A DNA stretch of 61,895 nucleotides, filler included. It is 6 parts of 6 records of this genome, joined end to end, with 100 filler letters (N's around TTAATTAATTAA, not from the genome) between each part and the next. Parts side by side here need not be neighbours in the genome. Positions count along the whole stretch, not along the records: positions 36,214 to 45,995 come from SRR31156797_12014; 5 more parts are not named here. One strand, given 5' to 3'. Below are positions 1 to 61,895 of the stretch, piece by piece. How positions within the stretch are numbered: position 1 is the stretch's first letter; the number at the start of each line of letters is the position of its first letter. The notes under the pieces were generated by a model. It made no database searches, was not told where the DNA came from, and worked only from the letters and a program-made list of their open reading frames with translations. The position numbers and the translations under genes are program-made.

Positions 1-284
1 CTCCAGGCGACACCGTAGCGGTAGGCGTCGTACATGGGACTGGCGAGGGGGCGCATTTCGATGGCCCCGCAGCCGGTTCCAAAGCCGAGGATGTAGATGG
101 ATTCGGCCCGGCACCAGTTCATGAATTTTTCCAGAGGGGCAATCCGGTTGGGAGGATGGACCGTCGGTTTTTCCCCGGAGAAATACTCCTCCATGGGATC
201 GACTTCAAACTCCTGTCCTTCGGGAGAGGTCACCATCCTTTTTTCAAGGTCGGCGAACCGTTTTTTATAGTTCATCTTTGCCAT
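1..284 (-). CDS. NuoB/MbxJ-like Fe-S subunit, partial (runs off contig start)
   Basis: Manual translation from ATG at 284: MAKMNYKKRFADLEKRMVTSPEGQEFEVDPM...NWCRAESIYILGFGTGCGAIEMRPL; collinear with 15597..16241. Confidence 0.9.
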   Translation of the reverse strand, partial: MAKMNYKKRFADLEKRMVTSPEGQEFEVDPMEEYFSGEKPTVHPPNRIAPLEKFMNWCRAESIYILGFGTGCGAIEMRPLASPMYDAYRYGVAW

Positions 285-287
285 AGT

Positions 288-1229
288 TTAATACCTTATA
301 CCCGCCAGGATGACGGAAATGACTCCGATAATCAGGGGCCATTTGATGAAGAATCTGATACTCTGGTCCACACGGAACCGAGGAAAGGAAACGCCTACAA
401 ACACCGACCAGAGGTAGACGAAGAATGTCTTTAAAAAGAAAACCGCGAAGGTCAGCAGATAGTTGTCGTAGAGGATGACTCCGCCGAAAAAGAGGTTGAC
501 GTAAAGTATGGTCTTGGCTACCGGGAAGATCGTCCTGTTTGTCATCAGCATCGCCAGGAACTGGGACTGATATTCGGTAGGCGGACCGACGGGGATCTCC
601 TGGGGGGCCAGAACGATGTCGAAGGGTGATCGCATCATGGAGCCCAGAAAAGCCAGCATGGCCGCCGCCGTGGCTATCGGGTTGGTAAAGAGGGTCCAGT
701 TGAGGATGCCTCCCTGCTGGGCGGCCACAATTTCCTGGATATTGATAGTTCCGTACTGCCGGGTGATCGAGTAGATTGCCAGCATCAGAGCAATTTCAAA
801 GGCCGAGGTCTGGGCCAGTCCCCTGGTGACGGCAATGGCCGAATAGGGGTGTCCCGCCTCTCCTCCGCCCAGGGCCATCCCGAGGGTTCCCAGAAAGATG
901 AAGTAGGAGATCAGGATCAGGTCGCCGGCAAAAGTGAAGCTTTCAAACAGCGGCGCACCCTGGATCAGGGGGAGGAATATCAGAATCCCTGCACCGCCGG
1001 TGAAACGGAAAACCGGACCCAGATAGAACATCACCCCGTGGGAGATGGCGGTCCGGGTCGACCATTGACGGATAATATTGAAGTAGGGCTGGAAGAGCCT
1101 TATTCCGATCCTCTTTCCCACCCGGGCATAGATTTTTCCGATAATCCCCTGAAGGATCAGTCCGTAATTGATGGTGAGGAAGATGGTTATGGCTGCGTAA
1201 AGAATTTTGACAGGTGCAAATCCTTCCAT
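288..1229 (-). CDS. NuoH/MbxM-like membrane subunit (complex I subunit 1 family)
   Basis: Hydrophobic 313 aa; ARVGKRIG..QP, RSPFD..APQEI..GP.TEY and PRFRVDQ motifs of NuoH/HycD family. Confidence 0.9.
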   Translation of the reverse strand: MEGFAPVKILYAAITIFLTINYGLILQGIIGKIYARVGKRIGIRLFQPYFNIIRQWSTRTAISHGVMFYLGPVFRFTGGAGILIFLPLIQGAPLFESFTFAGDLILISYFIFLGTLGMALGGGEAGHPYSAIAVTRGLAQTSAFEIALMLAIYSITRQYGTINIQEIVAAQQGGILNWTLFTNPIATAAAMLAFLGSMMRSPFDIVLAPQEIPVGPPTEYQSQFLAMLMTNRTIFPVAKTILYVNLFFGGVILYDNYLLTFAVFFLKTFFVYLWSVFVGVSFPRFRVDQSIRFFIKWPLIIGVISVILAGIRY

Positions 1230-4200
1230 CTACATACCTCCTTTGGTGAGCGCGAAGGCCAGCACCGTGAATATGAGCATCTGGAGAAGATAGGTCTGTC
1301 CGTTTCCCGTATAAACCCTCCGGAAGAAGCCGGCAATGGCGTGGAAGAGATCGGAAACCCAGTTCCAGAATCTGGTGGTAAAGGGATACTCCAGGAAGCC
1401 GACGGCTTTCCGGACCGGAGCGAAAAAGTTGTAGGAGAAGTGGGTCGTCTCTGGTCTGGCCGGTCTTTCGGCCGCGAAGACGATATTGAACTGTTTTACC
1501 ATCCTGGCTTTTCGTCCGTTGATTGTGAGAATAATAAAGAAGAGGCCGAAGAGCCCCATGAAGGTCCACATCACGGCCACCCCGTTCCAGTGTCCGTACT
1601 GGGAGAGGGCTGTGTTGCCTTCCCAGACGAGGGCTCCTTCGACGGCAAACTCTTTCAGAATTTCTCCGATGGGACGGAGGAAAGAGCCCGGAAAGAAGGA
1701 GAGGAACATAACCACGCCCAGGAGAAGAATCTGGGGCAGGATAATAAAGAAGGGAGCTTCTTTCACCCTCCTGTGGTTATCCTTCAGCTGGCCGAGGAAG
1801 ATGGCGAAGATCAGCCGGAAGAGGTAGAGGAAGGCTATGATCCCGGCTGTTCCTGCAATCGCACCCTGGAGCATCCAGCCCTTTTCAAGAACAGCATTGA
1901 AGGTTATCCATTTACCGCTGAATCCTGCAAGCGGCGGAATACCCGAAAGGGCGATAATGGAAACCAGGACGCTGAAGAAGCTTATCGGCATCCTTTTGAT
2001 AAGACCGCCCATCTGGTACATGTTTTTTGTTCCCGTTCTATGGGCGACTCCGCCGACGGCGAGGAAGAGGGTCACCTTGTAGATGAAGTGGACAATGGAG
2101 AGGGAGAGGGCCGCGAGCCATCCCAGGTGATTCATAAAGGAGATGGCAAAGAGGGCGTAACCCATCTGGCCGATACTTGAGTAGGCGAGAAGTCTTTTGG
2201 CATCTTCCTGCATGGCGGCCATATAGTTGCCGACCAGGGCTGTAATAACCCCGATCCAGCTGAGGATATAGGGCAGGCTCACGATGCCGATGGATTGGGG
2301 CCCCATGGTGATGGAGAGCATCAGGAGACCGAAAACCCCGGCCTTGAGAAGGATTCCCGAGACCATGGGCGAGACATCGGTTTCGGCCTCGGCGTGGGCG
2401 CCGGGGAGCCAGATATGAAGTCCTGCAGAGGCCATCTTGGTCATGAATCCCACGGCCATGAGGGCATAGATTATCCCCGCCCCCGGGTTGCCTGCCACGG
2501 TTTTAAGCGTCTCAAGACTTATGGAAGCGGCGCCTGTGCCTGCGTATGTCAGACCGAAGCCCGTCATAATCAGGTAGGCTCCCCCAAGGGAGAAAAGCAT
2601 GTACGAGAGGGCATGGGGTTTGGAATCCTTACCCCGGAGTATAAGAAAATAGGAACCCAGGGTCATAATCTCCCAGGAGAGGAAAAAAGAGAGTGTATCT
2701 GATGCTTCAACAATTCCGATCAACCCGGCAAACATCAGTACGGCCGAGGGGTAAAACCCCTTCCTGCGTCCCCTCTGTCCGAATCCGGGTAGAAGAGTTA
2801 CAAGGGCTCCGATGACAAAGATCATGGCGAAGATCGATCGATAGGAGCCGATGTTCATCATAAAAGGGTAGCCGTAGTAACCAATAGCTCCCATGGCAAG
2901 AATGTTTTTCACGATTGCCGGAAGGAAGTCGAGGAGGAGCAGGACGGCAACCGCCGCCAGAAGAATCCAGTTAAAACTCATCTCGAAGGCAGAGAGTCCG
3001 GCGGAAAAGTAACCCAGGACCGGAAGCAGGGCTGCGAAAAGGAATACCGGAACGATTGTTCCCATCCGCAAATCGAGGCTGTCTGTCTCTGAAAAGGAAT
3101 CCTTGTAGGCATTGCCGAACCAGCGCATCAGGTAAACCGCTTCCAGGAGGGAGCCCCCGAGAATGACAGCGATCCAGATTCTCCCGCCTCCGGCTGCCAG
3201 GGACATAATCAGGTCCCATTTAGCAAAGAAGGAGGGGAAGGGCGGCAGAGCCAGAAGGGCACTGACTGCCACGGCGAAGGGGGCGATGAGGATTACTTTC
3301 TTCCTTATAACACCCCATTCATGAATGGATTCCTTCTTTATGATTCCGGAGAGCCAGAAAAGAAGGGCCTTGGCCAGAGCGTGGGTGATCAGGAGGCCGA
3401 AGACGATGACGTCTCCGTTTTCAATGCTGAAAAGCCTGACCAGGGAGAACGCCAGAACAATCAGCCCAATCTGGGCGATGGAGGAGTATCCAAGCAGCCG
3501 GCGGACCTTCTCCTGCTTCAGGGCCAGAATATTCATTCCCACGAAGGTGAGGGCGCCGATGAAGGCTGCGGTCTGTATAAAAAGTCCGCCTGTCATGGCA
3601 GATATCTTTGTAAAGGCATAGAACATGGCCGTTGCCGTTCCAGAAGCCACCATGGCGCTCACCGGCGGTACCGAAGCTTCGTAGGCATCAATTCCCCAGC
3701 CATTCACGGGAAAGGGCTTCAATTCCATCACGATGCCGATGAAGACCAGAAAGAGACCGGTAAATCCAGTCGTGGTCAGCGCGGTGTCGGTAAGGCCGCC
3801 GATAATATCGAGGTTCAGAGAACCGTAGGTTGTATAGGTGAAGATGATGCCCAGGAGCATCAGTCCTCCGGCCAGGGCTCCGGCGATAACGAACTTGAAT
3901 CCGGCACCCAGCTGCTTGAGGTCACTCTTCAGGGCGATCAGCCCCGCCGATGCGATACTGACGATCTCAATAAAAACAAAAAGGTTGAAGAGATCCCTTG
4001 TCATGATGACGCCGTTTAAGCCAGTTGCAAAGACCAGGAAAAGCATAAAGATGTAGACCGGGGATTTCCCCTTTTCCGGTCTGAAGAAAAAGGCACTCAA
4101 GAGGGCGGAGAGGTTGATCAGCAGAATCAGGATCGCCTCAATACGCCCCATGTAGAGGTTGATCGAAAGGGGCGGGGCAAATCCTGCTGTATGGATGTCC

Positions 4201-4376
4201 ACTCCGGAGGTGAGGCCTGATAAGATTCCGTAGACCCAGACGGCGGAGATTCCTGTCATGACCGCCAGAGCAACCAGAGTTAGGCCTTTCTGCAGTGAGG
4301 CTCCCGATTTTCTGAAGAGCCCCAGGAGGAATGCTGTTCCAAGGGCGGTGACAATGAGATAGATTGGATTTACCAT
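1230..4376 (-). CDS. Fused double MrpD/NuoL-M-N-type antiporter-like subunit (MbxH+H'-like)
   Basis: 1048 aa with two Proton_antipo-type repeats (DLFNLFVFIE..RLLGYSSIAQIG; FFLSWE..PLHIWLPGAH-like GLHIWLPGAHAEA..KRLLAYSSIGQMGY). Confidence 0.9.
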   Translation of the reverse strand: MVNPIYLIVTALGTAFLLGLFRKSGASLQKGLTLVALAVMTGISAVWVYGILSGLTSGVDIHTAGFAPPLSINLYMGRIEAILILLINLSALLSAFFFRPEKGKSPVYIFMLFLVFATGLNGVIMTRDLFNLFVFIEIVSIASAGLIALKSDLKQLGAGFKFVIAGALAGGLMLLGIIFTYTTYGSLNLDIIGGLTDTALTTTGFTGLFLVFIGIVMELKPFPVNGWGIDAYEASVPPVSAMVASGTATAMFYAFTKISAMTGGLFIQTAAFIGALTFVGMNILALKQEKVRRLLGYSSIAQIGLIVLAFSLVRLFSIENGDVIVFGLLITHALAKALLFWLSGIIKKESIHEWGVIRKKVILIAPFAVAVSALLALPPFPSFFAKWDLIMSLAAGGGRIWIAVILGGSLLEAVYLMRWFGNAYKDSFSETDSLDLRMGTIVPVFLFAALLPVLGYFSAGLSAFEMSFNWILLAAVAVLLLLDFLPAIVKNILAMGAIGYYGYPFMMNIGSYRSIFAMIFVIGALVTLLPGFGQRGRRKGFYPSAVLMFAGLIGIVEASDTLSFFLSWEIMTLGSYFLILRGKDSKPHALSYMLFSLGGAYLIMTGFGLTYAGTGAASISLETLKTVAGNPGAGIIYALMAVGFMTKMASAGLHIWLPGAHAEAETDVSPMVSGILLKAGVFGLLMLSITMGPQSIGIVSLPYILSWIGVITALVGNYMAAMQEDAKRLLAYSSIGQMGYALFAISFMNHLGWLAALSLSIVHFIYKVTLFLAVGGVAHRTGTKNMYQMGGLIKRMPISFFSVLVSIIALSGIPPLAGFSGKWITFNAVLEKGWMLQGAIAGTAGIIAFLYLFRLIFAIFLGQLKDNHRRVKEAPFFIILPQILLLGVVMFLSFFPGSFLRPIGEILKEFAVEGALVWEGNTALSQYGHWNGVAVMWTFMGLFGLFFIILTINGRKARMVKQFNIVFAAERPARPETTHFSYNFFAPVRKAVGFLEYPFTTRFWNWVSDLFHAIAGFFRRVYTGNGQTYLLQMLIFTVLAFALTKGGM

Positions 4377-4720
4377 TTCAGCTCCTCAAATTTATCAATC
4401 TCCAGGCTTCCCTTTTTGTCGTACATATTAACGGCGTAGGTCAGCATGAAGGCGGTTATCCCGAGACCGATGACGATCGAAGTCAGGACCAGGGCCTGAG
4501 GGACCGGATCGACATAGGAGTTCCCGATATCCGATAAGTTCTCGATGATCGGGGCGGTGCCTCCGGGGAGGTAGCCTGCTGCTATCATAATGATGTGGAT
4601 CCCGAGATCGAAGATTGTGAATCCGACGATCATCCGGATTATGTCCCTGTTTGTCAGGAGAGACCAGAGTCCCAGAAGGATAAGGATGACTCCTGTGACT
4701 GTTGCGATTGTTCCTATCAT
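4370..4720 (-). CDS. MrpC/MnhC-like antiporter subunit
   Basis: DPVPQALVLTSIVIG motif; operon position. Confidence 0.9.
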   Translation of the reverse strand: MIGTIATVTGVILILLGLWSLLTNRDIIRMIVGFTIFDLGIHIIMIAAGYLPGGTAPIIENLSDIGNSYVDPVPQALVLTSIVIGLGITAFMLTYAVNMYDKKGSLEIDKFEELKW

Positions 4721-5436
4721 TCTGCCGATTCCTCCTCTACCGTTTCCCCTTTCAGGGTGATAACGACCGAACTCAGTTCCGAACCCACCTTGAGACCGAT
4801 AACCGAATAGATGATCGGGATGAGTCCCGCACTTAGCAGTGTTCCGTACTCTCCGAGGGGCAGGAGTCTGTTGTCCAGGAATCCGTTGACAGCCAGGAAG
4901 GCACCGGCTGCTCCGAGGAGCACATAGGCGAGACCGGAGATGGATTCAATAACCGAAAGGACTCCATGACCGATCTTTCTGTTCGGGTTGGCCAGGACGG
5001 AAAGGACCATTCCTGAAGCCATGATGGCTCCTCCCTGAAATCCGCCTCCCGGGGTCAGGTGACCGTTGACGAAAACATAAATGCCGAAGACAAGGATCAA
5101 GGGAAAAAGGAGGTCGGCTCCGGTCCGGAGGAGTTCACTTCCCTCCCGTCTGGTCCGGCTTTCATTTTTATTTAAATGAATCAGCAGACCGACGACAGCT
5201 GCGGCGGCGAAGAGTATTGTGACTTCTCCCAGGGTGTCCAGCCCCCGGTAGGTCACAACAACAGAGGTGACCACATTGGCCGCGCCCAGCTCTTCCGGAC
5301 CTTCGGTTACATAATGGGAGGAGACTGCGGGCAGTTCTGTTTTTCCTGCTGCGCTACCCGCGTACTCCAGAACAACGGGAAGGAGTACAGCTCCCAGAGC
5401 GATAATAATAAGGAAAATAAAGGCTTTTCTAACCAT
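4717..5436 (-). CDS. MrpB/MnhB-like antiporter subunit (MbhE/F-type fusion)
   Basis: NVVTSVVVTYRGLDTLGE and GHLTPGGGFQGG motifs. Confidence 0.9.
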   Translation of the reverse strand: MVRKAFIFLIIIALGAVLLPVVLEYAGSAAGKTELPAVSSHYVTEGPEELGAANVVTSVVVTYRGLDTLGEVTILFAAAAVVGLLIHLNKNESRTRREGSELLRTGADLLFPLILVFGIYVFVNGHLTPGGGFQGGAIMASGMVLSVLANPNRKIGHGVLSVIESISGLAYVLLGAAGAFLAVNGFLDNRLLPLGEYGTLLSAGLIPIIYSVIGLKVGSELSSVVITLKGETVEEESAE

Positions 5437-5671
5437 TCTTTTTCCCCCTTAATTTTTTCAAGGCAAAGAAGAAGATGAAAGTGGTCAGTCCGCTTCCTAT
5501 CGCTGCCTCGGTCATGGCCACATCGGGAGCGGCCATAATGATAAACAGTATGGACGAAAAGAGACCCGCTGCTCCGGCGGCAAGAACGGCCACAGTCCTT
5601 TCCTTCGTAACCACAGCCAGGAGTGCGGCCGTCAGGGTAAAGAGGGCGACCACAATAAAAATTATATTCAT
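5429..5671 (-). CDS. DUF4040/MbhD-like small membrane subunit
   Basis: AAPDVAMTEAAIGSG motif. Confidence 0.88.
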   Translation of the reverse strand: MNIIFIVVALFTLTAALLAVVTKERTVAVLAAGAAGLFSSILFIIMAAPDVAMTEAAIGSGLTTFIFFFALKKLRGKKNG

Positions 5672-5997
5672 TTCTGTGCCTCCTCCCCGTCGGGAACAAG
5701 CTTGTCCTCGATAGTACTGTCACTCATCTTTTCACCGCTGATGTGTGCGCCCCTGGCGACCACATGGGATGATATCGGGTTGGTAAGAATGATGAAAAAG
5801 ATGAGAATGAGCAGTTTCAGACTCCAATCCGGATGGATGAGAGACAGACCGATCATCATAAAAATTGTACCTAAAGTTGTTGCCTTGGTTCCTGTCTGAA
5901 TCCGGTTGTACACATCGGGCATCCGGATGACACCAAGGGCGCTGAGAAAGAACACAATGGAACCGATCAGCATGAGTATGGATCCTGCCAATACCAT
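5668..5997 (-). CDS. MrpG/MnhG-like antiporter subunit
   Basis: GVIRMPDVYNRIQTGTKATTLG, TNPISSH motifs. Confidence 0.9.
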   Translation of the reverse strand: MVLAGSILMLIGSIVFFLSALGVIRMPDVYNRIQTGTKATTLGTIFMMIGLSLIHPDWSLKLLILIFFIILTNPISSHVVARGAHISGEKMSDSTIEDKLVPDGEEAQK

Positions 5998-6258
5998 TTA
6001 CAGCCCCCTTTCGTGATAACGGGCAACGACCAGAACTCCCAGAAAACTAAGGAGAGCGTAAACCAGAGCCACGTCAATATAGATGAATCTTTTCAGCAGG
6101 TGGGCCAGAACGACAATCAGCGATATTGCAATGATGCTTGCTGTGTCGAAAGCCACAACTCTGTCCAGAACCGACGGACCTTTCACAAACCTGAGCAGGG
6201 ATATCCCGATACTCAGAAGGGTGATAATGACGGATATAAAAATAATCTGTTCAGCCAA
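5998..6258 (-). CDS. MrpF/MnhF-like antiporter subunit
   Basis: RFVKGPSVLDRVVAFD motif. Confidence 0.9.
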   Translation of the reverse strand: MAEQIIFISVIITLLSIGISLLRFVKGPSVLDRVVAFDTASIIAISLIVVLAHLLKRFIYIDVALVYALLSFLGVLVVARYHERGL

Positions 6259-6742
6259 AGATAACCTCCAGATGTTTTTCGAATTTTTCCACGATCTCCG
6301 CTGTGGCCCCTTCTACATCCGTCTTTGAGGCGTCAATCCAGTGAATGAAAAGACTGTCGTCTTCAATGTCCACCGTCAGGGTTCCGGGAGTCAGGGTGAT
6401 CGAATTGGCAAGAGCCAGTCTTCCCAGTTTTGATTTGAGTCTGGTTTTAACCTCGACGACTGCGGGATTGATCCTGACTTTCGGAGTGATGACTCTGGAC
6501 ATGACATCAATGTTGGATTTAATCAGTTCCAAGAGGAACACAACAATCCAGGCTGCCATGGCGGCAATCGCCCTTGGTGAGAACCTAATCGAGTCGAACA
6601 GTCCTGTTCTTCCCAGAAATACCGCAGCCACCAGGCCGGCAACGGCACCTCCGATCAGAATTTCAAGTCTTGTGCTGGAATGCAGTGCCAGCCAGAACAG
6701 AAATCCCAGGCCTAGTGAGATTCCTACTGTCTTTGTTTTCAT
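6251..6742 (-). CDS. MrpE/MnhE-like antiporter subunit
   Basis: ANSITLTPGTLTVD motif; start moved from 6778 to ATG 6742, which follows a GGAGG SD. Confidence 0.9.
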   Translation of the reverse strand: MKTKTVGISLGLGFLFWLALHSSTRLEILIGGAVAGLVAAVFLGRTGLFDSIRFSPRAIAAMAAWIVVFLLELIKSNIDVMSRVITPKVRINPAVVEVKTRLKSKLGRLALANSITLTPGTLTVDIEDDSLFIHWIDASKTDVEGATAEIVEKFEKHLEVIFG

Positions 6743-6815
6743 TGAAAACCCTCCATTTCGTTGGATAGTTTCGGCCAAACGTTTTCATGCTGTTAATTAT
6801 TATTGATTTACTTGT

Positions 6816-6843
6816 ATTTTAACCTCAAATAGCAAAATGTCAA
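6816..6843 (-). promoter_or_regulatory. sigma70-type promoter of the Mrp/Mbx-like operon
   Basis: TTGACA-16nt-TAAAAT on minus strand in the AT-rich divergent intergenic region. Confidence 0.55.
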
Positions 6844-7000
6844 TATAAAAATAATTTTATATTGATAAAAGGTTATGTTATGAGAGAGGCTTCAGCTGCT
6901 GGACTTAATTATAATAGAGCTGTTGGAGAATTCAATTTTTTAAGGGTTTTTTCCGGTTTCCGGGTTTCTTTATAGTACAATTAACGGATTAGGGAGGGGT

Positions 7001-8113
7001 GTGATGAACAAAATAGGAATCGGCCTGGCCGGATACGGGTCTATTGGGCGTATTCATCTTCTGGCACTGGGAGAACTCCCACGGATCTATCCCGGAACCC
7101 TGCCGGAGGTAAAGGTGATCGGGCTCTGCCGGAGTACGGCGGAGGGCGCTGCTGCAGCGGCAGCGGAGGAGGGAATTCCCAGGGGGTACTCGGAATTCGA
7201 CCGAATGATAGACGATCCGGAGATTGATCTCATCGATATTGTTTCCCCCAACTATCTTCACCGGGAACAGGTCCTGAAGGCTCTCGGGGCAGGCAAGCAT
7301 GTCCTCTGCGAGAAACCCCTGGCCTTGAGCGGGGCGGAGGCCCGGGAAATGGCGGCGGCAGCGAAAGTCTCCGGCCGGAAGACGGGGATGGTTTTCAACT
7401 ATCGTTTTATTCCTGCTGTGATGAAGGCAAAGGCCTTGATCGATTCCGGACGGCTGGGGGAGGTTTTCTCTTTCCGGGCCGAATACTTTCATTCGGGGTA
7501 CCAGAATCCGAATCGGCCCTGGTCCTGGCGGATGGACCGGACCCTCTCCGGCGGGGGCGCGCTGGCAGACCTCGGGGTTCATGCGGCGGATCTGGTCCGC
7601 TATCTTCTGGGAGATATCCGATCGGTCGGCTGTGAAACAAAGACCTATGTCACCGAGCGGCCTCTCGGGACCGGGGGAACGGCTCCGGTTACCGTGGATG
7701 ATGCGGCCTGGGCCCGGCTGGAGCTGGCCGGCGGAGGGCGAGGTACCCTTGAGGTTTCCCGGTTTGCCACGGGGACACTGGACGATCTGAACATCTCCGC
7801 CTTCGGCAGCCGCGGCGCCTTCCGGTTCCGGCTGATGGACCCGGACTACCTCTGGTGGTTTGATGAAGGAGCCGAGGATGCCGGCTGGCGGCGGATAGAA
7901 ACGGTCCAGAACTACCCCGGGGCCCGTATTCCGAACCCCCGATCCGTTACCGGATGGACCCGCTACCACACCGAAAACCTCTATCGGTTTCTAAAGGCCG
8001 CAGCCGATGAGACGCCCTTCTTTCCGGATTTTTCCGACGGTGCAGCGGCCCAGAGCTTTCTGGATGCCGCCTATAAATCGGCGGAATCGGACCGGGTGGA
8101 GATTCTGGTATAA
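7001..8113 (+). CDS. Gfo/Idh/MocA family NAD(P)-dependent oxidoreductase
   Basis: GLAGYGSIG Rossmann motif, GKHVLCEKPLA, GGGALADLGVH. Confidence 0.92.
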   Translation: MMNKIGIGLAGYGSIGRIHLLALGELPRIYPGTLPEVKVIGLCRSTAEGAAAAAAEEGIPRGYSEFDRMIDDPEIDLIDIVSPNYLHREQVLKALGAGKHVLCEKPLALSGAEAREMAAAAKVSGRKTGMVFNYRFIPAVMKAKALIDSGRLGEVFSFRAEYFHSGYQNPNRPWSWRMDRTLSGGGALADLGVHAADLVRYLLGDIRSVGCETKTYVTERPLGTGGTAPVTVDDAAWARLELAGGGRGTLEVSRFATGTLDDLNISAFGSRGAFRFRLMDPDYLWWFDEGAEDAGWRRIETVQNYPGARIPNPRSVTGWTRYHTENLYRFLKAAADETPFFPDFSDGAAAQSFLDAAYKSAESDRVEILV

Positions 8114-8158
8114 GGCTCCCCGATGGATTAATCACCGGATTTCCAGTATGCTGTGCCC

Positions 8159-8190
8159 ATGATCCGCAGATTTCTGACCTACTATAAACC
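8159..8190 (+). CDS. possible N-terminus of an ABC transporter, truncated by contig end
   Basis: MIRRFLTYYK(P) resembles N-termini of fused ABC exporters; only 10 codons visible. Confidence 0.3.
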
Positions 8191-8290
8191 NNNNNNNNNN
8201 NNNNNNNNNNNNNNNNNNNNNNNNNNNNNNNNNNTTAATTAATTAANNNNNNNNNNNNNNNNNNNNNNNNNNNNNNNNNNNNNNNNNNNN
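8191..8290. other. artificial contig linker
   Basis: N run with central TTAATTAATTAA (stops in all frames); identical 100-nt structure repeated five times. Confidence 0.98.
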
Positions 8291-8312
8291 CAAAATATTT
8301 CTTGCATGTAGT

Positions 8313-8336
8313 ATGTGAAAGTTATAACTTTCACAA
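8313..8336. promoter_or_regulatory. Rex-like operator palindrome
   Basis: Perfect 22-bp palindrome TGTGAAAGTTATAACTTTCACA (8314-8335) ~120 bp upstream of rex; half-sites match Rex TGTGAA/TTCACA. Confidence 0.7.
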
Positions 8337-8456
8337 GCGATGTTAGAAAAGGCTATTTGGAAGATGCGGAAGATGTTTAAATGATTTGGCTTTAAGCTTT
8401 AAAACCTTAAATTTAAACATCGAATAACAGATATTAAGCACAAGCAGGGTAGGGGT

Positions 8457-9104
8457 TTGGATTTTCATTACGATAAGATATCGGAAGCGGTCGTTCGTCG
8501 TTTGACGGATTATTTGCGTTGTGTTCGGAATGCCAGCAAGGAAGGCAAAACCATGTTGACCTCGGTTGATATTTCCGAGTTATGTGGATTAAAGCCCAGC
8601 ATTATTAGAAAAGATCTCGCTCAGTTCGGCGCCTATGGTGTAAAAGGCACGGGATATAATGCTTGTGAACTTATTAACCATTTAAACAAAATACTCGGTA
8701 TCAATAAGCAAAAAGACGTTATTCTTGTTGGCGCCGGTAATCTTGGGACGGCTATTCTCTGCTATCCCGGTTTTGTGAATGCCAATTTCAATTTTATTGC
8801 TGCTTTTGATTCCGATCCCGCCAAAATAGGAAAGGTCATATGCGAAACGGAAGTCCTGGACACCAAAGAATTGAACGACTTCATTGAGAAGAACAGCATT
8901 GAGATCGTTGTGTTGACCACTCCTGAAACTGCGGCAGCCGAGATCGTCAAGGATCTAGACCAAGATCTTGTAAAAGGCATCTTGAATTTCTCATCACTTG
9001 TTCTGCCTGCCATGAAGGGCAAAATACATATACATAATATTGACCTGGCCAAAGAGTTGGAGGTCATTTCATTCTGCATGAAAAACTGTCTCTCAAAAAG
9101 CTGA
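8457..9104 (+). CDS. rex: redox-sensing transcriptional repressor Rex
   Basis: RRL..YLR, IRKDL..FG..G.KG.GY wHTH and VGAGNLG NAD-binding motif. Confidence 0.93.
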   Translation: MDFHYDKISEAVVRRLTDYLRCVRNASKEGKTMLTSVDISELCGLKPSIIRKDLAQFGAYGVKGTGYNACELINHLNKILGINKQKDVILVGAGNLGTAILCYPGFVNANFNFIAAFDSDPAKIGKVICETEVLDTKELNDFIEKNSIEIVVLTTPETAAAEIVKDLDQDLVKGILNFSSLVLPAMKGKIHIHNIDLAKELEVISFCMKNCLSKS

Positions 9105-9146
9105 GAGACATAAAATATCAAATTAATCATAAGAGAAAGTGAAGCT

Positions 9147-9647
9147 ATGAAAAGATTCAAACACAGCGTTCTCTTGTTCCTCGTTCTGTTGGCACTGTGG
9201 GCATTATTAACGCCCGTTGCCAAGGATTTGAACGAACTTTGGGCCGGACTTGCCGTTTCTGCATTGGTGGTCCTATTTACGCTCAGACTGGAACCTATTC
9301 TCGGTGATTTGAGATTGACGCCCAAGGCATTATGGTTTTCCATTGTCTACATCTTCGTCTTTATCAAAGAGCTGATCGTGTCGAATCTTGATGTTGCCCG
9401 CCGGGTGGTCAATCCGAAATTGCCCATCAAGCCAGGTATCGTCAAAGTGAAGACAAGCTTGAATTCAAAGATCGCAAAAACGATCCTTGCGAATTCCATT
9501 ACGCTCACACCGGGAACCTTGACCGTCGATATCAAAGGCGAGTACCTTTACATTCACTGGATCGAGATCCAGCATGAAGATCTTGAAGGCGCTACGCAGG
9601 ATATCGTTTCGAAATTTGAAAAATACCTGGAGGTGATCTTTGGCTGA
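9147..9647 (+). CDS. MrpE/MnhE-like antiporter subunit
   Basis: ANSITLTPGTLTVD. Confidence 0.92.
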   Translation: MKRFKHSVLLFLVLLALWALLTPVAKDLNELWAGLAVSALVVLFTLRLEPILGDLRLTPKALWFSIVYIFVFIKELIVSNLDVARRVVNPKLPIKPGIVKVKTSLNSKIAKTILANSITLTPGTLTVDIKGEYLYIHWIEIQHEDLEGATQDIVSKFEKYLEVIFG

Positions 9648-9900
9648 ACTCATTCATGACATCGCAGGCGCTATTGCGCTGGCCGCCATTCTTTTGGCAT
9701 TCGTAAGAATGATCAAAGGACCTACGGCTGCAGACCGCGTTGTTGCACTTGACGTGATGACCATTATTGCGATCTCCCTGATCATCTACCTGGCATCACA
9801 TTTCCAACGCGTTATCTATGTTGACATTGCTTTGGTTTACGGATTGATCTCATTCGTGGGCGTTGTGGCCATTGCAAGATATATGGAAAGGGGGTTATAA
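9640..9900 (+). CDS. MrpF/MnhF-like antiporter subunit
   Basis: KGPTAADRVVALD. Confidence 0.92.
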   Translation: MAELIHDIAGAIALAAILLAFVRMIKGPTAADRVVALDVMTIIAISLIIYLASHFQRVIYVDIALVYGLISFVGVVAIARYMERGL

Positions 9901-10244
9901 TGGCACTATTCGGAGCAATTGTATCCCTGATCGGATCGATCTTTCTCTTCCTGGGAGCCCTGGGGCTTCTGCGCATGCCGGATATTTTCAACCGCATGCA
10001 GGCGGGCACCAAAGCGACCACCATGGGCACTATTCTGTTCCTGTTTGGAACGGCATTCTCTCATTATGAATGTGTCTGTGTCGGTAAGATCGTTATCCTT
10101 ATTCTTTTCATCATTTTCACCAACCCGCTATCATCTCACGCTTTAGCAAGAGCCGCTCATTTTATGGGTATTCCTCTGGCAAAGAAAACCGTGAAGGACG
10201 ATCTGGCGGATGACGAGAAAAAAGAGGAAGGAGGACAAGCATGA
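9900..10244 (+). CDS. MrpG/MnhG-like antiporter subunit
   Basis: RMPDIFNRMQAGTKATT, TNPLSSH. Confidence 0.92.
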   Translation: MALFGAIVSLIGSIFLFLGALGLLRMPDIFNRMQAGTKATTMGTILFLFGTAFSHYECVCVGKIVILILFIIFTNPLSSHALARAAHFMGIPLAKKTVKDDLADDEKKEEGGQA

Positions 10245-10489
10245 ATACTGTGATCATTGCCTCATTTGGAGTGATTATGGTCGTTGCGGCTTTTCTGGCG
10301 ATCTATCAGAAAAGTTTGTTGTCGGCCATTATCGTTGCAGGTTCGATCTCACTGCTGGCTTCCGTTATCTATATTATTATGGCGGCACCCGATGTTGCCA
10401 TGACCGAAGCGGCCATTGGGTCGGGTTTAACTACCATTGTGTTCTTATACGCATTGAACAAAGTAAGAAAGCAGGATAAAGATGGTTAA
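10241..10489 (+). CDS. DUF4040/MbhD-like small membrane subunit
   Basis: AAPDVAMTEAAIGSG. Confidence 0.9.
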   Translation: MNTVIIASFGVIMVVAAFLAIYQKSLLSAIIVAGSISLLASVIYIIMAAPDVAMTEAAIGSGLTTIVFLYALNKVRKQDKDG

Positions 10490-11171
10490 AAAAATATTTT
10501 ATGTGATCATTCTTGTGGCTTTGGCCGTCATGTTCCTGCCCCTTGCGACAGAACTGACACCTTTTCAAGAATTGTCACCCACAGCTGAAAAGTATGTAAA
10601 GGACGGTCCGGACGAACTCGGCGGCGCCAACTTGGTGACCTCCGTGATCGTAACCTATCGTGGTTTGGATACCTTGGGCGAGGTGGCCGTGCTTTTCATC
10701 GCGACTGCGGGCGTGGGCTTTTTCCTTCGTAGAGACGGGAAAAAAGTCGAACGCAAAAAACGCGGTTCATCACAGATCCTTCAGAGCGGAACGACCTTCC
10801 TGTTCCCGCTGATCCTGGTTTTTGGCGTGTACATTTTCGTGCATGGTCATCTGACCCCGGGCGGCGGTTTCCAGGGTGGTGTGGTCATTGCCTCCGGCAT
10901 GGTCCTGCTGTTGCTCTCACGGGTCTCAACAAAGATCAATACGACCGTTCTCCATTTTGTCGAGTCACTTTCCGGTGCCGCCTATATTGCCATTGGAATT
11001 CTTGGACTCGTTCTGGCGGCCGGTTTTCTTGATAACCGATTTCTCGAGCTCGGTAAGTTCGGCACCTTGCTGAGCGCCGGCGCTATTCCGTTGATCTATT
11101 CCTTTATCGGATTGAAGGTTGGTGCGGAATTGGTCGGGATCGTCGATAACATGCAAAAGGATCAACCATGA
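10482..11171 (+). CDS. MrpB/MnhB-like antiporter subunit
   Basis: YRGLDTLGE and GHLTPGGGFQGG. Confidence 0.92.
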   Translation: MVKKIFYVIILVALAVMFLPLATELTPFQELSPTAEKYVKDGPDELGGANLVTSVIVTYRGLDTLGEVAVLFIATAGVGFFLRRDGKKVERKKRGSSQILQSGTTFLFPLILVFGVYIFVHGHLTPGGGFQGGVVIASGMVLLLLSRVSTKINTTVLHFVESLSGAAYIAIGILGLVLAAGFLDNRFLELGKFGTLLSAGAIPLIYSFIGLKVGAELVGIVDNMQKDQP

Positions 11172-11521
11172 TATTAATGACTTATTTCGGATTAGCACTG
11201 ATCGTGATCGGAATTTGGGGCATGTTGACCCAGAAGAATATCATCAAGATCATCATCGGGTTTTCCATTGTGGATACCGGTGTGCACATGGTCATGGTCT
11301 CGATCGGATACTTGAAAGACCGTACGGCGCCTATTCTTGACAAAAAAGAAATTATTGGCGATGCAGTAAATCAAGTTGTGGATCCCATTCCTTCGGCATT
11401 GGTCTTAACGGCCATTGTTATTGGACTGGCGGTCACGGCACTGATGCTGTCCTACGCGGTAAAACTATACCAGAAAAAAGGAACACTCGATATTAATGAG
11501 TACAAGGAGTTAAAATGGTAA
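11168..11521 (+). CDS. MrpC/MnhC-like antiporter subunit
   Basis: DPIPSALVLTAIVIG. Confidence 0.92.
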   Translation: MILMTYFGLALIVIGIWGMLTQKNIIKIIIGFSIVDTGVHMVMVSIGYLKDRTAPILDKKEIIGDAVNQVVDPIPSALVLTAIVIGLAVTALMLSYAVKLYQKKGTLDINEYKELKW

Positions 11522-14500
11522 ATCCTATCTACATTTTCATTCTTGCTCTGGGCGCTGCGTTCCTTTTATCACTTATTGATAAACTGGGACGAAAAGTCTC
11601 AATGACAATATTCTACGGAGTGCTGGCCGGAATGGCAGCTATCTCCATGCAGTGGCTTCTTGCCCTTTTGAACGGCACCGAAACCCTGATGATCTATACA
11701 GCCGGATTCAAGCCACCGTTCTCCATCAATCTACAGATGGGGATCGAAGAGGCATTCTTTACACTTGCTGTGAACCTGATGGGACTCCTTGTTGGATTCG
11801 TGATGCTGAAACAACTGGAGAAGACAAAAGCCAATGCCATGATCCTCTTCCTTATGATGATCATGGGGATCAACGGACTGATCATGACACGCGATATGTT
11901 CAACTTATTCGTGTTCATGGAGATCACCTCGATCTCTACCTTTGCCTTGATCGGTATCAATCGCGGACTTAGGTCACTGTCTGCAGGTTTCAAATATGTC
12001 ATCGCCGGCGGTATCGCGTCGATCTTCTTTTTGATCGGTACGATCTATCTTTATCGTTTTTCCGGTGTGCTGCATATTGATTCCATGATCGCTGCTGTTG
12101 ATGTTGCTTCTTCGCAGGCGACCTTCCTGGCGGTCTTTATTCTGTTAATGGCTATCGTGATCGAACTGAAGCCTTTCCCGGCGAACGGCTGGGCGCTGGA
12201 TGTTTATGAAGCTACCGACAGCAGTGTTACCTCCTTGGTGGCATCGGCTTCGGCAGCCGGAATGTTCTTTGCATTGCATAAGATCATGCCCCTGCTGAAC
12301 GACAGTTTGCTGCTAACAATGACAGGTGTGGGGCTTGTAACATTCGTGGCATCAAACCTGATGGGTCTAAAACAGGAAAATGCAAAACGACTTCTGGGCT
12401 ATTCTTCCATTGGGCAGATCGGCCTGGTCGTTGGAGTTTATACCTTATTAACCCAATTGGGATATGCTTCCACGGACAAGATCATTATTCTGATCGTTGG
12501 CGGCTTGTTCATCAATCACTTTATCGCCAAGGCCGGATTATTCTGGTTGGCGGGTGTAGTAAATAAAGAAAATATCAACGACTGGGGCGCGCTTCGTAAA
12601 AAGCCCATCATGCTTTTTGCATTCGGAGCTTTTGTTCTGGCCTTGGTCGGACTTCCGCCGCTGCCGGCATTTTTTGCCAAGTGGCAACTGGTAATGACCC
12701 TTGCCGCCGAGAACCAATTCCTGGTCATTGGCGCCGTGTTGCTCGGTACGCTTTTTGAAGCGGTCTATCTGATGCGCTGGCTGGGCAAGGTGATCAAAAG
12801 CGAGGTTGTTGAAGAGCTGAAAGTCGAATTTAACAAATGGTTGCCCATTGTGCTGATGGCCTTGACGATCATCGGATTGGGTGCCTTCACTGCAACTTAC
12901 GTCCCCGGTGGAGAAAGTCTGAAGATCTTCTACCTGCCTATGTTGTTGGTTGCAGCTCTTTTCATTCTCGATTTTCTGCCGGCATGGCTCAAGAATGCCA
13001 TCGTCATACTGGCGGTTTCTGCATACACATATATTAATCGTGGCGAAGTGGACGGCTACAGGATCATCTTCGGTATTGTTTTCCTCATCGGTACGGTTGT
13101 ACTTCTATTTCCCGGTTTCCACGTTAAAGGCAAACGTGCCGGATTCTATCCCTTTGTTGCCATGATGCTTGCAGGACTTGCCTGCATGCTGTTGGCCAAG
13201 AATACCCTGCAGTTCTTTACTGCCTGGGAATTGATGACACTGGGATCCTACTTTATGGTACTGAAAGGCAAGAAAGCTGAAAAGCCGGCATTGTCCTATT
13301 TAACCTTTGGATTGGGTTCAGCGTACGTCATGCTGATGGGACTGGGATTGTTCTCTTTCTCGAATGGCGGCAGTATGGAGTTAGCACTTCTTGGTGACCT
13401 GAATCCATACTCAACGACGATTTTCATCTTGATGTCAGTCGCGTTCCTGACGAAGCTGGCTATCATGGGTGTTCATGTCTGGCAGCCGGGAACCTATTCG
13501 GAAGCCGACGGCGATGTTTCGGCCATCCTTTCGGGTGTGCTGACCAAGGCCGGTGTTTTTGGCATGATGATCTTGCTTTTCTCAATTCAAAAACCCATGG
13601 TTGGAAATGTTGAAGTCCTTTACGTCTTGAGTTGGATCGGAGCACTGACCGCATTCCTGGGTAACACCATGGCCATTTATCAGGAAGATGTGAAAAAACT
13701 TCTCTCTTGGGCAAGTATCGGAGCTATGGGTTATGTGCTGTTCTCATTGAGCATGCAAACCTATCTTGGGTGGGTTACCTCTATTGCTTTTGCTTTGAAC
13801 CATTTCCTTTATAAGGGATTGCTCTTCATCACCGTAGCCGGTGTGATCTATCGCCTTAAAACACGCAATATGTATGAAATGGGCGGTATGATCAAAAAGA
13901 TGCCCATCTCATTCATTGCCATGCTTATGGGTATTATCGCTGTCTCCGGCGTTCCGCCGCTGTCAGGATATGCCGGCAAATGGATCAGCTTTAATGCTAT
14001 CCTTGAAACCGGTTGGTACCTGCAGGGCATCGTAATGTCCGTAGCCGGTGTGATCGCTTTCCTCTATCTGTTCCGCATGATCTATACGATCTTCCTGGGA
14101 CAGTTGAAAGACAATCACCGTCATGTAAAGGAAGCCCCGATCGGATTCATTATTCCTCAGCTGATCATGCTGGCGGCTATTATGGTCTTTTCGGTACGAC
14201 CCGGATTGATCCTGAAAACCTCCGGTGATTTTATCACTACCAGTTTCCCTGATAATGTTATTACTTGGGTAGACGGTACTGCTCATACGCAGTTCGGTTA
14301 CTGGAACGGCACCTGGGTAATGTTCGCTACAGCCGGTGTTTTTGGTTTCGCTTTCATTCTGCTGATGCTAATGAAACGTCGCAATACAGTGAAAGCCGGA
14401 CAGTTCAATATTGTGTATGCGGCCGAGCGTCCTTCACGTCCCGAACTGACCCATGTGGGTTACAATTTCTTTGCCCATTACCGCAGAGCACTTGGAACAT

Positions 14501-14661
14501 TTTCTCTGCCGATCATGCAGAAATTCTGGAAGGTGGTGGATGATGTTTTTCATTCCACTGCGGATACATTAAGAAAGATCTATACCGGAAACGGTCAAAC
14601 CTATCTTGTGCATATCATTGTCTTTGTGATGGTGGTTTATATCATAGCGATCGGAGGATAG
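11515..14661 (+). CDS. Fused double MrpD-type antiporter-like subunit
   Basis: 1048 aa, two antiporter repeats, collinear with 1230..4376. Confidence 0.9.
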   Translation: MVNPIYIFILALGAAFLLSLIDKLGRKVSMTIFYGVLAGMAAISMQWLLALLNGTETLMIYTAGFKPPFSINLQMGIEEAFFTLAVNLMGLLVGFVMLKQLEKTKANAMILFLMMIMGINGLIMTRDMFNLFVFMEITSISTFALIGINRGLRSLSAGFKYVIAGGIASIFFLIGTIYLYRFSGVLHIDSMIAAVDVASSQATFLAVFILLMAIVIELKPFPANGWALDVYEATDSSVTSLVASASAAGMFFALHKIMPLLNDSLLLTMTGVGLVTFVASNLMGLKQENAKRLLGYSSIGQIGLVVGVYTLLTQLGYASTDKIIILIVGGLFINHFIAKAGLFWLAGVVNKENINDWGALRKKPIMLFAFGAFVLALVGLPPLPAFFAKWQLVMTLAAENQFLVIGAVLLGTLFEAVYLMRWLGKVIKSEVVEELKVEFNKWLPIVLMALTIIGLGAFTATYVPGGESLKIFYLPMLLVAALFILDFLPAWLKNAIVILAVSAYTYINRGEVDGYRIIFGIVFLIGTVVLLFPGFHVKGKRAGFYPFVAMMLAGLACMLLAKNTLQFFTAWELMTLGSYFMVLKGKKAEKPALSYLTFGLGSAYVMLMGLGLFSFSNGGSMELALLGDLNPYSTTIFILMSVAFLTKLAIMGVHVWQPGTYSEADGDVSAILSGVLTKAGVFGMMILLFSIQKPMVGNVEVLYVLSWIGALTAFLGNTMAIYQEDVKKLLSWASIGAMGYVLFSLSMQTYLGWVTSIAFALNHFLYKGLLFITVAGVIYRLKTRNMYEMGGMIKKMPISFIAMLMGIIAVSGVPPLSGYAGKWISFNAILETGWYLQGIVMSVAGVIAFLYLFRMIYTIFLGQLKDNHRHVKEAPIGFIIPQLIMLAAIMVFSVRPGLILKTSGDFITTSFPDNVITWVDGTAHTQFGYWNGTWVMFATAGVFGFAFILLMLMKRRNTVKAGQFNIVYAAERPSRPELTHVGYNFFAHYRRALGTFSLPIMQKFWKVVDDVFHSTADTLRKIYTGNGQTYLVHIIVFVMVVYIIAIGG

Positions 14662-14664
14662 AGC

Positions 14665-15585
14665 ATGGAATTTCAAGCTATTAAAATACTATACGCACTC
14701 CTGACGGTTTTCATCGTCCTGAATATCGGACTGGTCCTGGGGGGTGTGACCCGAAAGATCGCGGCCCGTGTTGGCGGGCGATACGGTATTCGTTGGTATC
14801 AGCCCTATATTGATCTGGTCAAGAACTACTCCATCCGTACTTCGGTACATCATGGTATCATGTTCTGGCTGGGTCCGGTATTTCGACTGGCCGGCGGTAT
14901 GGGTGTACTGATCTTTATCCCGGCGATCTACGGATCCGAGATGTTCAGCAACTTCTCATTTGCCGGTGACCTGATGCTGATCCTTTACTTTATTTTCTTC
15001 GGTACGCTGGGCATGGCTCTGGGTGCCGGTGAAAGTGGACATCCTTATTCGGCCATCGGAGTAAGTCGCGGACTGGCGCAGGTAACTGCCGCCGAGATCC
15101 CCTTGTTGATCGCCATTATGGCCGTGGGTATTCAGTATCAAACACTTTCCGTGACTGCGATCGTAGGCGCCCAACAGGCCGGTATGGCAAGTTGGACAGC
15201 TGTCAGCAATCCGCTGCTCGGAATTCTTGCCATCATTGGCTATCTGGGTTCTATGATGCGATCACCCTTCGATGTGGTGTTGGCGCCCCAGGAAATTCCC
15301 ATTGGTCCGCCAACGGAATTTCACGGAACCTTTTTGGCCCTGCTGCAAACCAACCGGAGCATTTTTCCGGTCGCCAAGACCATCCTCTTCGTTAACCTCT
15401 TTTTCGGAGGCGCCACGAATTGGCCGATCATGATCCTGAAAGCATTCATGCTTTACATGGTATCAGTTATTGTCGGGTCAGTCATGGCACGTTTCAGAGT
15501 AGATCAATCCATACGCTGGTTCTATAAGTATGCACTTCCTCTGGGATTGATCACCTTGTTAGTCACCGTATTAATGTTCAAATAA
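14665..15585 (+). CDS. NuoH/MbxM-like membrane subunit
   Basis: ARVGGRYG..QP, RSPFD..APQEIP.GP.TE, RFRVDQ. Confidence 0.92.
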   Translation: MEFQAIKILYALLTVFIVLNIGLVLGGVTRKIAARVGGRYGIRWYQPYIDLVKNYSIRTSVHHGIMFWLGPVFRLAGGMGVLIFIPAIYGSEMFSNFSFAGDLMLILYFIFFGTLGMALGAGESGHPYSAIGVSRGLAQVTAAEIPLLIAIMAVGIQYQTLSVTAIVGAQQAGMASWTAVSNPLLGILAIIGYLGSMMRSPFDVVLAPQEIPIGPPTEFHGTFLALLQTNRSIFPVAKTILFVNLFFGGATNWPIMILKAFMLYMVSVIVGSVMARFRVDQSIRWFYKYALPLGLITLLVTVLMFK

Positions 15586-15596
15586 AGGATATATTC

Positions 15597-16241
15597 ATGT
15601 CGATGAAAGACCTTGAAAAAAGAATGGTAACCGGGCCGGACGGAGAGCAGTTCGAAGTCGATCCCATGCAGGATTACTTCTGCCAGGAACCCCCTCAGCC
15701 CCATAAAGCATCCAGCATAAGAATTTGGGAAAAGTTCCTGAATTGGTGCCGTGGAGAATCCTTGTGGATCCTCGGCTTCGGTACGGGCTGCGGCGCTATT
15801 GAAATGCGTCCCCTGATGACTCCCCGCTTTGATGCCTATCGCTATGGAATTCAGTGGCGGCCGACACCTCGCCAGGCGAATCTTTTCGTCATTGGCGGTT
15901 ATATGTCGGTTAAGACATTGAAACGTGCCATCCGTTCATACGAGCAGATGCAGGGACCTAAGTTCGTGGTCGGATTGGGATCTTGCACTATCAATGGCGG
16001 GATGTATTTTGACAGCTACAATACCATTAACCGGCTGGATCACTATATGCCGGTGGATGTTTACATCGCAGGCTGTATGCCGCGACCCGAAGCCCTTCTT
16101 GCAGGATTTGAAGAACTTAAAAAACTCATCAAAGCAGGGAAGGCCGAAGGCCAGAATAAGTATGCCGAGAATTTTGAGTGGTATAAAGCAAATCAGAAAA
16201 AGATCATCAAGCATTGGGATATGCCGGATTATAACTGGTAA
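15597..16241 (+). CDS. NuoB/MbxJ-like Fe-S subunit
   Basis: GTGCGAIEM, TPRQA, GSCTINGG, DVYIAGCMPRPE. Confidence 0.92.
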   Translation: MSMKDLEKRMVTGPDGEQFEVDPMQDYFCQEPPQPHKASSIRIWEKFLNWCRGESLWILGFGTGCGAIEMRPLMTPRFDAYRYGIQWRPTPRQANLFVIGGYMSVKTLKRAIRSYEQMQGPKFVVGLGSCTINGGMYFDSYNTINRLDHYMPVDVYIAGCMPRPEALLAGFEELKKLIKAGKAEGQNKYAENFEWYKANQKKIIKHWDMPDYNW

Positions 16242-16270
16242 ACCCGTGAACCAATAAGAGAGCAATATCT

Positions 16271-16798
16271 ATGAAAGAGTTATTGAAAGATCTGAAAAAA
16301 CGTTACGGAACAAGTAAGGCCGTTCAACAACGGGCGGACTTGACATTCGTAACGATCAAAAAAGAGGACGCTGTCGCAGCGATCACGCATCTGCGGGATC
16401 ATGAAGGTTTTACTCACCTGGTGTTGCTGACTGCCGTCGATTGGTTGGAGGACGGGAAATTCCAGTTGACCTATCTGTTGAACAATGACGCAAAAAGGAT
16501 CGATCTTGGACTGCGCGTGATGCTTGACAGAGAAAAGGCAGAAATGGAATCAATTCATCACCTTTGGGAACAGGCAGCGACCTATCAACGCGAGTTGCAT
16601 GAAATGTTCGGGATCAACTTTCCGGGATCACCCCGAATTGATGAACCCTTTATACTTGAGGGCTGGCATGATATTCCACCTTACCGCCGTGATTTTGATA
16701 CATTGAAGTATTCCGAGGAAACCTATTTTCCGCGTCCCGGACGTGTGACCCATGATCCCGAAGAATACATGAAGAAAAAACTCTATCCGGAGGAATGA
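16271..16798 (+). CDS. NuoC/MbxK-like subunit
   Basis: TAVDW, RELHEMFGINFPGSP, PPYRRDF. Confidence 0.9.
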   Translation: MKELLKDLKKRYGTSKAVQQRADLTFVTIKKEDAVAAITHLRDHEGFTHLVLLTAVDWLEDGKFQLTYLLNNDAKRIDLGLRVMLDREKAEMESIHHLWEQAATYQRELHEMFGINFPGSPRIDEPFILEGWHDIPPYRRDFDTLKYSEETYFPRPGRVTHDPEEYMKKKLYPEE

Positions 16799-16799
16799 C

Positions 16800-17978
16800 A
16801 TGGCCGATAAAAATAAATACAGAGAAAAATTCCCCGCAAAGAATCCGGACGGGACCAATATCATCGATCTTGAGAGCGGACAGTTCATCAAGGTCTGGCA
16901 GGGTCCCCAGCATCCGGGTATTACCGGTAATATGTCATTGGAACTGATCATTCAGGGTGATGAGATCATGAAGTGCCAAACCCATGTGGGCTATTTGCAC
17001 CGTGGCTTTGAAAAGCTGATGGAACGCAGAAGTTTTATCCAGTGTTTCCCGCTTGTTTGTCGTATTGCCGTACCCGAACCGGATTTTAACGAATATTGTT
17101 TTGCCGCTACCATCGAAGAACTTGCCGGCATTAAGGTCCCCGAAGCCGCTGATTGGATGAGAACCCTTATCCTTGAAATGGCGCGATTGACCTCCTTCCT
17201 GATGTGGATGGGCGGCCAGTCCGGCGCATTTGGATTAGGCTTACCGGGGCAGTGGCTGAACTATGCCCGAGACCTGATGTTGGATCGTTTTGAAGAGATC
17301 TCCGGCGGACGAATTTACCATATGCATATCCTGCCCGGCGGCGTTCGAGGCTTATTGCCCGAAGGCTGGGAAGGACGCATGGAAGACACACTTCAGAAGA
17401 TCGAAGATGTCATGAAAGATGTTGAAAGAACACTCTTTCAGAATTCTGTTTTTAAAACGCGCTCGGTTGGCCTAGGTTATATTGATCCTACATGGATCGA
17501 TAAATATGGGATCGTTGGTCCCAACGCCCGTGCTGCCGGAGTACCTAAAGACGTAAGAAAAGATTATCCCCACCTGAAATATCCGGAACTGGATTTTGAC
17601 GTGATCACTGCAACCGATTCAGACGCCTATACCCGTGCTGTCTTGCGTAAGAAAGAAATTCACATGAGTATGGACCTGATCCGCCAGATCGTGGCAAAGA
17701 TGCCGAAAGATGGCGAGTTCATGGCCAAGGTACCGAATGTCCTTCATTGGAAGATCCCTAAGGGTGAAACCTACATCCGCTCTGAATGTACCCGCGGTGA
17801 ATACGGTTTTTATACCGTCACTGACGGCAGCGGATTTCCCCGAAGGGTCAATGTGCGCGGACCGAGTTACACTCACGCCGTTGCACTGATGGAGAAGCTG
17901 GCGATCGACTGCAATATTGCAGACACCGCCGGACTGATGGTATCCTTACATACCTATCCACCGGAAATTGAAAGGTAA
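16800..17978 (+). CDS. NuoD/MbxL-like subunit (no NiFe ligands)
   Basis: GPQHPG, GYLHRGFEKLME, PGGV, RGE.G, RGPSY; lacks CxxC motifs. Confidence 0.92.
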   Translation: MADKNKYREKFPAKNPDGTNIIDLESGQFIKVWQGPQHPGITGNMSLELIIQGDEIMKCQTHVGYLHRGFEKLMERRSFIQCFPLVCRIAVPEPDFNEYCFAATIEELAGIKVPEAADWMRTLILEMARLTSFLMWMGGQSGAFGLGLPGQWLNYARDLMLDRFEEISGGRIYHMHILPGGVRGLLPEGWEGRMEDTLQKIEDVMKDVERTLFQNSVFKTRSVGLGYIDPTWIDKYGIVGPNARAAGVPKDVRKDYPHLKYPELDFDVITATDSDAYTRAVLRKKEIHMSMDLIRQIVAKMPKDGEFMAKVPNVLHWKIPKGETYIRSECTRGEYGFYTVTDGSGFPRRVNVRGPSYTHAVALMEKLAIDCNIADTAGLMVSLHTYPPEIER

Positions 17979-17983
17979 ATAAT

Positions 17984-19771
17984 ATGGGTTATAAAGACGT
18001 TTTATCTCCCTTTGTAGCATGGAAGAATTTGGTCAAAGAACCGGTTTCCATCAAAAAGCCTCTCGAAAGAGAAGGCGCTCCGCGATACCGTGGATTCCAT
18101 ATGAACGATATGGAAAAATGTATCGGTTGCGGAACCTGTGAAGTGATCTGTCAAAATGCCACTATTGATATGGTGCCGGTTGAAGGCATCGAAACAAAAG
18201 ATGGTGACAGCGGGCTAAGGCCATTGTTTGACTACGGCCGCTGCTGTTGGTGTGCCCTTTGTGTGGATGTTTGTACAACAGGTTCGCTGACGATGAGCAA
18301 CGAGTTCAAATGGATCGATTCCGATCCGGATGTATTCCGATTTGTTGCCGGTGTGGACGAAAAGCCATGGGATAATAGCGAGCTTGGTTACAGGAAGCCC
18401 GATAATTTTGAGCTCTATGAACTTGAGCGCGTTCACATGGAAGAACTGAAACCCGGAGATCGTGATAGATCATTTATTGAGATCGTCAAAGGTTACTCAA
18501 AAGAACAGGCGATCAAGGAAGCCGACCGTTGCGTTTCCTGCGGGATCTGTATTGCAACCTGTCCGGCTCACATGGGTATTCCCCAATATATTGAAGCCGT
18601 ACGAAATGACGATATGGAAGAAGGTTTGAGGATCCTTTACGAGACCAATCCTTTGCCTGCCATTTGCGGTCGCGTTTGTACGCATAACTGTGAAACGGTC
18701 TGTGCATTGGGACATAAAGGTGATCCGCTTTCCATTCGCTGGTTAAAGCGTTATATTGCCGACCAGGTTCCAATCGAAAAATACAAAGAGATCCTGGGTG
18801 CAGATGCATTTGAACAGATGAATAAAAAAGTCGCGATCATTGGTGCCGGGCCGGGTGGTCTGTCTGCAGCCTATTATTTGGCAAACCTCGGTTACGAAGT
18901 CAAAGTGTTCGAAGCTATGGCCGAACCCGGAGGAATGACGCGTTACGGTATTCCTTCCTATCGCTTGCCATATGATCAATTGGATAAAGATGTTCAACAT
19001 ATCAAAGATCTTGGCGTTGAATTTGCTTTCAATACCCGGGTTGGAAAAGATGTCCCATTTGACAAATTACATAAAGACTACGATGCGGTTTTTGCGGCCA
19101 CAGGTCTTCATGATGGGCGATCCACCCGCGTAGACGGAACAGATCATCCCATGGTATTCCAGGCTGTGGATCTGCTTCGCGAGGTAACGGAAGGCAAGGA
19201 AATAGAAGTTGCCGAAAAAGTCGTTGTGATCGGCGGTGGTAATGTCGCCATGGATATCGCCAGAACAATGGCACGTCTTCAGAATAAGAAATATGGCAAA
19301 GTTCAATTGATCTTGACCTCTCTTGAAACTGAAGATATCATGCCGGCGGATCTTGAAGAGATCGTTGAATCTCGTGAAGAGAATGTCGTGATCGAAGACG
19401 GCTGGGGTCCAAAACTGATCGAGATCGAAGATGACAAGATCAAGGGACTGAAAGTTGTCCGCTGTTTATCGGTCTTTGATAAAAAAGGACATTTCAATCC
19501 GAAATTTGACAACAAAGATGAGAAATTCTTTGAAGCCGATATGGTTATAGAAGCGATCGGACAGGGAATGGATATCAGCTACATGAGCGAGATGCTAGGC
19601 AAGAAACTTGAAATGACGGAACGCAATCGTGTGAAGGTTGATACTTTCGCGCAGACTTCGGTTCCCTGGCTTTTCGTCGGTGGTGATATCATTGGCGGAA
19701 CCGATGCCATACAAGCTATTGCCGACGGTCATCGGGCTGCAAAAGGCATTGATAAATTCTTAAATAAGTGA
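17984..19771 (+). CDS. NuoI(MbxN)-GltD/NfnB-type FAD/Fe-S oxidoreductase fusion, copy 1
   Basis: RYRG + CIGCGTCEVIC + CCWCALCVDVC ferredoxin domain; RCVSCGIC...CP, CGRVC...CETVC, GAGPGG, GGGNVAMD, GGD. Confidence 0.9.
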   Translation: MGYKDVLSPFVAWKNLVKEPVSIKKPLEREGAPRYRGFHMNDMEKCIGCGTCEVICQNATIDMVPVEGIETKDGDSGLRPLFDYGRCCWCALCVDVCTTGSLTMSNEFKWIDSDPDVFRFVAGVDEKPWDNSELGYRKPDNFELYELERVHMEELKPGDRDRSFIEIVKGYSKEQAIKEADRCVSCGICIATCPAHMGIPQYIEAVRNDDMEEGLRILYETNPLPAICGRVCTHNCETVCALGHKGDPLSIRWLKRYIADQVPIEKYKEILGADAFEQMNKKVAIIGAGPGGLSAAYYLANLGYEVKVFEAMAEPGGMTRYGIPSYRLPYDQLDKDVQHIKDLGVEFAFNTRVGKDVPFDKLHKDYDAVFAATGLHDGRSTRVDGTDHPMVFQAVDLLREVTEGKEIEVAEKVVVIGGGNVAMDIARTMARLQNKKYGKVQLILTSLETEDIMPADLEEIVESREENVVIEDGWGPKLIEIEDDKIKGLKVVRCLSVFDKKGHFNPKFDNKDEKFFEADMVIEAIGQGMDISYMSEMLGKKLEMTERNRVKVDTFAQTSVPWLFVGGDIIGGTDAIQAIADGHRAAKGIDKFLNK

Positions 19772-19779
19772 GGTGCCCA

Positions 19780-20232
19780 ATGAAGATCTTTAATGTACAA
19801 GAGATCATTGAATACGCCATTCAAATAGAGAAGGAAAGTTTTGAATTCTACACCCGGGCCGCGACAAAGGTCGAACCGGGAGATGTATATGAACTACTGG
19901 TTCAACTTTCCACTGAAGAGATCGATCACCAAAATAGATTGAAAGGTTTGATCGACGAAGGCAAAGTTTCTATGCAAACTCTTCTAAAGGATATGGAAGT
20001 TGATACCACGATCATGGATCGTATTGTTGAGACCTCCGTGATCCCGGAAGATCCCAGCGCGCTAAATATTTTAAATATCGCACTTGAGCGTGAAAAGAAT
20101 ACAGAAGCCACCTATGCTATGCTGTTGACGCTCTCGCAGATCACCGACGATATCGTTGAGGTATTCGAAGATCTGCGTTTGCAAGAGCAAGGACACGCGA
20201 ATAAAATACAAGCAAGGATCAATAAATTATAA
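19780..20232 (+). CDS. ferritin-like/rubrerythrin family protein
   Basis: AIQIEKES..FY, EEIDH, ALEREK, QEQGH di-iron four-helix pattern; ATG 19780 follows GAGG. Confidence 0.85.
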   Translation: MKIFNVQEIIEYAIQIEKESFEFYTRAATKVEPGDVYELLVQLSTEEIDHQNRLKGLIDEGKVSMQTLLKDMEVDTTIMDRIVETSVIPEDPSALNILNIALEREKNTEATYAMLLTLSQITDDIVEVFEDLRLQEQGHANKIQARINKL

Positions 20233-20334
20233 TTCGAGCTGACCGGTAAAGTGTATTTGGAATACAGTATCAGAAACCACCAAAACTGAAATTGAAAATA
20301 CTACCAGCTTCTCACATTAAAGTGGAAAACAAAC

Positions 20335-22125
20335 ATGACGTTTAAAGATGTTCTCTCTCCTTTCCTGGCCTGGAAGAACCTGGTCAAAGAACCCGTGACT
20401 ATTAAAAAACCATTAGAGCGTAGAGGTGCACCCCGTTATCGCGGATTCCATATGAACGATATGGAAAAATGCATCGGCTGCGGGTCTTGTGAAGTAATTT
20501 GTCAGAATGCTACTATCGACATGGTGCCGGTTGAAGGTATCGAGACCAAAGACGGCGATAGCGGACTACGCCCTCTTTTTGATTACGGCCGTTGCTGTTG
20601 GTGTGCGCTGTGTGTGGATATTTGCACCACTGGTTCTCTGACCATGTCCAATGAATTTACGTGGGTCGACACGGATCCCGACGTATTCCGGTTTGTGGCC
20701 GGAGCGGACGATATGCCATGGAACAATGATGAGCTGGGATACAAAAAACCTGATAATTATGAATTAAATCCCCTGAAACATGTTAAGATGGATGAATTGA
20801 CAGCCGAAGAACGCGAAATGTCTTTTCTTGAAGTCGTCAAAGGTTATTCCAAAGAACAAGCCATGGCAGAAGCTGACCGTTGTGTTGCTTGCGGTATTTG
20901 TATTTCAACTTGTCCTGCTCACATGGGCATTCCCCAATACATCAAAGCCATTCGTGATGACGATATGGAAGAAGGCTTACGTTTGCTTTATGAAACCAAC
21001 CCCATGTCTGCAGTTTGCGGTCGTGCCTGCACTCACCGCTGCGAAGATGTATGTGCCACGGGCTATAAAGGCGACCCTATTTCCATTCGCTGGCTGAAAC
21101 GTTATATCATTGATCAGGTGTCACCCGAAAAGATCCCGGAGATCTTAAAGCCCATAGCAGAATCCAATGGTAAAAAAATATCGATCATCGGAGCCGGGCC
21201 GGGTGGTTTGACCGCAGCATATTATTTGGCATTGATGGGTTACGATATCAGCATATTTGAAGCAAAAGATAAAGCCGGAGGCATGTTACGCTACGGTATT
21301 CCCGAGTATCGTCTGCCCTACGATCAATTGGATAAAGATATTGATTATATCCTATCGCTGGGTGTTAAGATCCATTACAATACTCCCATCGGAAAAGATG
21401 TCAAATTCAACAAACTGATGGAAGATTCGGAAGCAGTTTTCTGTTCCACCGGTATGGATGTTCCCTATACAATGGGACTTGACGGTGAAGAAGGTAATGA
21501 GCATATCATGTCCGGACTCGACGTGCTTGATGATGCTACGCGAGGAAATGAACCTCGATTTGGTAAGTCAGTTGTTGTGATCGGTGGCGGATCTACCGCG
21601 ATGGATGCGGCAAGTACGGCTCGTCGTTACGGTGCTGAAGCAACGATACTATATCGCCGGCGCGAAGAAGATATGCCCGCAGAATTGGATGAAATAGACG
21701 ATGCTAAAGTAGAGGGTGTAAATATTATTACTCAGGCAATCCCGGTAAAGATCGAAAATGCCGAAAACGGGCAAGTCAAGATGATCTGGAATAAAGCGGA
21801 AATGGTAAGCGAAGGTCCGGGCAAACGACCCAAACCGGTTCCCATTGAAGGTGATATCCACGTAACTCAAGTTGATACCATTGTACCGGCTATTGGACAA
21901 TCGGCGGATTTTTCATACATGCCGAAAGATGTTGTTGATAAACTTGAATTCAAATGGGGCAAGCTCAAGACTGACCTGTTCGGGCAAACAGCCATCCCCA
22001 AACTATTTGCCGGCGGCGATATTGTTAATCCTACTGCTGACGCCATCACTGCAATCGCTGATGGACATCGGGCAGCGAAAGGAATTGATAGATATCTTCA
22101 AGGCAAAAGATGCGCTGAGCTCTGA
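20335..22125 (+). CDS. NuoI(MbxN)-GltD/NfnB-type FAD/Fe-S oxidoreductase fusion, copy 2
   Basis: Same architecture as 17984..19771; GGGSTAMD and YRR. Confidence 0.9.
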   Translation: MTFKDVLSPFLAWKNLVKEPVTIKKPLERRGAPRYRGFHMNDMEKCIGCGSCEVICQNATIDMVPVEGIETKDGDSGLRPLFDYGRCCWCALCVDICTTGSLTMSNEFTWVDTDPDVFRFVAGADDMPWNNDELGYKKPDNYELNPLKHVKMDELTAEEREMSFLEVVKGYSKEQAMAEADRCVACGICISTCPAHMGIPQYIKAIRDDDMEEGLRLLYETNPMSAVCGRACTHRCEDVCATGYKGDPISIRWLKRYIIDQVSPEKIPEILKPIAESNGKKISIIGAGPGGLTAAYYLALMGYDISIFEAKDKAGGMLRYGIPEYRLPYDQLDKDIDYILSLGVKIHYNTPIGKDVKFNKLMEDSEAVFCSTGMDVPYTMGLDGEEGNEHIMSGLDVLDDATRGNEPRFGKSVVVIGGGSTAMDAASTARRYGAEATILYRRREEDMPAELDEIDDAKVEGVNIITQAIPVKIENAENGQVKMIWNKAEMVSEGPGKRPKPVPIEGDIHVTQVDTIVPAIGQSADFSYMPKDVVDKLEFKWGKLKTDLFGQTAIPKLFAGGDIVNPTADAITAIADGHRAAKGIDRYLQGKRCAEL

Positions 22126-22203
22126 GATTGGGGCTCTGAGACAAAAAATTAAAAATTTTGGGAAAGCAAATACATATTCTCACATTCCCAGTGCCCAGTG
22201 CCC
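22119..22203. repeat. short direct/heptamer repeats at contig end
   Basis: GCTCTGAGA at 22119 and 22133; CCCAGTG tandem at 22187-22203. Confidence 0.4.
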
Positions 22204-22303
22204 NNNNNNNNNNNNNNNNNNNNNNNNNNNNNNNNNNNNNNNNNNNNTTAATTAATTAANNNNNNNNNNNNNNNNNNNNNNNNNNNNNNNNNNNNNNNNN
22301 NNN
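22204..22303. other. artificial contig linker
   Basis: N run with TTAATTAATTAA. Confidence 0.98.
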
Positions 22304-22469
22304 GCGAGCCAAAGCACGCAAAGCTCAGCAGCAAGAAACTCCGGCTAAGCAAGAGCAAGTTTCCGAATCAAATGAAGACCCGAAAAAAGCAGCCGTAGCG
22401 GCAGCCATCGCTCGAGCTAAAGCGCGTAAAGCACAACAACAAAATAAAAATATCGAGGAGAATGACTAG
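22304..22469 (+). CDS. rnfC: RnfC/RsxC C-terminus, partial
   Basis: Manual translation ...[30 protein letters not shown], the Ala/Lys repeat tail of RsxC; stop overlaps the rnfD start. Confidence 0.9.
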
Positions 22470-23515
22470 TGGCTTTCTTTATTGCTAGTTCCCCGCATAC
22501 TCACATCAAACGCAACACTTCTGACTTAATGAAGTGGGTTGCACTGTGTGCTATACCTGGTCTGCTGGTGCAAACCTATTTCTTCGGTTTTGGAACACTC
22601 ATTCAGTTAGTGTTTGCGATTGTTGTGGCTCTCGGTTTTGAAGCTGGTGTGATGAAGCTACGTGGCCGCCCGGCTAAAATGGCGCTGCGTGATCACAGTG
22701 CCATAGTCACAGCTTGGTTGTTAGCGGTTGCCATCCCACCATTATCCCCTTGGTGGATAGTAGTGATTGGTCTTATCTTTGCCATTCTCATTGCCAAACA
22801 TTTGTATGGTGGTTTAGGTCAAAATCCTTTCAACCCAGCAATGACCGCTTATGTGGTATTACTGATCTCTTTCCCCGTTCAGATGACCAGTTGGATTGCA
22901 CCGGCAGCGTTAGCACATGAAAGTATCTCTTTCGTTGATTCTTTCTCATTGATTTTCTCAGGCTTTAATAGCGACGGACTTTCACTGCAACAAGTTCGAA
23001 CGGGTATTGATGGGATAACAATGGCGACACCGTTAGACTCATTGAAGACATCATTGAAAGCTGGAAACACCTTATCTGAAGCTCTCTCTCAACCTCAATT
23101 TGGCAGCTTAGCTGGCGTCGGTTGGGAATGGGTCAACATCGCTTATTTAGCGGGCGGGCTTGTACTGCTCAAACTGCGTATCATCAACTGGCATATTCCT
23201 GTCGCGTTCTTGGCTGGTCTGGTCATTTCGGCCACTTTGATGACCTTATTCGCTCCGGGAACAACCGCTTCGCCGTTAATTCACCTGCTGTCTGGTGCAA
23301 CCATGTTGGGTGCATTTTTCATCGCAACTGATCCTGTCACAGCCTCAACAACAGTGAAAGGCCGACTGATTTTCGGTGCGTTTATTGGCGCTATGGTATT
23401 CATAATTCGTAGCTGGGGTGGTTTCCCTGACGGAGTTGCATTCGCCGTTCTGCTGGCAAACATGTGTGTACCACTGATTGACTACTACACTAAACCACGT
23501 ACGTATGGGCATTAA
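22469..23515 (+). CDS. rnfD: Rnf electron transport complex subunit D
   Basis: [25 protein letters not shown] (FMN site), FFIATDPVT. Confidence 0.96.
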
Positions 23516-23523
23516 GGATTATT

Positions 23524-24162
23524 ATGTTAACAGCTATTAGAAAAAACGGCGCTATCCTTGCCATCTTTGCCTGTGTTTCTACTGGAGTTGTAGCGATTAC
23601 CCATCAGCTCACAGCGAGTCAGATTCAAAAGCAAGAGAGAAAACAGTTATTGTCGGTATTAAACCAAGTAATACCTCATGATCTGCATGACAATCAACTC
23701 GCTCAATCCTGTATTTTGGTTAACGACCCAGCGCTCGGAACCGAATCATCAATGCCTGCTTATGTTGCAACACTCAATGGCAACCCAAGCGCCATTGCCA
23801 TAGAAGCGATTGCTCCTGATGGATACAATGGTGCGATAAAAATTATTATTGGCATCAAGCAAGATGGAACAATCACGGGTACCAGGGTGTTAGCACATAA
23901 TGAAACCCCGGGCTTAGGTGATAAAATCGATCTGCGTATTACTGATTGGATACTTAACTTCGCTGGCAAAACCGTGAGCAGTGACAACGAAGCGCAATGG
24001 AAAGTACGTAAAGACGGCGGCCAGTTTGACCAATTTACCGGAGCCACCATCACGCCAAGAGCCGTGGTTAAGGCTGTAAAACAGACGGTTATGTATGTCA
24101 ATACCAACCGAGCACAGCTGCTCTCGCAACCTTATAACTGCGGAGGTCAAGACGATGAATAG
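23524..24162 (+). CDS. rnfG: Rnf electron transport complex subunit G
   Basis: [21 protein letters not shown]-attachment motif. Confidence 0.96.
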
Positions 24163-24850
24163 TGAACATAAAGCCCTACTCAAAAATGGTATGTGGGAAA
24201 ATAACCCTGCTTTAGTTCAGTTACTTGGCTTATGCCCGCTGCTGGCCGTATCTTCAACGGTCACCAACGCTTTAGGCCTTGGAATTGCGACCCTACTCGT
24301 TTTAGTCGGCTCTAACGTGACTGTCTCTTTAGTTCGAGATTATGTACCGAAAGAAGTCCGCATTCCTGTTTTCGTGATGATCATTGCATCCTTAGTGACT
24401 TGTGTTCAGTTACTGATGAACGCCTATGCTTACGGGCTATACCTGTCACTCGGTATATTTATCCCATTGATCGTTACCAACTGTATCATCATAGGACGTG
24501 CTGAAGCGTTCGCTTCCAAAAACGATGTCTTACCATCTGCACTAGACGGGTTTTGGATGGGTATGGGCATGACATCTGTATTAGTGGTACTGGGTGCGAT
24601 GCGCGAGGTTATCGGTAATGGCACCCTGTTCGACGGCGCAGACCTGTTACTTGGAGACTGGGCAAAAGTATTGAGAATTGAGATCTTCCATTTCGACAGT
24701 AGCTTCTTGCTGGCATTACTTCCACCGGGAGCCTTTATTGGCGTCGGTTTCCTGATTGCACTGAAAAACGTGGTTGATAAACAACTAGCGCAACGACAAC
24801 CAAAACAAGAAAAACCAACGATTGAACGCGCACGCGTGACAAACGTATAA
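24155..24850 (+). CDS. rnfE: Rnf electron transport complex subunit E
   Basis: [23 protein letters not shown]; start moved to ATG 24155 after GGAGG. Confidence 0.96.
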
Positions 24851-24888
24851 ATACAAACTGAAAAGTAAATAAAAAGCAGCCGAGAGCA

Positions 24889-25530
24889 ATGAATAAAGAT
24901 AAACGATTACAAATTCTCGAGCGCCTAAGAGAGAACAACCCCAAGCCAGAAACTGAGCTTAATTGGAGTTCGCCGTTTGAGCTGTTAATCGCAGTTCTTC
25001 TCTCAGCTCAAGCAACAGATGTGAGTGTTAACAAAGCGACAGATAAACTTTACGCTGTTGCCAACACCCCACAAGCCATTTTTGATCTGGGTGTGGATGG
25101 TGTTAAGGAATACATTAAGACTATCGGTCTTTTTAATTCTAAAGCTGAAAACGTAATAAAAACTTGTCGAATTTTGCTCGACAAGCATAACGGCGAAGTA
25201 CCAGAAAACCGCGAAGCACTTGAAGCTTTGCCTGGCGTTGGAAGAAAAACCGCAAACGTCGTGTTAAACACGGCTTTTGGCTGGCCAACCATTGCCGTTG
25301 ATACGCATATCTACCGTGTATCCAATCGAACCAAATTTGCTATGGGTAAAACCGTAGACGATGTTGAGCACAAACTACTTAAAGTTGTGCCGAAAGAGTT
25401 TAAATTAGACGTTCACCACTGGCTTATCTTACATGGCAGATACACTTGTATAGCCCGTAAGCCCCGCTGTGGTAGCTGTATAATTGAAGACTTATGTGAG
25501 TATAAAGATAAAATTTACCCTGAAAGCTAG
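24889..25530 (+). CDS. nth: endonuclease III
   Basis: LLSAQATD, HhH LPGVGRKTA, C-terminal Cys4 Fe-S motif; canonical position after rnfE. Confidence 0.97.
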   Translation: MNKDKRLQILERLRENNPKPETELNWSSPFELLIAVLLSAQATDVSVNKATDKLYAVANTPQAIFDLGVDGVKEYIKTIGLFNSKAENVIKTCRILLDKHNGEVPENREALEALPGVGRKTANVVLNTAFGWPTIAVDTHIYRVSNRTKFAMGKTVDDVEHKLLKVVPKEFKLDVHHWLILHGRYTCIARKPRCGSCIIEDLCEYKDKIYPES

Positions 25531-25539
25531 GAGTCCCAA

Positions 25540-25956
25540 ATGTCGAATAACCGTGTCCTACATACCATGCTACGTGTTGGTGATTTAGATAAATCTATCG
25601 AGTTCTACACCAAAGTGATGGGTATGGAGTTACTACGCAAAAGCGAAAACACTGAGTACAAATACACACTGGCTTTCGTTGGTTACGGTGACGAATCTCA
25701 AGGTGCCGTAATTGAACTAACTTACAACTGGGGTGTGGAAGAGTACGACCTAGGTAAAGGCTTTGGCCACATTGCTATCGGTGCTGACGACATCTACGCA
25801 ACCTGTGAAGCAATTAAAGCTGCAGGCGGTAACGTAACTCGTGAACCAGGCCCAGTGAAAGGCGGTACAACGCATATTGCATTCGTGAAAGATCCAGATG
25901 GCTATATGATCGAACTTATCCAAAACCGTCAGGCGAGCCAAGCTCTGGAAGGTTAA
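25540..25956 (+). CDS. gloA: lactoylglutathione lyase (glyoxalase I)
   Basis: [30 protein letters not shown]. Confidence 0.97.
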
Positions 25957-25979
25957 TTTTCTTCCGCGTTATAAAGATA

Positions 25980-26005
25980 AAAACACCGCCTTTGGGCGGT
26001 GTTTT
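25980..26005. terminator. bidirectional intrinsic terminator
   Basis: AAAACACCGCC-TTTG-GGCGGTGTTTT between convergent gloA and motY. Confidence 0.85.
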
Positions 26006-26030
26006 CGTTTGTTGACTTAGCGATTTAGGC

Positions 26031-26915
26031 TTAAATTTGAGTACGCCCCAAAGAGATCACTACACGACGGTTTTTATCTTTGCCGATGGGTGATTCGTTG
26101 TCCGCGATTGGGCGACGTTTACCAAAACCTTTAGCCTGAATACGGTCTTCTGGTAAACCTAACGACTTAAAGTACTTGCGTAGCATTTCAGAACGTTTCT
26201 CCGACAAGCTTTGGCTTTCATTCTTGCTGTCCGTTGAGTCGGTATAAGCCGAAACCAAGACTAAATCGATATCATCGTTATAACGGATATATTCAGCAAT
26301 CTGAGCCAGACGTTTTTGAGATGCTTTGTTCAGCTCAATATTGTTGCCACGATCGTAATGTAAAATGGTAAATGAAATGTCTTCAAAACTATAAGGGAGT
26401 AAGTTCGCGATACAGTCGCTAAACACATTATATTGAGATTGGAAAGTAACTGAAGATAACGCGACTTCCACTCGCTGATCACGGCTTTGCCATTCCTGAT
26501 AACTGAAAGTAGGATAACGACCTTTTTCTAGCTCGCTGAGTAGTGTCCAAGCAGACTGTCCACCAATGTATCCGTCAAACTGTTGGTAGAATTGGATGTT
26601 AGTAATACGATCGGCACTATCACCTGGTCGCCATACCGGTGGCATAGAAACAAGGCTCACATTACGAGTTTCGCCCATAGGTCGACGCATTTTTAATTCG
26701 AAATCTAAGTTAATCTTCTTACTTGCTCGCGCAGAAAATTCAGCATCACCATAGTTCGGAATTGGATGCACAAGTCGACACTCTAACGGAGTGTTAGTGA
26801 TCATTTGCCAAGTAGATTGCTGCGGCGAAGCGACATAACGCTTTTCTAATGCCGATGCGGCAATCGGCGTCAAGAGTGTGGCAGCGACGAAACTTGTGAC
26901 AACCCATTTATTCAT
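26031..26915 (-). CDS. motY: sodium-type polar flagellar protein MotY
   Basis: Signal peptide, [13 protein letters not shown]-domain, OmpA-like C-domain ending KNRRVVISL; gloA-motY-rnt order of Vibrio. Confidence 0.93.
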
Positions 26916-26988
26916 AAGGACTTTTATCTCTCAATACTACTACTAGTTGTGGCGAATCATTGCCACTGTATTTATCTAAACAGGTTAA

Positions 26989-27004
26989 TGCAAAAAGCTC
27001 GCCA
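26989..27004 (-). promoter_or_regulatory. sigma54 promoter of motY
   Basis: TGGCGAGCTTTTTGCA on minus strand: GG-N10-GC -24/-12 geometry. Confidence 0.75.
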
Positions 27005-27128
27005 AACTTTACTTCTGTTCAAAGCCTCTCTTGGCTCAACAAAATGTTGGTCTATTTAAGGTGCTCAGGTTTTTCTTACGCTTATATCATGCAATAATGC
27101 CGCCCATATCACACTAATTAGAACGAGC

Positions 27129-27800
27129 ATGACCGATACAACAGCAGTACCAACCTTAAAAGAGCGTTTTCGTGGTTATTTCCCCGTTGTTATAGATGTT
27201 GAAACCGCTGGATTCAATTCTCAAACAGATGCCCTACTCGAAATATGTGCAGTCACCCTAAAGATGGACGAACAAGGCGACTTACAACCCTCTTCCACCA
27301 TCCATTTTCATGTTGAGCCATTCGAAGGCGCGAACCTCGAAAAAGCGGCGTTAGAGTTCACGGGCATCTATGACCCATTTAGTCCGCTTCGTGGTGCTGT
27401 CACTGAAAGTCATGCTTTAAAAGAAATCTACAAGTTAGTGCGCAAAGAGCAGAAAAATGCGGATTGCAGTCGCGCGATAATCGTCGCTCACAATGCGACC
27501 TTTGATCATAACTTTGTTATGGCAGCGAGTGAACGCAGTAAGTTAAAGCGCGTGCCATTTCATCCTTTTGCCACCTTTGATACTGCTACACTCAGTGGTC
27601 TTGCTTATGGTCAAACCGTACTAGCTAAAGCATGTAAAGCAGCAGGGATGGAGTTTGATAATCGTGAAGCACACTCAGCGCTTTACGATACACAGAAAAC
27701 CGCAGAACTGTTCTGTGGCATTGTTAACAAATGGAAAGCTCTGGGAGGCTGGCCATTGGTTAATGACAATGAAGACAACAATACGGATATAGAAGAGTAA
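27129..27800 (+). CDS. rnt: ribonuclease T
   Basis: [30 protein letters not shown] (DEDDh). Confidence 0.97.
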
Positions 27801-27849
27801 AACTCTCATTCCGAGCTAAAAACAAAACACAACTTTTATCGAGAATAAT

Positions 27850-29175
27850 ATGAATCCTGTAGTCATTTCCGTTTGCGTCATGCTGTTACTGGCCTTGATG
27901 CGCGTAAACGTCGTCGTTGCCCTCACCTTTAGCGCCATTGTTGGCGGCTTAGTGGCAGGTATGAGCTTAAATGAAACTGTCGCCGCCTTTGAAAGTGGTT
28001 TAGGTGGCGGTGCGACCATCGCTCTTAGCTACGCGATGTTAGGTACGTTTGCTGTTGCTATTTCTAAATCAGGGGTTACTGATCTACTAGCCCAAAGTGT
28101 CATTAAAAAAATTCATGGTAAAGAGCATGGCGCGGCAACAACAGGCTTAAAATATGCTGTTCTTGTCGCCCTAGTATTAATGGCGGTTTCGTCTCAGAAC
28201 ATTATCCCTGTTCATATCGCTTTTATTCCTATTTTAATTCCGCCTCTACTTGGTGTCTTTGCCAAGCTTAAGTTAGACCGCCGTTTAGTTGCTTGTGTGC
28301 TGACGTTTGGTTTAATCACTCCGTACATGGTTTTGCCTGTCGGCTTTGGTGGTATTTTCCTTAACAACATTTTGTTAAAGAACCTGCATGACAATGGCTT
28401 GGATGGCGTAACGGCAAGTCAAGTACCGATGGCAATGCTACTGCCGGCAATCGGTATGATTTTTGGTTTGCTGACTGCGGTATTCTTTAGCTACCGTAAA
28501 CCACGCGAATACAAAGAAACAGAATTAACTGTGGTTCACCACACGATGAATGAAATCAACAAGAAGCACATCCTTATCGCAGCCTTGGGTATTATTGCCG
28601 CATTAGCGGTACAGCTAACCACAGGCTCGATGATCATTGGTGCACTAGCTGGCTTTATGGTGTTTACTTTCGGTGGCGTTATCGCGTGGAAAGAAACCCA
28701 CGATGTGTTCACTAAAGGCGTTCATATGATGGCAATGATTGGGTTCATCATGATCTCTGCGGCTGGTTTTGCTGCGGTAATGAAAGGCACTGGTGGTGTT
28801 GAATCACTCGTTAACGCATTGTCGACCAGCATTGGCGACAACAAACCACTCGCCGCCCTGTTAATGCTGGTTGTGGGTCTATTAGTCACTATGGGCATTG
28901 GTTCTTCATTCTCGACCATTCCAATTATCGCAACTATCTATGTTCCACTGTGTTTAGCATTTGGTTTCTCACCAATGGCTACCGTTGCTTTGGTAGGTAC
29001 AGCGGCAGCACTGGGTGATGCAGGCTCACCGGCTTCTGACTCAACCTTAGGCCCAACTTCTGGCTTAAACGCCGATGGTCAACACGAACACATTTGGGAA
29101 ACCGTAGTACCAACCTTCCTACACTACAACTTACCGCTCGTCGCGTTTGGTTGGGTTGCAGCTATGGTGTTGTAA
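27850..29175 (+). CDS. Na+/H+ antiporter (NhaC/YuiF-like) family transporter
   Basis: Hydrophobic 441 aa; [28 protein letters not shown]. Confidence 0.85.
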
Positions 29176-29191
29176 TCGAGTTCCAGACATT

Positions 29192-29219
29192 AAAAAGGCT
29201 TCCCTCGGGAAGCCTTTTT
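29192..29219. terminator. bidirectional intrinsic terminator
   Basis: AAAAAGGCTTCCC-TC-GGGAAGCCTTTTT between convergent genes. Confidence 0.85.
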
Positions 29220-29250
29220 CGTTTCGATCTTTTCGTTCTATAACAAGATA

Positions 29251-30765
29251 TTATGCGCCTTCGTTATACATCTCTAAGTTAGCGAGATCTTGCTGAATTT
29301 CACGTTGAGTTTTCGCATCATCACCGCGCATCGACTCAAGATAATCCAAGTACTGCTGATCGATATCACCCGTTACGTATTCACCGTTAAACACTGACGA
29401 TTCAAACTTAGCAATGTCTTGGTTACCTACACGTACTGCATCTTCAAGATCTTCGATGGTTTGGAAAATCAGTGCATCCGCGCCAATTTGCTTACAGATA
29501 TCTGCATTATCACGGCCATGAGCAATCAGTTCGTTTGCCGTTGGCATATCAATACCATACACGTTCGGGAAACGAATCTCAGGCGCTGCTGAAACCATAA
29601 ATACTTTTGCCGCGCCAGAATCACGAGCCATCTCAATGATCTGCTCAGACGTTGTACCGCGAACGATGGAATCATCAACAAGCAGTACATTCTTGTCTTT
29701 GAATTCTGAACGAATCGCGTTTAGCTTGCGACGGACAGACTTCTTACGCTGTTGCTGACCAGGCATGATAAACGTACGACCCACATAGCGATTCTTTACA
29801 AAACCTTGGCGGTATGGCTTGTCGATAGCTTGAGCAATTTGCAACGCAATATCACATGATGTTTCAGGGATAGGAATAACCACGTCGATATCCAGATCAG
29901 CAAACTCACTCTTAATGCGGTCACCAAGACGTTTACCCATTTCAACACGAGCACTGTATACAGAGATTTTGTCGATGAAAGAATCAGGACGAGCAAAGTA
30001 AACAAACTCGAAAATACACGGCGTTAATGTTGGATTGTCAGCACATTGCTTGGTAAATAACTCCCCTTCAAATGTCGCATAAATTGCTTCACCAGGAGCT
30101 ACGTCACGGACGAAATCAAAACCAACAGCATCAAGTGCTACTGATTCAGAGGCAACCATATATTCTGTGCGACCATTCACTTCACGCTTACCAAGGCAAA
30201 GTGGACGAATACCATTTGGATCGCGGAAAGCAATCATGCCATGACCGATGATCATCGCGGTTACCGCATACGCGCCACGAATAGTACGATGAACATTGGC
30301 AACAGCTCGGAATACGTCTTCAGAAGTAACATTACCTCTTACAGTATCAATCTCATGGGCCAATACATTCAACAACACTTCAGAATCTGAAGTTGTGTTG
30401 ATGTGACGGCGATCTTTTTCAAACAACTTTTCACGCACAACATTTGCGTTAGTTAAGTTGCCGTTGTGAGCCAGAGTAATACCGAACGGTGAGTTTACGT
30501 AAAATGGCTGAGCTTCCGATGCACTAGAGCTGCCTGCCGTTGGGTAACGAACGTGCCCAATGCCGACAGTACCTTGAAGGCGCTGCATGTGTTTGGCTTC
30601 AAATACATCTTTGACTAAACCGTTAGCCTTACGCAGACGAAAACGATTGCTTTCGATGGTACAAATACCAGCGGCATCTTGGCCACGATGCTGCAATACC
30701 GTTAAAGCGTCATAGATAGACTGGTTTACAGGGGTTGTGCCCACGATTCCAACAATACCACACAT
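29251..30765 (-). CDS. purF: amidophosphoribosyltransferase
   Basis: MCGIVG Ntn start, [16 protein letters not shown]. Confidence 0.98.
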
Positions 30766-30800
30766 GTCCTAATCCTCGATTTGCGACAGTAGCTGACGCG

Positions 30801-31292
30801 TTAAATCGCGTCAGAGAGAAAACTGGATGTAGCTTGTAAATGTTCAAAGAGCGGCGCAATCACACGGCTAAATTCCGGGACCAACTGCGAGCTCTTCCAC
30901 CACTCTGAGTTTGGTAATGCGGTAAACGCATCCATAAAAAACAAAGCTGCGGCAACAATGAGAACTCCACGTAGCGCGCCAAATACAACGCCGAGAATTC
31001 TGTCTGTTCCTGACAAACCTGTTTTTTGGACCAACTGCGAAATCACATAGTTCACAATAGCGCCAACGACCAGTGTGGCGATAAACAACGCAGCAATAGC
31101 AGCGCCATTACGGAACATGTCATCTTTAATATTAGTAAAGTACACCGCAAGTTTTGCGTAATACTGAGAAGCGATAAAAAACGCCCCGCACCAAATAACT
31201 AAAGATAAGGCTTCTTTCGCAAAGCCACGGACCAAACTGATCAAAGCAGACAAGCCGATCACACTTAAAATGACAATATCTAACCAATTCAT
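30801..31292 (-). CDS. cvpA: colicin V production protein CvpA
   Basis: RGFAKEALSL, TGLSGTDRILG; directly upstream of purF. Confidence 0.96.
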   Translation of the reverse strand: MNWLDIVILSVIGLSALISLVRGFAKEALSLVIWCGAFFIASQYYAKLAVYFTNIKDDMFRNGAAIAALFIATLVVGAIVNYVISQLVQKTGLSGTDRILGVVFGALRGVLIVAAALFFMDAFTALPNSEWWKSSQLVPEFSRVIAPLFEHLQATSSFLSDAI

Positions 31293-31340
31293 GAGTTCTT
31301 ACATCTTAAGTTGGCGCGCATTTTAACAGAAAAAAGCGCG

Positions 31341-31356
31341 ACGCAAACGTTTTCTT
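31341..31356. promoter_or_regulatory. PurR operator of cvpA-purF
   Basis: ACGCAAACGTTTTCTT matches the PUR-box consensus, upstream of cvpA. Confidence 0.88.
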
Positions 31357-31897
31357 ATGGGTTTAGTGGTTTAAATTTGAGCAATTGACCTTTTGAACCG
31401 GTAACTTTTTCTAATTCCAGTAATTGTCGCTCAAGCTTCGTTTTAGAAACATCTGGTCCGATGATTACACGGGTAAAGCCATTTTCTTGCTTAGTATGTG
31501 CTTGGTAACCACGCTTTTTTAGATCATTGACCACAGTTACCGCATTTTCAGCATTCTTCAAAGCCATCAACTGAATAATCCAGGCACTGTCTTGATATTC
31601 ATTCTTCTCAGCTACGTCTTTAACCACGGTTTTAACAGGCTCGGCAGTAACGTCTGACGCTTGAGAGGACTCTTGTGTCACTGCTACTGGCGATTCCGGT
31701 AGGGCAACCTGATCTTCTACTGGATCGAGAATTTCAAACTTTTCCACATCGCTGTTTAACTCAGGCTTAATGGGAATACTGGTCATGTCTTCCTGATAAT
31801 GCATTTTTTTACCATCAAGAACATCTGGTAAAACAATCACGCCAATTGCGACCAAGATAACAGTACCTACTAAACGGCTCTGAAATTTACTTGCCAT
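31355..31897 (-). CDS. dedD: cell division protein DedD (SPOR domain)
   Basis: MASKFQSRLVGT..LPDVLDG N-terminus, C-terminal SPOR domain; folC-dedD-cvpA synteny. Confidence 0.93.
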   Translation of the reverse strand: MASKFQSRLVGTVILVAIGVIVLPDVLDGKKMHYQEDMTSIPIKPELNSDVEKFEILDPVEDQVALPESPVAVTQESSQASDVTAEPVKTVVKDVAEKNEYQDSAWIIQLMALKNAENAVTVVNDLKKRGYQAHTKQENGFTRVIIGPDVSKTKLERQLLELEKVTGSKGQLLKFKPLNP

Positions 31898-33163
31898 TTA
31901 TTCTCCTTTATTTTTCCAGTGCTCAAGCACTTCGCCTACCGTATGGAATGATCCGGCAACCACTATGACATCTTCCGGCTGTGCACGTGTCAACGCACTT
32001 TCAAATGCCTGAACAGGATTAGAGTATTCGGTTTGTCCATCCGCCAGATGTTGACATAGTTCAGAGGCTGATGCGGCTCTGTCACCCGATAGAGAAGCGG
32101 GATACCAATTATCGACAACCGGCGTTAATGCTTCTATCGTTGCTTCAATGTCTTTGTCATGCAGCATTCCAATTACCATGTGCAGACAACGATTCGCATA
32201 ACGCTGGTTGATTTGAGAGGTAAGGTATTGTGCAGAATGAGGATTATGCGCCACATCCAGAATAATGGTTGGTTGATGGCTAACAATCTGCATACGGCCA
32301 GCAAGTGTCGCCTTACGTAGACCCTCAACAATATTAATATCACTCAACTCTAATCCAGAAGCCCCTAAAGCCATAAGAGCGGTTGCCGCATTAGCAAGAG
32401 GAAAAGCAGGTACTGGTAGATCAGTGAGCTCAAATGGCCCGCTGTGCCATTTCCACAACGTGTCCGAAACCAGTTCATAATCAAACTGAATGCCGACTTG
32501 ATAAAAGTCTGCTCCAATATCATCAGAATGGGCGGCAACGGTCGAAGGTGGCTTAGGCTGCCCACAAATAGCGGGTTTGCCACAACGGAAGATACCCGCT
32601 TTTTCAAAGCCGATAACGTTAATATCGTCACCCAGCCAGTCAACGTGATCGACAGCCAAGCTAGTAATAACCGAGACGTCATGATCAACGACATTGGTTG
32701 CATCTAAACGCCCACCAAGACCAACTTCGAGTAGTACCACGTCAACTTTCTCTGTTTGGAAGAGACGTAACGCGGCCAGAGTGCCAAACTCAAAAAAGCT
32801 CAGACTGATATCACCGCGAACTTGCTCGATATAGGCAAAAGCGGCGGTATGCTGCTCATCAGACGCATCAGCGCCATTGATACGGACACGTTCGTTATAA
32901 CGAATCAAATGTGGGGAGCTGTACACTCCGACCGAGTAACCAGCGTCAAGAAGAATGCTTTCCATTAAAGCGCAGGTGGAGCCTTTACCATTTGTTCCGG
33001 CCACAGTAATAACTGTCGGTGCTGGTTTCGTAAGAGAGGCTTTAGTCGCTACTGCTGCAACGCGGTCTAGACCTAAATCGATAGCAGAGGTGTGGATATG
33101 AGTTAAATAATCAAGCCACATCGATAGTGGAGATGTGGCTTGAGGAGTTGGGTTGTACTTCAT
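31898..33163 (-). CDS. folC: dihydrofolate synthase/folylpolyglutamate synthase
   Basis: VAGTNGKGST, LEVGLGGRLDATN, LDVAHN. Confidence 0.97.
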   Translation of the reverse strand: MKYNPTPQATSPLSMWLDYLTHIHTSAIDLGLDRVAAVATKASLTKPAPTVITVAGTNGKGSTCALMESILLDAGYSVGVYSSPHLIRYNERVRINGADASDEQHTAAFAYIEQVRGDISLSFFEFGTLAALRLFQTEKVDVVLLEVGLGGRLDATNVVDHDVSVITSLAVDHVDWLGDDINVIGFEKAGIFRCGKPAICGQPKPPSTVAAHSDDIGADFYQVGIQFDYELVSDTLWKWHSGPFELTDLPVPAFPLANAATALMALGASGLELSDINIVEGLRKATLAGRMQIVSHQPTIILDVAHNPHSAQYLTSQINQRYANRCLHMVIGMLHDKDIEATIEALTPVVDNWYPASLSGDRAASASELCQHLADGQTEYSNPVQAFESALTRAQPEDVIVVAGSFHTVGEVLEHWKNKGE

Positions 33164-33207
33164 CTAACCTAGAACCATTGTTATATTTGGTTTTGTCAGC
33201 GACTACT

Positions 33208-34134
33208 TTACCCTTTTTTGTCAGCTTCTGGTACTGAATATGGTTCTTCCTGTGGCGCATCGTTCACAGAAACTACTAGAGGCGACTTTTGATTTGTCAT
33301 CTTAGCCAGTAAACCAGCAACGCGTTGGCGCATTTCACGACGGTCAACGATCATATCGATAGCTCCGTGCTCTAGCAGGAACTCGCTGCGTTGGAAACCT
33401 TCTGGTAGATCTTCACGTACAGTCTGTTCGATAACACGACGGCCAGCAAAACCAATCAATGCTTTCGGTTCACCAATGTTCACATCACCTAGCATCGCCA
33501 AACTTGCAGAAACACCGCCCATGGTTGGGTCAGTCATAACTGAAATAAATGGCAAGCCTTTATTCGAAAGACGTTCTAGCGCAGCACTGGTTTTCGCCAT
33601 TTGCATTAGAGACATTAGTGCCTCTTGCATGCGAGCACCACCACTTGCAGAGAAACAAACTAAACCACAGTTTCTTTCAATAGCCGATTCAACAGCTCGA
33701 ACGAAACGAGCTCCAACAACAGAACCCATAGAACCGCCCATGAAAGAGAACTCAAACGCACAAGCCACTAGAGGAATGCCATGCAGTTCGCCATTCATAA
33801 CGATTAACGCATCTTTTTCGCCACTGTTTTTTTGGGCTGCAGCGATACGTTCTTTATAGCGTTTTGAATCTTTAAACTTCAGCTTATCTTGCGGCTCAAG
33901 CTCATTTGCAATCTCTTGACGGTTAGTTTCATCCAAGAAAGTTTCAAGACGACGACGCGCTTTCATGCGCATGTGGTGATTACACTTAGGACAAACTTCA
34001 AGATTACGCTCTAATTCAGCGTGGTAAAGCACTTGTTCACAAGAAGTACACTTCGTCCAAACACCTTCAGGAATAGAAGCTTTACGTGAGTGTACTATGT
34101 TGCTTTTTTCTAAAATCTTTTCAAGCCAACTCAT
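33208..34134 (-). CDS. accD: acetyl-CoA carboxylase carboxyltransferase beta subunit
   Basis: Zn finger [20 protein letters not shown]. Confidence 0.98.
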
Positions 34135-34319
34135 AGAAGACCTTTTACTTTCTGAACCTTCCGCTTAGTGCGAAAGATTTAAATTCGACAAAAACGCGTG
34201 TGGATTAAAGCATAGAAAATGCCAACTGTAGACAAAAAACTGGTTGTACCTATTTTTTGAACTCGTTTAACACACGTAATCCTTTAAATTTTGAGCCAAT
34301 TACTACACTTTAGTTCAAA

Positions 34320-35117
34320 TTAGTTCAAATTATCAGGTAAGAAAAGTGGCCCAAGTGGCGGTTGTGGTAATTCAAACTCCGCAGGGTAATCCACATCAAC
34401 CAAGTACAACCCTTCCGCTTTGGCTGTTGCACCCGCTAAATCGCGATTTTTTTCAGCAAGTAACCACTCGATCCATTCCGGTTGTTTTTCACCACGGCCA
34501 ACAGCAATCAAACTGCCAGTAATGTTTCTTACCATGTGATGAACAAAAGCATTAGCTTTGATATCAATCACAACATACCGTTCGTGGCGAGTTACGTTTA
34601 AGTGCATGATATTACGCCAAGGACTACGTGACTGACAATGCGCAGCTCTAAAAGAAGTGAAGTCATTCTCACCTAACAGGTACTGTCCGGCCTGATGCAT
34701 CTTCTCGGCATCTAATTCACCGTGATAATGGCTAACGCCGGATGACAGTATACCGGGGCGGTATGCGTGGTTGTATATCACATAACGATAGCGGCGTGCT
34801 GTAGCAGTAAAACGCGCATGAAATTCCTCAGGGACTTCTTTCGCCCAACGTACCGCAATATCTTTCGGTAAGTTCGCGTTTGCGCCCATTGTCCACGCAA
34901 CCATTTTTCGCGTAGCGGTTGTATCAAAGTGAACCACTTGCCCTGTTCCATGTACTCCAGCGTCTGTACGACCTGCACATTGGACTTCAACAGGATGATT
35001 GGCAATGACCGACAGGGCTTTTTCTAGTTCTTGCTGAACACTTGCAACTTCTCTTTGTCGCTGCCAACCAAAGTAATGAGTACCATCATACTCAATACCC
35101 AACGCAATTCTCATCAT
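34320..35117 (-). CDS. truA: tRNA pseudouridine(38-40) synthase
   Basis: [23 protein letters not shown]. Confidence 0.98.
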
Positions 35118-35244
35118 TTGTTACTCTCTCTGAGGCTTGTAGACCTAGGGGCAATACCCCTAAGGGCGGGCAGTATAATATCAATCGCTCTATATTTCTA
35201 ATGGTCAAAAATAAGGGGAGCCTCAAGCTCCCCTGTCTATTTAG

Positions 35245-36113
35245 CTACGCCCGTCCATTAATGACATCGATTAAGTGCTTGGCTTGTTGTCGAATGTCAT
35301 CACTTCCATCCACAATGGCTTCTTCAAGTAGCTTGATAGCCCCTTTATCGTCGTTCATTTCAATATAAATCTTAGCTAAATCTAGCTTACTCGCAGCTTC
35401 CGCGTTGTTATCGACATCAAAATCGGAAACATCACCAATCACGTCAGGGAACTCATTCAGGCCCACATCGAGCTTGAGTTCTTCTTCATCAAGATTTAAA
35501 GACTCACCATCATCCAGCTCCGTTTGAGCCATCAGTTCATCGATGGTCATAAACTTACTGGTTGATGGATCAAACTCTGCAAATACATCCTGACTGCCCC
35601 AATTTTCTTCAGCGACTTCTGGCTCCTGAACTTGATTTTCAGGCTGCCAGACATCTCGCTCGGCTTCTGGAACTTCATCAGAAATCGTCGCTTGTTGGTC
35701 AGGCGTTAAGTTGAAACCATTCCAATCTTCACCACCGACTTCAAGCATGGCATCGATATCCATCCCTGCACTGTCGATCGATTGAGCGTCGATAGGCTTA
35801 TCAAAATCAAAACTCGCGCTTTGCTCATCGTCTTCTGAAAGCCAGTCAGAAAGAGCCTGCTCATCGAACTCTTGTTTAGCAATATCGGTGAGATTAACTT
35901 CGTTTTTAGCTACAGATTCGTCAACATCATCGATTTCTGCTGCTTCTGAATCGACTAACGCATCGTCTTCGGTGTACTCAGGAAGCTCTAATTCGTCAAG
36001 TTCAACAACATCATCTTCGGCGACAGGCTCACTTTCTTCATCGACAACAGGATCGGAATCCGCTAACGCGTCTTCTTCGGTATACTCAGGAAGCTCTAAA
36101 TCGTCGAACTCAG
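35245..36113 (-). CDS. hubP: FimV/HubP polar landmark protein, C-terminal part
   Basis: Frame stays open to the contig end; acidic repeats LELPEYTE.DAL; C-terminal KLDLAKIYIEM FimV motif; upstream of truA. Confidence 0.9.
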
Positions 36114-36213
36114 NNNNNNNNNNNNNNNNNNNNNNNNNNNNNNNNNNNNNNNNNNNNTTAATTAATTAANNNNNNNNNNNNNNNNNNNNNNNNNNNNNNN
36201 NNNNNNNNNNNNN
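36114..36213. other. artificial contig linker
   Basis: N run with TTAATTAATTAA. Confidence 0.98.
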
Positions 36214-36241
36214 GCGTGTCTACCAATTCCACCACTTCGGC
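36214..36241 (-). tRNA. tRNA-Leu-type gene, 5' part (truncated by contig edge)
   Basis: GCCGAAGTGGTGGAATTGGTAGACACGC on minus strand; TTGCCA-17-TAAACC promoter-like sequence upstream; anticodon not visible. Confidence 0.8.
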
Positions 36242-36431
36242 ACTCGGTAGAAAAGGGTTTATTGATTTCGACTTGCTTTGGCAAGAACTTTTTTTGTTAA
36301 ATCGTAAATAAATTGTAATAAAGTTGTTTCAGGCGGAAAGGTGTCACTCAAAAAGTAAGGGTTTTCTAATTGTGGAGCCTGTTTACTCCTGTTATATAAA
36401 GCCAAGTTTGAAATTTAATAAGGGGGAAGTT

Positions 36432-37472
36432 ATGGACCCGTCCACGCTGGTTCCGGCCGCTATTGGTATCTCTGTTCATCCTATCTGGCCGGTAACTCTT
36501 TCGATTATCACCTTTTCCGTTCACCTATTGCTCATGAATGCGGTTTTCGGGGGAGCTACCATAGTTTTTGTTCATTCCCTTTCAGGAGGGACATCAATTT
36601 CCCGAAATATTTCTAAAAAACTGCCGACCCTGTTGGCTCTGGCTATTAATGCCGGAGTTCCGCCGCTTTTGTTCTTGCAGGCGGTCTACGGCCAGTTCAG
36701 CTATGTTTCATCAATTCTGATGGCTGTGTTCTGGTTGGCGGTGATTGCAGCCCTGATCAGCGGTTACTATGGTCTGTATTTTCATAATTATCGTTATGAA
36801 AAGCTAGGTATATCAGGACGTAGGCTGACCATGCTGGCTGTGCTGAGTATGACTGTTTACATCGGCTTCATGCTTTCCAATAAAATGACCTTGATGTTGC
36901 GCCCGGAGGTCTGGCCCGAATATTTTTCCGATCCGAACGGGTTTAATCTCAATCTGAGCGATCCGGTTCTTTATCCACGGTTCATGCATTTTGTCATTTC
37001 TGCGCTGGCAGTGGGCGGGCTTTTTGTGGCCCTTGTGGGGAAACGTAGAGGCGATTCTGATTTTGTTGCTACGGGCATGAAATGGTTCTCCCGTTCAACA
37101 TTGGTAAATGTGCTCATGGGGTTCTGGTTTTTGGTGGCCCTGCCCAAAGAAGTTATGCTCATCTTCATGGGCGGTGATATGCTGGCTACTGTGCTGCTTT
37201 GTGTTGGGCTGCTCGCAACTTTTGCCATGCTCCATGCCGGATTCACGAAAAATGTTTACTGGGCTACCGCAGCAACGGTGTTTATCGTCCCGGTCATGGC
37301 AATTATGCGCCACCTTGTGCGCCAGAAATATCTAGAGCCGTATTTCTCGCTTGATACTGCCCCTGTCTCAGGGCAATGGGGTCCTTTCATCCTTTTCATT
37401 GTCTCACTCATTGCAGGTGGATTCTGCATCGTCTACATGTTGAAACTCATGCTCAAGGCTGAAAGGAGTTAA
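36432..37472 (+). CDS. CydA-fold-like membrane cytochrome b partner subunit
   Basis: Multi-TM protein with His in HLLLMN, RFMHF, MRHLVR; ATG 36432 after AGGGGG; coupled to next gene. Confidence 0.65.
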   Translation: MDPSTLVPAAIGISVHPIWPVTLSIITFSVHLLLMNAVFGGATIVFVHSLSGGTSISRNISKKLPTLLALAINAGVPPLLFLQAVYGQFSYVSSILMAVFWLAVIAALISGYYGLYFHNYRYEKLGISGRRLTMLAVLSMTVYIGFMLSNKMTLMLRPEVWPEYFSDPNGFNLNLSDPVLYPRFMHFVISALAVGGLFVALVGKRRGDSDFVATGMKWFSRSTLVNVLMGFWFLVALPKEVMLIFMGGDMLATVLLCVGLLATFAMLHAGFTKNVYWATAATVFIVPVMAIMRHLVRQKYLEPYFSLDTAPVSGQWGPFILFIVSLIAGGFCIVYMLKLMLKAERS

Positions 37473-39940
37473 TGATGGAATATCCAATCTGGCATTTAAC
37501 GACTTTCGGCGGTGGTTTTTGGATCGCGTTAATTGCGACCATACACGTATTTGTGGCCCAGTTTGCCGTTGGGGGTGGGCTGTTTCTGGTGGTCACTGAG
37601 AAGCTGGCTTACAAAACTGAATCAAGCGAACTACTCGATTACGTTAAAAAGCATTCCAAATTTTTCCTGCTGTTGACCATGGTCTTCGGCGGCGGGACCG
37701 GGGTGGCCCTCTGGTTCACCATGGCCCTGCTCAGTCCGCAAGGAACCCTTGTGCTGGTCCGCGAATTTTTATTTGCCTGGGCCACGGAATGGGTCTGGTT
37801 TGTGGGCGAGATCATTGCTTTGCTCATCTACTATTACTATTGGGATAAGATGAACCGCCGCGATCACCTAATCATAGGCTGGTTCTACTTCCTGTTCGCT
37901 TTCCTGTCCCTGTTCACCATCAACGGGGTGGTCTCCTTCATGCTCACACCCGGTGTTTGGGCGGAAACCCGCAGCTTCTGGGATGCCATCTTTAACCCCA
38001 CCTTCTGGCCCGCACTCTTTTTCAGAACTGCTCTTTGCGGTATGCTGGCCGGACTGTTCGGCTTTGTAACTGCTGCGCGGATCAAGGATAAGGATCTGCG
38101 TTGTATGCTGGTCCGGTTTTGCGGTATTTGGACCCTGACCGGGTTGGTTCTGACCGTATTTTCCGGTTACTGGTACCTGAGTTATCTGCCTGCCGAACAG
38201 GCTATGCTGGTGGTTCATAAATCACACCGCGTGGCTTTCTTCATGCAAGTTTTCAAATACACCGCTCCGGTACTGCTCTTCGGTGGGCTGTTCATGGCTA
38301 TCTGTGCGCCGCTTCGGGTCAATTTCAGCTCCGCAATGGTCATGCTGGTGGTGGCCCTGATGTTTTACGGCTCCTTCGAATTTATGCGTGAAGCAGGCCG
38401 TAAGCCATATGTTATCTGGGGTGAGGTTTATTCCACTAACATCACTGTGGAGCAGGCTAAAGAGATGCATGGTGAATCAATCCTGCGAAACGCTAAATGG
38501 GTTCCGCAGGATTTGCGTGAGATTACTGACGATAACCGTCTTAAAGCCGGATCATGGCTTTATCAAATGGAATGCGCTCCCTGCCACGCCATTAACGGTC
38601 CCATGAATGATATTGTGCGCCGCACATCGAAATACACCGCTGCCGGACTTGATGCCTTTATCTCTGGCATAGGCAAAGTTAATAAATACATGCCCGAATT
38701 CATCGGAACAGCAGAAGAACGCAAGGTGCTTGCGGAATATATCCATTCTGTTGGTGCGGGATATGATCCCGTCTTGCCGGGACCGGAAGAGACTGAGCTT
38801 GAATCAGCACCTTTTGAAGCTGATCAGGAATACGTACTTATGGCTTGGACGCTGGAAGGGTTGCGCTTGATCATCGATAAGGATCGGACCATGTCCATCA
38901 CAGACAAGGGCAGCATAGTTCGCGCTCAACTCATTCTGCGTGGTGATTCCCCGGAAATAATCACTGAAGATGTAAAGATAGTCTGCAAACCGCAGGGTAT
39001 GGATAAAAGTTTCGCACTGGCAGCCGAAGACGGTTATTTCCAGTCCGGAGCCATTGAAATTCTGCCTTATACTATGGAGGTTTACCAGCCTTTGCCCCCG
39101 GTGGAAGTGCAGGCCCTTGATGCAGATGGAAACATCCTCGCTACGACGACTATTGTGCTTCCGGTTTCCACCCGTCCGGGCTGTAACAACTGCCATGGCG
39201 GGGGTTGGGATATACCGGAGCAGGGTGGCTTCTCTGTCCGCACTGCAACGGATATCTCCGGGGTGCATGACCGGGACAACAAGACCAACTTCAAGCAACG
39301 CATCAAGGATGGCGAGATCATAGATTGTATGGGCTGCCATGACGGTGAATCGCAGCTCAATTTGTCCACCGCTCTGCATGGTTTCCACGCAGTCTATCTT
39401 TCCGAAAGGGAGAACGATGCCTGCATGATGTGCCATCCGCAGGAAAGCCTGCGCGGGGTGCATGTCGATGCCGGAATGGAGTGTGTAAACTGCCACGGCG
39501 GCATGGAAAACCACGCTCTTGCCTTGCTTAAGGGTGAGGAACAGAAGCCCGCAGCCAAACAGCTTATGAAGCTGATTACTCCGGTTGATTATGAGCTTGA
39601 TGAAATCAACTCGCGTCAGCCAAACGTGCAGCAGCCCGCTTGCCTGACCTGTCATGTCGAGTTTGCTGATCCTGATTCGGATTCAGCTTTCAATGAATGG
39701 ACTGAAGACAAGGAAGGTTTGTTCCGCAACCGCAAGGATGAAATGGATGCGGTAATGTGCGCAGCCTGCCATAACGCACCGCATGCGATATTCCCGGCAG
39801 CAGATGAGCGCGACAATTTGCGTCCGCTGCAATATATGGGCGAAGCACAGCCCATAGGAGCAGCCGGGACCTGCACGGTCTGCCACGAGGATGACATGGG
39901 GTATCCGGCTCACCATCCCGGAATGGGGTTGGAAGAATAA
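37472..39940 (+). CDS. cytochrome bd subunit I (CydA)-like domain fused to octaheme cytochrome c
   Basis: N-terminal HVFVAQFAVGGG, EWVWFVGE, REAGRKPY motifs; eight CxxCH (CAPCH, CNNCH, CMGCH, CMMCH, CVNCH, CLTCH, CAACH, CTVCH). Confidence 0.85.
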   Translation: MMEYPIWHLTTFGGGFWIALIATIHVFVAQFAVGGGLFLVVTEKLAYKTESSELLDYVKKHSKFFLLLTMVFGGGTGVALWFTMALLSPQGTLVLVREFLFAWATEWVWFVGEIIALLIYYYYWDKMNRRDHLIIGWFYFLFAFLSLFTINGVVSFMLTPGVWAETRSFWDAIFNPTFWPALFFRTALCGMLAGLFGFVTAARIKDKDLRCMLVRFCGIWTLTGLVLTVFSGYWYLSYLPAEQAMLVVHKSHRVAFFMQVFKYTAPVLLFGGLFMAICAPLRVNFSSAMVMLVVALMFYGSFEFMREAGRKPYVIWGEVYSTNITVEQAKEMHGESILRNAKWVPQDLREITDDNRLKAGSWLYQMECAPCHAINGPMNDIVRRTSKYTAAGLDAFISGIGKVNKYMPEFIGTAEERKVLAEYIHSVGAGYDPVLPGPEETELESAPFEADQEYVLMAWTLEGLRLIIDKDRTMSITDKGSIVRAQLILRGDSPEIITEDVKIVCKPQGMDKSFALAAEDGYFQSGAIEILPYTMEVYQPLPPVEVQALDADGNILATTTIVLPVSTRPGCNNCHGGGWDIPEQGGFSVRTATDISGVHDRDNKTNFKQRIKDGEIIDCMGCHDGESQLNLSTALHGFHAVYLSERENDACMMCHPQESLRGVHVDAGMECVNCHGGMENHALALLKGEEQKPAAKQLMKLITPVDYELDEINSRQPNVQQPACLTCHVEFADPDSDSAFNEWTEDKEGLFRNRKDEMDAVMCAACHNAPHAIFPAADERDNLRPLQYMGEAQPIGAAGTCTVCHEDDMGYPAHHPGMGLEE

Positions 39941-39945
39941 ACAAA

Positions 39946-39982
39946 AAAAGCCCGGTTCGAACAAGGTTCGAACCGGGCTTTT
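39946..39982. terminator. bidirectional intrinsic terminator
   Basis: AAAAGCCCGGTTCGAAC...GTTCGAACCGGGCTTTT between convergent genes. Confidence 0.9.
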
Positions 39983-39995
39983 AAATTATTAAAGA

Positions 39996-41561
39996 CTAGC
40001 CTTTTCTCAACAAAGGTCTTTCGTTCTTGGAAGCCCTGTTCACAGCGCGCATTACGTTATCGGAATCACCTGCGGGCACGGTGAAGGTGGACTGGCGTCC
40101 CTGAATCTTCACGTGCTGGATGCGTACGGGATTGATGCGTGCGCGGCGGCAGATCATATCTACCAGTTTACGCGGGGTCATGCCGTGGGAGCGACCTACG
40201 CCTGCGGTGAAGCGTACGCGGCCACGGTTAGCATTGGGTCCGCCGCATTCTTCGATCTTGCGGTAGCTGCGTTTATCGAGAACGCCGCCCTGAGAATGCT
40301 TGAGCAGTGCTGCAACAGCTTCAATAGGATCAACGCCTTCGAGCAGTTCGTGAGCGAGGTCGAGGTAGGAAAGATGCTTGCCTGCATCAACAATCTCGCT
40401 CAGCTCAGCGCCCATGCGGGATTTTTTCACATCGATAACCTGATCAATGGTCGGCAGTGGCTTCTTGTCTACACGGAGCTTGGTTACTTTAGTGATGTAA
40501 CGCAGCTTACCGAATTCACGGGGTGAAATCAGAGTTACAGCAACACCTTTTTTGCCGGCACGACCAGTACGGCCAACGCGGTGTACAAAGCTCTGCGGGT
40601 CCTGCGGCAGTGCAAAGTTAACAACGTGGGAAAGATCGGGAACGTCGATACCACGGGCAGCAACGTCAGTAGCCACGAGGATTTTACAGCGGCGTTTGCG
40701 GAAACGCATGAGGATATCTTCGCGGCGGGCCTGTGAAAGATCACCGTGAATAGGCTCAGCAGGGTAGCCGCGCTCAGCAAGGGTTCCGGCTACGCGGTCG
40801 GCATCAGCACGGGTGCGGCAGAATACCAGGCCGTAGAACTCGGGCTGTGCATCAACAACACGGCAGAGTGCTTCAAAGCGGTCACGCTCGTTGACTTCGT
40901 GAAAAAGGAGTTCGGTGAGCTGTGCTTCGTCTTTTTCGCGCTTAACTGCGATGACATCGTAATCACCCATGAATTTCTTGGCGATACGCATGACTTCGGG
41001 AGGCATGGTAGCGGAAAAGAGCAGGGTGCGGCGATCTTCGCCAGCATTTTCCATGATCTCGGATACTTCTTCAAGGAAGCCCATGTTGCACATTTCGTCA
41101 GCTTCATCGAGGACGAAGTTGTTGATCTGGGAAAGGTTGAGGGTCTTGCGGCGGATGTGGTCCAGTACACGGCCGGGAGTACCGACAACGATGTCTGCAC
41201 CGCGTTTGAGGGCTTTCAGCTGCGGAAGCATAGGCTGTCCGCCATAGACGGTGGCAACGAAAATTTTGCGTTTGCCGCGGAAAGACATGATCTCATCTGC
41301 AACCTGAAGAGCCAGTTCGCGAGTCGGAGCCAGAACAATAGCCTGAACATGTCCTGCGCCTTCGCGGATATTTTCAATAATAGGCAGGCCGAAAGCTGCG
41401 GTCTTACCTGTTCCGGTCTGGGCCTGACCCACAATGTCTTTCTCGCCGGAAAGAAGCATGGGGATAGTCTTTTCCTGAATAGGGGTAGGAGCGGTAAAAC
41501 CTTTTTTTTCAAGGGCTTCAATAGTGGCGTCGGAAAGGCCTAAATTTCTAAATTTTTCCAT
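39996..41561 (-). CDS. DEAD-box RNA helicase with C-terminal DbpA-type RNA-binding domain (DeaD/CsdA-like)
   Basis: Q motif, AQTGTGKT, PTRELA, DEAD, SAT, HRVGRTGRAG; C-terminal RFTAGVGRSHGMTP..LV...I.HVKI...STF.VP. Confidence 0.95.
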   Translation of the reverse strand: MEKFRNLGLSDATIEALEKKGFTAPTPIQEKTIPMLLSGEKDIVGQAQTGTGKTAAFGLPIIENIREGAGHVQAIVLAPTRELALQVADEIMSFRGKRKIFVATVYGGQPMLPQLKALKRGADIVVGTPGRVLDHIRRKTLNLSQINNFVLDEADEMCNMGFLEEVSEIMENAGEDRRTLLFSATMPPEVMRIAKKFMGDYDVIAVKREKDEAQLTELLFHEVNERDRFEALCRVVDAQPEFYGLVFCRTRADADRVAGTLAERGYPAEPIHGDLSQARREDILMRFRKRRCKILVATDVAARGIDVPDLSHVVNFALPQDPQSFVHRVGRTGRAGKKGVAVTLISPREFGKLRYITKVTKLRVDKKPLPTIDQVIDVKKSRMGAELSEIVDAGKHLSYLDLAHELLEGVDPIEAVAALLKHSQGGVLDKRSYRKIEECGGPNANRGRVRFTAGVGRSHGMTPRKLVDMICRRARINPVRIQHVKIQGRQSTFTVPAGDSDNVMRAVNRASKNERPLLRKG

Positions 41562-41874
41562 GATATTTTATCTCTCTAAATGCAGTAAATATAAAAGTTG
41601 TATTAAAAAGGGCAAAAAAACAGAGCAGCGCGCTCCAGTTCTCAGCTGGGCGCGTGTTTGATTCCCATTTCAGCTATTCCGGTTTTATAAAAATCGGTTC
41701 GTGTATTCTTAATTGCTGGCAAAAGTACAGCAATGCAAAGCAGCGCGCGAATTTCGCGGTCTGTTTCGGGATATTCCGGTCTGGCGGAAAAGGGGTGAAA
41801 AACAATGCAATACCTGCCCCTTAAACGCAGGGGAGGTTTGTAGCTACCGTAATAAATGTCCGGTATTTTTTGGA

Positions 41875-42104
41875 GGGACCGTCCGGTTATCTCGATCTAC
41901 TTAAGGAGGGGTAAAACTCATCAAGGGCAGATCGTACTTTCTCCTGAAACAGCAAGGCGAACTGCCTGCATAACTGGTCCCAATCTTCTAATTAGGTCTC
42001 AGGGGAATCGTCACATAAGGACGATGTACGAAACAGGTACACTGCCCTTGCAATTAAAAACTCGGGTCTCTCTGGACCCAAAACAACCGGATATGGACGG
42101 ACGC
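41875..42104 (-). ncRNA. candidate structured RNA of unknown family upstream of the DEAD-box helicase
   Basis: At least seven nested helices; G-U bias favours the minus strand; promoter-like element directly upstream (see findings). Confidence 0.65.
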
Positions 42105-42109
42105 GAGAA

Positions 42110-42139
42110 GCCTTAAGCACCGAATGGGGGTTGGGTCAA
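42110..42139 (-). promoter_or_regulatory. putative sigma70 promoter for the structured RNA/helicase leader
   Basis: TTGACC-18nt-TAAGGC on minus strand; predicted start ~42104 falls at the 5' end of the closing helix. Confidence 0.45.
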
Positions 42140-42244
42140 GGGTTTTCTTTTGGGAGGAGGTGTTGACATTATTGATTTGTGTTTTATTTTTTTGTCTATA
42201 TTTACTTGTCTTTAAAATATCGCACAAAAAAAGGAGGTGTTGAT

Positions 42245-42667
42245 ATGAGTGATAAAGTTGTTGCAGGCGTAGTCTTGTCAGGAAATTCTTGTCGGATTGT
42301 ATCTGTGAGTGGAAGTAAGGATTCTCATGAGGTTTTAGATGTGAAAACAAATAAAATTGAGATAAATATAAATCCTTCAAGTTCTGATGTGTCAACCTTC
42401 GTAGATTCTTTTCAAGAATACTGTGATGCGAATCGTATTGAAAAGATTGTGTTTAATAAAAGAATGTCCAAAGGAAAAATGGCCAGTAGTGGCGAGTCCT
42501 TTATCATGGAAGGAGCTATTTTGGCTTCTACCTCAGTTGAAGCTGAGAGGGTGCATTCTAAAACGATACAAGCTACAGAGAAGAAGTGTGGTGAGTTGAA
42601 AACAGAGAAACCGACAACCTCAGCTTTAGGCAAGGCATATGATTTAGCATTTGAGGGATTAGAATAG
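42245..42667 (+). CDS. DUF3010-like protein
   Basis: GV.LSG, R..KGK.ASSG.SF.MEG pattern; start ATG 42245 after AGGAGG. Confidence 0.7.
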   Translation: MSDKVVAGVVLSGNSCRIVSVSGSKDSHEVLDVKTNKIEININPSSSDVSTFVDSFQEYCDANRIEKIVFNKRMSKGKMASSGESFIMEGAILASTSVEAERVHSKTIQATEKKCGELKTEKPTTSALGKAYDLAFEGLE

Positions 42668-42671
42668 TTAC

Positions 42672-42703
42672 AAAAAAAGCCGCGACTCCCGCCGCGGCTT
42701 TTT
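42672..42703. terminator. bidirectional intrinsic terminator
   Basis: A7-GCCGCG-loop-CGCGGC-T5 between convergent genes. Confidence 0.85.
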
Positions 42704-42731
42704 ATTTTCAATTCTCTAATCTTCCCCAAAC

Positions 42732-45416
42732 TTACCCGCAAGTAGTATACCCGCAAGCCTTGCAAATCTTGCATCCACCCTCAGGGACGTATGCTTTCTT
42801 GCTGCACTCAGGGCAGCGATCTCCGAGACCTTTGGAGACGATGGTCTGGTCATCCATGTCCAGAGATATGTACTGGCGCAGGATGCGGGAGATGATTGCT
42901 GCTGCATCGATGATGTTGTAGCTGGAGCGGTCCAGCTGGGTCAGGATGCGGTCGATGGGCATGCCTACTCGCAGGAGCATGCTGGTCAGGCGGGTGATGG
43001 TTTCCCAGAGGGAGTATTTTTCCTGAAAGACCTGTTCATTGTAGAATCCATCTCCGGTCATTCCGGCTTCCTTGGGCAGCTTAACGAATATTTCAATGGG
43101 GTTGCCGGAATCATCCAAGGATACGATGATGTACATCTTGGAACCCTTCCACATAACCCGGTGCCGTTCGGCGCGTTCAATATCTCCGAGCTCCCTTTCA
43201 ACTAAGGTCGGGTTCTGGCCCAGCATGGTCGGATCGGATTCTTTGGGTTCCTCTTTCTTGCTCAGCACACCTTTTTTGCAGCCGTTGCGGAAAACTGTCA
43301 CACCCTTGAGGCCGTTCTTCCATGACTCAAGGTAGATTTTGAATATGGTTTCCTTGGGTGTTTCCTCGGCAAGGTTGATGGTCGAGGAAATGGAGCTGTC
43401 AGTGTATTGCTGGATTGCGGCCTGCATGCGGATGCGGTCCATGTAGTCCAGTTCATCGGCCTGCACGTAATTCAGCTTTTCCTTAAGCTGCTGGGCGGTG
43501 TATTTGCCAAACAGATGCTCCTGATTGGTCTCAAGCATCCATTTCAGCGGAGGCATGTGGATGAACTCGAATATCTTACCGGCTTCCAGTCTTGTTTCAC
43601 GGGCATAGCTGAACATGAAAACAGGTTCGATGCCTGAGGTGCAGTTGTCGGACATGATGGAAATGGAACCGGAAGGTCCGACGGTGTTGAATGCGGTGTG
43701 GCGCAGCCCGGTTTTCAGGATTTTCTTTTGCAGTTTTTTGGGCAACTCAAGATTGCTGATGTACGGGCATTCCAGAAAATGGTGGCGTGCATCCTTCTCT
43801 TTCAGGGCTTCGACTTCACCGAACCGCTCGGCGATGTCCGCACTTACGGAGATTTCAGTGATGGCCTTATTGCGCATGATTTCTTTGATGAAATCAATGG
43901 ATTCATTGCTGCCGTAGCGCATGCCCAGCATGGCCAGCATATCGCCCAGTCCGGTGAACTCAATACCGATCCGTTTGCCGTACTTGTCTGCGTTCCTGTG
44001 TTTCTGCAGAGGATGCTTGTTCTGGTTAAGGTCGGACATGGTGTCCATGAAGGCCATGGTCCGGGTCAGGTCATCGTGGAAAAGTTCGCTGTCGAAACGT
44101 GCTTCCTTGGTGAAGGGGTTAACCACGTAACGATATAAAACCATGGCTCCGAGCAGGCAGTTGCTCCAGTAGCCAAGCGCCTGTTCACCGCAGGGGTTGG
44201 TGGACATGGGCTTGAGGCGCAGGGGATCGATGTATGTGCCGGGGGTGTTGCGCTGAGTGGTGTCCTGATAGAGGATGCCCGGATCACCGGATTTCCATGC
44301 GGATTCGCTGATTTCTTCCAGCAGTGCCCGGGCGCTGACGGTCTCATAATCCTTGAGGGGAAGTTCCAGCTCCTGCCAACGGCTGTAGTCGCCGTCCCAG
44401 AGGGTGTTGTAAACGGATTTCACCGGATCGAAGATGTCGGATGTTTCGTTACGCCGTCTGGCGAGGGTAAAGGTCAGGTTCTCTTCGGCAAGGACAGCGC
44501 TACCGTCATTTGTCGGAAGGTCCGGCTGTACTTTGATCCGGTTCTTCTTGGGATCAATTTCGATGACGTTGTAAATTATTTCCGCTTCGATGCGATCTCC
44601 GACCTGCGGATTCAGGGCTTCGTATACTTCTGGCAACAGTTGCAGGGTTGATTCATCAATGATTTTGCCGCTGATTTTGAATCTGTCCGGGAAAATAAAG
44701 GTCCAGTCCTTATCATTCTCTACTGCCTGCATGAATTCATCAGTGACTTTAAGGCTGATGTTCGCACCGAATACGTCCTGAACTTTTCCAGTCAGTGAAT
44801 CCACACCGAAAATTTCTTCGGGCTTGCTTTTGCACCAGATGAAACGGCGGGTTTCAGGGTGTCTGATGTCCATAGAGATCATCAGCGCGCCGCGTCTACC
44901 GTTCTGCCCGATAGTATTGGTCAGTTCGCTGAAAAGGGGCATGAAGCTTACAGCACCGGAAGAGGTCACCGCAGCATTGTTTACCGGGTCCCCGGAAGGA
45001 CGTAGGATGGTGATGTCGATGCCGCTTCCGCCACGGTAGGAGTAAGTGCGGGCCAGTTTCTTCTGGGCTTCGAAGATACCTTCAAGTGAATCTGATTCTA
45101 TCTTAGCCAGATAGCAGTTGCTGAGCGAGCATTTGGCGTGCTCATTTCCGAGGCCGGAAAGTATGGAGCCCGCGGGGATAAAACGCCCGGACTGGAGCAT
45201 TTCGCAGACCTGTTCATTCTCGTTATTTTCGAAGCGGGAATGTTTTAAGTATTCACGGCAAAGTCTGTTCTTTACGTCATTGAATGAGTGTTCCTGAAGA
45301 CGTCCTTTGCGGTCACGGATCTGATATTTTTTGGAACTGACGGTTTCTTGAAAACGGGTATGTTCTTCCAGGGCCATTTTGGCTGATTCTCGGGTGATAA
45401 CAGATTGTTCAGTCAT
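42732..45416 (-). CDS. nrdJ: class II (adenosylcobalamin-dependent) ribonucleotide reductase
   Basis: SLSNCY, GRRGALM, NPCGEQ, GPSGSIS..TSGIEP, SISSTINL; C-terminal TSCPD-like domain and CPEC..C..CGYTTCG tail; no nrdB or nrdG neighbour. Confidence 0.88.
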   Translation of the reverse strand: MTEQSVITRESAKMALEEHTRFQETVSSKKYQIRDRKGRLQEHSFNDVKNRLCREYLKHSRFENNENEQVCEMLQSGRFIPAGSILSGLGNEHAKCSLSNCYLAKIESDSLEGIFEAQKKLARTYSYRGGSGIDITILRPSGDPVNNAAVTSSGAVSFMPLFSELTNTIGQNGRRGALMISMDIRHPETRRFIWCKSKPEEIFGVDSLTGKVQDVFGANISLKVTDEFMQAVENDKDWTFIFPDRFKISGKIIDESTLQLLPEVYEALNPQVGDRIEAEIIYNVIEIDPKKNRIKVQPDLPTNDGSAVLAEENLTFTLARRRNETSDIFDPVKSVYNTLWDGDYSRWQELELPLKDYETVSARALLEEISESAWKSGDPGILYQDTTQRNTPGTYIDPLRLKPMSTNPCGEQALGYWSNCLLGAMVLYRYVVNPFTKEARFDSELFHDDLTRTMAFMDTMSDLNQNKHPLQKHRNADKYGKRIGIEFTGLGDMLAMLGMRYGSNESIDFIKEIMRNKAITEISVSADIAERFGEVEALKEKDARHHFLECPYISNLELPKKLQKKILKTGLRHTAFNTVGPSGSISIMSDNCTSGIEPVFMFSYARETRLEAGKIFEFIHMPPLKWMLETNQEHLFGKYTAQQLKEKLNYVQADELDYMDRIRMQAAIQQYTDSSISSTINLAEETPKETIFKIYLESWKNGLKGVTVFRNGCKKGVLSKKEEPKESDPTMLGQNPTLVERELGDIERAERHRVMWKGSKMYIIVSLDDSGNPIEIFVKLPKEAGMTGDGFYNEQVFQEKYSLWETITRLTSMLLRVGMPIDRILTQLDRSSYNIIDAAAIISRILRQYISLDMDDQTIVSKGLGDRCPECSKKAYVPEGGCKICKACGYTTCG

Positions 45417-45687
45417 TATTATGAAGTTCCTTTAGAGGGCTTTTTCCAAACCCTGAGGTCAAAATTAGCTGCTTTCAAAGCAAGGCGCATGTGTCTCTTT
45501 GAATGATTGTGCGATGCACAGAGCAAGCCACAGCCGTGGAGCAAATGGTATCGTATTACAATACATTTGTCGGCAATAATGCTCCCGTGGCGGAGACAAA
45601 TATTTTGATTTGTGTTGCAGAAAGCCCAGAAGGCGTAAGCTGCATTTTAAAAAGAGAGGTGGTCGTTATCTGCATAAGTCAGATATG

Positions 45688-45796
45688 CTTCAGGCAGGGG
45701 GGCTGGCTTATCCTGATCCTTAAAACGGATGGAATCACAGCGGCAGAACCGCCCCGTACTTTAAACGGGTTCCCTGAGTAATTGAAAATCCTGAAG
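45688..45796 (-). promoter_or_regulatory. cobalamin (B12) riboswitch
   Basis: Minus strand: CTTCAGG...AGGGAA-CCCG/CGGG-GCGG/CCGC-TGTGA...AGCCAG...CCTGCC-TGAAG; closing helix CTTCAGG/CCTGAAG. Confidence 0.82.
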
Positions 45797-45816
45797 TGAA
45801 AAAAACAACGGTTTGA

Positions 45817-45844
45817 AGCTTAACAAACCGTACTCTGCGGTCAA
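45817..45844 (-). promoter_or_regulatory. putative promoter of the riboswitch-nrdJ transcript
   Basis: TTGACC-16nt-TAAGCT, ~20 nt before the riboswitch. Confidence 0.5.
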
Positions 45845-45926
45845 TAATTTTTTATTCATTTTCTATCAAAAGCATCCTTAGCCCAAGAGAGAGTAGGGCT
45901 GGAATGTTTTCAAAGTCTAGAACGCG

Positions 45927-45956
45927 AAAAAGCCGCAACATTTGTTGCGGCTTTTT
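45927..45956 (-). terminator. intrinsic terminator after tRNA
   Basis: AAAAAGCCGCAACA/TGTTGCGGCTTTTT hairpin. Confidence 0.85.
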
Positions 45957-45965
45957 CTAGAAAGA

Positions 45966-45995
45966 TGGTGCCGAAGAGAAGACTCGAACTTCCAC
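45966..45995 (-). tRNA. tRNA-Leu-type gene, 3' part (truncated by contig edge)
   Basis: GTGGAAGTTCGAGTCTTCTCTTCGGCACCA: T arm, acceptor strand CTTCGGC complementary to GCCGAAG, discriminator A, CCA. Confidence 0.85.
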
Positions 45996-46095
45996 NNNNN
46001 NNNNNNNNNNNNNNNNNNNNNNNNNNNNNNNNNNNNNNNTTAATTAATTAANNNNNNNNNNNNNNNNNNNNNNNNNNNNNNNNNNNNNNNNNNNN
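45996..46095. other. artificial contig linker
   Basis: N run with TTAATTAATTAA. Confidence 0.98.
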
Positions 46096-46133
46096 AGAAT
46101 CAATTTTGAATTAAGAAATATATAGGAGGAAAA

Positions 46134-47798
46134 ATGAAAGAAAAATTATTAGGGCTTTGGAATCAAATATATGATGGTAAACATGCAGATATGTTTGGCA
46201 AAGTGATGGATTGTTTAAACAATGAAAAAGAGATCGCTTTAAGTAATAAAAAAGAGAAGAATGAAACATGGTATAAAGAAGCTGTTATCTATTCTCTATA
46301 TGTAGACCTGTATTCAGGAGATTTCGACGGATTAACTGAGAAACTTGGATATATCAAAGAGTTAGGTGCAAATGTACTTTGGTTACTTCCTTTACTTGAT
46401 TCACCAATGAGAGATCAGGGCTTTGATATCAAAGATTATTATTCAGTTAGACCAGATCTTGGTGGTAATGAAAGTTTCTTGAACTTTATCGAAGAAGCAC
46501 ATAAAAATGGAATAAGAATCATATTTGATATGGCACTTAACCATACTTCTGACCAACATGAATGGTTTAGAAAAGCAGTAGAAGATAAAGATTCTAAATA
46601 TAGAGATTATTATATCTGGAGTGATACAGATGAGAAATATGCAGGTGTAAGACTATTATTCAAAGGAATGGTGGATAGTAACTGGGAATGGAGTGAAGAA
46701 GCAGGTGAATATTTCTATCACAGATTTTACGGTTTCCAACCTGATCTAAACTATAGAAATCCGGAAGTTGTATTCGAAGTACTTAAAGCTATGCTTTACT
46801 GGAAAGGAAAAGGAATCGACGGATTAAGATTAGATGCGATCCCATTTATTTGGAAAGAAGAGGGAACAAGTTGTGAAAACCTGCCTCAGACACATTCGAT
46901 TATTAAGTTCTTTAGACATGCACTTGACTATGTTTCTACGGGAATGTTATTATTAGCAGAGGCAAATATGACTCCTAAAGACGTAGTTGAATATTTTGGT
47001 GACGGAGATGAGTGTCATGCAGCGTACCATTTCCCTGTAATGCCAAAATTCTATCTTGCACAAGCTGAAGGAGATTATACATATATCAAAGAGACTCTGT
47101 CAGAAGAGGTAACTCCTAAAGTTCCGAAAGGCTGTCAATGGTTATCATTTCTTAGGCTTCATGATGAACTTACTCTGGAATTTGTAACACCTGAAGAGAA
47201 GGATAAAATGAATAATCATTATTTAAAAGGTTCGCAGTATGGGTTTAGAGTAGATGAAGGAATATCTGGTAGAATATTCGGAATGTTCGAAGGAGATACA
47301 GATAAGATATTAAATATGTATTCGATGTTATTCTCAACTATTGGCTCACCAATTATCTATTATGGTGATGAAGTTGGAATGAAAAATGATGAAGAGTTTT
47401 ATTACTCAAATATTAAGCAAACAGGTTTCCCTGATTCAAGATTTTTTAACAGAGGAAAAATGGACTGGAAGAGAGCACAAAATGCTATATTTAACAAAAA
47501 CTCTGCTGAAGGAAAAATCTATTATGGCTTAAAATCAATAATTGCAGCAAGAAAAGAAGTTAAGAGATTCTTTGAAGCAGAGATGAAAATAGTTGAATCG
47601 GCAGATAAAGCATTATTTATTACTGAAAGAGTAGTAGATGGAGAAAAATTAACAATTATTCAAAATTTATCAAATGAAAATAAAACAGTATATAATGGTG
47701 CAGGAGTAAATGTACTAACTGGTGAAGAGTTAAAAGATAGCTTAGAATTAAAAGCTTATGAGTATATATGGAGTGTAGAAGTTTTGTCTGATAAGTAA
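46134..47798 (+). CDS. GH13 alpha-amylase family, trehalose synthase (TreS)-like
   Basis: DMALNHTSDQH, GLRLDAIP..GTSCENLPQTH, LLAEAN, LHDELTLE. Confidence 0.85.
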   Translation: MKEKLLGLWNQIYDGKHADMFGKVMDCLNNEKEIALSNKKEKNETWYKEAVIYSLYVDLYSGDFDGLTEKLGYIKELGANVLWLLPLLDSPMRDQGFDIKDYYSVRPDLGGNESFLNFIEEAHKNGIRIIFDMALNHTSDQHEWFRKAVEDKDSKYRDYYIWSDTDEKYAGVRLLFKGMVDSNWEWSEEAGEYFYHRFYGFQPDLNYRNPEVVFEVLKAMLYWKGKGIDGLRLDAIPFIWKEEGTSCENLPQTHSIIKFFRHALDYVSTGMLLLAEANMTPKDVVEYFGDGDECHAAYHFPVMPKFYLAQAEGDYTYIKETLSEEVTPKVPKGCQWLSFLRLHDELTLEFVTPEEKDKMNNHYLKGSQYGFRVDEGISGRIFGMFEGDTDKILNMYSMLFSTIGSPIIYYGDEVGMKNDEEFYYSNIKQTGFPDSRFFNRGKMDWKRAQNAIFNKNSAEGKIYYGLKSIIAARKEVKRFFEAEMKIVESADKALFITERVVDGEKLTIIQNLSNENKTVYNGAGVNVLTGEELKDSLELKAYEYIWSVEVLSDK

Positions 47799-47907
47799 TG
47801 AATTTTGAATGGCTATTAATTATTGGTCATAAAATTTTATTAAAATTAAAGTACAACATTATTATAGTAGAAAAATTAGACTAAACGAATAGGAAGGAGC
47901 AATTTAG

Positions 47908-49395
47908 ATGTTTGAAAGAGGGTCTGGAATTTTATTGGGAATCAGTTCTCTACCAGGAAAATATGGAATTGGAACTGTAGGTAAGGAAGCGCATGACTTT
48001 GTAGACTTCCTAACGAAATCAAAACAAAAATTATGGCAAATTTTTCCGTTAGGACCAACAGGTTACGGAAATTCACCATATCAGTGTTTCTCATCATTTG
48101 CGGGAAATCCATATTTAATCAACTTAGAGAAGTTAGTTGAAGAGGGATATGTAAAACAAGAAGAGATTGAAGTATTAAAATTAGATGAAAATTGGATAGA
48201 TTACGGGAAACTTTATGAAATAAAACTTCCTTTATTAGAAAAGCTTCACTCAAGATTTCTTGAAAAAGAAGATGAACTTGAAAAAGCAAGATATGAGCTA
48301 TTCTGTAAAGAAAAGCAAGAGTGGTTAGATGATTATGCTCTGTTTATGGGACTTAAGAAGCATTTTAACGGATTAAGCTGGTTCAATTGGGAAGATAATA
48401 TTAGAAAAAGAGATATAGATGCAATAGCTAAGTATACAGAGCTTTTACAAGATGAAATTAACAGTGTGAAATTCATTCAATATACTTTTTTCAAACAATG
48501 GAAACAGTTAAAAGCACATGCAGCATTTAATGGAATAAAAATTGTTGGAGATATACCTATATTTATCGCAGAAGATAGTTCTGACGCATGGTCACATCCT
48601 GAACTGTTCCTATTTGATGAAGATAGAAAACCGGTAAAAGTTGCGGGAGTTCCACCTGATTACTTCAGTAAAACTGGTCAATTATGGGGAAATCCACTAT
48701 ATGATTGGGATTACCACAAGGAGACTGGTTACGAATGGTGGATCAAGAGAGTAGAAGAAAATCTTGAATTGGTAGATATTATAAGGATAGATCACTTTAG
48801 AGGTTTCGCGGGGTACTGGTCAATTGATGCCGGTGAAACCACTGCAATGAATGGTAGATGGGAAAAAGGTCCCGGAAGAGACCTGTTTGAAGCGATAGAA
48901 AAAGCCCTTGGTAAACTACCATTTATTGCGGAAGATTTAGGAGTAATTACTCCGGATGTTGAAGAGTTAAGAGATGGGTTGGGATTACCTGGAATGAAGA
49001 TACTTCAATTTGGTTTTGATAAAGCTGAAGGAAGTGATTTCCTGCCTCATACTTTTGATAGAAATTGTGTAGTATATACCGGAACGCATGATAATAATAC
49101 TTCACTTGGATGGTTCCAAGCTGCACCTGCTGAAGAAAAAGAAGATGCTCTTAGATATATGAAAACTGACGGAGAAGAAATCTCTTGGGATTTCATAAGA
49201 CTGGGATGGTCATCGAGTGCAACATTAGCACTAGCACCTATGCAGGATCTGCTTTCGTTAGGAAGTGATTATAGAATAAATGAACCTGGAACTCTTGGTG
49301 GGAGAAACTGGGAGTGGATGGTTCAGGATAATGACTTAACAAATGAACTTTTAGATAAATTAAAAGATTTAACTCTTCTATATAGAAGATGGTAA
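47908..49395 (+). CDS. malQ: 4-alpha-glucanotransferase (GH77)
   Basis: GDIPIF, GVPPDYFS.TGQLWGNP, RIDHFRG, AEDLG, YTGTHDN. Confidence 0.96.
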   Translation: MFERGSGILLGISSLPGKYGIGTVGKEAHDFVDFLTKSKQKLWQIFPLGPTGYGNSPYQCFSSFAGNPYLINLEKLVEEGYVKQEEIEVLKLDENWIDYGKLYEIKLPLLEKLHSRFLEKEDELEKARYELFCKEKQEWLDDYALFMGLKKHFNGLSWFNWEDNIRKRDIDAIAKYTELLQDEINSVKFIQYTFFKQWKQLKAHAAFNGIKIVGDIPIFIAEDSSDAWSHPELFLFDEDRKPVKVAGVPPDYFSKTGQLWGNPLYDWDYHKETGYEWWIKRVEENLELVDIIRIDHFRGFAGYWSIDAGETTAMNGRWEKGPGRDLFEAIEKALGKLPFIAEDLGVITPDVEELRDGLGLPGMKILQFGFDKAEGSDFLPHTFDRNCVVYTGTHDNNTSLGWFQAAPAEEKEDALRYMKTDGEEISWDFIRLGWSSSATLALAPMQDLLSLGSDYRINEPGTLGGRNWEWMVQDNDLTNELLDKLKDLTLLYRRW

Positions 49396-49701
49396 AATAG
49401 CCCCAAACTAAAAAAAGTCTTCGGCTTCAATAATCAATCAAAAAGGAGCCGGACTTTTAAAAAATTTACTTTATATAACTTCCTCATGCAGCAAAGAATA
49501 TAAGGAAATATAATTGTATGAACAGAGCCTTTCTTATTTATTTAAGAGAGGTTTTGTTTTTTTATATTTAAAATAAAGGAATACAAAAAAATACTAGTAA
49601 AAACTATAAGAAGAGGTATAATAATAGGAGTGTATATTTAAATAACACTTGTTATTATGTGCGTGAATTTTGCAAAAAATATATGAGGAAAGGAGAAGAA
49701 C

Positions 49702-50736
49702 ATGAATCAAAATACTGACAAGAAAAAAAAGAAACAATCTTTAGCACAAAGAGAACAGATTCTAGCTTATAAACTCTTATTTCCAAGTTTTCTTATACTT
49801 GCAATCATAGCAGCATATCCGCTGTCTAATGTGTTTTATGCAAGTTTTACTAACAGGAAGTTTGCTTCGTCGCGAAAAGTAGAATTCGTTGGAGTTCAAA
49901 ATTACAAAAAACTGCTCTCTGTAACGATTAAACAACTTGAATCAAAAGATCAAAAAACAAGAGAAGTATTGCCAAGAAAACCAATTAGATACAAAGAGTT
50001 TAAAAAATTCTCAATAGGAAATAATCATTATGTAATTGGTGCGGCAAATCCTGATTTTCTCGATTCAATAGGAAACACAGTTACTTTTGCTATATGGTCT
50101 GTGGTTTTAGAGCTTATAATCGGACTAATTATAGCACTTGCTGTAAACTCTAATTTCAGAGGCAAGGGACCAATGAGGGCGGTAATGTTAGTCCCCTGGG
50201 CGGTAATTACTGTAGTTAGTGCCAGAATTTGGGAATGGATGTTTAAGGCGAATAGGACAGGGCTTTTTAATACTATTGCTTCAATGTCAGGTTTAGGAGA
50301 CGGGCAAGCCTCATTTCTAACAAATACCAGCCTCCAATTACCGGCAATTATAGCGGTAGATGTGTGGAAAACAGCACCATTTATGGCACTGCTGATACTG
50401 GCTGGATTGCAGACTATTCCGTCATCTCTATATGAAGCTGCGAAAGTAGATGGAGCGGGGAAAATCAGACAATTTTTTTCTATAACTCTGCCTTTGCTTA
50501 AACCAACTATTGCTATAGCATTAATATTTAGAACACTTGACGCACTTAGAGCATTTGATGTATTTCAGGTTTTATTAGCTGACAGACGATACTCTATGGC
50601 AAGTTATAACTATACACAACTTATTAAATTTAAAAACATGGGAATGGCCTCTGCAATAGGAATGATAATATTTATTATTATCTTTGTATTTGCAATAGGA
50701 TATATTAAATTCTTAGGGGTTGATTCTGATGACTAA
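49702..50736 (+). CDS. carbohydrate ABC transporter permease (MalF/ThuF-like)
   Basis: LAGLQTIP..LYEAAKVDGA EAA loop. Confidence 0.92.
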   Translation: MNQNTDKKKKKQSLAQREQILAYKLLFPSFLILAIIAAYPLSNVFYASFTNRKFASSRKVEFVGVQNYKKLLSVTIKQLESKDQKTREVLPRKPIRYKEFKKFSIGNNHYVIGAANPDFLDSIGNTVTFAIWSVVLELIIGLIIALAVNSNFRGKGPMRAVMLVPWAVITVVSARIWEWMFKANRTGLFNTIASMSGLGDGQASFLTNTSLQLPAIIAVDVWKTAPFMALLILAGLQTIPSSLYEAAKVDGAGKIRQFFSITLPLLKPTIAIALIFRTLDALRAFDVFQVLLADRRYSMASYNYTQLIKFKNMGMASAIGMIIFIIIFVFAIGYIKFLGVDSDD

Positions 50737-51595
50737 TAATAAGAATACTATATTAGCTAAAATAGGCTTATATTTGCTGATAGCTCTTATAGCATTTTAT
50801 ATGCTGTTTCCGTTTCTATGGGCCTTAGTTTCATCTTTTAAAGATGAAGCTCAGCTACAGATGATACCTGCTACTTTGATACCAAGAGATCCTGTTACTA
50901 ATGGAGTTAGTTTTTCATTGAAAAACTATAGAGCGATATTTTCTGATCCGACTTTTATTAGAGGATTGTTTAATAGTACCATAGTTGCAGGAGTAACAAC
51001 TGCTTTAGCATTGACAGTAGGAGCTTTTGCAGCCTTTGCACTTGGAAAATTAAGATTTAGGGGTAGAAAAATCTCTCTTTATATTATTTTAGCAATGACA
51101 ATGTTTCCGCAAGTTACGGTTCTTACGGGACTTTATGCAGTAATAAATGCTATGAATCTGCCTGCAATAGCAAGTATGATACTTTCATATATGTTATTTA
51201 CACTGCCATTTACGACTTGGGTTCTTACTTCATTCTTTAAGGAACTTCCTGTTGAATTGATGCAGTCAGCTCAGGTAGATGGAGCGACCCCGTTTCAGAG
51301 TTTTAGGTTTATCCTATTGCCTCTTACGGCACCGGCACTGGTTACTACAGGACTTTTAGCATTTATAGCAGCATGGAATGAATATCTGTTTGCACTTACT
51401 TTTACTTCAATAGAACCAACTGCGAGAACGGTGCCTGTTGCAATAGCTCTGTTTAGTGGAACCGTAGCGAGACAGGAACCTTTTGGTGAAATAATGGCAG
51501 CTGCAATAATAGTTACGATACCGATTATTGTTCTTGTTCTGTATTTCCAGAAGAGAATAGTTGCAGGATTAACAGCAGGAGCAGTGAAGGGATAA
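50729..51595 (+). CDS. carbohydrate ABC transporter permease (MalG/ThuG-like)
   Basis: SAQVDGA, AWNEYLFA, VAGLTAGAVKG; ATG 50729 overlaps the previous stop. Confidence 0.92.
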   Translation: MTNNKNTILAKIGLYLLIALIAFYMLFPFLWALVSSFKDEAQLQMIPATLIPRDPVTNGVSFSLKNYRAIFSDPTFIRGLFNSTIVAGVTTALALTVGAFAAFALGKLRFRGRKISLYIILAMTMFPQVTVLTGLYAVINAMNLPAIASMILSYMLFTLPFTTWVLTSFFKELPVELMQSAQVDGATPFQSFRFILLPLTAPALVTTGLLAFIAAWNEYLFALTFTSIEPTARTVPVAIALFSGTVARQEPFGEIMAAAIIVTIPIIVLVLYFQKRIVAGLTAGAVKG

Positions 51596-51601
51596 AACTA
51601 A

Positions 51602-51697
51602 CCCCCACCTAGCCTCCCCCCTGATAAGGGGAGGAATTAAAAAAATATCATTATTTTTCTAAGCAAAGTCAAATTAGTTCATTTTGACTTAGAAAAA
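51602..51697. repeat. REP-like GC hairpin plus a longer inverted repeat after the permeases
   Basis: CCCCACCTAGCCTCCCC...GGGGAGG; TTTTTCTAAG..GTCAAA/TTTGAC..TTAGAAAAA. Confidence 0.5.
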
Positions 51698-51716
51698 CAA
51701 TTTAGAATATTTTTTA

Positions 51717-51816
51717 NNNNNNNNNNNNNNNNNNNNNNNNNNNNNNNNNNNNNNNNNNNNTTAATTAATTAANNNNNNNNNNNNNNNNNNNNNNNNNNNN
51801 NNNNNNNNNNNNNNNN
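51717..51816. other. artificial contig linker
   Basis: N run with TTAATTAATTAA. Confidence 0.98.
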
Positions 51817-52000
51817 AGCGGGTCCGCACAGGGCGGTTCACTTCATAGAGCAAACCATTTCTATGATTTGATCAACAGTACCCCTGAGCTTTACACCAGA
51901 GCTGTTTAATGTTAATCAATCCTTGTTCTTCAAATCATTTATTCAACATAGTAGCATTTGTGACATGCGACTTAAATTGCCAATAGGACATCCTGCTGAC
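51817..52000 (-). pseudogene. 3' remnant of a group II intron (maturase tail + start of domain V)
   Basis: Minus strand SRMSYW...MLNK*FEEQGLINIKQLWCKAQGYC* followed by TGAACCGCCCTGTGCGGACCCGC (class C-type domain V with CGC triad). Confidence 0.8.
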
Positions 52001-52251
52001 ACCTTTAAATTTGTAATCATCAGAAGAAAACAAGAATATTAAATCGGGGCTCTTCTTGCCTCCTGCCAGTTCTCATTATTAAGACTCGGATCTCTATTCA
52101 GCCAACTTTTACTCATCATCCTCGAACAGTAATCCTCTTCTTAATAATGATAACCGTCACTCACCCGAAGAGCCGTTAATATAGATATGTGAAGTTTTTA
52201 AAATACGAGAAGTCTCATGCATTTTATTGCCACGAGCGGCCGTATTTGTCT

Positions 52252-52551
52252 CTATGACCGAAAACTGTTAATAGACCCTATAATCTTATCAATAAGCCCG
52301 TCATGGGCCTCCTTGGCGTCTATAAAGGCCCCTGGCTCCTCAACCATAAGCAGGTAAGGCGCGATCTGAAGCGCCGTTGACAACTTCTCCATCATGGGAA
52401 TACTCGGCTTCCTCTTATGAATCTCTATCTCAGCAAGATATATTTTGCTCAACCCGGCTTTTTCAGCCAGCTTTTCTTGAGACCATCCCAACTCATTTCT
52501 GAAGTATTGGACATTATCCTGAACTATTGTTTCTAGTGCTTTCTTACTCAT
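52252..52551 (-). CDS. XRE-family HTH transcriptional regulator
   Basis: R.ELGWSQEKLAEKAGLS..YLAEIE..KRKPS. Confidence 0.9.
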   Translation of the reverse strand: MSKKALETIVQDNVQYFRNELGWSQEKLAEKAGLSKIYLAEIEIHKRKPSIPMMEKLSTALQIAPYLLMVEEPGAFIDAKEAHDGLIDKIIGSINSFRS

Positions 52552-52596
52552 GGGCTTATTAGAAAGCTACCCTTCTATACGAGTGTACACAATTTT

Positions 52597-52636
52597 CTTA
52601 TAGCATATCGACATATGCTATAAGCCTATGTATAAT
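52597..52636 (+). promoter_or_regulatory. palindromic operator overlapping a sigma70 promoter
   Basis: CTTATAGCATAT-cgac-ATATGCTATAAG (52597-52624) straddles -35 TCGACA (52608); TATAAT at 52631 with 17-nt spacer. Confidence 0.75.
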
Positions 52637-52681
52637 CCTTCGTATCAGTTCACTGATGTTTCCTAAAAAAGGAGGACTACA

Positions 52682-53599
52682 TTGTCTTTTAGCTGCATTA
52701 GAGAAGAAATCTCTGTAATGGAAACACCCAAAATTAAGAATAAAGTGTTTCGAAGGATCGGATGGATACTATTAACGATGATAGCGGTTGGAGCGACAAC
52801 CTCAGCGGTAGGGATGAGTACTTTCTTGCCTATAATCATAGTAATATCGGTTATAGGGCCTGTACTATCGCTTCTGCTTTCAAAGAGCCAGGCAATAGAA
52901 AGATTCGATATTTCATTGATTGATAAAGAAAAGGCCAGCAATGAAGCCTTAGAGCTCATCAATTTGATAGAGCAGATAGGCCGAAATGCAGGATTAGCGA
53001 AAACACCAGAAATCGGGATCTACAAGTCCGATGATATCAATGCCTTTGCCACAGGAAGAAGTAAAGATGACAGCCTGATCGCATTTTCTTCCAGTTTAAT
53101 AGAATCAATGGATAGCCAGGCTATAGCGGGTGTAGCGGCTCATGAGGTGGCTCATATCGCAAATGGCGATATGGTGACTATGGTGTTTATTCACTCAATA
53201 GTAACCATCCTGACAAAGATTATTACTTTACCAATCCAATTATTGAAGTACGGGGCGCTCCTGAGCAGAAAGCCATCAATCATCATTTCTGTAATAGCGC
53301 ACTACACGGAAATAATCGTTTCATACTTTCTTCTCCTATTAGGGACTATCGTAACTAATCTGTTTTCCAGGAAAAGAGAGTATGCGGCCGATAATCTGGC
53401 CGCAGAATTAGTGGGAACAGGAAAGATGGTCAGTGCTCTTGAACGTTTGGATCAAGTAGAAGCGAAGGAATCAGATGATGTATCAGATAGCATCACTGCT
53501 CTTATGGTGAGTAATAAGAACAACTTCTTTGAGATTTTCTCTACTCATCCAGATCTGCAGAAACGAATCACTAAGTTAAATGAAATGGAGGAGCACTAG
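52682..53599 (+). CDS. HtpX-like M48 zinc metalloprotease
   Basis: NAFATG, HEVAHIANGDMVTM (HExxH), SRKREYAAD, FSTHP...RI; TTG start after AGGAGG. Confidence 0.9.
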   Translation: MSFSCIREEISVMETPKIKNKVFRRIGWILLTMIAVGATTSAVGMSTFLPIIIVISVIGPVLSLLLSKSQAIERFDISLIDKEKASNEALELINLIEQIGRNAGLAKTPEIGIYKSDDINAFATGRSKDDSLIAFSSSLIESMDSQAIAGVAAHEVAHIANGDMVTMVFIHSIVTILTKIITLPIQLLKYGALLSRKPSIIISVIAHYTEIIVSYFLLLLGTIVTNLFSRKREYAADNLAAELVGTGKMVSALERLDQVEAKESDDVSDSITALMVSNKNNFFEIFSTHPDLQKRITKLNEMEEH

Positions 53600-53600
53600 A

Positions 53601-55349
53601 ATGAGTTTACTCGATGAGCTTCTTGATGCAAGCGATGATAAGCCAGTAAATGTCGATCACATAGATGAAACTGAGGCAAAATCACTTCCTTTAAATGAAA
53701 AGATGGATGCCTATTTTAACCAGATTAATAAGAACTGGATGGGTATAGAAGGTAAACCATATTACCAAGGAATGACCAAGCAGGAGTTCCAGAATCAATA
53801 CAATTCCTTTTACTCGGGTATTCAAAATGATCAACAGGCTGTCTCACTGGGATTTCCACAGGGCTTCCAAAATCATATATACCTTGCACATACATTGGCA
53901 TCTGTCGAGAGGTATGATGATGCTCTCCAAGTTCTTAAAAACGTTACAGCACAAGATGAGAACCAGAAACAGGCATACGAAGAATTATCGGCTATCTATT
54001 GTCGAGTTGGAATGTATGAAGAAGCCGCTTTATGTGGTCAAAGGGTATATGATCTTCATCAGATAGAAGAAAATAAGTTCAAGAAATCCCCTGACCCGAT
54101 GCGACGAAAAATGGGAGTAAAGCTATACCCAGAGCAATCTTTCTACTTTGCGGTCTCTTCTATCCAAATGAAAGATTTCCAGCAAGCTAAAGAATGCTGT
54201 GCGAGAGGTATCACTGACCTTGGCAACTTTGGTATCAAAGAAACAGAACATGATAAAACTGGTGGAAGGTATGAAGCAATCGCACTCAGCCATTTTAACT
54301 TTCTTGAAGGATATATCCACTTCCAGGAGGCTAATTACGAGAAGTCTGTGATCAGCTTCTACAAAGCAAGTTATTTTTCTGGCAAGAACCAGTTACTTAT
54401 TTCCATTATTGAAGAGCTCTCCAGGGTACAGAACTTAGATCTTTCTCAAATATCTTCAATTCAGGAGTTTAGAAATACGATTGAGGCGAAGAGCCTAATC
54501 GGCAGCCAAGAGATTGATTATTTATTCCTTGCAATCGACCTTGCTGCTATGAATGTAGTTCAATCAGATGAGGAGCTTCAGGATTTCTATGAAGTCGTAC
54601 GACCTCATCTTAGGGCTCTCATTGGGTTAAACCTTGAAGCCCCAGAGAATGAGGATCGATGGTTGAAAATCCTTAGGACCATAAGTAATGAGAATATTGA
54701 AAATCCCTTAGAAATACTGGGAAAGATCAAGAATGACAAGATCAAAAACATGACCTGTGTCTCGTTGATCGAAATAGTAACACACTTTATGGCTGATGCT
54801 TTTGATAAAGGATCTATGGATGTAATCAACAAGATCTGTTGTGCACTCGGTGTGGATGAGAACTTGCTGGTTCAGATATACCATTTCTATAGGGATCTAT
54901 ATGTGAAACGATTGTCCCAGGGGGGATCGAACAGAGCATATTACCAGTCTGATGAGTATCTTAACCAAGACATTTACTATCTCTGGGGTGCAGTGTTCCT
55001 ATACCTGAAGTTTACTGATGCACTAAGCGATTCCAACTTGAATCTCTTTGGCCACTACATTGCTCGAATTAGCCAGAACACTCAAATAAACCTAGATTTT
55101 GCGAAACAGCATTTTCTAAATCAGAGTGAAGGGGATATCTTTGATTTTCTTGGAACAACAGAGAAGATCCAACTCTTCTATATCTCCTATACAATGATTG
55201 CTGAAGCAGTCGCCATTCAAAATAGTGAGATGACAGAAGGACAATTAAAAATGCTTACAAACTATAAGATGCTCATCGAAGAGATGACTGACATGGAAAT
55301 CAATGTTGAAGACGATCTCAAACTGATGAGAGTTAAACACGGACTATAA
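53601..55349 (+). CDS. TPR-repeat protein, possible TerB-like C-terminal domains
   Basis: TPR patterns (LA..LASVERYDDAL, LSAIY.RVGMYEEA, G.IHFQEANYEKS); ATG 53601 after GGAGGAG. Confidence 0.65.
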   Translation: MSLLDELLDASDDKPVNVDHIDETEAKSLPLNEKMDAYFNQINKNWMGIEGKPYYQGMTKQEFQNQYNSFYSGIQNDQQAVSLGFPQGFQNHIYLAHTLASVERYDDALQVLKNVTAQDENQKQAYEELSAIYCRVGMYEEAALCGQRVYDLHQIEENKFKKSPDPMRRKMGVKLYPEQSFYFAVSSIQMKDFQQAKECCARGITDLGNFGIKETEHDKTGGRYEAIALSHFNFLEGYIHFQEANYEKSVISFYKASYFSGKNQLLISIIEELSRVQNLDLSQISSIQEFRNTIEAKSLIGSQEIDYLFLAIDLAAMNVVQSDEELQDFYEVVRPHLRALIGLNLEAPENEDRWLKILRTISNENIENPLEILGKIKNDKIKNMTCVSLIEIVTHFMADAFDKGSMDVINKICCALGVDENLLVQIYHFYRDLYVKRLSQGGSNRAYYQSDEYLNQDIYYLWGAVFLYLKFTDALSDSNLNLFGHYIARISQNTQINLDFAKQHFLNQSEGDIFDFLGTTEKIQLFYISYTMIAEAVAIQNSEMTEGQLKMLTNYKMLIEEMTDMEINVEDDLKLMRVKHGL

Positions 55350-55371
55350 GTAATAAGAGAGGTAAACGAAT

Positions 55372-55779
55372 ATGAAAATTATTAAAATTGCAGCTTTGGT
55401 ATCTGTATGTATAATGGCACTGGGAATTGTCCGATGTAATATATCTGTTAGCAGCACCGTCAAAGCTATAGAGAAATATTATGACGAGATTACCTTAGTA
55501 TCAGAAACGGTAATGGGCACAGAGGATGAAGATAAAATACTGAAGGCTGCAAAAAGGTTCGGGAAAGCTTCAGAAAAATACTATTCTAAAATTGAGAGCT
55601 TCATGGATATAGCCGAAGGTGACAATGGTATGATTTCAGATAGGGTGATGAAAAGAGCAGCTGGTACATTAGAGAAAATTGACCGTGCTGAACGAGAACT
55701 AATTCCTGAGGTAGAACAAAAAGTAAGAAAGCTCGCAGAGAGCAGTCCTAAGATACGAAACTATATCGAATCGAATTAG
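55372..55779 (+). CDS. hypothetical exported/membrane-anchored helical protein
   Basis: Basic + hydrophobic N-terminus ending in Cys; SD GAGG. Confidence 0.6.
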   Translation: MKIIKIAALVSVCIMALGIVRCNISVSSTVKAIEKYYDEITLVSETVMGTEDEDKILKAAKRFGKASEKYYSKIESFMDIAEGDNGMISDRVMKRAAGTLEKIDRAERELIPEVEQKVRKLAESSPKIRNYIESN

Positions 55780-55803
55780 CCTCTTTTTTTGATATGGAAA
55801 ACA

Positions 55804-55845
55804 AGCCCCGCGTTCTCTTTGCGACGATGAAGAACGAGGGGCTTT
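55804..55845. terminator. hairpin between convergent genes
   Basis: AAGCCCC.CGTTCT...AGAACG.GGGGCTT followed by T-rich tract. Confidence 0.55.
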
Positions 55846-55871
55846 CTTATATTCTAGTCAGAATATCTTTT

Positions 55872-56054
55872 CTATTTTACCACAGCAGATTTCTTAACAA
55901 AACTGTCAACATTTTCCTTCCGGAACCTGATTGCCCCGAGAAACTTCAAACAGGGGATTTCCCCATTACTTGCATATCTATAGACCGTCGACCGAGATAA
56001 ACCCGTACAGGTCATTACATACGCCACAGAAACGATCTTTTGCCCTTCATCCAT
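55872..56054 (-). CDS. AlpA/excisionase-like HTH protein
   Basis: V...TGLSRSTVYRY...GEIP......IRF; SD GGAGGT. Confidence 0.85.
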   Translation of the reverse strand: MDEGQKIVSVAYVMTCTGLSRSTVYRYASNGEIPCLKFLGAIRFRKENVDSFVKKSAVVK

Positions 56055-56791
56055 ACATTACCTCCATTTTGCTAGAGCAACAGCATCATCATCCACTTAC
56101 ACCCCTGAAAATAGCATTTCAGCCTAATATAGGGGGGTGACTATCAATGATGATGCTGGGATTCATGCTCAACCAAGGTTATTCAATATCATTGACTATC
56201 ATTATTTATGTTCCCATATTTTTCAAAAGTATTAAGATCCTTACTCTACCCAACAGTCTCAAACGATTATTTTTGATTACAGGACGGTGAGATTATCAAG
56301 CAATAGAGAAATGGTAGTCGAATAAGTTTTTCATATCGTATCGATCCAATGATTACCAAAAGAACCTGCCTCCCTTCTGCTCTGCCCAGCCATATATTTT
56401 AATAAAAACTATCTGAACATATATAATGAAAGATTTGAGACACTTAGGAATGACGGTAACGACAAGACGACTAAGGCACTTCTCTGTAGGAGCAACACTC
56501 ACTACTACCGACCTATAATAGATTAGTAATAATATGGATTAGACAGGTAGGAAGGGACTCGGCTATGGGCTATGACAGGATAGGAATGGACTGTAGGAAA
56601 AGGAAGGAAATGAGAGGATAGAGACTACAATAGCCAGTACCCCCCCCCATGTAGGTTGTAGATGAAAAAGGTTAAAAGTGGAACACTATAATTAAAGAGT
56701 TTTGACATCGAACCTTTGTAAGATCTGTACTTCTCATTTATCGCTCAGAAGTAGCAGCAACACACTTAAGTCTGATGCTGCTACATGATCA

Positions 56792-57769
56792 CTAACTGCT
56801 CTGCAGGATGCTTTCCGGTGCAAGACTATCAGTTCTTCCAACAGTTTCAAATAGCAGAGTGTACAGCTCTGCCTCAGGGTTCAAATCCTCCCAGACCTCT
56901 TCGATTGACACGTACCGATTAATGGTCCGCCTAGAGAAGCTAGCCAGAGCATCAACGGCTTGAGTGGGACATAGCCTCAGGAAGTCGGGAATAAACTTGC
57001 CTGACTCTTGTACATAGACAGATCTTTTCGGGTCAATTTGACGCTCAATATATCTGGAGGTCATCCGCAGCTCTACACGCCAAACATGAGTTGAATCTAA
57101 TGCAGCCAAAGGAAGTTTCCCCTTATCGACTAAAGCCTTAGTTCTGTCATAGATTGCCAAAATAGGTTTATTCTTTACTCTATCTCTATCTCCTGAATCT
57201 CTCCATCCGTCTCGTGAATAGAACGTTTCACCAGCGTATTTTTCATTCATTTTTGGGCAGTTTCTCAACTCTTCAAAGTTAATATCATACTCATAAACAT
57301 CATAAGCAATCTCGACTTCATGTAACTTGGCATGAGAAAGTACATCTATCAGGATCTGCATATTTAACCTTTCCAAAATAGGAACACTCGCCTCTGGGGC
57401 CACTCTATAATAAGACTCATCACCAGTGACATGAGTTCGGTAGCATCCCTTATTCAATAAGGAGATAACCGCTCCATGAACAGGTTTATACATAGCTTCA
57501 AATGGATGCATATGCTCGGCATGGATATGAAGATAAGCAAACTGTCCATTAGGAAAAAAAGTCGAAATACTTTTACAGTTCTTCAGATCTGTAAAACGCT
57601 TTTTGACAACATCGCTTTGAGGGTGTAGTAGGGTTATCTTATCGATGGACCGGCCATATGCATCCGGGTACTCATAGCTCTGGTTATCTTTGAAGAATTT
57701 AGGTGGTCTAGTTACAGGTTCATTTCCGGGGATGATTTCCCTTACATTGTTAAGGTTTATTTTGTTCAT
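56792..57769 (-). CDS. putative replication initiator (Rep_trans-like)
   Basis: Ordered motifs EVEIAYD, GETFY, AIYDR, WRVELR; start moved to ATG 57769 after GGAG. Confidence 0.55.
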   Translation of the reverse strand: MNKINLNNVREIIPGNEPVTRPPKFFKDNQSYEYPDAYGRSIDKITLLHPQSDVVKKRFTDLKNCKSISTFFPNGQFAYLHIHAEHMHPFEAMYKPVHGAVISLLNKGCYRTHVTGDESYYRVAPEASVPILERLNMQILIDVLSHAKLHEVEIAYDVYEYDINFEELRNCPKMNEKYAGETFYSRDGWRDSGDRDRVKNKPILAIYDRTKALVDKGKLPLAALDSTHVWRVELRMTSRYIERQIDPKRSVYVQESGKFIPDFLRLCPTQAVDALASFSRRTINRYVSIEEVWEDLNPEAELYTLLFETVGRTDSLAPESILQSS

Positions 57770-57871
57770 TGTTTTACTCCATCTTGTGTATTTTGGCAGC
57801 AGAGAAAGCAACCTATTCTCAGAGAATATTTTTTTTTCTCCGTGAATGACACAGTTTCTCTGGGAAAAAGG

Positions 57872-58465
57872 TTATTTCTCTAAGGAATCGGTCAAGTCTC
57901 TTCCTCCGAGAACTTTGGGATAGAACCGCTCTGGATCTTCTTCCCATCGCATCAGGGTCTCCTCTTCAACAAAAGGGATCTCAAAGTGGGATCGGATTCG
58001 ATCGGAACATCCCTCCCAGGCCTCATTGGAGATATGGTTGGCTAAAAGCGTGATACATCGAAAAGTAAAAGACTTAGAGATGAATCCAGCCTCATATAGA
58101 TCCAGAATCTCATTGTATTTATGGTGATTAGCGTTTAAATAAATAGAAAGTCTCTTTTGTTCACAGATTAATCCCTTGACTGACTTAAGGAATATACCCT
58201 CGGCCAGAGTAATCATCTTTTTCGAGATCATTAGACTGCGATCCACCCCACGACATCGATCATATACAACTGTGGGCTTAACCTTTCCATCAACTAAATC
58301 CCTGATATCTTCTTCAGACGCCATCAGAAGGATCTTATGACTCATCGATACCCACTTCGAAGTTGTCTTCCCTTCAGCGATCAACCGTTTTGCGTCCTGT
58401 TTCAGATCAGCTTCATTCGGGTATTTAGAGACCAGTTCAGGTATAGTCAATTTTCCTTGTTTCAT
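57872..58465 (-). CDS. hypothetical protein
   Basis: 197-aa ORF with GGAGG SD inside the replication gene string. Confidence 0.7.
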   Translation of the reverse strand: MKQGKLTIPELVSKYPNEADLKQDAKRLIAEGKTTSKWVSMSHKILLMASEEDIRDLVDGKVKPTVVYDRCRGVDRSLMISKKMITLAEGIFLKSVKGLICEQKRLSIYLNANHHKYNEILDLYEAGFISKSFTFRCITLLANHISNEAWEGCSDRIRSHFEIPFVEEETLMRWEEDPERFYPKVLGGRDLTDSLEK

Positions 58466-58521
58466 GTTTCCTCCAAATGCAAGAGGGGATTAATCCCCTC
58501 TTGCTCATGTCCATTTATTTC

Positions 58522-59724
58522 CTACGATTTCAAGATCTTGATTACATCCCAGGTCTTTCCATCTGCTTTCTGTACAACATCCCCTTTGCCAAGGGCCGTC
58601 AGTACATTTGTTAAAGAGCCAGGGCTAAACTCACCACACTGGAGTTCAACAGTACTCTCCAACTCATCACGGGAGATGGTTTCGGCCTCCCAGCACTTCA
58701 AGGTTGACAGTACTACTGAACCCAGTTGTCTTTGTCTCTTGGAATCATTCCTTACGTAATCATCCAGTTTAGTGTACTTCGCTTCAAAATCAGAAATACG
58801 GTCCCTCAGAAGGTATAGATTATCATGCGCTTGATACCGGCTCTTATCGCAAGCCACCTCAAGTACAACAGCCCCATTCTCTTTGGATTCAACTTCCTCA
58901 AGTGTGTATACATAGTCCATCAGACGAAGCTTATCGCGCGGTCCATGGGACTCGTTTTTATCGTTGAGGTGATGAACGAAAATAGATGTAATCTTAGCTT
59001 TTCCAAGAGCATTAACCATCTTGCTAATCTGTTCTCTTGTAAGGACTCTGCCATTTTCGAGCCCCAGAAAGGAATCTACAACAATGGTATCGAATCCCAG
59101 ACGTTTCAATTCCTCTACAAGGAGGATAAAGCAAAGCACAACTCCAAATGTTTCATTCTTACCGATGCAATTTGCTTTACGTAGTTGACTAAGCCTTCTT
59201 TCATATTTCTCCAGAAACAGACTCATATCATCTTTTCCTGACATCGCCTGTTGACTTGCTCGTACTTTCAAGGCGTAATCAACCCGATTTTCAACAGACT
59301 TCATAAACCTTTGCAACCCTTCATTATTCATGAGTACATGTTGCTTATCCGGGTCAGTCTGGATATACCTCCTTAACTGCAATCCATCAAAATCTTCAGT
59401 AAGTAAGTGAAGTACTTTCTTACATCCGGGTGATTTGTCCACAATTTCCTTCGCAAGTAGGGATTTCCCTACTCCTTCTTGACTTATGATCATGTTTGCA
59501 CCGTGTTTCAGGAATAGACCTTCGTATAGAAATTCAAGCTCTATCGGAGTCGTATCCCTCAGATCTTCAACGGTTGTACAAAAGTCGAGTAATGAGATCG
59601 ATAAAGGAGGTTGAGTTGGAGGTGAAGGCATATTCATCGGTTGAGTATTCTTCTGAGGCATAACCATCATCTGCATCATCATGGGATTACAAGGCCACTG
59701 CGGTTGCATATAATTCATATTCAT
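58522..59724 (-). CDS. RecA/DnaB-fold ATPase (AAA_25, RepA-like helicase)
   Basis: Walker A SQEGVGKS, Walker B IVVDS, VHH motif, C-terminal wHTH-like region; ATG 59724 after AGGAG. Confidence 0.75.
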   Translation of the reverse strand: MNMNYMQPQWPCNPMMMQMMVMPQKNTQPMNMPSPPTQPPLSISLLDFCTTVEDLRDTTPIELEFLYEGLFLKHGANMIISQEGVGKSLLAKEIVDKSPGCKKVLHLLTEDFDGLQLRRYIQTDPDKQHVLMNNEGLQRFMKSVENRVDYALKVRASQQAMSGKDDMSLFLEKYERRLSQLRKANCIGKNETFGVVLCFILLVEELKRLGFDTIVVDSFLGLENGRVLTREQISKMVNALGKAKITSIFVHHLNDKNESHGPRDKLRLMDYVYTLEEVESKENGAVVLEVACDKSRYQAHDNLYLLRDRISDFEAKYTKLDDYVRNDSKRQRQLGSVVLSTLKCWEAETISRDELESTVELQCGEFSPGSLTNVLTALGKGDVVQKADGKTWDVIKILKS

Positions 59725-59966
59725 ATCGCTAACTCCTAACACCGGCTATTCATAGAGTCACGGTGTTGATTTATTAACCCTTCTCTAGACGCTCAGCAGT
59801 AATCTCCTGTTGAGCTATTTTAAAAAGAACAGAAATAAGCTGGAAAAAAATGGAAGGGTATTACATCTACGCATGTTTACTATTAAACAAATGCCATACC
59901 ACTTATTCAAATAGAAATTATTCCTATTCACTCATAGACAATCTTCCCTCATACGCGGGAATAAAG

Positions 59967-60158
59967 TTAATGTTGGTAATGCATATCGAGATATTTGATG
60001 ATATCAACTTCTCTATAGAGAAGTTTGCCGCCGCATTTCTGCCGTGGCAATATTTTCGCGGGAACCTTATATAAGGTAGAAGGTTTCAAACGTAGTAGAA
60101 CACTTGCCTCCGATAATGAGACAAGTTTAGGGATACGAGTATTAGCATGATTTGTCAT
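59967..60158 (-). CDS. excisionase-like HTH (HTH_17) protein
   Basis: LVSLSEA..LLRLKPSTLYK....LP..KCGGKLLYR; SD GAGG. Confidence 0.85.
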   Translation of the reverse strand: MTNHANTRIPKLVSLSEASVLLRLKPSTLYKVPAKILPRQKCGGKLLYREVDIIKYLDMHYQH

Positions 60159-60223
60159 GTTCTATCCTCTCTTTAAATAATTTATCTAGATAATACTGAA
60201 ATAAATCAAAAAGCAGACAGAAT

Positions 60224-60247
60224 AAGCACTCTGGCTACAGAGTGCTT
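60224..60247 (-). terminator. hairpin after the 369-aa ORF
   Basis: AAGCACTCTG-GCTA-CAGAGTGCTT perfect 10-bp stem. Confidence 0.5.
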
Positions 60248-60279
60248 GAATAATTCCTTTCACATAATATAATTAAAAC

Positions 60280-61389
60280 TTATTTTTTATCCATTGGTCG
60301 ATATACATTCCATCTATCAAACCTTACTTTACTCAATTCATTTATTAACCTATTTAAAATTTCCTCTAAAATATTATAGTCATACTTATTTTTATTCTTA
60401 GCTACTTTCCCCCCCTCTTCCCGAATAGACCTTGAAATGGAATGTATGTGGTTATCAGTAAGTTCCTTAGGATTAGATTGAGAGTCAATGAGGAACATTC
60501 CTGCCAGTATTTTAGGCAGTCCATCAAAGAGACCGATTCTCTTAACATCTTCAATCCCATAGGATATATAACCGATCTCTTTTAACGCCTCAAATAATAC
60601 AAGAAGGCTATGATTCCTTGAGATATTTCCAGAAACTGCCTTCCAGACCATTTTTTCTTGAGAATCGACCTTGTTACCTTTATTCATAAACTCATACATC
60701 TCAGAAAAGACTTCATTTAAACAACTTGAACCTCGGGATTTAAACAAATCTTTAAAGGAAATGTATGATCGTGCAAGAATGAGAAAGTAATTGTATCTAA
60801 GGCGATTTGAAACTTTCTCATCACTATGAAGAATGCGCTGTACAACTTTATCCTTAACATCATCAGAAATATAGTCAACATTCATCACATAATTATCTTC
60901 TGATATTCCTAAGAGGTCTCTACATTGCTTTTTGATCTCTATATATTTGTACGAAAGTAACTGATCATAATAATAAGCATTTGCACTATGAATAAGTTTA
61001 TTCCTACAAAATGAGATATAATCTGGATTATTGATTAGATAAGTGAGCATTATGCCCTTCGTATTAATAAAATAATAATCTGTAAAAGAGTAGATTCTAA
61101 ATAGTTCCTTGATATTATCAAGAGAGAATTCATCAATAAAAGCTTCTATTTCCTTAATCTCATTAAAGACAGGAACTCCCTTTTCATCTAGTGCGAAGAA
61201 GGGATAAAGCTGATATGAGGTGATATCTATTTTTTTCATAAAATTAATTGCATGTTGCTCTAACTTTTTCTCGTCACCAATTCTCATGTCTTCTTGCAAA
61301 TTACTTACTTCCGTTTCCTTCATAATCAATACGTCCCTAGTAATGTTTAGTTTCGAAGTGAGATAGACCCATCTCTGTTCTCCATACAA
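60280..61389 (-). CDS. hypothetical protein (AT-rich; start may be 61323)
   Basis: 369-aa uninterrupted ORF, no motif recognised. Confidence 0.7.
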   Translation of the reverse strand: MYGEQRWVYLTSKLNITRDVLIMKETEVSNLQEDMRIGDEKKLEQHAINFMKKIDITSYQLYPFFALDEKGVPVFNEIKEIEAFIDEFSLDNIKELFRIYSFTDYYFINTKGIMLTYLINNPDYISFCRNKLIHSANAYYYDQLLSYKYIEIKKQCRDLLGISEDNYVMNVDYISDDVKDKVVQRILHSDEKVSNRLRYNYFLILARSYISFKDLFKSRGSSCLNEVFSEMYEFMNKGNKVDSQEKMVWKAVSGNISRNHSLLVLFEALKEIGYISYGIEDVKRIGLFDGLPKILAGMFLIDSQSNPKELTDNHIHSISRSIREEGGKVAKNKNKYDYNILEEILNRLINELSKVRFDRWNVYRPMDKK

Positions 61390-61706
61390 AGTGTGTTAGC
61401 ACTTCAATATTTCCAATCCAGAAGATCTAATACCTATCTCTAGCAGGACAAAAATCCACATGCCTTAGAGTTACTACCTTATCTCTGATAAATATGTCAA
61501 CTCTGATAGTTCATTATTAAGGTGTACTCACTAGAAACTGACTCTCTACCACATCTAGGATGACAGTAGTCCTCCTCTACGTAAACAAGCAGCTAAATAA
61601 CTCCCAGAGTAGGAATAAATATCGTAGGAAAAGAAGAAGACGGTATCAGTAAAATCTAGCCTAATCCCTTTTTATAGAAATGATCTGAAATAAGTGCCTC
61701 TAATAC

Positions 61707-61727
61707 AGTCTGAGATTTAGTCTGAGA
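61707..61727. repeat. integrase arm-type direct repeat
   Basis: AGTCTGAGA at 61707 and 61719 (12-bp period), ~140 bp inside the att core. Confidence 0.55.
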
Positions 61728-61865
61728 CTAAAACCAAGACACGATCAGAAAAAACTAGAAAAAAGTGATAACTATATTCGTTACATGATTTATATAATTT
61801 TTCATGATATATGAAGATATGACAAACCCGGATAAAACATGCAAATCATTACACAGATGGTAATT

Positions 61866-61895
61866 AGACTCAAAATCTGCTGGCAGCAATGCCGT
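61866..61895 (+). other. att core: duplicated 3' half of tRNA-Leu(CAA)
   Basis: AGA-CTCAAAA-TCTGC-TGGCAGCAATGCCGT = anticodon loop and variable arm, with no D arm or acceptor strand upstream. Confidence 0.75.

Follow-up and report, generated by a model that had tools for sequence, protein, structure and literature searches.

What does a membrane complex do when its large subunit lacks the signature residues of [NiFe] hydrogenases, sulfane reductases and quinone reductases alike? This question is raised by an open reading frame encoding a 392-amino-acid MbsL/MbxL-type large subunit (L; positions 16,800-17,978, + strand) in the window, the whole 61,895-nucleotide stretch of DNA analysed here. 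A preliminary description of this DNA had singled out the motifs GPQHPGITG, CRIAVPE and SLHTYPPEIER, with Ala at 17,067 and Tyr at 17,955. All of these were found again on re-reading: the motifs start at residues 35, 87 and 382, and Ala90 and Tyr386 are encoded by codons 17,067-17,069 and 17,955-17,957. The reference motifs that it had quoted also hold: in the alignment, P. furiosus MbsL (6u8y_L) reads LRICVPEPD and SLDNCPPDIDR at these sites, and M. smegmatis NuoD (8e9g_D) has GPQHPSTHG and TRMDYLSP. Likewise, the true [NiFe] large subunits included in our MAFFT alignment of 150 representatives display the expected two CxxC motifs (R-[VI]CGIC.. and DPC..C..R).

Alignment to MbhL, MbsL and NuoD agrees that the residues of all three sites are missing from L. 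By sequence alignment, the [NiFe] ligand positions are occupied by A90, E93, Y386 and E389, so that L lacks all four Cys that group 4 [NiFe] hydrogenases carry in their R-x-C-G-x-C and D-P-C-x-x-C motifs. The vestigial [NiFe] Cys of MbsL are not kept either, C85 being replaced by Ala90 and C385 by Tyr386. Compared with complex I, L has Thr42 for the His38 of Nqo4, Val91 for Tyr87 and His for D401. What it does have is a Cys (C87) directly before the motif Arg (R88), a position referred to below as R-1, and a C-terminal H384-x-Y386. Judged by these ligand positions, L is unable to bind a [NiFe] centre. Its Cys-less state, viewed against the family, is neither chance nor a sequencing error, since Tyr stands at the C-terminal site in 88 of 160 members and a residue other than Cys at R+2 in 40 of 160.

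Both sequence and predicted fold place L nearer to MbsL than to NuoD or MbhL. Among solved structures, P. furiosus MbsL matches best (6u8y_L, E 4.7e-90), whereas no NuoD does better than 7e-57 and the values for MbhL (3.9e-32; 6CFW) and HycE (1.7e-22; 7Z0S) are lower still in significance. The MbsL chain is also the top fold match of the AF2 model (pLDDT 89.8; TM 0.89/0.93, rmsd 2.4 Å), compared with a TM of about 0.85-0.89 for complex I NuoD/Nqo4. L resembles complex I in the same fold, a common GPxHP start of the beta1-beta2 loop and a score of 365.6 bits against the NCBIfam model NF004739 'NuoD' (cut-off 360). The group 4 hydrogenase subunits MbhL and HycE are also homologous to L, and the Mrp-linked architecture described below is as in MBH.

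L is encoded in a strictly conserved 12-gene operon on the + strand, in which an Mrp module is combined with genes of the NuoH/B/C/D type and with a fusion between a NuoI-like subunit and an NfnB/GltD-like flavoprotein. Six small Mrp-type membrane subunits recognized by Pfam and NCBIfam come first (MnhE, 9,147-9,647; MrpF, 9,640-9,900; MnhG, 9,900-10,244; MbhD, 10,241-10,489; MbhE/MnhB, 10,482-11,171; MnhC/NuoK-like, 11,168-11,521), followed by a fused double antiporter-like subunit of 1,048 amino acids (NuoN-like plus NuoM/MrpD-like; 11,515-14,661; PF00361 in two stretches, NCBIfam), a NuoH/MbsM-like membrane anchor (M; 14,665-15,585; PF00146), the NuoB/MbsJ-like J (15,597-16,241), a NuoC/MbsK-like subunit (16,271-16,798; PF00329), L, and the fused flavoprotein N1 (17,984-19,771). 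The NuoEFG module of complex I is absent. This assembly of Mrp E, F, G, D, B and C with antiporter-like and NuoH/B/C/D-like genes, together with the NuoI-gltD-like fusion and a 'rubrerythrin' at the operon end, corresponds to the 'mbx-like' operon described in 2015, in which an Mrp module and partial nuo genes are joined by a gltD-like flavoprotein that replaces or is fused to NuoI (PMC4758237). Comparison with the Thermotoga mbx-like operon was by its published description. Bacterial Mrp-Mbx systems have been reported in Thermotoga, Mesotoga, proteobacteria and Endoriftia (PMC4758237, bioRxiv 10.1101/322537, PMC9431562, PMC11636981), and they sit between hydrogenases and complex I in evolution.

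The window adds no new kind of system; its family is common and strongly conserved. Two scans for relatives, with one genome per species, returned 303 and 139 relatives spanning at least eight phyla, and 160 loci were kept (numbered below as locus L002 and so on). Cultivable carriers among the relatives include Prolixibacter bellariivorans, Thiohalocapsa marina and Magnetospirillum sp. UT-4. Gene order is common to the loci with enough flanking DNA: all ten genes upstream of L are present in the same order in 44 of the 46 loci with enough upstream DNA, and a full-length NuoI-flavoprotein fusion lies 3' of L in 132 of 135. Of the 12 subunits compared, J shows the highest conservation (median 74% identity) and L comes next (66%), which argues that the J/L module is under strong constraint.

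The archaeal MBS is the best solved match for L, J and the NuoI-like domain alike, and J carries the feature on which our interpretation turns. It matches 6u8y_J (E 4.2e-62) in a gapless alignment (GFGTGCGAIE in J, AFCTGCGGIE in MbsJ) that includes the short MBS-type loop and the three-Cys pattern of the proximal [4Fe-4S] cluster, with C65, C130 and C160 for MbsJ C28, C93 and C123, and Gly62 in place of the non-ligating MbsJ C25. The same three Cys occur in all of the 147 relatives compared, of which 142 have Gly and 5 have Ala at position 62. The tandem Cys-Cys of cluster N2 in complex I is absent, J having one Cys in GTGCG. Window and archaeal MBS therefore share the three-Cys proximal cluster, the absence of a [NiFe] site and of the quinone His/Tyr, and an Mrp-type module with two antiporter-like units. 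They differ in that the two antiporter-like subunits are fused in the window, that the MbsN-like domain is fused to a flavoprotein where MBS has a stand-alone, ferredoxin-accepting MbsN, that the flavoprotein fusion is followed by a ferritin-like gene and by a second such fusion, and that the host is a mesophilic bacterium.

In the archaeal enzyme, catalysis has been assigned to the MbsJ proximal [4Fe-4S] cluster with its three Cys ligands, and both the MbsL C85A/C385A double mutant and the MbsJ C25A enzyme retain polysulfide reductase activity (PMC7684303); the vestigial C85/C385 pair is thus descriptive of MbsL, not functional. The preliminary description had treated the two MbsL Cys as catalytic, which the double mutant contradicts, and had read the missing residues as a sign of a different, unknown chemistry. 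That step finds no support, in view of the mutants of both subunits, the three-Cys J and the shared operon with its fused flavoprotein. The observation on L is accordingly real but largely ordinary, because the absent residues have already been shown to be dispensable in MBS. We are confident that the L gene belongs to the bacterial Mbx-like family and that its L Cys are not needed for catalysis: what the P. furiosus mutant does without, nature does without as well, and attention shifts to the NuoB-like three-Cys cluster. The mbx-like NuoD homologues are described as keeping the vestigial Cys (PMC4758237), whereas neither is left in the L of the window and the first is gone from 40 of 160 members.

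The electron input of the complex is suggested by N1, in which Pfam and NCBIfam recognize a NuoI/MbsN-like part with two [4Fe-4S] clusters and an NfnB/GltD-like part of about 450 amino acids with two more, FAD and an NAD(P)H site. Residues 6-105 match MbsN (6u8y_N), residues 150-593 align with full-length T. maritima NfnB (4ylf_B, 2e-76), and PRK13984 is matched at 906 bits, short of its curated cut-off of 946. All 17 cluster Cys are invariant in 137 of 137 relatives, and the FAD and NAD(P) glycine motifs are present. The closest known proteins to this part are NfnB, GltD and stand-alone NfnB-like Fnor (4YLF_B, 5JCA_L, 6S6S_G). Aligned with NfnB, N1 has all eight cluster Cys, the FAD/NAD(P) motifs and the Arg with which NfnB touches flavin N5. 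It differs from NfnB in its fusion to a NuoI-type domain, in the loss of the NADP-site Arg pair and in the lack of an NfnA partner in the operon. The two NADP-phosphate-binding Arg appear to map onto a YRR motif that is absent from N1 (the acidic type is found in 126 of 137 relatives) and kept in N2, a second NuoI-NfnB/GltD fusion 61% identical to N1 (20,335-22,125, + strand). N1 is predicted to be NADH-type because it is without this motif, and N2 NADPH-type because it keeps it. Flavin-based bifurcation at the NfnB-like FAD was set aside, as the operon has no NfnA-like second path; in addition, the Arg-Arg that follows the MPA motif of NfnB is Asp-Leu in N1, in a stretch where the residue mapping is uncertain.

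From this architecture we infer the direction of electron flow, the preference for NADH and the identity of the acceptor. A nicotinamide cofactor would dock on the NfnB/GltD-like domain (NADH in N1, NADPH in N2), and electrons would pass from FAD over its two [4Fe-4S] clusters and the two NuoI-type [4Fe-4S] clusters to the proximal cluster of J. The redox chemistry would take place at that cluster, which should have one open iron because it has only three Cys ligands. L would not be a chemical catalyst; with J and M it would form the chamber for the substrate as well as the coupling loops. The proximal cluster would then reduce an acceptor bound in the chamber, most likely sulfane sulfur or polysulfide, and this reduction would power H+/Na+ translocation by way of the Mrp module and the fused double antiporter-like subunit. 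We regard this whole explanation, an MBS-type reductase that pumps ions, is linked to NADH and probably acts on sulfane sulfur, as an evenly balanced proposition, and its pairing of sulfane sulfur as acceptor with NAD(P)H as donor as falling slightly short of even. By textbook potentials, electron transfer from NAD(P)H to polysulfide yields only about 60 mV, a small driving force for a complex that has two antiporter-like modules.

Expression data bear on the sulfur link in both directions. In T. maritima, mbxA is upregulated 4.36-fold on S0 (PMC9431562), which we count in favour. In Endoriftia, the rTCA genes are expressed together with Mrp-Mbx, and the genes for sulfur globule proteins share this pattern (PMC11636981); this too we count in favour. 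On the other hand, Mbx expression in Mesotoga is weak on thiosulfate (bioRxiv 10.1101/322537), which counts against a sulfur role. Our literature search found no activity assay of any bacterial Mrp-Mbx member. Gene neighbourhoods likewise cut both ways: sulfur-related genes (CoADR-rhodanese beside the operon in loci L040 and L057, and a DsrE-like gene inside it in locus L003) speak for a sulfur link but occur in only 3 of 22 long loci, and the 'rubrerythrin' in 14 of 22 points to peroxide or oxygen and away from sulfur. Several hosts, such as Sideroxydans, Gallionellaceae and Magnetospirillum, are without obvious polysulfide respiration.

The published reading of these operons is a different one. 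Two publications, on the Thermotoga and proteobacterial 'mbx-like' operon (PMC4758237) and on Mesotoga (bioRxiv 10.1101/322537, citing Schut 2013), annotate the complex as a ferredoxin:NAD(P)+ oxidoreductase that translocates ions, a functional counterpart of Rnf. Electrons from reduced ferredoxin would enter at the NuoI-type clusters, the fused flavoprotein would reduce NAD(P)+, and the J/L chamber would bind no external substrate; in autotrophs and nitrogen fixers the complex would run in reverse, the ion gradient driving electrons from NAD(P)H to ferredoxin. This fits the kinship of the flavoprotein domain with NfnB, whose homologues standing alone, without NfnA, are ferredoxin:NADP+ oxidoreductases (PMC12221290), and the Endoriftia co-expression, as the rTCA cycle is ferredoxin-dependent (PMC11636981). 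It also fits a range of hosts (fermenters, sulfur and iron oxidizers, magnetotactic bacteria) to which general redox balancing is better suited than a sulfur-specific role. Yet a direct path from the NuoI clusters to FAD would bypass the proximal cluster and the chamber, the coupling site in all studied relatives, so that ion movement becomes hard to explain, and neither the top conservation of J and L nor the invariant three-Cys cluster is expected of a module that lies off the pathway. The same view was once held for P. furiosus Mbx, which was later characterized as a sulfane reductase (PMC4758237, PMC7684303). The ferredoxin reading is the main rival to NADH-linked sulfane reduction, and we consider it possible but rather doubtful.

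The regulatory gene in front of the operon bears on the same choice. A Rex-type redox-sensing regulator (8,457-9,104, + strand; Pfam Put_DNA-bind_N and CoA_binding) precedes MnhE, and a Rex-like gene lies directly 5' of the operon in seven relatives (loci L002, L003, L004, L006, L007, L012 and L014). Upstream of rex in the window is a perfect 22-bp palindrome, TGTGAAAGTTATAACTTTCACA (8,314-8,335, + strand), a candidate operator for a rex-mbx operon; the same 22-mer occurs 40-65 nt upstream of rex in loci L002, L003 and L014. The canonical Rex box was rejected as evidence, as its 4 matches are not enriched over the 4.7 expected by chance, none lies in the promoter, and the palindrome has another spacing. 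Because the Rex box matches are no more than chance would give, the palindrome is assigned to Rex only tentatively. A Rex-type NADH sensor with a conserved palindrome would fit an NADH-consuming role of the operon, and Rex control would suggest induction when NADH is high, which speaks against the ferredoxin reading.

Variation at the L sites across the family allows the idea of an altered chemistry to be weighed more closely. At the C-terminal site, the 160 members include 88 of a Tyr type (His-x-Tyr) and 71 of a Cys type ([Gln/Ala]-x-Cys); the His is present in 86 of the 88 and in 1 of the 71, respectively. The preliminary description had allowed that a Cys just before the Arg might compensate, and this caveat gains comparative support: all 40 members with another residue at R+2 have Cys at R-1 or R-2, and no member of the 160 is without a Cys in R-2 to R+2. 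Within the 24-row clade that holds the L of the window, the Cys shifts between R-1 and R-2 and is never lost. In the AF2 model, C87 lies in the final turn of helix 79-89 and A90 directly after it; with a spacing of three residues, the two should face the same side.

Such a pattern could mean that, in the clade to which the L of the window belongs, the pocket was rebuilt to take another, protonatable acceptor, His384-x-Tyr386 and the relocated Cys replacing the vestigial pair and forming a new acid/base or thiol site beside the proximal cluster, a view close to the 'different chemistry' proposed earlier. His384 and Tyr386 correspond to Thermus Nqo4 positions 401 and 403, and positions 86 and 401 lie in the quinone reaction chamber of Thermus complex I (PMC4758237). 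High conservation of L points the same way, and the invariant His-x-Tyr, together with a Cys near R88 that no member has lost, suggests a pocket in L that is not inert. Against this, the Cys/Cys, Cys/Tyr and Ala/Tyr forms of L occur with an identical operon, the same three-Cys J and the same fused flavoprotein, which argues for one reaction family-wide. On the tree, 2 changes are enough for the Tyr/Cys state and 3 for the R+2 state, so the correlations reflect few independent events, and the presence of at least one Cys is partly expected by descent because a second Cys was already in most members. As far as these comparisons reach, Ala90/Tyr386 is lineage variation within the family and no marker of an altered reaction. 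A rebuilt pocket seems improbable to us, and we give similarly little credence to its fuller version, in which the Tyr-type clade would have refitted the Ni-Fe site, as opposed to letting it decay, into a proton- or thiol-donating site beside the open iron, for an acceptor that differs from the polysulfide of archaeal MBS, with interchangeable input through NADH-type N1 and NADPH-type N2.

The gene that follows N1 suggests yet another function. A ferritin-like 'rubrerythrin' without a rubredoxin domain (19,768-20,232, + strand; PF02915) has a start that overlaps the N1 stop codon, and by Pfam on open reading frames it is the commonest neighbour after N, present in 14 of 22 long loci. In locus L031 a peroxiredoxin gene comes next, and the operon is reported often to terminate with rubrerythrin (PMC4758237). 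The assembly could thus be an NAD(P)H peroxidase or oxygen-defence system in which the flavoprotein feeds a co-translated diiron protein and the membrane complex is secondary. The ferritin-like frame is missing, however, from 8 of the 22 long loci, including the Bacteroidota-type L025 and L054; tblastn with the protein of the window found it at 19 of 120 loci, an undercount relative to the Pfam result. The peroxidase reading also gives no account of why 12 genes should build an ion pump whose J, L and M subunits are so strongly conserved, and we judge it very unlikely.

For bacterial Mrp-Mbx, the locus offers several handles: His-x-Tyr versus x-Cys, the relocated Cys, a predicted NADH/NADPH split and a Rex-type regulator with its palindrome. 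In the parts of the bacterial Mrp-Mbx papers available to us, no mention of the His-x-Tyr variant or of the NADH-/NADPH-type split was found, and a term search found no literature joining Mbx with Marinimicrobia. For Marinimicrobia from waters poor in oxygen, this complex is a candidate route by which the oxidation of NADH would be coupled to sulfur reduction and to a gradient of sodium or protons.

Two further features of the window concern its joined contigs. N2 is the final gene on a contig ending at 22,203, and the N-linker at 22,204-22,303 separates contigs that were joined artificially; N2 standing in for RnfC before rnfD-G-E was therefore ruled out. A second Mbx-like operon (1-6,778, - strand) was similarly dropped as an adjoining paralogue, as it lies on another contig and is Spirochaete-like. 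Two close Mbx copies in one genome were found in 0 of 151 genomes of the host phylum, and most subunits of the second operon are 76-88% identical to Spirochaete loci, the contig being either mis-binned or a product of transfer.

The large subunit L, a 392-residue uninterrupted frame at window:16800-17978:+, is neither a NuoD nor a hydrogenase. Its motifs GPQHPGITG, CRIAVPE and SLHTYPPEIER start at residues 35, 87 and 382, the four [NiFe] positions hold A90, E93, Y386 and E389, both cysteines of MbsL, from the Pyrococcus furiosus sulfane sulfur reductase complex MBS, are missing, and Thr42/Val91 occupy the Nqo4 His38/Tyr87 positions. These motifs and absences, claimed in the preliminary description, are confirmed, with Ala90 and Tyr386 at the codons it named, and the reference motifs it gave are correct: P. 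furiosus MbsL (6u8y_L) aligns as LRICVPEPD and SLDNCPPDIDR, M. smegmatis NuoD as GPQHPSTHG and TRMDYLSP, and true hydrogenases among the 150 best representatives carry R-[VI]CGIC and DPC..C..R. Those representatives were aligned from a search of 1.84 billion proteins with L, which gave 7564 matches at E <= 0.001. In the AF2 model of L (pLDDT 89.8, pTM 0.90), C87 lies in the last turn of helix 79-89 with A90 directly after it, and the top fold match is 6u8y_L (TM 0.89/0.93, rmsd 2.4 Å). L most resembles MbsL and probably works like it.

In the available text of Yu et al. 2020 (PMC7684303), MBS keeps C85 and C385 out of the four cysteines of the hydrogenase subunit MbhL, Nqo4 H38 and Y87 are not found in MbsL, and the residues changed in MbsL C85A/C385A and MbsJ C25A enzymes are 'not involved in catalysis'. 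The proximal [4Fe-4S] cluster of MBS is described there as having three cysteine ligands, MbsJ C28, C93 and C123, because the loop is three residues shorter than in the [NiFe] hydrogenase MBH, with one iron free for polysulfide; the review PMC8165549, in the part available, gives the same account of residues and cluster. Compared with MbsL, L lacks one descriptive feature, the two vestigial cysteines, which the experiments in PMC7684303 show to be non-functional.

The NuoB/MbsJ-like subunit J aligns with MbsJ without gaps (E 4.2e-62) and reads GFGTGCGAIE against AFCTGCGGIE in MbsJ, where complex I has a tandem CC. Its cysteines at positions 65, 130 and 160 are invariant in 147 family sequences, so the catalytic hallmark of MBS is fully kept, and the MbsJ C25 position is Gly in 142 and Ala in 5. 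An N-terminal extension of about 37 residues in J (window 15597-16241) is absent from MbsJ and includes a cysteine at residue 29 (DYFCQE); this is unlikely to be a fourth ligand of the proximal cluster, since it is found in only 98 of the 147 relatives (Ser in 35).

The pocket of L varies within the family. Among 160 sequences (the window and 159 loci, coverage >= 90%), the C-terminal site is Tyr in 88, Cys in 71 and a gap in one; 86 of the 88 Tyr-type sequences carry His two positions before the Tyr, and the Cys type pairs with Gln or Ala. At the MbsL C85 position, two residues after Arg88 (R+2), Cys occurs in 120, Ala in 36, Ser in 2 and Thr in 2, and all 40 non-Cys cases are of the Tyr type. 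The earlier caveat that a Cys just before the Arg could compensate gains comparative support because all 40 carry one, at R-1 (23) or R-2 (17). None of the 160 has zero cysteines in R-2 to R+2, and R+2 is the sole one in 23. The independent events are few, however: a FastTree phylogeny of the 160 rows and four outgroups gives 2 changes for Tyr/Cys and 3 for the disappearance of the R+2 Cys. The window L falls in a 24-row clade (support 100) in which the R+2 Cys is absent throughout and every member has Cys at R-1 or R-2. The neighbouring Cys may compensate.

Five linkers (44 N, TTAATTAATTAA, 44 N) at 8191-8290, 22204-22303, 36114-36213, 45996-46095 and 51717-51816 show that the window was artificially strung together from six contigs, and adjacency across the joints is therefore not real. 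The contig bearing L (8291-22203) carries a 22-bp palindrome (8314-8335), a Rex-type regulator (8457-9104), MnhE, MrpF, MnhG, MbhD, MbhE/MnhB and MnhC-like genes, a 1048-aa protein made of two fused antiporter-like units, and the NuoH-like (M), NuoB-like (J), NuoC-like (K) and NuoD-like (L) genes, in that order. After L come N1 (17984-19771), which fuses a NuoI-like 2x[4Fe-4S] domain to an NfnB/GltD-like flavoprotein and scores 906 bits against NCBIfam PRK13984, below the curated threshold of 946; a ferritin-like 'rubrerythrin' without a rubredoxin domain (19768-20232); and N2 (20335-22125), a second such fusion and the last gene of the contig. The rnfD-G-E genes are only apparent downstream neighbours of N2, being on the next contig (22304-36113), where rnfD-, rnfG- and rnfE-like genes and then endonuclease III lie at 22469-25530. 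That contig begins just ahead of rnfD, so rnfA, B and C are not seen on it, and the order resembles the E. coli rsx-nth arrangement.

A Rex-type NADH sensor stands upstream of the operon in the window and in seven relatives. A perfect 22-bp palindrome, TGTGAAAGTTATAACTTTCACA, at 8314-8335 upstream of the rex-like gene is a candidate operator; it recurs identically 5' of rex in relative loci L002 (393-414), L003 (364-385) and L014 (1526-1547), even though their Rex proteins are only 63-64% identical. Of the other four rex-bearing relatives, two have no upstream DNA and two no palindrome, and its spacing is unlike that of the canonical Rex box.

A scan with one genome per species gave 343 candidate stretches, 303 encoding L relatives. 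The best 80 of these are 65-89% identical to the window L, and their hosts are closest in Candidatus Neomarinimicrobiota, with others in Spirochaetes, Bacteroidales, Chromatiales and other Gammaproteobacteria, Dechloromonas, Sideroxydans and Magnetospirillum. A second scan, with a 63%-identical representative having both Cys, yielded 139 relatives among 193 stretches, chiefly from Bacteroidota, Chlorobiota, Calditrichia and Cloacimonadales. Among the 160 loci, 135 extend far enough downstream to be judged, and in 132 of them L is followed by a full-length NuoI-flavoprotein fusion (the three misses are partial matches); 46 extend far enough upstream, and 44 of these have all ten upstream genes. 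By median identity to the window, J (74%) and L (66%) are the two most conserved subunits and the antiporter-like protein (45%) the least. The accessory genes flanking the operon vary: a peroxiredoxin is encoded at L031:13427-14026, and dihydroorotate-dehydrogenase-like genes stand downstream of N in the Bacteroidota-type loci L025 (L025:13018-13998) and L054.

The available text of PMC4758237 describes a bacterial mbx-like operon with a gltD-related flavoprotein in place of NuoI, rubrerythrin often as the last gene, and vestigial cysteines at Thermus positions 86 and 403. The studied operon shows all three tested features of this type: the Mrp genes together with the antiporter-like and NuoH-, NuoB-, NuoC- and NuoD-like genes in a single operon, the fusion of the NuoI-like subunit to a gltD-like flavoprotein, and a rubrerythrin gene downstream. 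It differs from MBS by the fused flavoprotein. L is a real, conserved feature and a further member of an already known bacterial family with a predicted function.

N1 residues 6-105 match MbsN (4.9e-22), and residues 150-593 match T. maritima NfnB (2e-76), P. furiosus NfnI-L and GltD. Seventeen cysteines are invariant in all 137 family sequences, and N1 retains the Arg that contacts flavin N5 in NfnB (Arg187 in T. maritima; PMC6405883, available part). The NfnB segment YRRTEREMPA is LTSLETEDIMPA in N1; this acidic type occurs in 126 of the 137, and YRR is kept in 11, namely window N2 and 10 loci from Spirochaetota, Calditrichia and Cloacimonadales. According to the available part of an Nfn review, a pair of conserved Arg holds the additional phosphate of NADP+, and we infer that these are the YRR pair. 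Because YRR is absent from N1 and kept in N2, the two paralogues (61% identical, on one contig) are predicted to prefer NADH and NADPH, respectively, and may represent NADH-type and NADPH-type input modules.

The best-supported reading is that the complex is an MBS-type pump. FAD would be reduced by NADH, or by NADPH via N2, electrons would pass over four [4Fe-4S] clusters and reach the proximal three-Cys cluster, and an acceptor, by homology most likely sulfane sulfur, would be reduced within the J/L/M chamber; the loop GP[QN]HPG[IVM]TGNM, kept across the L family alignment, and the membrane arm would turn this reduction into ion movement. NAD(P)H offers only a small driving force for polysulfide reduction, which counts against this reading, as do the presence of the complex in some hosts not known to respire polysulfide and the scarcity of sulfur-related neighbours, seen in just 3 of 22 long loci (a ferritin-like gene is in 14 of 22). 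These three are CoA-disulfide-reductase/rhodanese fusions adjoining the operon at L040:237-2054 and L057:15427-18165, and a DsrE-like gene that separates N from the ferritin-like gene at L003:12969-13322. Published assignments, as worded in the parts of the sources available, diverge: T. maritima Mbx is called a sulfur reductase, with mbxA up 4.36-fold on S0 (PMC9431562), Mesotoga Mbx, whose low expression also counts against an MBS-type pump, an NADP:ferredoxin oxidoreductase (bioRxiv 10.1101/322537), and the direction of Endoriftia Mbx is given as unknown (PMC11636981); no published assay of a bacterial Mbx complex was found in the literature searched, as available. The chief alternative is an ion-coupled ferredoxin:NAD(P)+ oxidoreductase, which agrees with the broad range of hosts and with the Fnor activity that stand-alone NfnB homologues show (PMC12221290, available part), but in which electrons would bypass the chamber and the invariant three-Cys cluster.

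A second Mbx-like operon occupies window 3-6778 on the minus strand of contig 1-8190: E' (6251-6778), F' (5998-6258), G' (5668-5997), D' (5429-5671), B' (4717-5436), C' (4370-4720), a fused antiporter-like gene (1230-4376), M' (288-1229) and the initial 94 aa of J' (3-284), which share the single-Cys GTGCG motif. Its identity to the studied operon is 46-66%, and most of its subunits are 76-88% identical to the Spirochaete loci L051, L058, L063 and L067. That the two operons are neighbours was rejected, the contig joint being artificial. Of 151 sampled genomes from the phylum to which one close relative belongs, 32 contain a match at E <= 1e-60 (26 of them at least 53% identical), and none carries two close L copies; the second operon reflects either mis-binning of the contig or a transfer. 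A more distant L-like gene, 40-43% identical to the window L over residues 28-392, occurs in ten genomes of that phylum (G121, G133, G062, G027, G090, G149, G058, G034, G024 and G030), five of which (G133, G062, G090, G149 and G034) also have the close-type L.

Follow-up and report, generated by a model that had tools for sequence, protein, structure and literature searches.

The question raised by this locus is what is encoded by the 231 nt that precede, on the minus strand, a DEAD-box helicase gene in the window (the whole stretch of DNA analyzed, 61,895 nt long), i.e. a leader of the helicase mRNA, an RNA of its own, or the remains of another gene. An initial annotation, made from the letters of this one stretch, had described a multi-helix RNA running toward the helicase, and had left "cis-regulatory leader or sRNA" as the pair of options, which is still the right one; the helices that it listed are present in the sequence where it had placed them. 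The reading that we favor, with a probability of about 0.5, is that of a clade-specific structured non-coding RNA, derived from a former RNA-binding protein gene (rbp), which acts in cis as a leader of the helicase mRNA.

Read on the minus strand, the 230-nt stretch folds with an energy of -76.4 kcal/mol, compared to -58.5 +/- 4.6 kcal/mol for 200 dinucleotide shuffles, none of which was as good (z = -3.86; the plus strand gives z = -3.27). For comparison, 26 homologues (24 distinct sequences) were aligned to a covariance model, R1, which scores 272 bits in the copy of the window and 188-275 bits in 25 homologues. In this alignment, which was fitted to the model, pairing is kept in 96.1% of 1411 cells among the distinct sequences, and two-sided (compensatory) changes occur at 14 of 59 pairs, in 52 cells, most of which come from a few deep splits and hence represent few independent events; the raw MAFFT alignment gave 11 compensatory pairs and 94.0% of cells paired. 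On four out of five measures of pairing and covariation none of 500 shuffles matched the observed value, while on the fifth, which counts further pair types, 367 of 500 did so. When the 3' partners were slid by 1-3 columns, just 26-44% of the cells could pair. Compensatory changes consequently exceed the controls, as they should in a structured RNA under selection, and the comparison of homologues bears out the structured RNA. Its assignment to the minus strand holds as well, since the alternation between G-C and G-U and between U-A and U-G that is found at many pairs (13:11 and 13:10) works on that strand only. Both RNAalifold and model R1 give a branched consensus, which has three branch points in R1; its elements are listed here together with the helicase.

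41873..42103, minus strand: multi-helix RNA core, 231 nt
41879..42100, minus strand: closing helices overall, 100% of cells paired
42100-42097 with 41882-41879, minus strand: P1a, 4 bp, invariant
42090-42083 with 41890-41883, minus strand: P1b, 8 bp, one covarying pair
42061..42082, minus strand: hairpin H2, 8 bp, variable in sequence, six of eight pairs with compensatory changes
42050-42042 with 41930-41922, minus strand: P2, 9 bp, chosen by RNAalifold from 26 sequences
42031-26 with 41937-32, minus strand: P3, 6 bp, likewise chosen by RNAalifold from 26 sequences
42009..42023, minus strand: hairpin P4 (CGUC/GACG), stem invariant in 24/24 distinct sequences
41942..42004, minus strand: P5 domain, stem 42004-41996 with 41950-41942, enclosing P5a and P5b
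41995-41980, minus strand: P5a, one compensatory pair
41969-41952, minus strand: P5b, one compensatory pair, loop not conserved
39996..41561, minus strand: DeaD/CshA-type DEAD-box RNA helicase, 521 aa

The strongest covariation is carried by H2 and P5. The stem of H2 occurs as e.g. GGGUC/GACCC, GAACC/GGUUC and GAUUCUG/CAGAAUC, while that of P5 (CCUGAGAC/GUUUCAGG) shows compensatory change at five of its nine pairs, with variants such as CCUGAAAC/GUUUCAGG versus CUUAGAAC/GUUCUAAG. In P1b a double change from U-A to C-G is found in two of the 24 distinct sequences. The initial annotation had drawn P1b as part of a 12-bp closing helix, of which the outer 8 bp are fully paired in all sequences, whereas the inner 4 bp are broken in 6-7 of 24; their bases instead extend the neighboring hairpin, a pairing retained in 22-24 of 24 sequences for three of the four pairs and in 18 for the fourth. 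Of the hairpin AUCGUC/GACGAU, similarly, only CGUC/GACG is conserved and the rest of the stem is not; the loop of this hairpin (P4) varies in both length and sequence. P2 (CAAGGGCAG/CUGCCCUUG) and P3, which surround the inner domain (41922..42050), are paired in 98.6% and 100% of cells, respectively, with changes limited to G-C/G-U and one mismatch. Three invariant GUAC words permit alternative pairings in the P2/P3 region, and an invariant CGAUCU may instead pair with AGAUCG. As the 4-bp closing helix, CGUAC/GUACG and CGUC/GACG do not vary, covariation neither supports nor refutes them, and with P2, P3, P4 and P1a all invariant or nearly so, it is folding energy that argues for much of the fold.

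The RNA does not belong to any described family that we searched. None of the 4227 models of Rfam 15 matched it at gathering level, the top match inside it being a C/D-box snoRNA model (12.5 bits, E 7.3); seven other copies gave no Rfam match at E up to 1, and ARAGORN found no tRNA or tmRNA gene in 41000-43000, in agreement with the initial annotation, which had not recognized a known family. The Weinberg motifs, which we take to be included in Rfam, would be covered by the same negative result. One drawing of the fold has a stem-bubble-stem outline, from which the initial annotation had noted a likeness to 6S; we considered on this ground an RNA that, like 6S, binds RNA polymerase, or some other housekeeping RNA in disguise. 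6S RNA folds as a rod, the wide bubble in its middle imitating an open promoter, and it binds the sigma-70 holoenzyme. Its size class is similar, and it resembles the present RNA also in having its own promoter and in being strongly conserved within a clade, but the fold found here is branched, confined to a single clade and without a match to RF00013: no 6S match was obtained in 41400-42400 at E up to 10, nor in seven other copies at E up to 1. Moreover, a separate canonical 6S locus is found in 5/5 RNA-bearing genomes tested (96-111 bits, cut-off 46.4), which refutes membership of that family and leaves a 6S-like role with next to no credence.

The RNA was found, in one copy per genome, in 24 out of 151 related genomes by covariance model search, the model separating its copies cleanly from everything else searched; the data set holds 27 copies in total. 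These genomes form a Maridesulfovibrio-like clade of marine sulfate-reducing bacteria, to which the RNA is confined. The same DeaD/CshA-type helicase lies downstream on the same strand in all of the 25 homologous loci, as the proposed orientation would have it, and at a nearly fixed distance of 225-272 nt from the conserved block, i.e. the placement expected of an attenuator. The helicase carries the Pfam domains DEAD, Helicase_C, DeaD_dimer and DbpA, the same set as in E. coli deaD; its top NCBIfam match is CshA, under the cut-off of that model, and its closest named homologues, 77-84% identical, are from Maridesulfovibrio spp. The upstream neighbor varies between the loci. A link to DUF3010, the neighbor in the window, was considered and rejected, as this gene occurs at only one of the 25 RNA loci and as 34 loci with relatives of this divergently oriented gene (mostly Shewanella, at most 49% identity) show no similarity to the intergenic region. 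Across the clade, identity amounts to 70-99% in the core, 74-91% in the helicase DNA and 48-54% in the upstream flank; the flank is at the random level, and the core is conserved about as well as the helicase coding DNA.

The conserved unit is not limited to the core. It begins with a promoter, as had been suspected from a promoter-like element at the 5' end, and continues for about 310 nt past the core, via two terminator-like hairpins, to the helicase start.

42111..42150, minus strand: promoter, recognized by sequence motifs and conservation
42150-42141, minus strand: A-rich stretch of the promoter
42139-42134, minus strand: -35 element TTGACC
42119-42111, minus strand: TGCTTAAGG, including the unusual -10-like word TAAGG
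41845..41865, minus strand: hairpin P6 (UACCG/CGGUA), stem invariant in 26/26 sequences
41798..41844, minus strand: T1, terminator-like hairpin with C-rich 5' arm, G-rich 3' arm and U-rich tail
41655..41797, minus strand: second conserved region with several hairpins, 61-94% identity across the clade
41610..41654, minus strand: T2, GC-rich hairpin followed by a U run
41588..41615, minus strand: candidate helicase promoter TTGCCC-16-TATATT, scan with 9/12 matches, uncertain

In the promoter, CTTGAC (42140-42135) and TGCTTA (42119-42114) are invariant or nearly so in all 26 sequences, although a simple sigma-70 scan did not call it, and similarity to all relatives, including contigs from four sequencing runs, stops at 42149-42151. 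From the motifs, transcription would start at about 42105-42103 on the minus strand. T1 is present in 26/26 sequences, with changes in its outer stem, and was called as a terminator by the scan in locus L096, whereas the scan missed it in both L092 and the window. In the second conserved region the hairpins vary in sequence by lineage while pairing is retained. T2 is composed of a stem (41654-41646 with 41638-41629), a U run (41620-41614) and an invariant TTGCCC (41615-41610), the scan calling a terminator at 41637-41621 within it; its hairpin covaries between lineages, and RNAalifold pairs its U run with an upstream A-rich stretch. The same TTGCCC, here near-invariant, would serve as the -35 element of the candidate helicase promoter, for which a suitably spaced -10-like word was seen by eye in some homologues only. 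The region from the core to the helicase start, with its two terminator-like hairpins, had gone without mention in the initial annotation, as had the likeness to a former RRM gene described below.

The most likely function is that of a leader or attenuator acting in cis on the helicase gene. According to the mechanism that we propose, the conserved promoter (CTTGAC ... TAAGG) would start minus-strand transcription near 42104, and the first 231 nt of the transcript would form a branched domain, shut by a helix that joins its ends. The core would be followed by the small hairpin, by T1 near 41800, by T2 near 41620 and by the helicase start at 41561, and its fold could set either the amount of transcription that passes T1 and T2 or the stability of the read-through mRNA. 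Synthesis of the helicase might thereby be tied to conditions of RNA folding, i.e. to cold or to the helicase's own activity, comparable to the feedback of E. coli deaD. The ends of the transcript, read-through at T1 and T2 and the regulatory signal are what we infer in this scheme.

The main rival is an independent RNA, some 300 nt long and acting in trans, that starts at the promoter (42104), ends with T1 (about 41798), merely adjoins the helicase and would serve as a decoy or scaffold. Such an RNA would have its own conserved promoter and, directly after the fold, a conserved hairpin with a U-rich tail; T1 resembles an ordinary terminator, so that a transcript ending there, about 300 nt in length, would suit the data just as well, and the core is conserved like a protein-coding gene. 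The candidate separate helicase promoter, if used, would make the upstream RNA dispensable for the helicase. Being derived from rbp mRNA, the RNA could also have kept sites for RRM proteins encoded elsewhere, or for the helicase, and two to three intact rbp paralogues are in fact found in each of four RNA-bearing genomes tested. On the other hand, the RNA, single-copy in each genome, is never found apart from the helicase in the 25 loci, and we saw no single-stranded seed that is conserved, since the C-rich CCUCC of the bubble on the 3' side varies. Conserved structure furthermore resumes right after T1: the covarying hairpins start at most about 10 nt after its U-rich tail and extend to T2, which leaves no room for a separate promoter in between and argues for read-through of T1. 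We regard independent action as less probable than a leader.

A riboswitch-like sensor, in which binding of an ion or small molecule to the closed domain would decide on termination at T1, would account for the closing helix, the branched core with many invariant junction bases and variable peripheral hairpins, and the terminator-like hairpin directly after the domain. It appears improbable to us, given that the RNA is restricted to one clade and one gene, that a helicase would be an unusual target, that an anti-terminator pairing alternative to T1 was not found by eye, and that part of the invariant core looks derived from coding sequence.

This likeness to coding sequence came to light at loci of helicases that are about 60% identical to the present one. 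The top covariance model match there was only 15.3 bits (E 0.0066), with the core motifs missing, and these weak matches led to the finding that in 14 RNA-free loci of relatives the position upstream of the helicase is occupied, on the same strand, by rbp, an 88-aa RRM RNA-binding protein gene with a similar promoter and terminator. RNA and rbp hold the same position between orthologous flanking features, and the rbp genes of related genera carry, as judged by eye, CTTGAC-N17-(G)TAAGG with the same unusual -10-like word. By tblastn at E 1e-5, no rbp was found in the window or in any of the 24 loci with the RNA that were searched (L079-L101, L120). Nor is any open reading frame conserved in the RNA, since the longest ones in 26 copies vary in frame, start and length (17-107 aa). 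In the RNA, the segment that aligns with rbp is the following.

41873..42004, minus strand: rbp-aligned segment, matching rbp between its ribosome-binding site and approximately codon 43 (alignment A7)

The 3' half of the RNA is thus collinear with the beginning of rbp, and the relic frame reads ..KVRSAF.. here. The RNA profile matches the rbp start with a best E of 6.4e-5 in 81 kb and 5e-4 in 551 kb (nhmmer), and T1 is similar to the rbp terminator of locus L121 (E 0.00067-0.0027). Other comparisons were less favorable. Pairwise RNA-rbp shuffle tests gave z of 5-6.6 in three of 16 pairs, below 2 in eight and about 0 in some; in two local pairwise tests 33 of 500 shuffles were as good; and a reciprocal profile search returned chance matches of equal quality on the other strand of the helicase gene (E 0.00084). 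A low-threshold protein comparison yielded 102 segments on the opposite strand versus 53 on the RNA strand, global alignment of the whole unit with L121 was no better than shuffles (100 vs 91.7 +/- 9.6), and the best covariance model match at loci of rbp paralogues was 9.5 bits. A 27-nt match (93%) in G1037 lies outside any rbp gene and was taken as chance.

On balance, position, promoter and profile matches suggest that the RNA is probably what remains of a helicase-linked rbp gene that lost its coding function. The ancestral order, as still seen in related genera, would be a similar promoter, a long 5' UTR with rbp, a terminator and the helicase; the clade would have lost the rbp reading frame while retaining the former 5' UTR and roughly 43 codons from the start of the gene, and these two parts now would pair with each other. 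A more far-reaching version holds that the frame was lost at the base of the clade, that 5' UTR and codons were re-used as the two halves of the fold under protein-gene-like constraint, and that the fold may still be bound by RRM paralogues or by the DbpA-type RNA-binding domain of the helicase, in which case it would be a sensor that couples the RNA chaperones of the cell to helicase output; this we put forward tentatively, as a conjecture with the odds against it. Loss of the frame and persistence of rbp-like remnants are also what one would expect of a decaying pseudogene without RNA-level function, the conservation of which reflects recent common ancestry. Simple decay is nevertheless very improbable, more so than a riboswitch, in view of the contrast between the random-level flank and the core, of the compensatory changes at 14 pairs, and of the one copy retained in all 24 clade genomes found.

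For a leader of the kind that we favor, the nearest parallel is E. coli deaD (csdA), where an 838-nt 5' UTR is reported (Ojha and Jain 2020, PMC7430678) to mediate negative autoregulation, which involves both Rho-dependent termination and the stability of the mRNA. The likeness is one of arrangement, i.e. a leader of several hundred nt before a DeaD-type helicase, in which control would be exerted by termination within the leader, and no relationship in sequence or structure is expected. The E. coli system is reported to employ Rho-dependent termination and mRNA decay, whereas two hairpins that resemble intrinsic terminators are the candidates here; the present leader, unlike that of deaD, seems to descend from a protein-coding gene, and its regulation is deduced from the arrangement. 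The 5' UTR thermosensor of cspA is another leader of a cold-shock mRNA, and RRM RNA-binding proteins are a cold-induced class in cyanobacteria. With the cspA leader the RNA would share a long structured leader on a gene for an RNA chaperone or helicase of the cold response, but no cold-box-like motif was identified here and the original coding sequence no longer lies downstream. Some bacterial small RNAs have arisen from degraded protein-coding genes, such cases being typically young and poorly conserved. The present RNA would resemble these in that former coding sequence is, as we suppose, transcribed and kept as RNA, but it differs in being retained clade-wide, with a complex fold and covariation.

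The evidence is of the same kind as that behind the motifs of Weinberg et al. (PMC2864571, PMC5737381), namely an intergenic block, covariation and a fixed neighbor; at least in the main texts of these two papers neither "Desulfovibrio" nor "DEAD" occurs, and the sole mention of "helicase" concerns comFA. Literature searches on Desulfovibrio small RNAs, the D. hydrothermalis helicase, helicase-linked RNA motifs, RRM proteins together with cold shock in Desulfovibrio and pseudogene-derived bacterial RNAs showed nothing on the element among the matches listed; no match joined Maridesulfovibrio with RNA helicase, and the search for pseudogene-derived RNAs yielded no bacterial case. Complex-fold bacterial RNAs of at least 230 nt that match no described family are uncommon, and this one comes with a clear genetic partner, the helicase, and with a ready comparative set of 27 copies and a covariance model. 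If it is a helicase leader, it would join E. coli deaD as a second system for the study of how DEAD-box helicases control their own synthesis, one with a much better defined structure. If the rbp origin is true, it would be a rare bacterial exaptation of a gene to an RNA, in which sister lineages still display the ancestral state; the "before" (rbp-helicase) and "after" (RNA-helicase) states would both exist in cultivable, non-pathogenic relatives, making the conversion of a coding sequence into a functional RNA fold directly testable.

Several further readings were considered and set aside. The P5b loop resembles the 23S rRNA hairpin bound by DbpA-type domains, but mimicry of it was rejected because the loop changes between homologues, which have AGUUC, AAUUC, AAAAGAA, ACCCC or fewer loop bases. 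An anti-Shine-Dalgarno sRNA was dismissed as the CCUCC of the 3' bubble becomes CCCACC, CCCGCC or something unrelated in other lineages. A hammerhead-like UGAUGAG word is not conserved either, and an 86-aa open reading frame on the plus strand (41856-42116) matches nothing in Pfam and does not persist among the homologues. Part of the stretch is present in 18 entries of sequencing runs, and the four runs compared consist of assembled contigs. One 7.9-kb contig from a metatranscriptome library covers both RNA and helicase, but it extends beyond both and may be DNA. Lastly, FolC and PurF looked gammaproteobacterial (PurF being 72% identical to a Shewanella genome), for which reason 401 genomes of that class were searched with the RNA; the three matches, of 25-28 nt (E 0.003-0.007), were taken as chance. 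A search of 401 genomes of the order with the helicase gave no match at E 1e-140, and its named homologues point to Maridesulfovibrio rather than to gammaproteobacteria.

The RNA is situated on the minus strand, between a DEAD-box helicase gene and a divergent DUF3010 gene, as follows.

Features of the locus (window positions)
39996-41561, minus strand: DEAD-box helicase gene, 521 aa, with Pfam domains DEAD, Helicase_C, DeaD_dimer and DbpA
41562-42244: 683-nt gap holding the RNA, with the helicase on one side and the DUF3010 gene on the other
41654-41610, minus strand: terminator-like hairpin T2
41844-41798, minus strand: terminator-like hairpin T1
42103-41873, minus strand: 231-nt core of the RNA
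42150-42111, minus strand: promoter, with a putative start at about 42104
42245-42667, plus strand: DUF3010 gene (Pfam E 2.4e-32), divergent from the RNA and helicase

Every helix listed in the initial annotation could be read in the minus-strand sequence. The 230-nt fold on this strand reached -76.4 kcal/mol, compared to -58.5 +/- 4.6 in shuffles (n=200), i.e. a z-score of -3.86 with 0 of 200 shuffles equally good; the plus strand of the same stretch gave a z-score of -3.27. The RNA had been proposed to be novel, and Rfam assigned it to no known family: Rfam 15 yielded 0 matches at gathering level in the whole window, four matches at E <=10 in 41400-42400, all of them junk, and no match inside the RNA in seven diverse homologous loci at E <=1. 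ARAGORN detected no gene at the RNA. The suggested likeness to 6S does not hold as family membership, since a canonical 6S RNA (96-111 bits) is present at a separate place in all five element-bearing genomes tested.

A DNA search of 391 Desulfovibrionaceae genomes gave matches in 24, of which 23 were full-length, with 71-98% identity and one copy per genome; the remaining match, of 27 nt, was taken as chance. Among 151 relatives of the closest genome, a covariance-model search found the RNA in 24 genomes, as single copies scoring 188-275 bits, with no other match at E <=0.01. Out of 33 metagenome loci with helicase relatives, only the two closest, L043 and L044 (helicase 95% and 89% identical to that of the window at the amino acid level), contain it. 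In their alignment, the sequence is nearly invariant between the -35 box and about 41845, the flanks are diverged, and one hairpin shows three compensatory changes. A search for relatives in Gammaproteobacteria found nothing. The closest named helicase homologs are those of Maridesulfovibrio species (77-84% identity), followed by Pseudodesulfovibrio at about 60%, and because of these helicase identities we label the carriers, by inference, a Maridesulfovibrio-like clade.

Identity to the window over 10 homologous loci
Upstream 300 nt: 48-54%
Core: 70-99% (92% to L044)
Core end to helicase ATG: 61-94%
Helicase, first 1200 nt: 74-91% (81% to L044)

All 25 homologous loci have the helicase 225-272 nt past the conserved block and on the same strand; DUF3010 is found upstream of the RNA in only one of them. 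In contigs of four sequencing runs, similarity ends immediately 5' of the promoter, at 42149-42151, with different sequence beyond in each. No conserved ORF was found on either strand of the RNA homologs; the longest ORFs (17-107 aa on the RNA strand, 19-118 aa on the opposite one) vary in frame. The distribution of DUF3010 is patchy, the closest relatives found being at most 49% identical and mostly from Shewanella, with single matches in Desulfotalea, Paraburkholderia, Azonexus and Fundidesulfovibrio; the loci of these relatives (n=34) have nothing in common with the 683-nt gap. DUF3010 seems to have been inserted at a recombination-prone boundary, since the window and locus L088 are the only cases in which it adjoins the RNA promoter. 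A tRNA gene (48.3 bits) at 1355-1438 on the plus strand of locus L089, ~60 nt upstream of the RNA promoter, is a further sign of a variable upstream boundary.

RNAalifold on 26 sequences recovered most of the originally proposed architecture. In 6-7 of 24 rows, the four innermost pairs of the "12-bp" closing helix are broken, and their bases extend helix H2 instead. With a fixed structure of 59 pairs and the sequences re-aligned to R1, a covariance model of the core with 231 positions, 96.1% of 1411 cells were paired in the 24 distinct rows. Covariation, named in the initial annotation as a check, was present: in this alignment, itself fitted to R1, change on both sides occurred in 14 of the 59 pairs (52 cells), the majority of these double changes tracing to a few deep splits. 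The covariation score was 0.147 vs. 0.086 in shuffles; on four measures the observed value was reached by 0 of 500 shuffles, and on a fifth, further pair types, by 367 of 500. When the 3' partners were shifted by 1-3 columns, 26-44% of cells were paired, and the raw MAFFT alignment gave 94.0% paired cells and 11 pairs with compensatory change.

Compensatory change by helix
H2: 6 of 8 pairs
P5: 5 of 9 pairs
P5a, P5b and P1b: one pair each
P1a and P4: none, all pairs invariant
P3: none, five of six pairs invariant and one G-C/G-U change
P2: solely G-C/G-U change, plus one mismatch

CGAUCU could also pair with AGAUCG, in competition with P2 and P3; this alternative is invariant and thereby beyond the reach of covariation.

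The region from the core to the helicase start was analyzed by homolog alignment and RNAalifold. It begins with P6, an invariant hairpin, followed by T1, a C-rich/G-rich hairpin that is extended by A-rich and U-rich stretches and ends in a U-rich tail. A terminator scan called T1 in locus L096, not in the window or L092. A stand-alone RNA of ~300 nt, ending at T1, is the main rival to a leader of the helicase mRNA, and we regard it as a tentative alternative. Next after T1 is an invariant CACCCC, and then several hairpins whose pairing is kept while their sequences differ by lineage. Conserved RNA structure thus resumes within ~10 nt of the T1 tail, and we therefore infer that at least some of the transcription from 42104 would pass T1. 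T2, a GC-rich hairpin with a U run behind it, is called as a terminator at 41637-41621; L043, L080 and L084 have an extra ~55-nt insertion in its loop (window equivalent about 41640). After T2 comes a near-invariant TTGCCC, and 16 nt further on the window has TATATT, a -10-like word with a comparable counterpart, by eye, in only some homologs. Also read by eye, UGCCCUU is shared by the P2 3' strand (41922-41930) and the invariant tail that follows T2 (41609-41615); both copies could pair with the P2 5' strand (42042-42050), a possible long-range alternative pairing.

The same slot is occupied differently in G995, the genome next to the clade, with a helicase 68% identical. It has no copy of the RNA, and its helicase is preceded, on the same strand, by rbp, an 88-aa RRM-type RNA-binding-protein gene with a CTTGAC promoter, a ~150-nt 5' UTR and a terminator. 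In 14 loci, namely L121 and 13 metagenome loci (helicases about 60% identical), tblastn located rbp upstream of the helicase, and it did so neither in the 24 RNA-bearing loci searched nor in the window. Intact rbp paralogs, two to three each, exist elsewhere in all four RNA-bearing genomes tested. An RNA profile matched the start of the rbp coding region in L051 (E 6.4e-5, 81 kb searched) and in five more loci (E <0.01), as well as the L121 rbp terminator (E 0.0027 and 0.00067); with a core-only profile on 551 kb (E 5e-4), rbp starts made up nine of the 13 matches listed. MAFFT aligned four RNAs and six rbp genes collinearly from the ribosome-binding site to about codon 43, and several lineages retain a relic frame, ..KVRSAF.. 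vs. ..EVRTAF.. of rbp. The rbp promoters of related genera, CTTGAC-N17-(G)TAAGG, by eye share the unusual -10-like word of the RNA. Pairwise shuffle tests (n=16) gave z-scores of 5-6.6 in three cases, 2-3 in five and <2 in eight, and in two strict local tests 33 of 500 shuffles were equally good. Global alignment of the whole unit with L121 was no better than shuffles, the reciprocal profile search gave chance matches of equal E within the helicase gene, a low-threshold protein comparison found 102 segments on the opposite strand vs. 53 on the RNA strand, and R1 did not detect the rbp loci. We consider descent of the RNA from rbp probable.

We assign a probability of about one half to the RNA acting in cis as the leader of the helicase mRNA, a leader derived from an ancestral rbp-helicase unit, whose fold would govern how T1 and T2 are passed, or how stable the mRNA is. 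The signal could be cold, helicase activity or binding of an RRM protein. The nearest precedent is the 838-nt leader of E. coli deaD, which is reported to exert negative feedback by affecting how stable the mRNA is and by Rho-dependent termination (PMC7430678). A structured leader or small RNA beside a helicase is an already known kind of element; new here are the fold, the restriction to a single clade and the probable origin from a coding gene. No description of the element was found in the published literature searched, and the main texts of two large motif surveys mention no Desulfovibrio or DEAD-box motif, although their supplements could list a non-Rfam motif.

The rbp loci have features of their own. 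In the Pseudodesulfovibrio-like loci L046, L047, L048, L050, L051, L054, L057-L059 and L064, rbp has the promoter CTTGAC-N17-(G)TAAGG and a conserved ~200-nt 5' UTR that contains several conserved blocks. This UTR matched no Rfam family in the four loci tested, and may constitute a structured leader family of its own. The TAAGG word, found within 42111-42140 in the window and in the rbp loci, is without the usual final T of sigma-70 promoters and is conserved across genera together with CTTGAC; the two may represent a class of promoters that serves a particular sigma factor or condition.

Elsewhere in the window, PurF and FolC (29251-30765 and 31898-33163, both minus strand) look gammaproteobacterial, PurF sharing 72% identity with its counterpart in a Shewanella genome and FolC reaching 574 bits with the equivalog model for E. 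coli-type FolC, in contrast to the helicase and RNA, which place the window in Desulfovibrionaceae; this may be normal for the family or may reflect gene transfer. Lastly, the window has two copies each of a fused NuoN/NuoM-like membrane subunit (1048 aa) and a GltD-like iron-sulfur flavoprotein (595 aa) (1230-4376, minus strand; 11515-14661, 17984-19771 and 20335-22125, plus strand), which suggests a duplicated respiratory or antiporter-type module.
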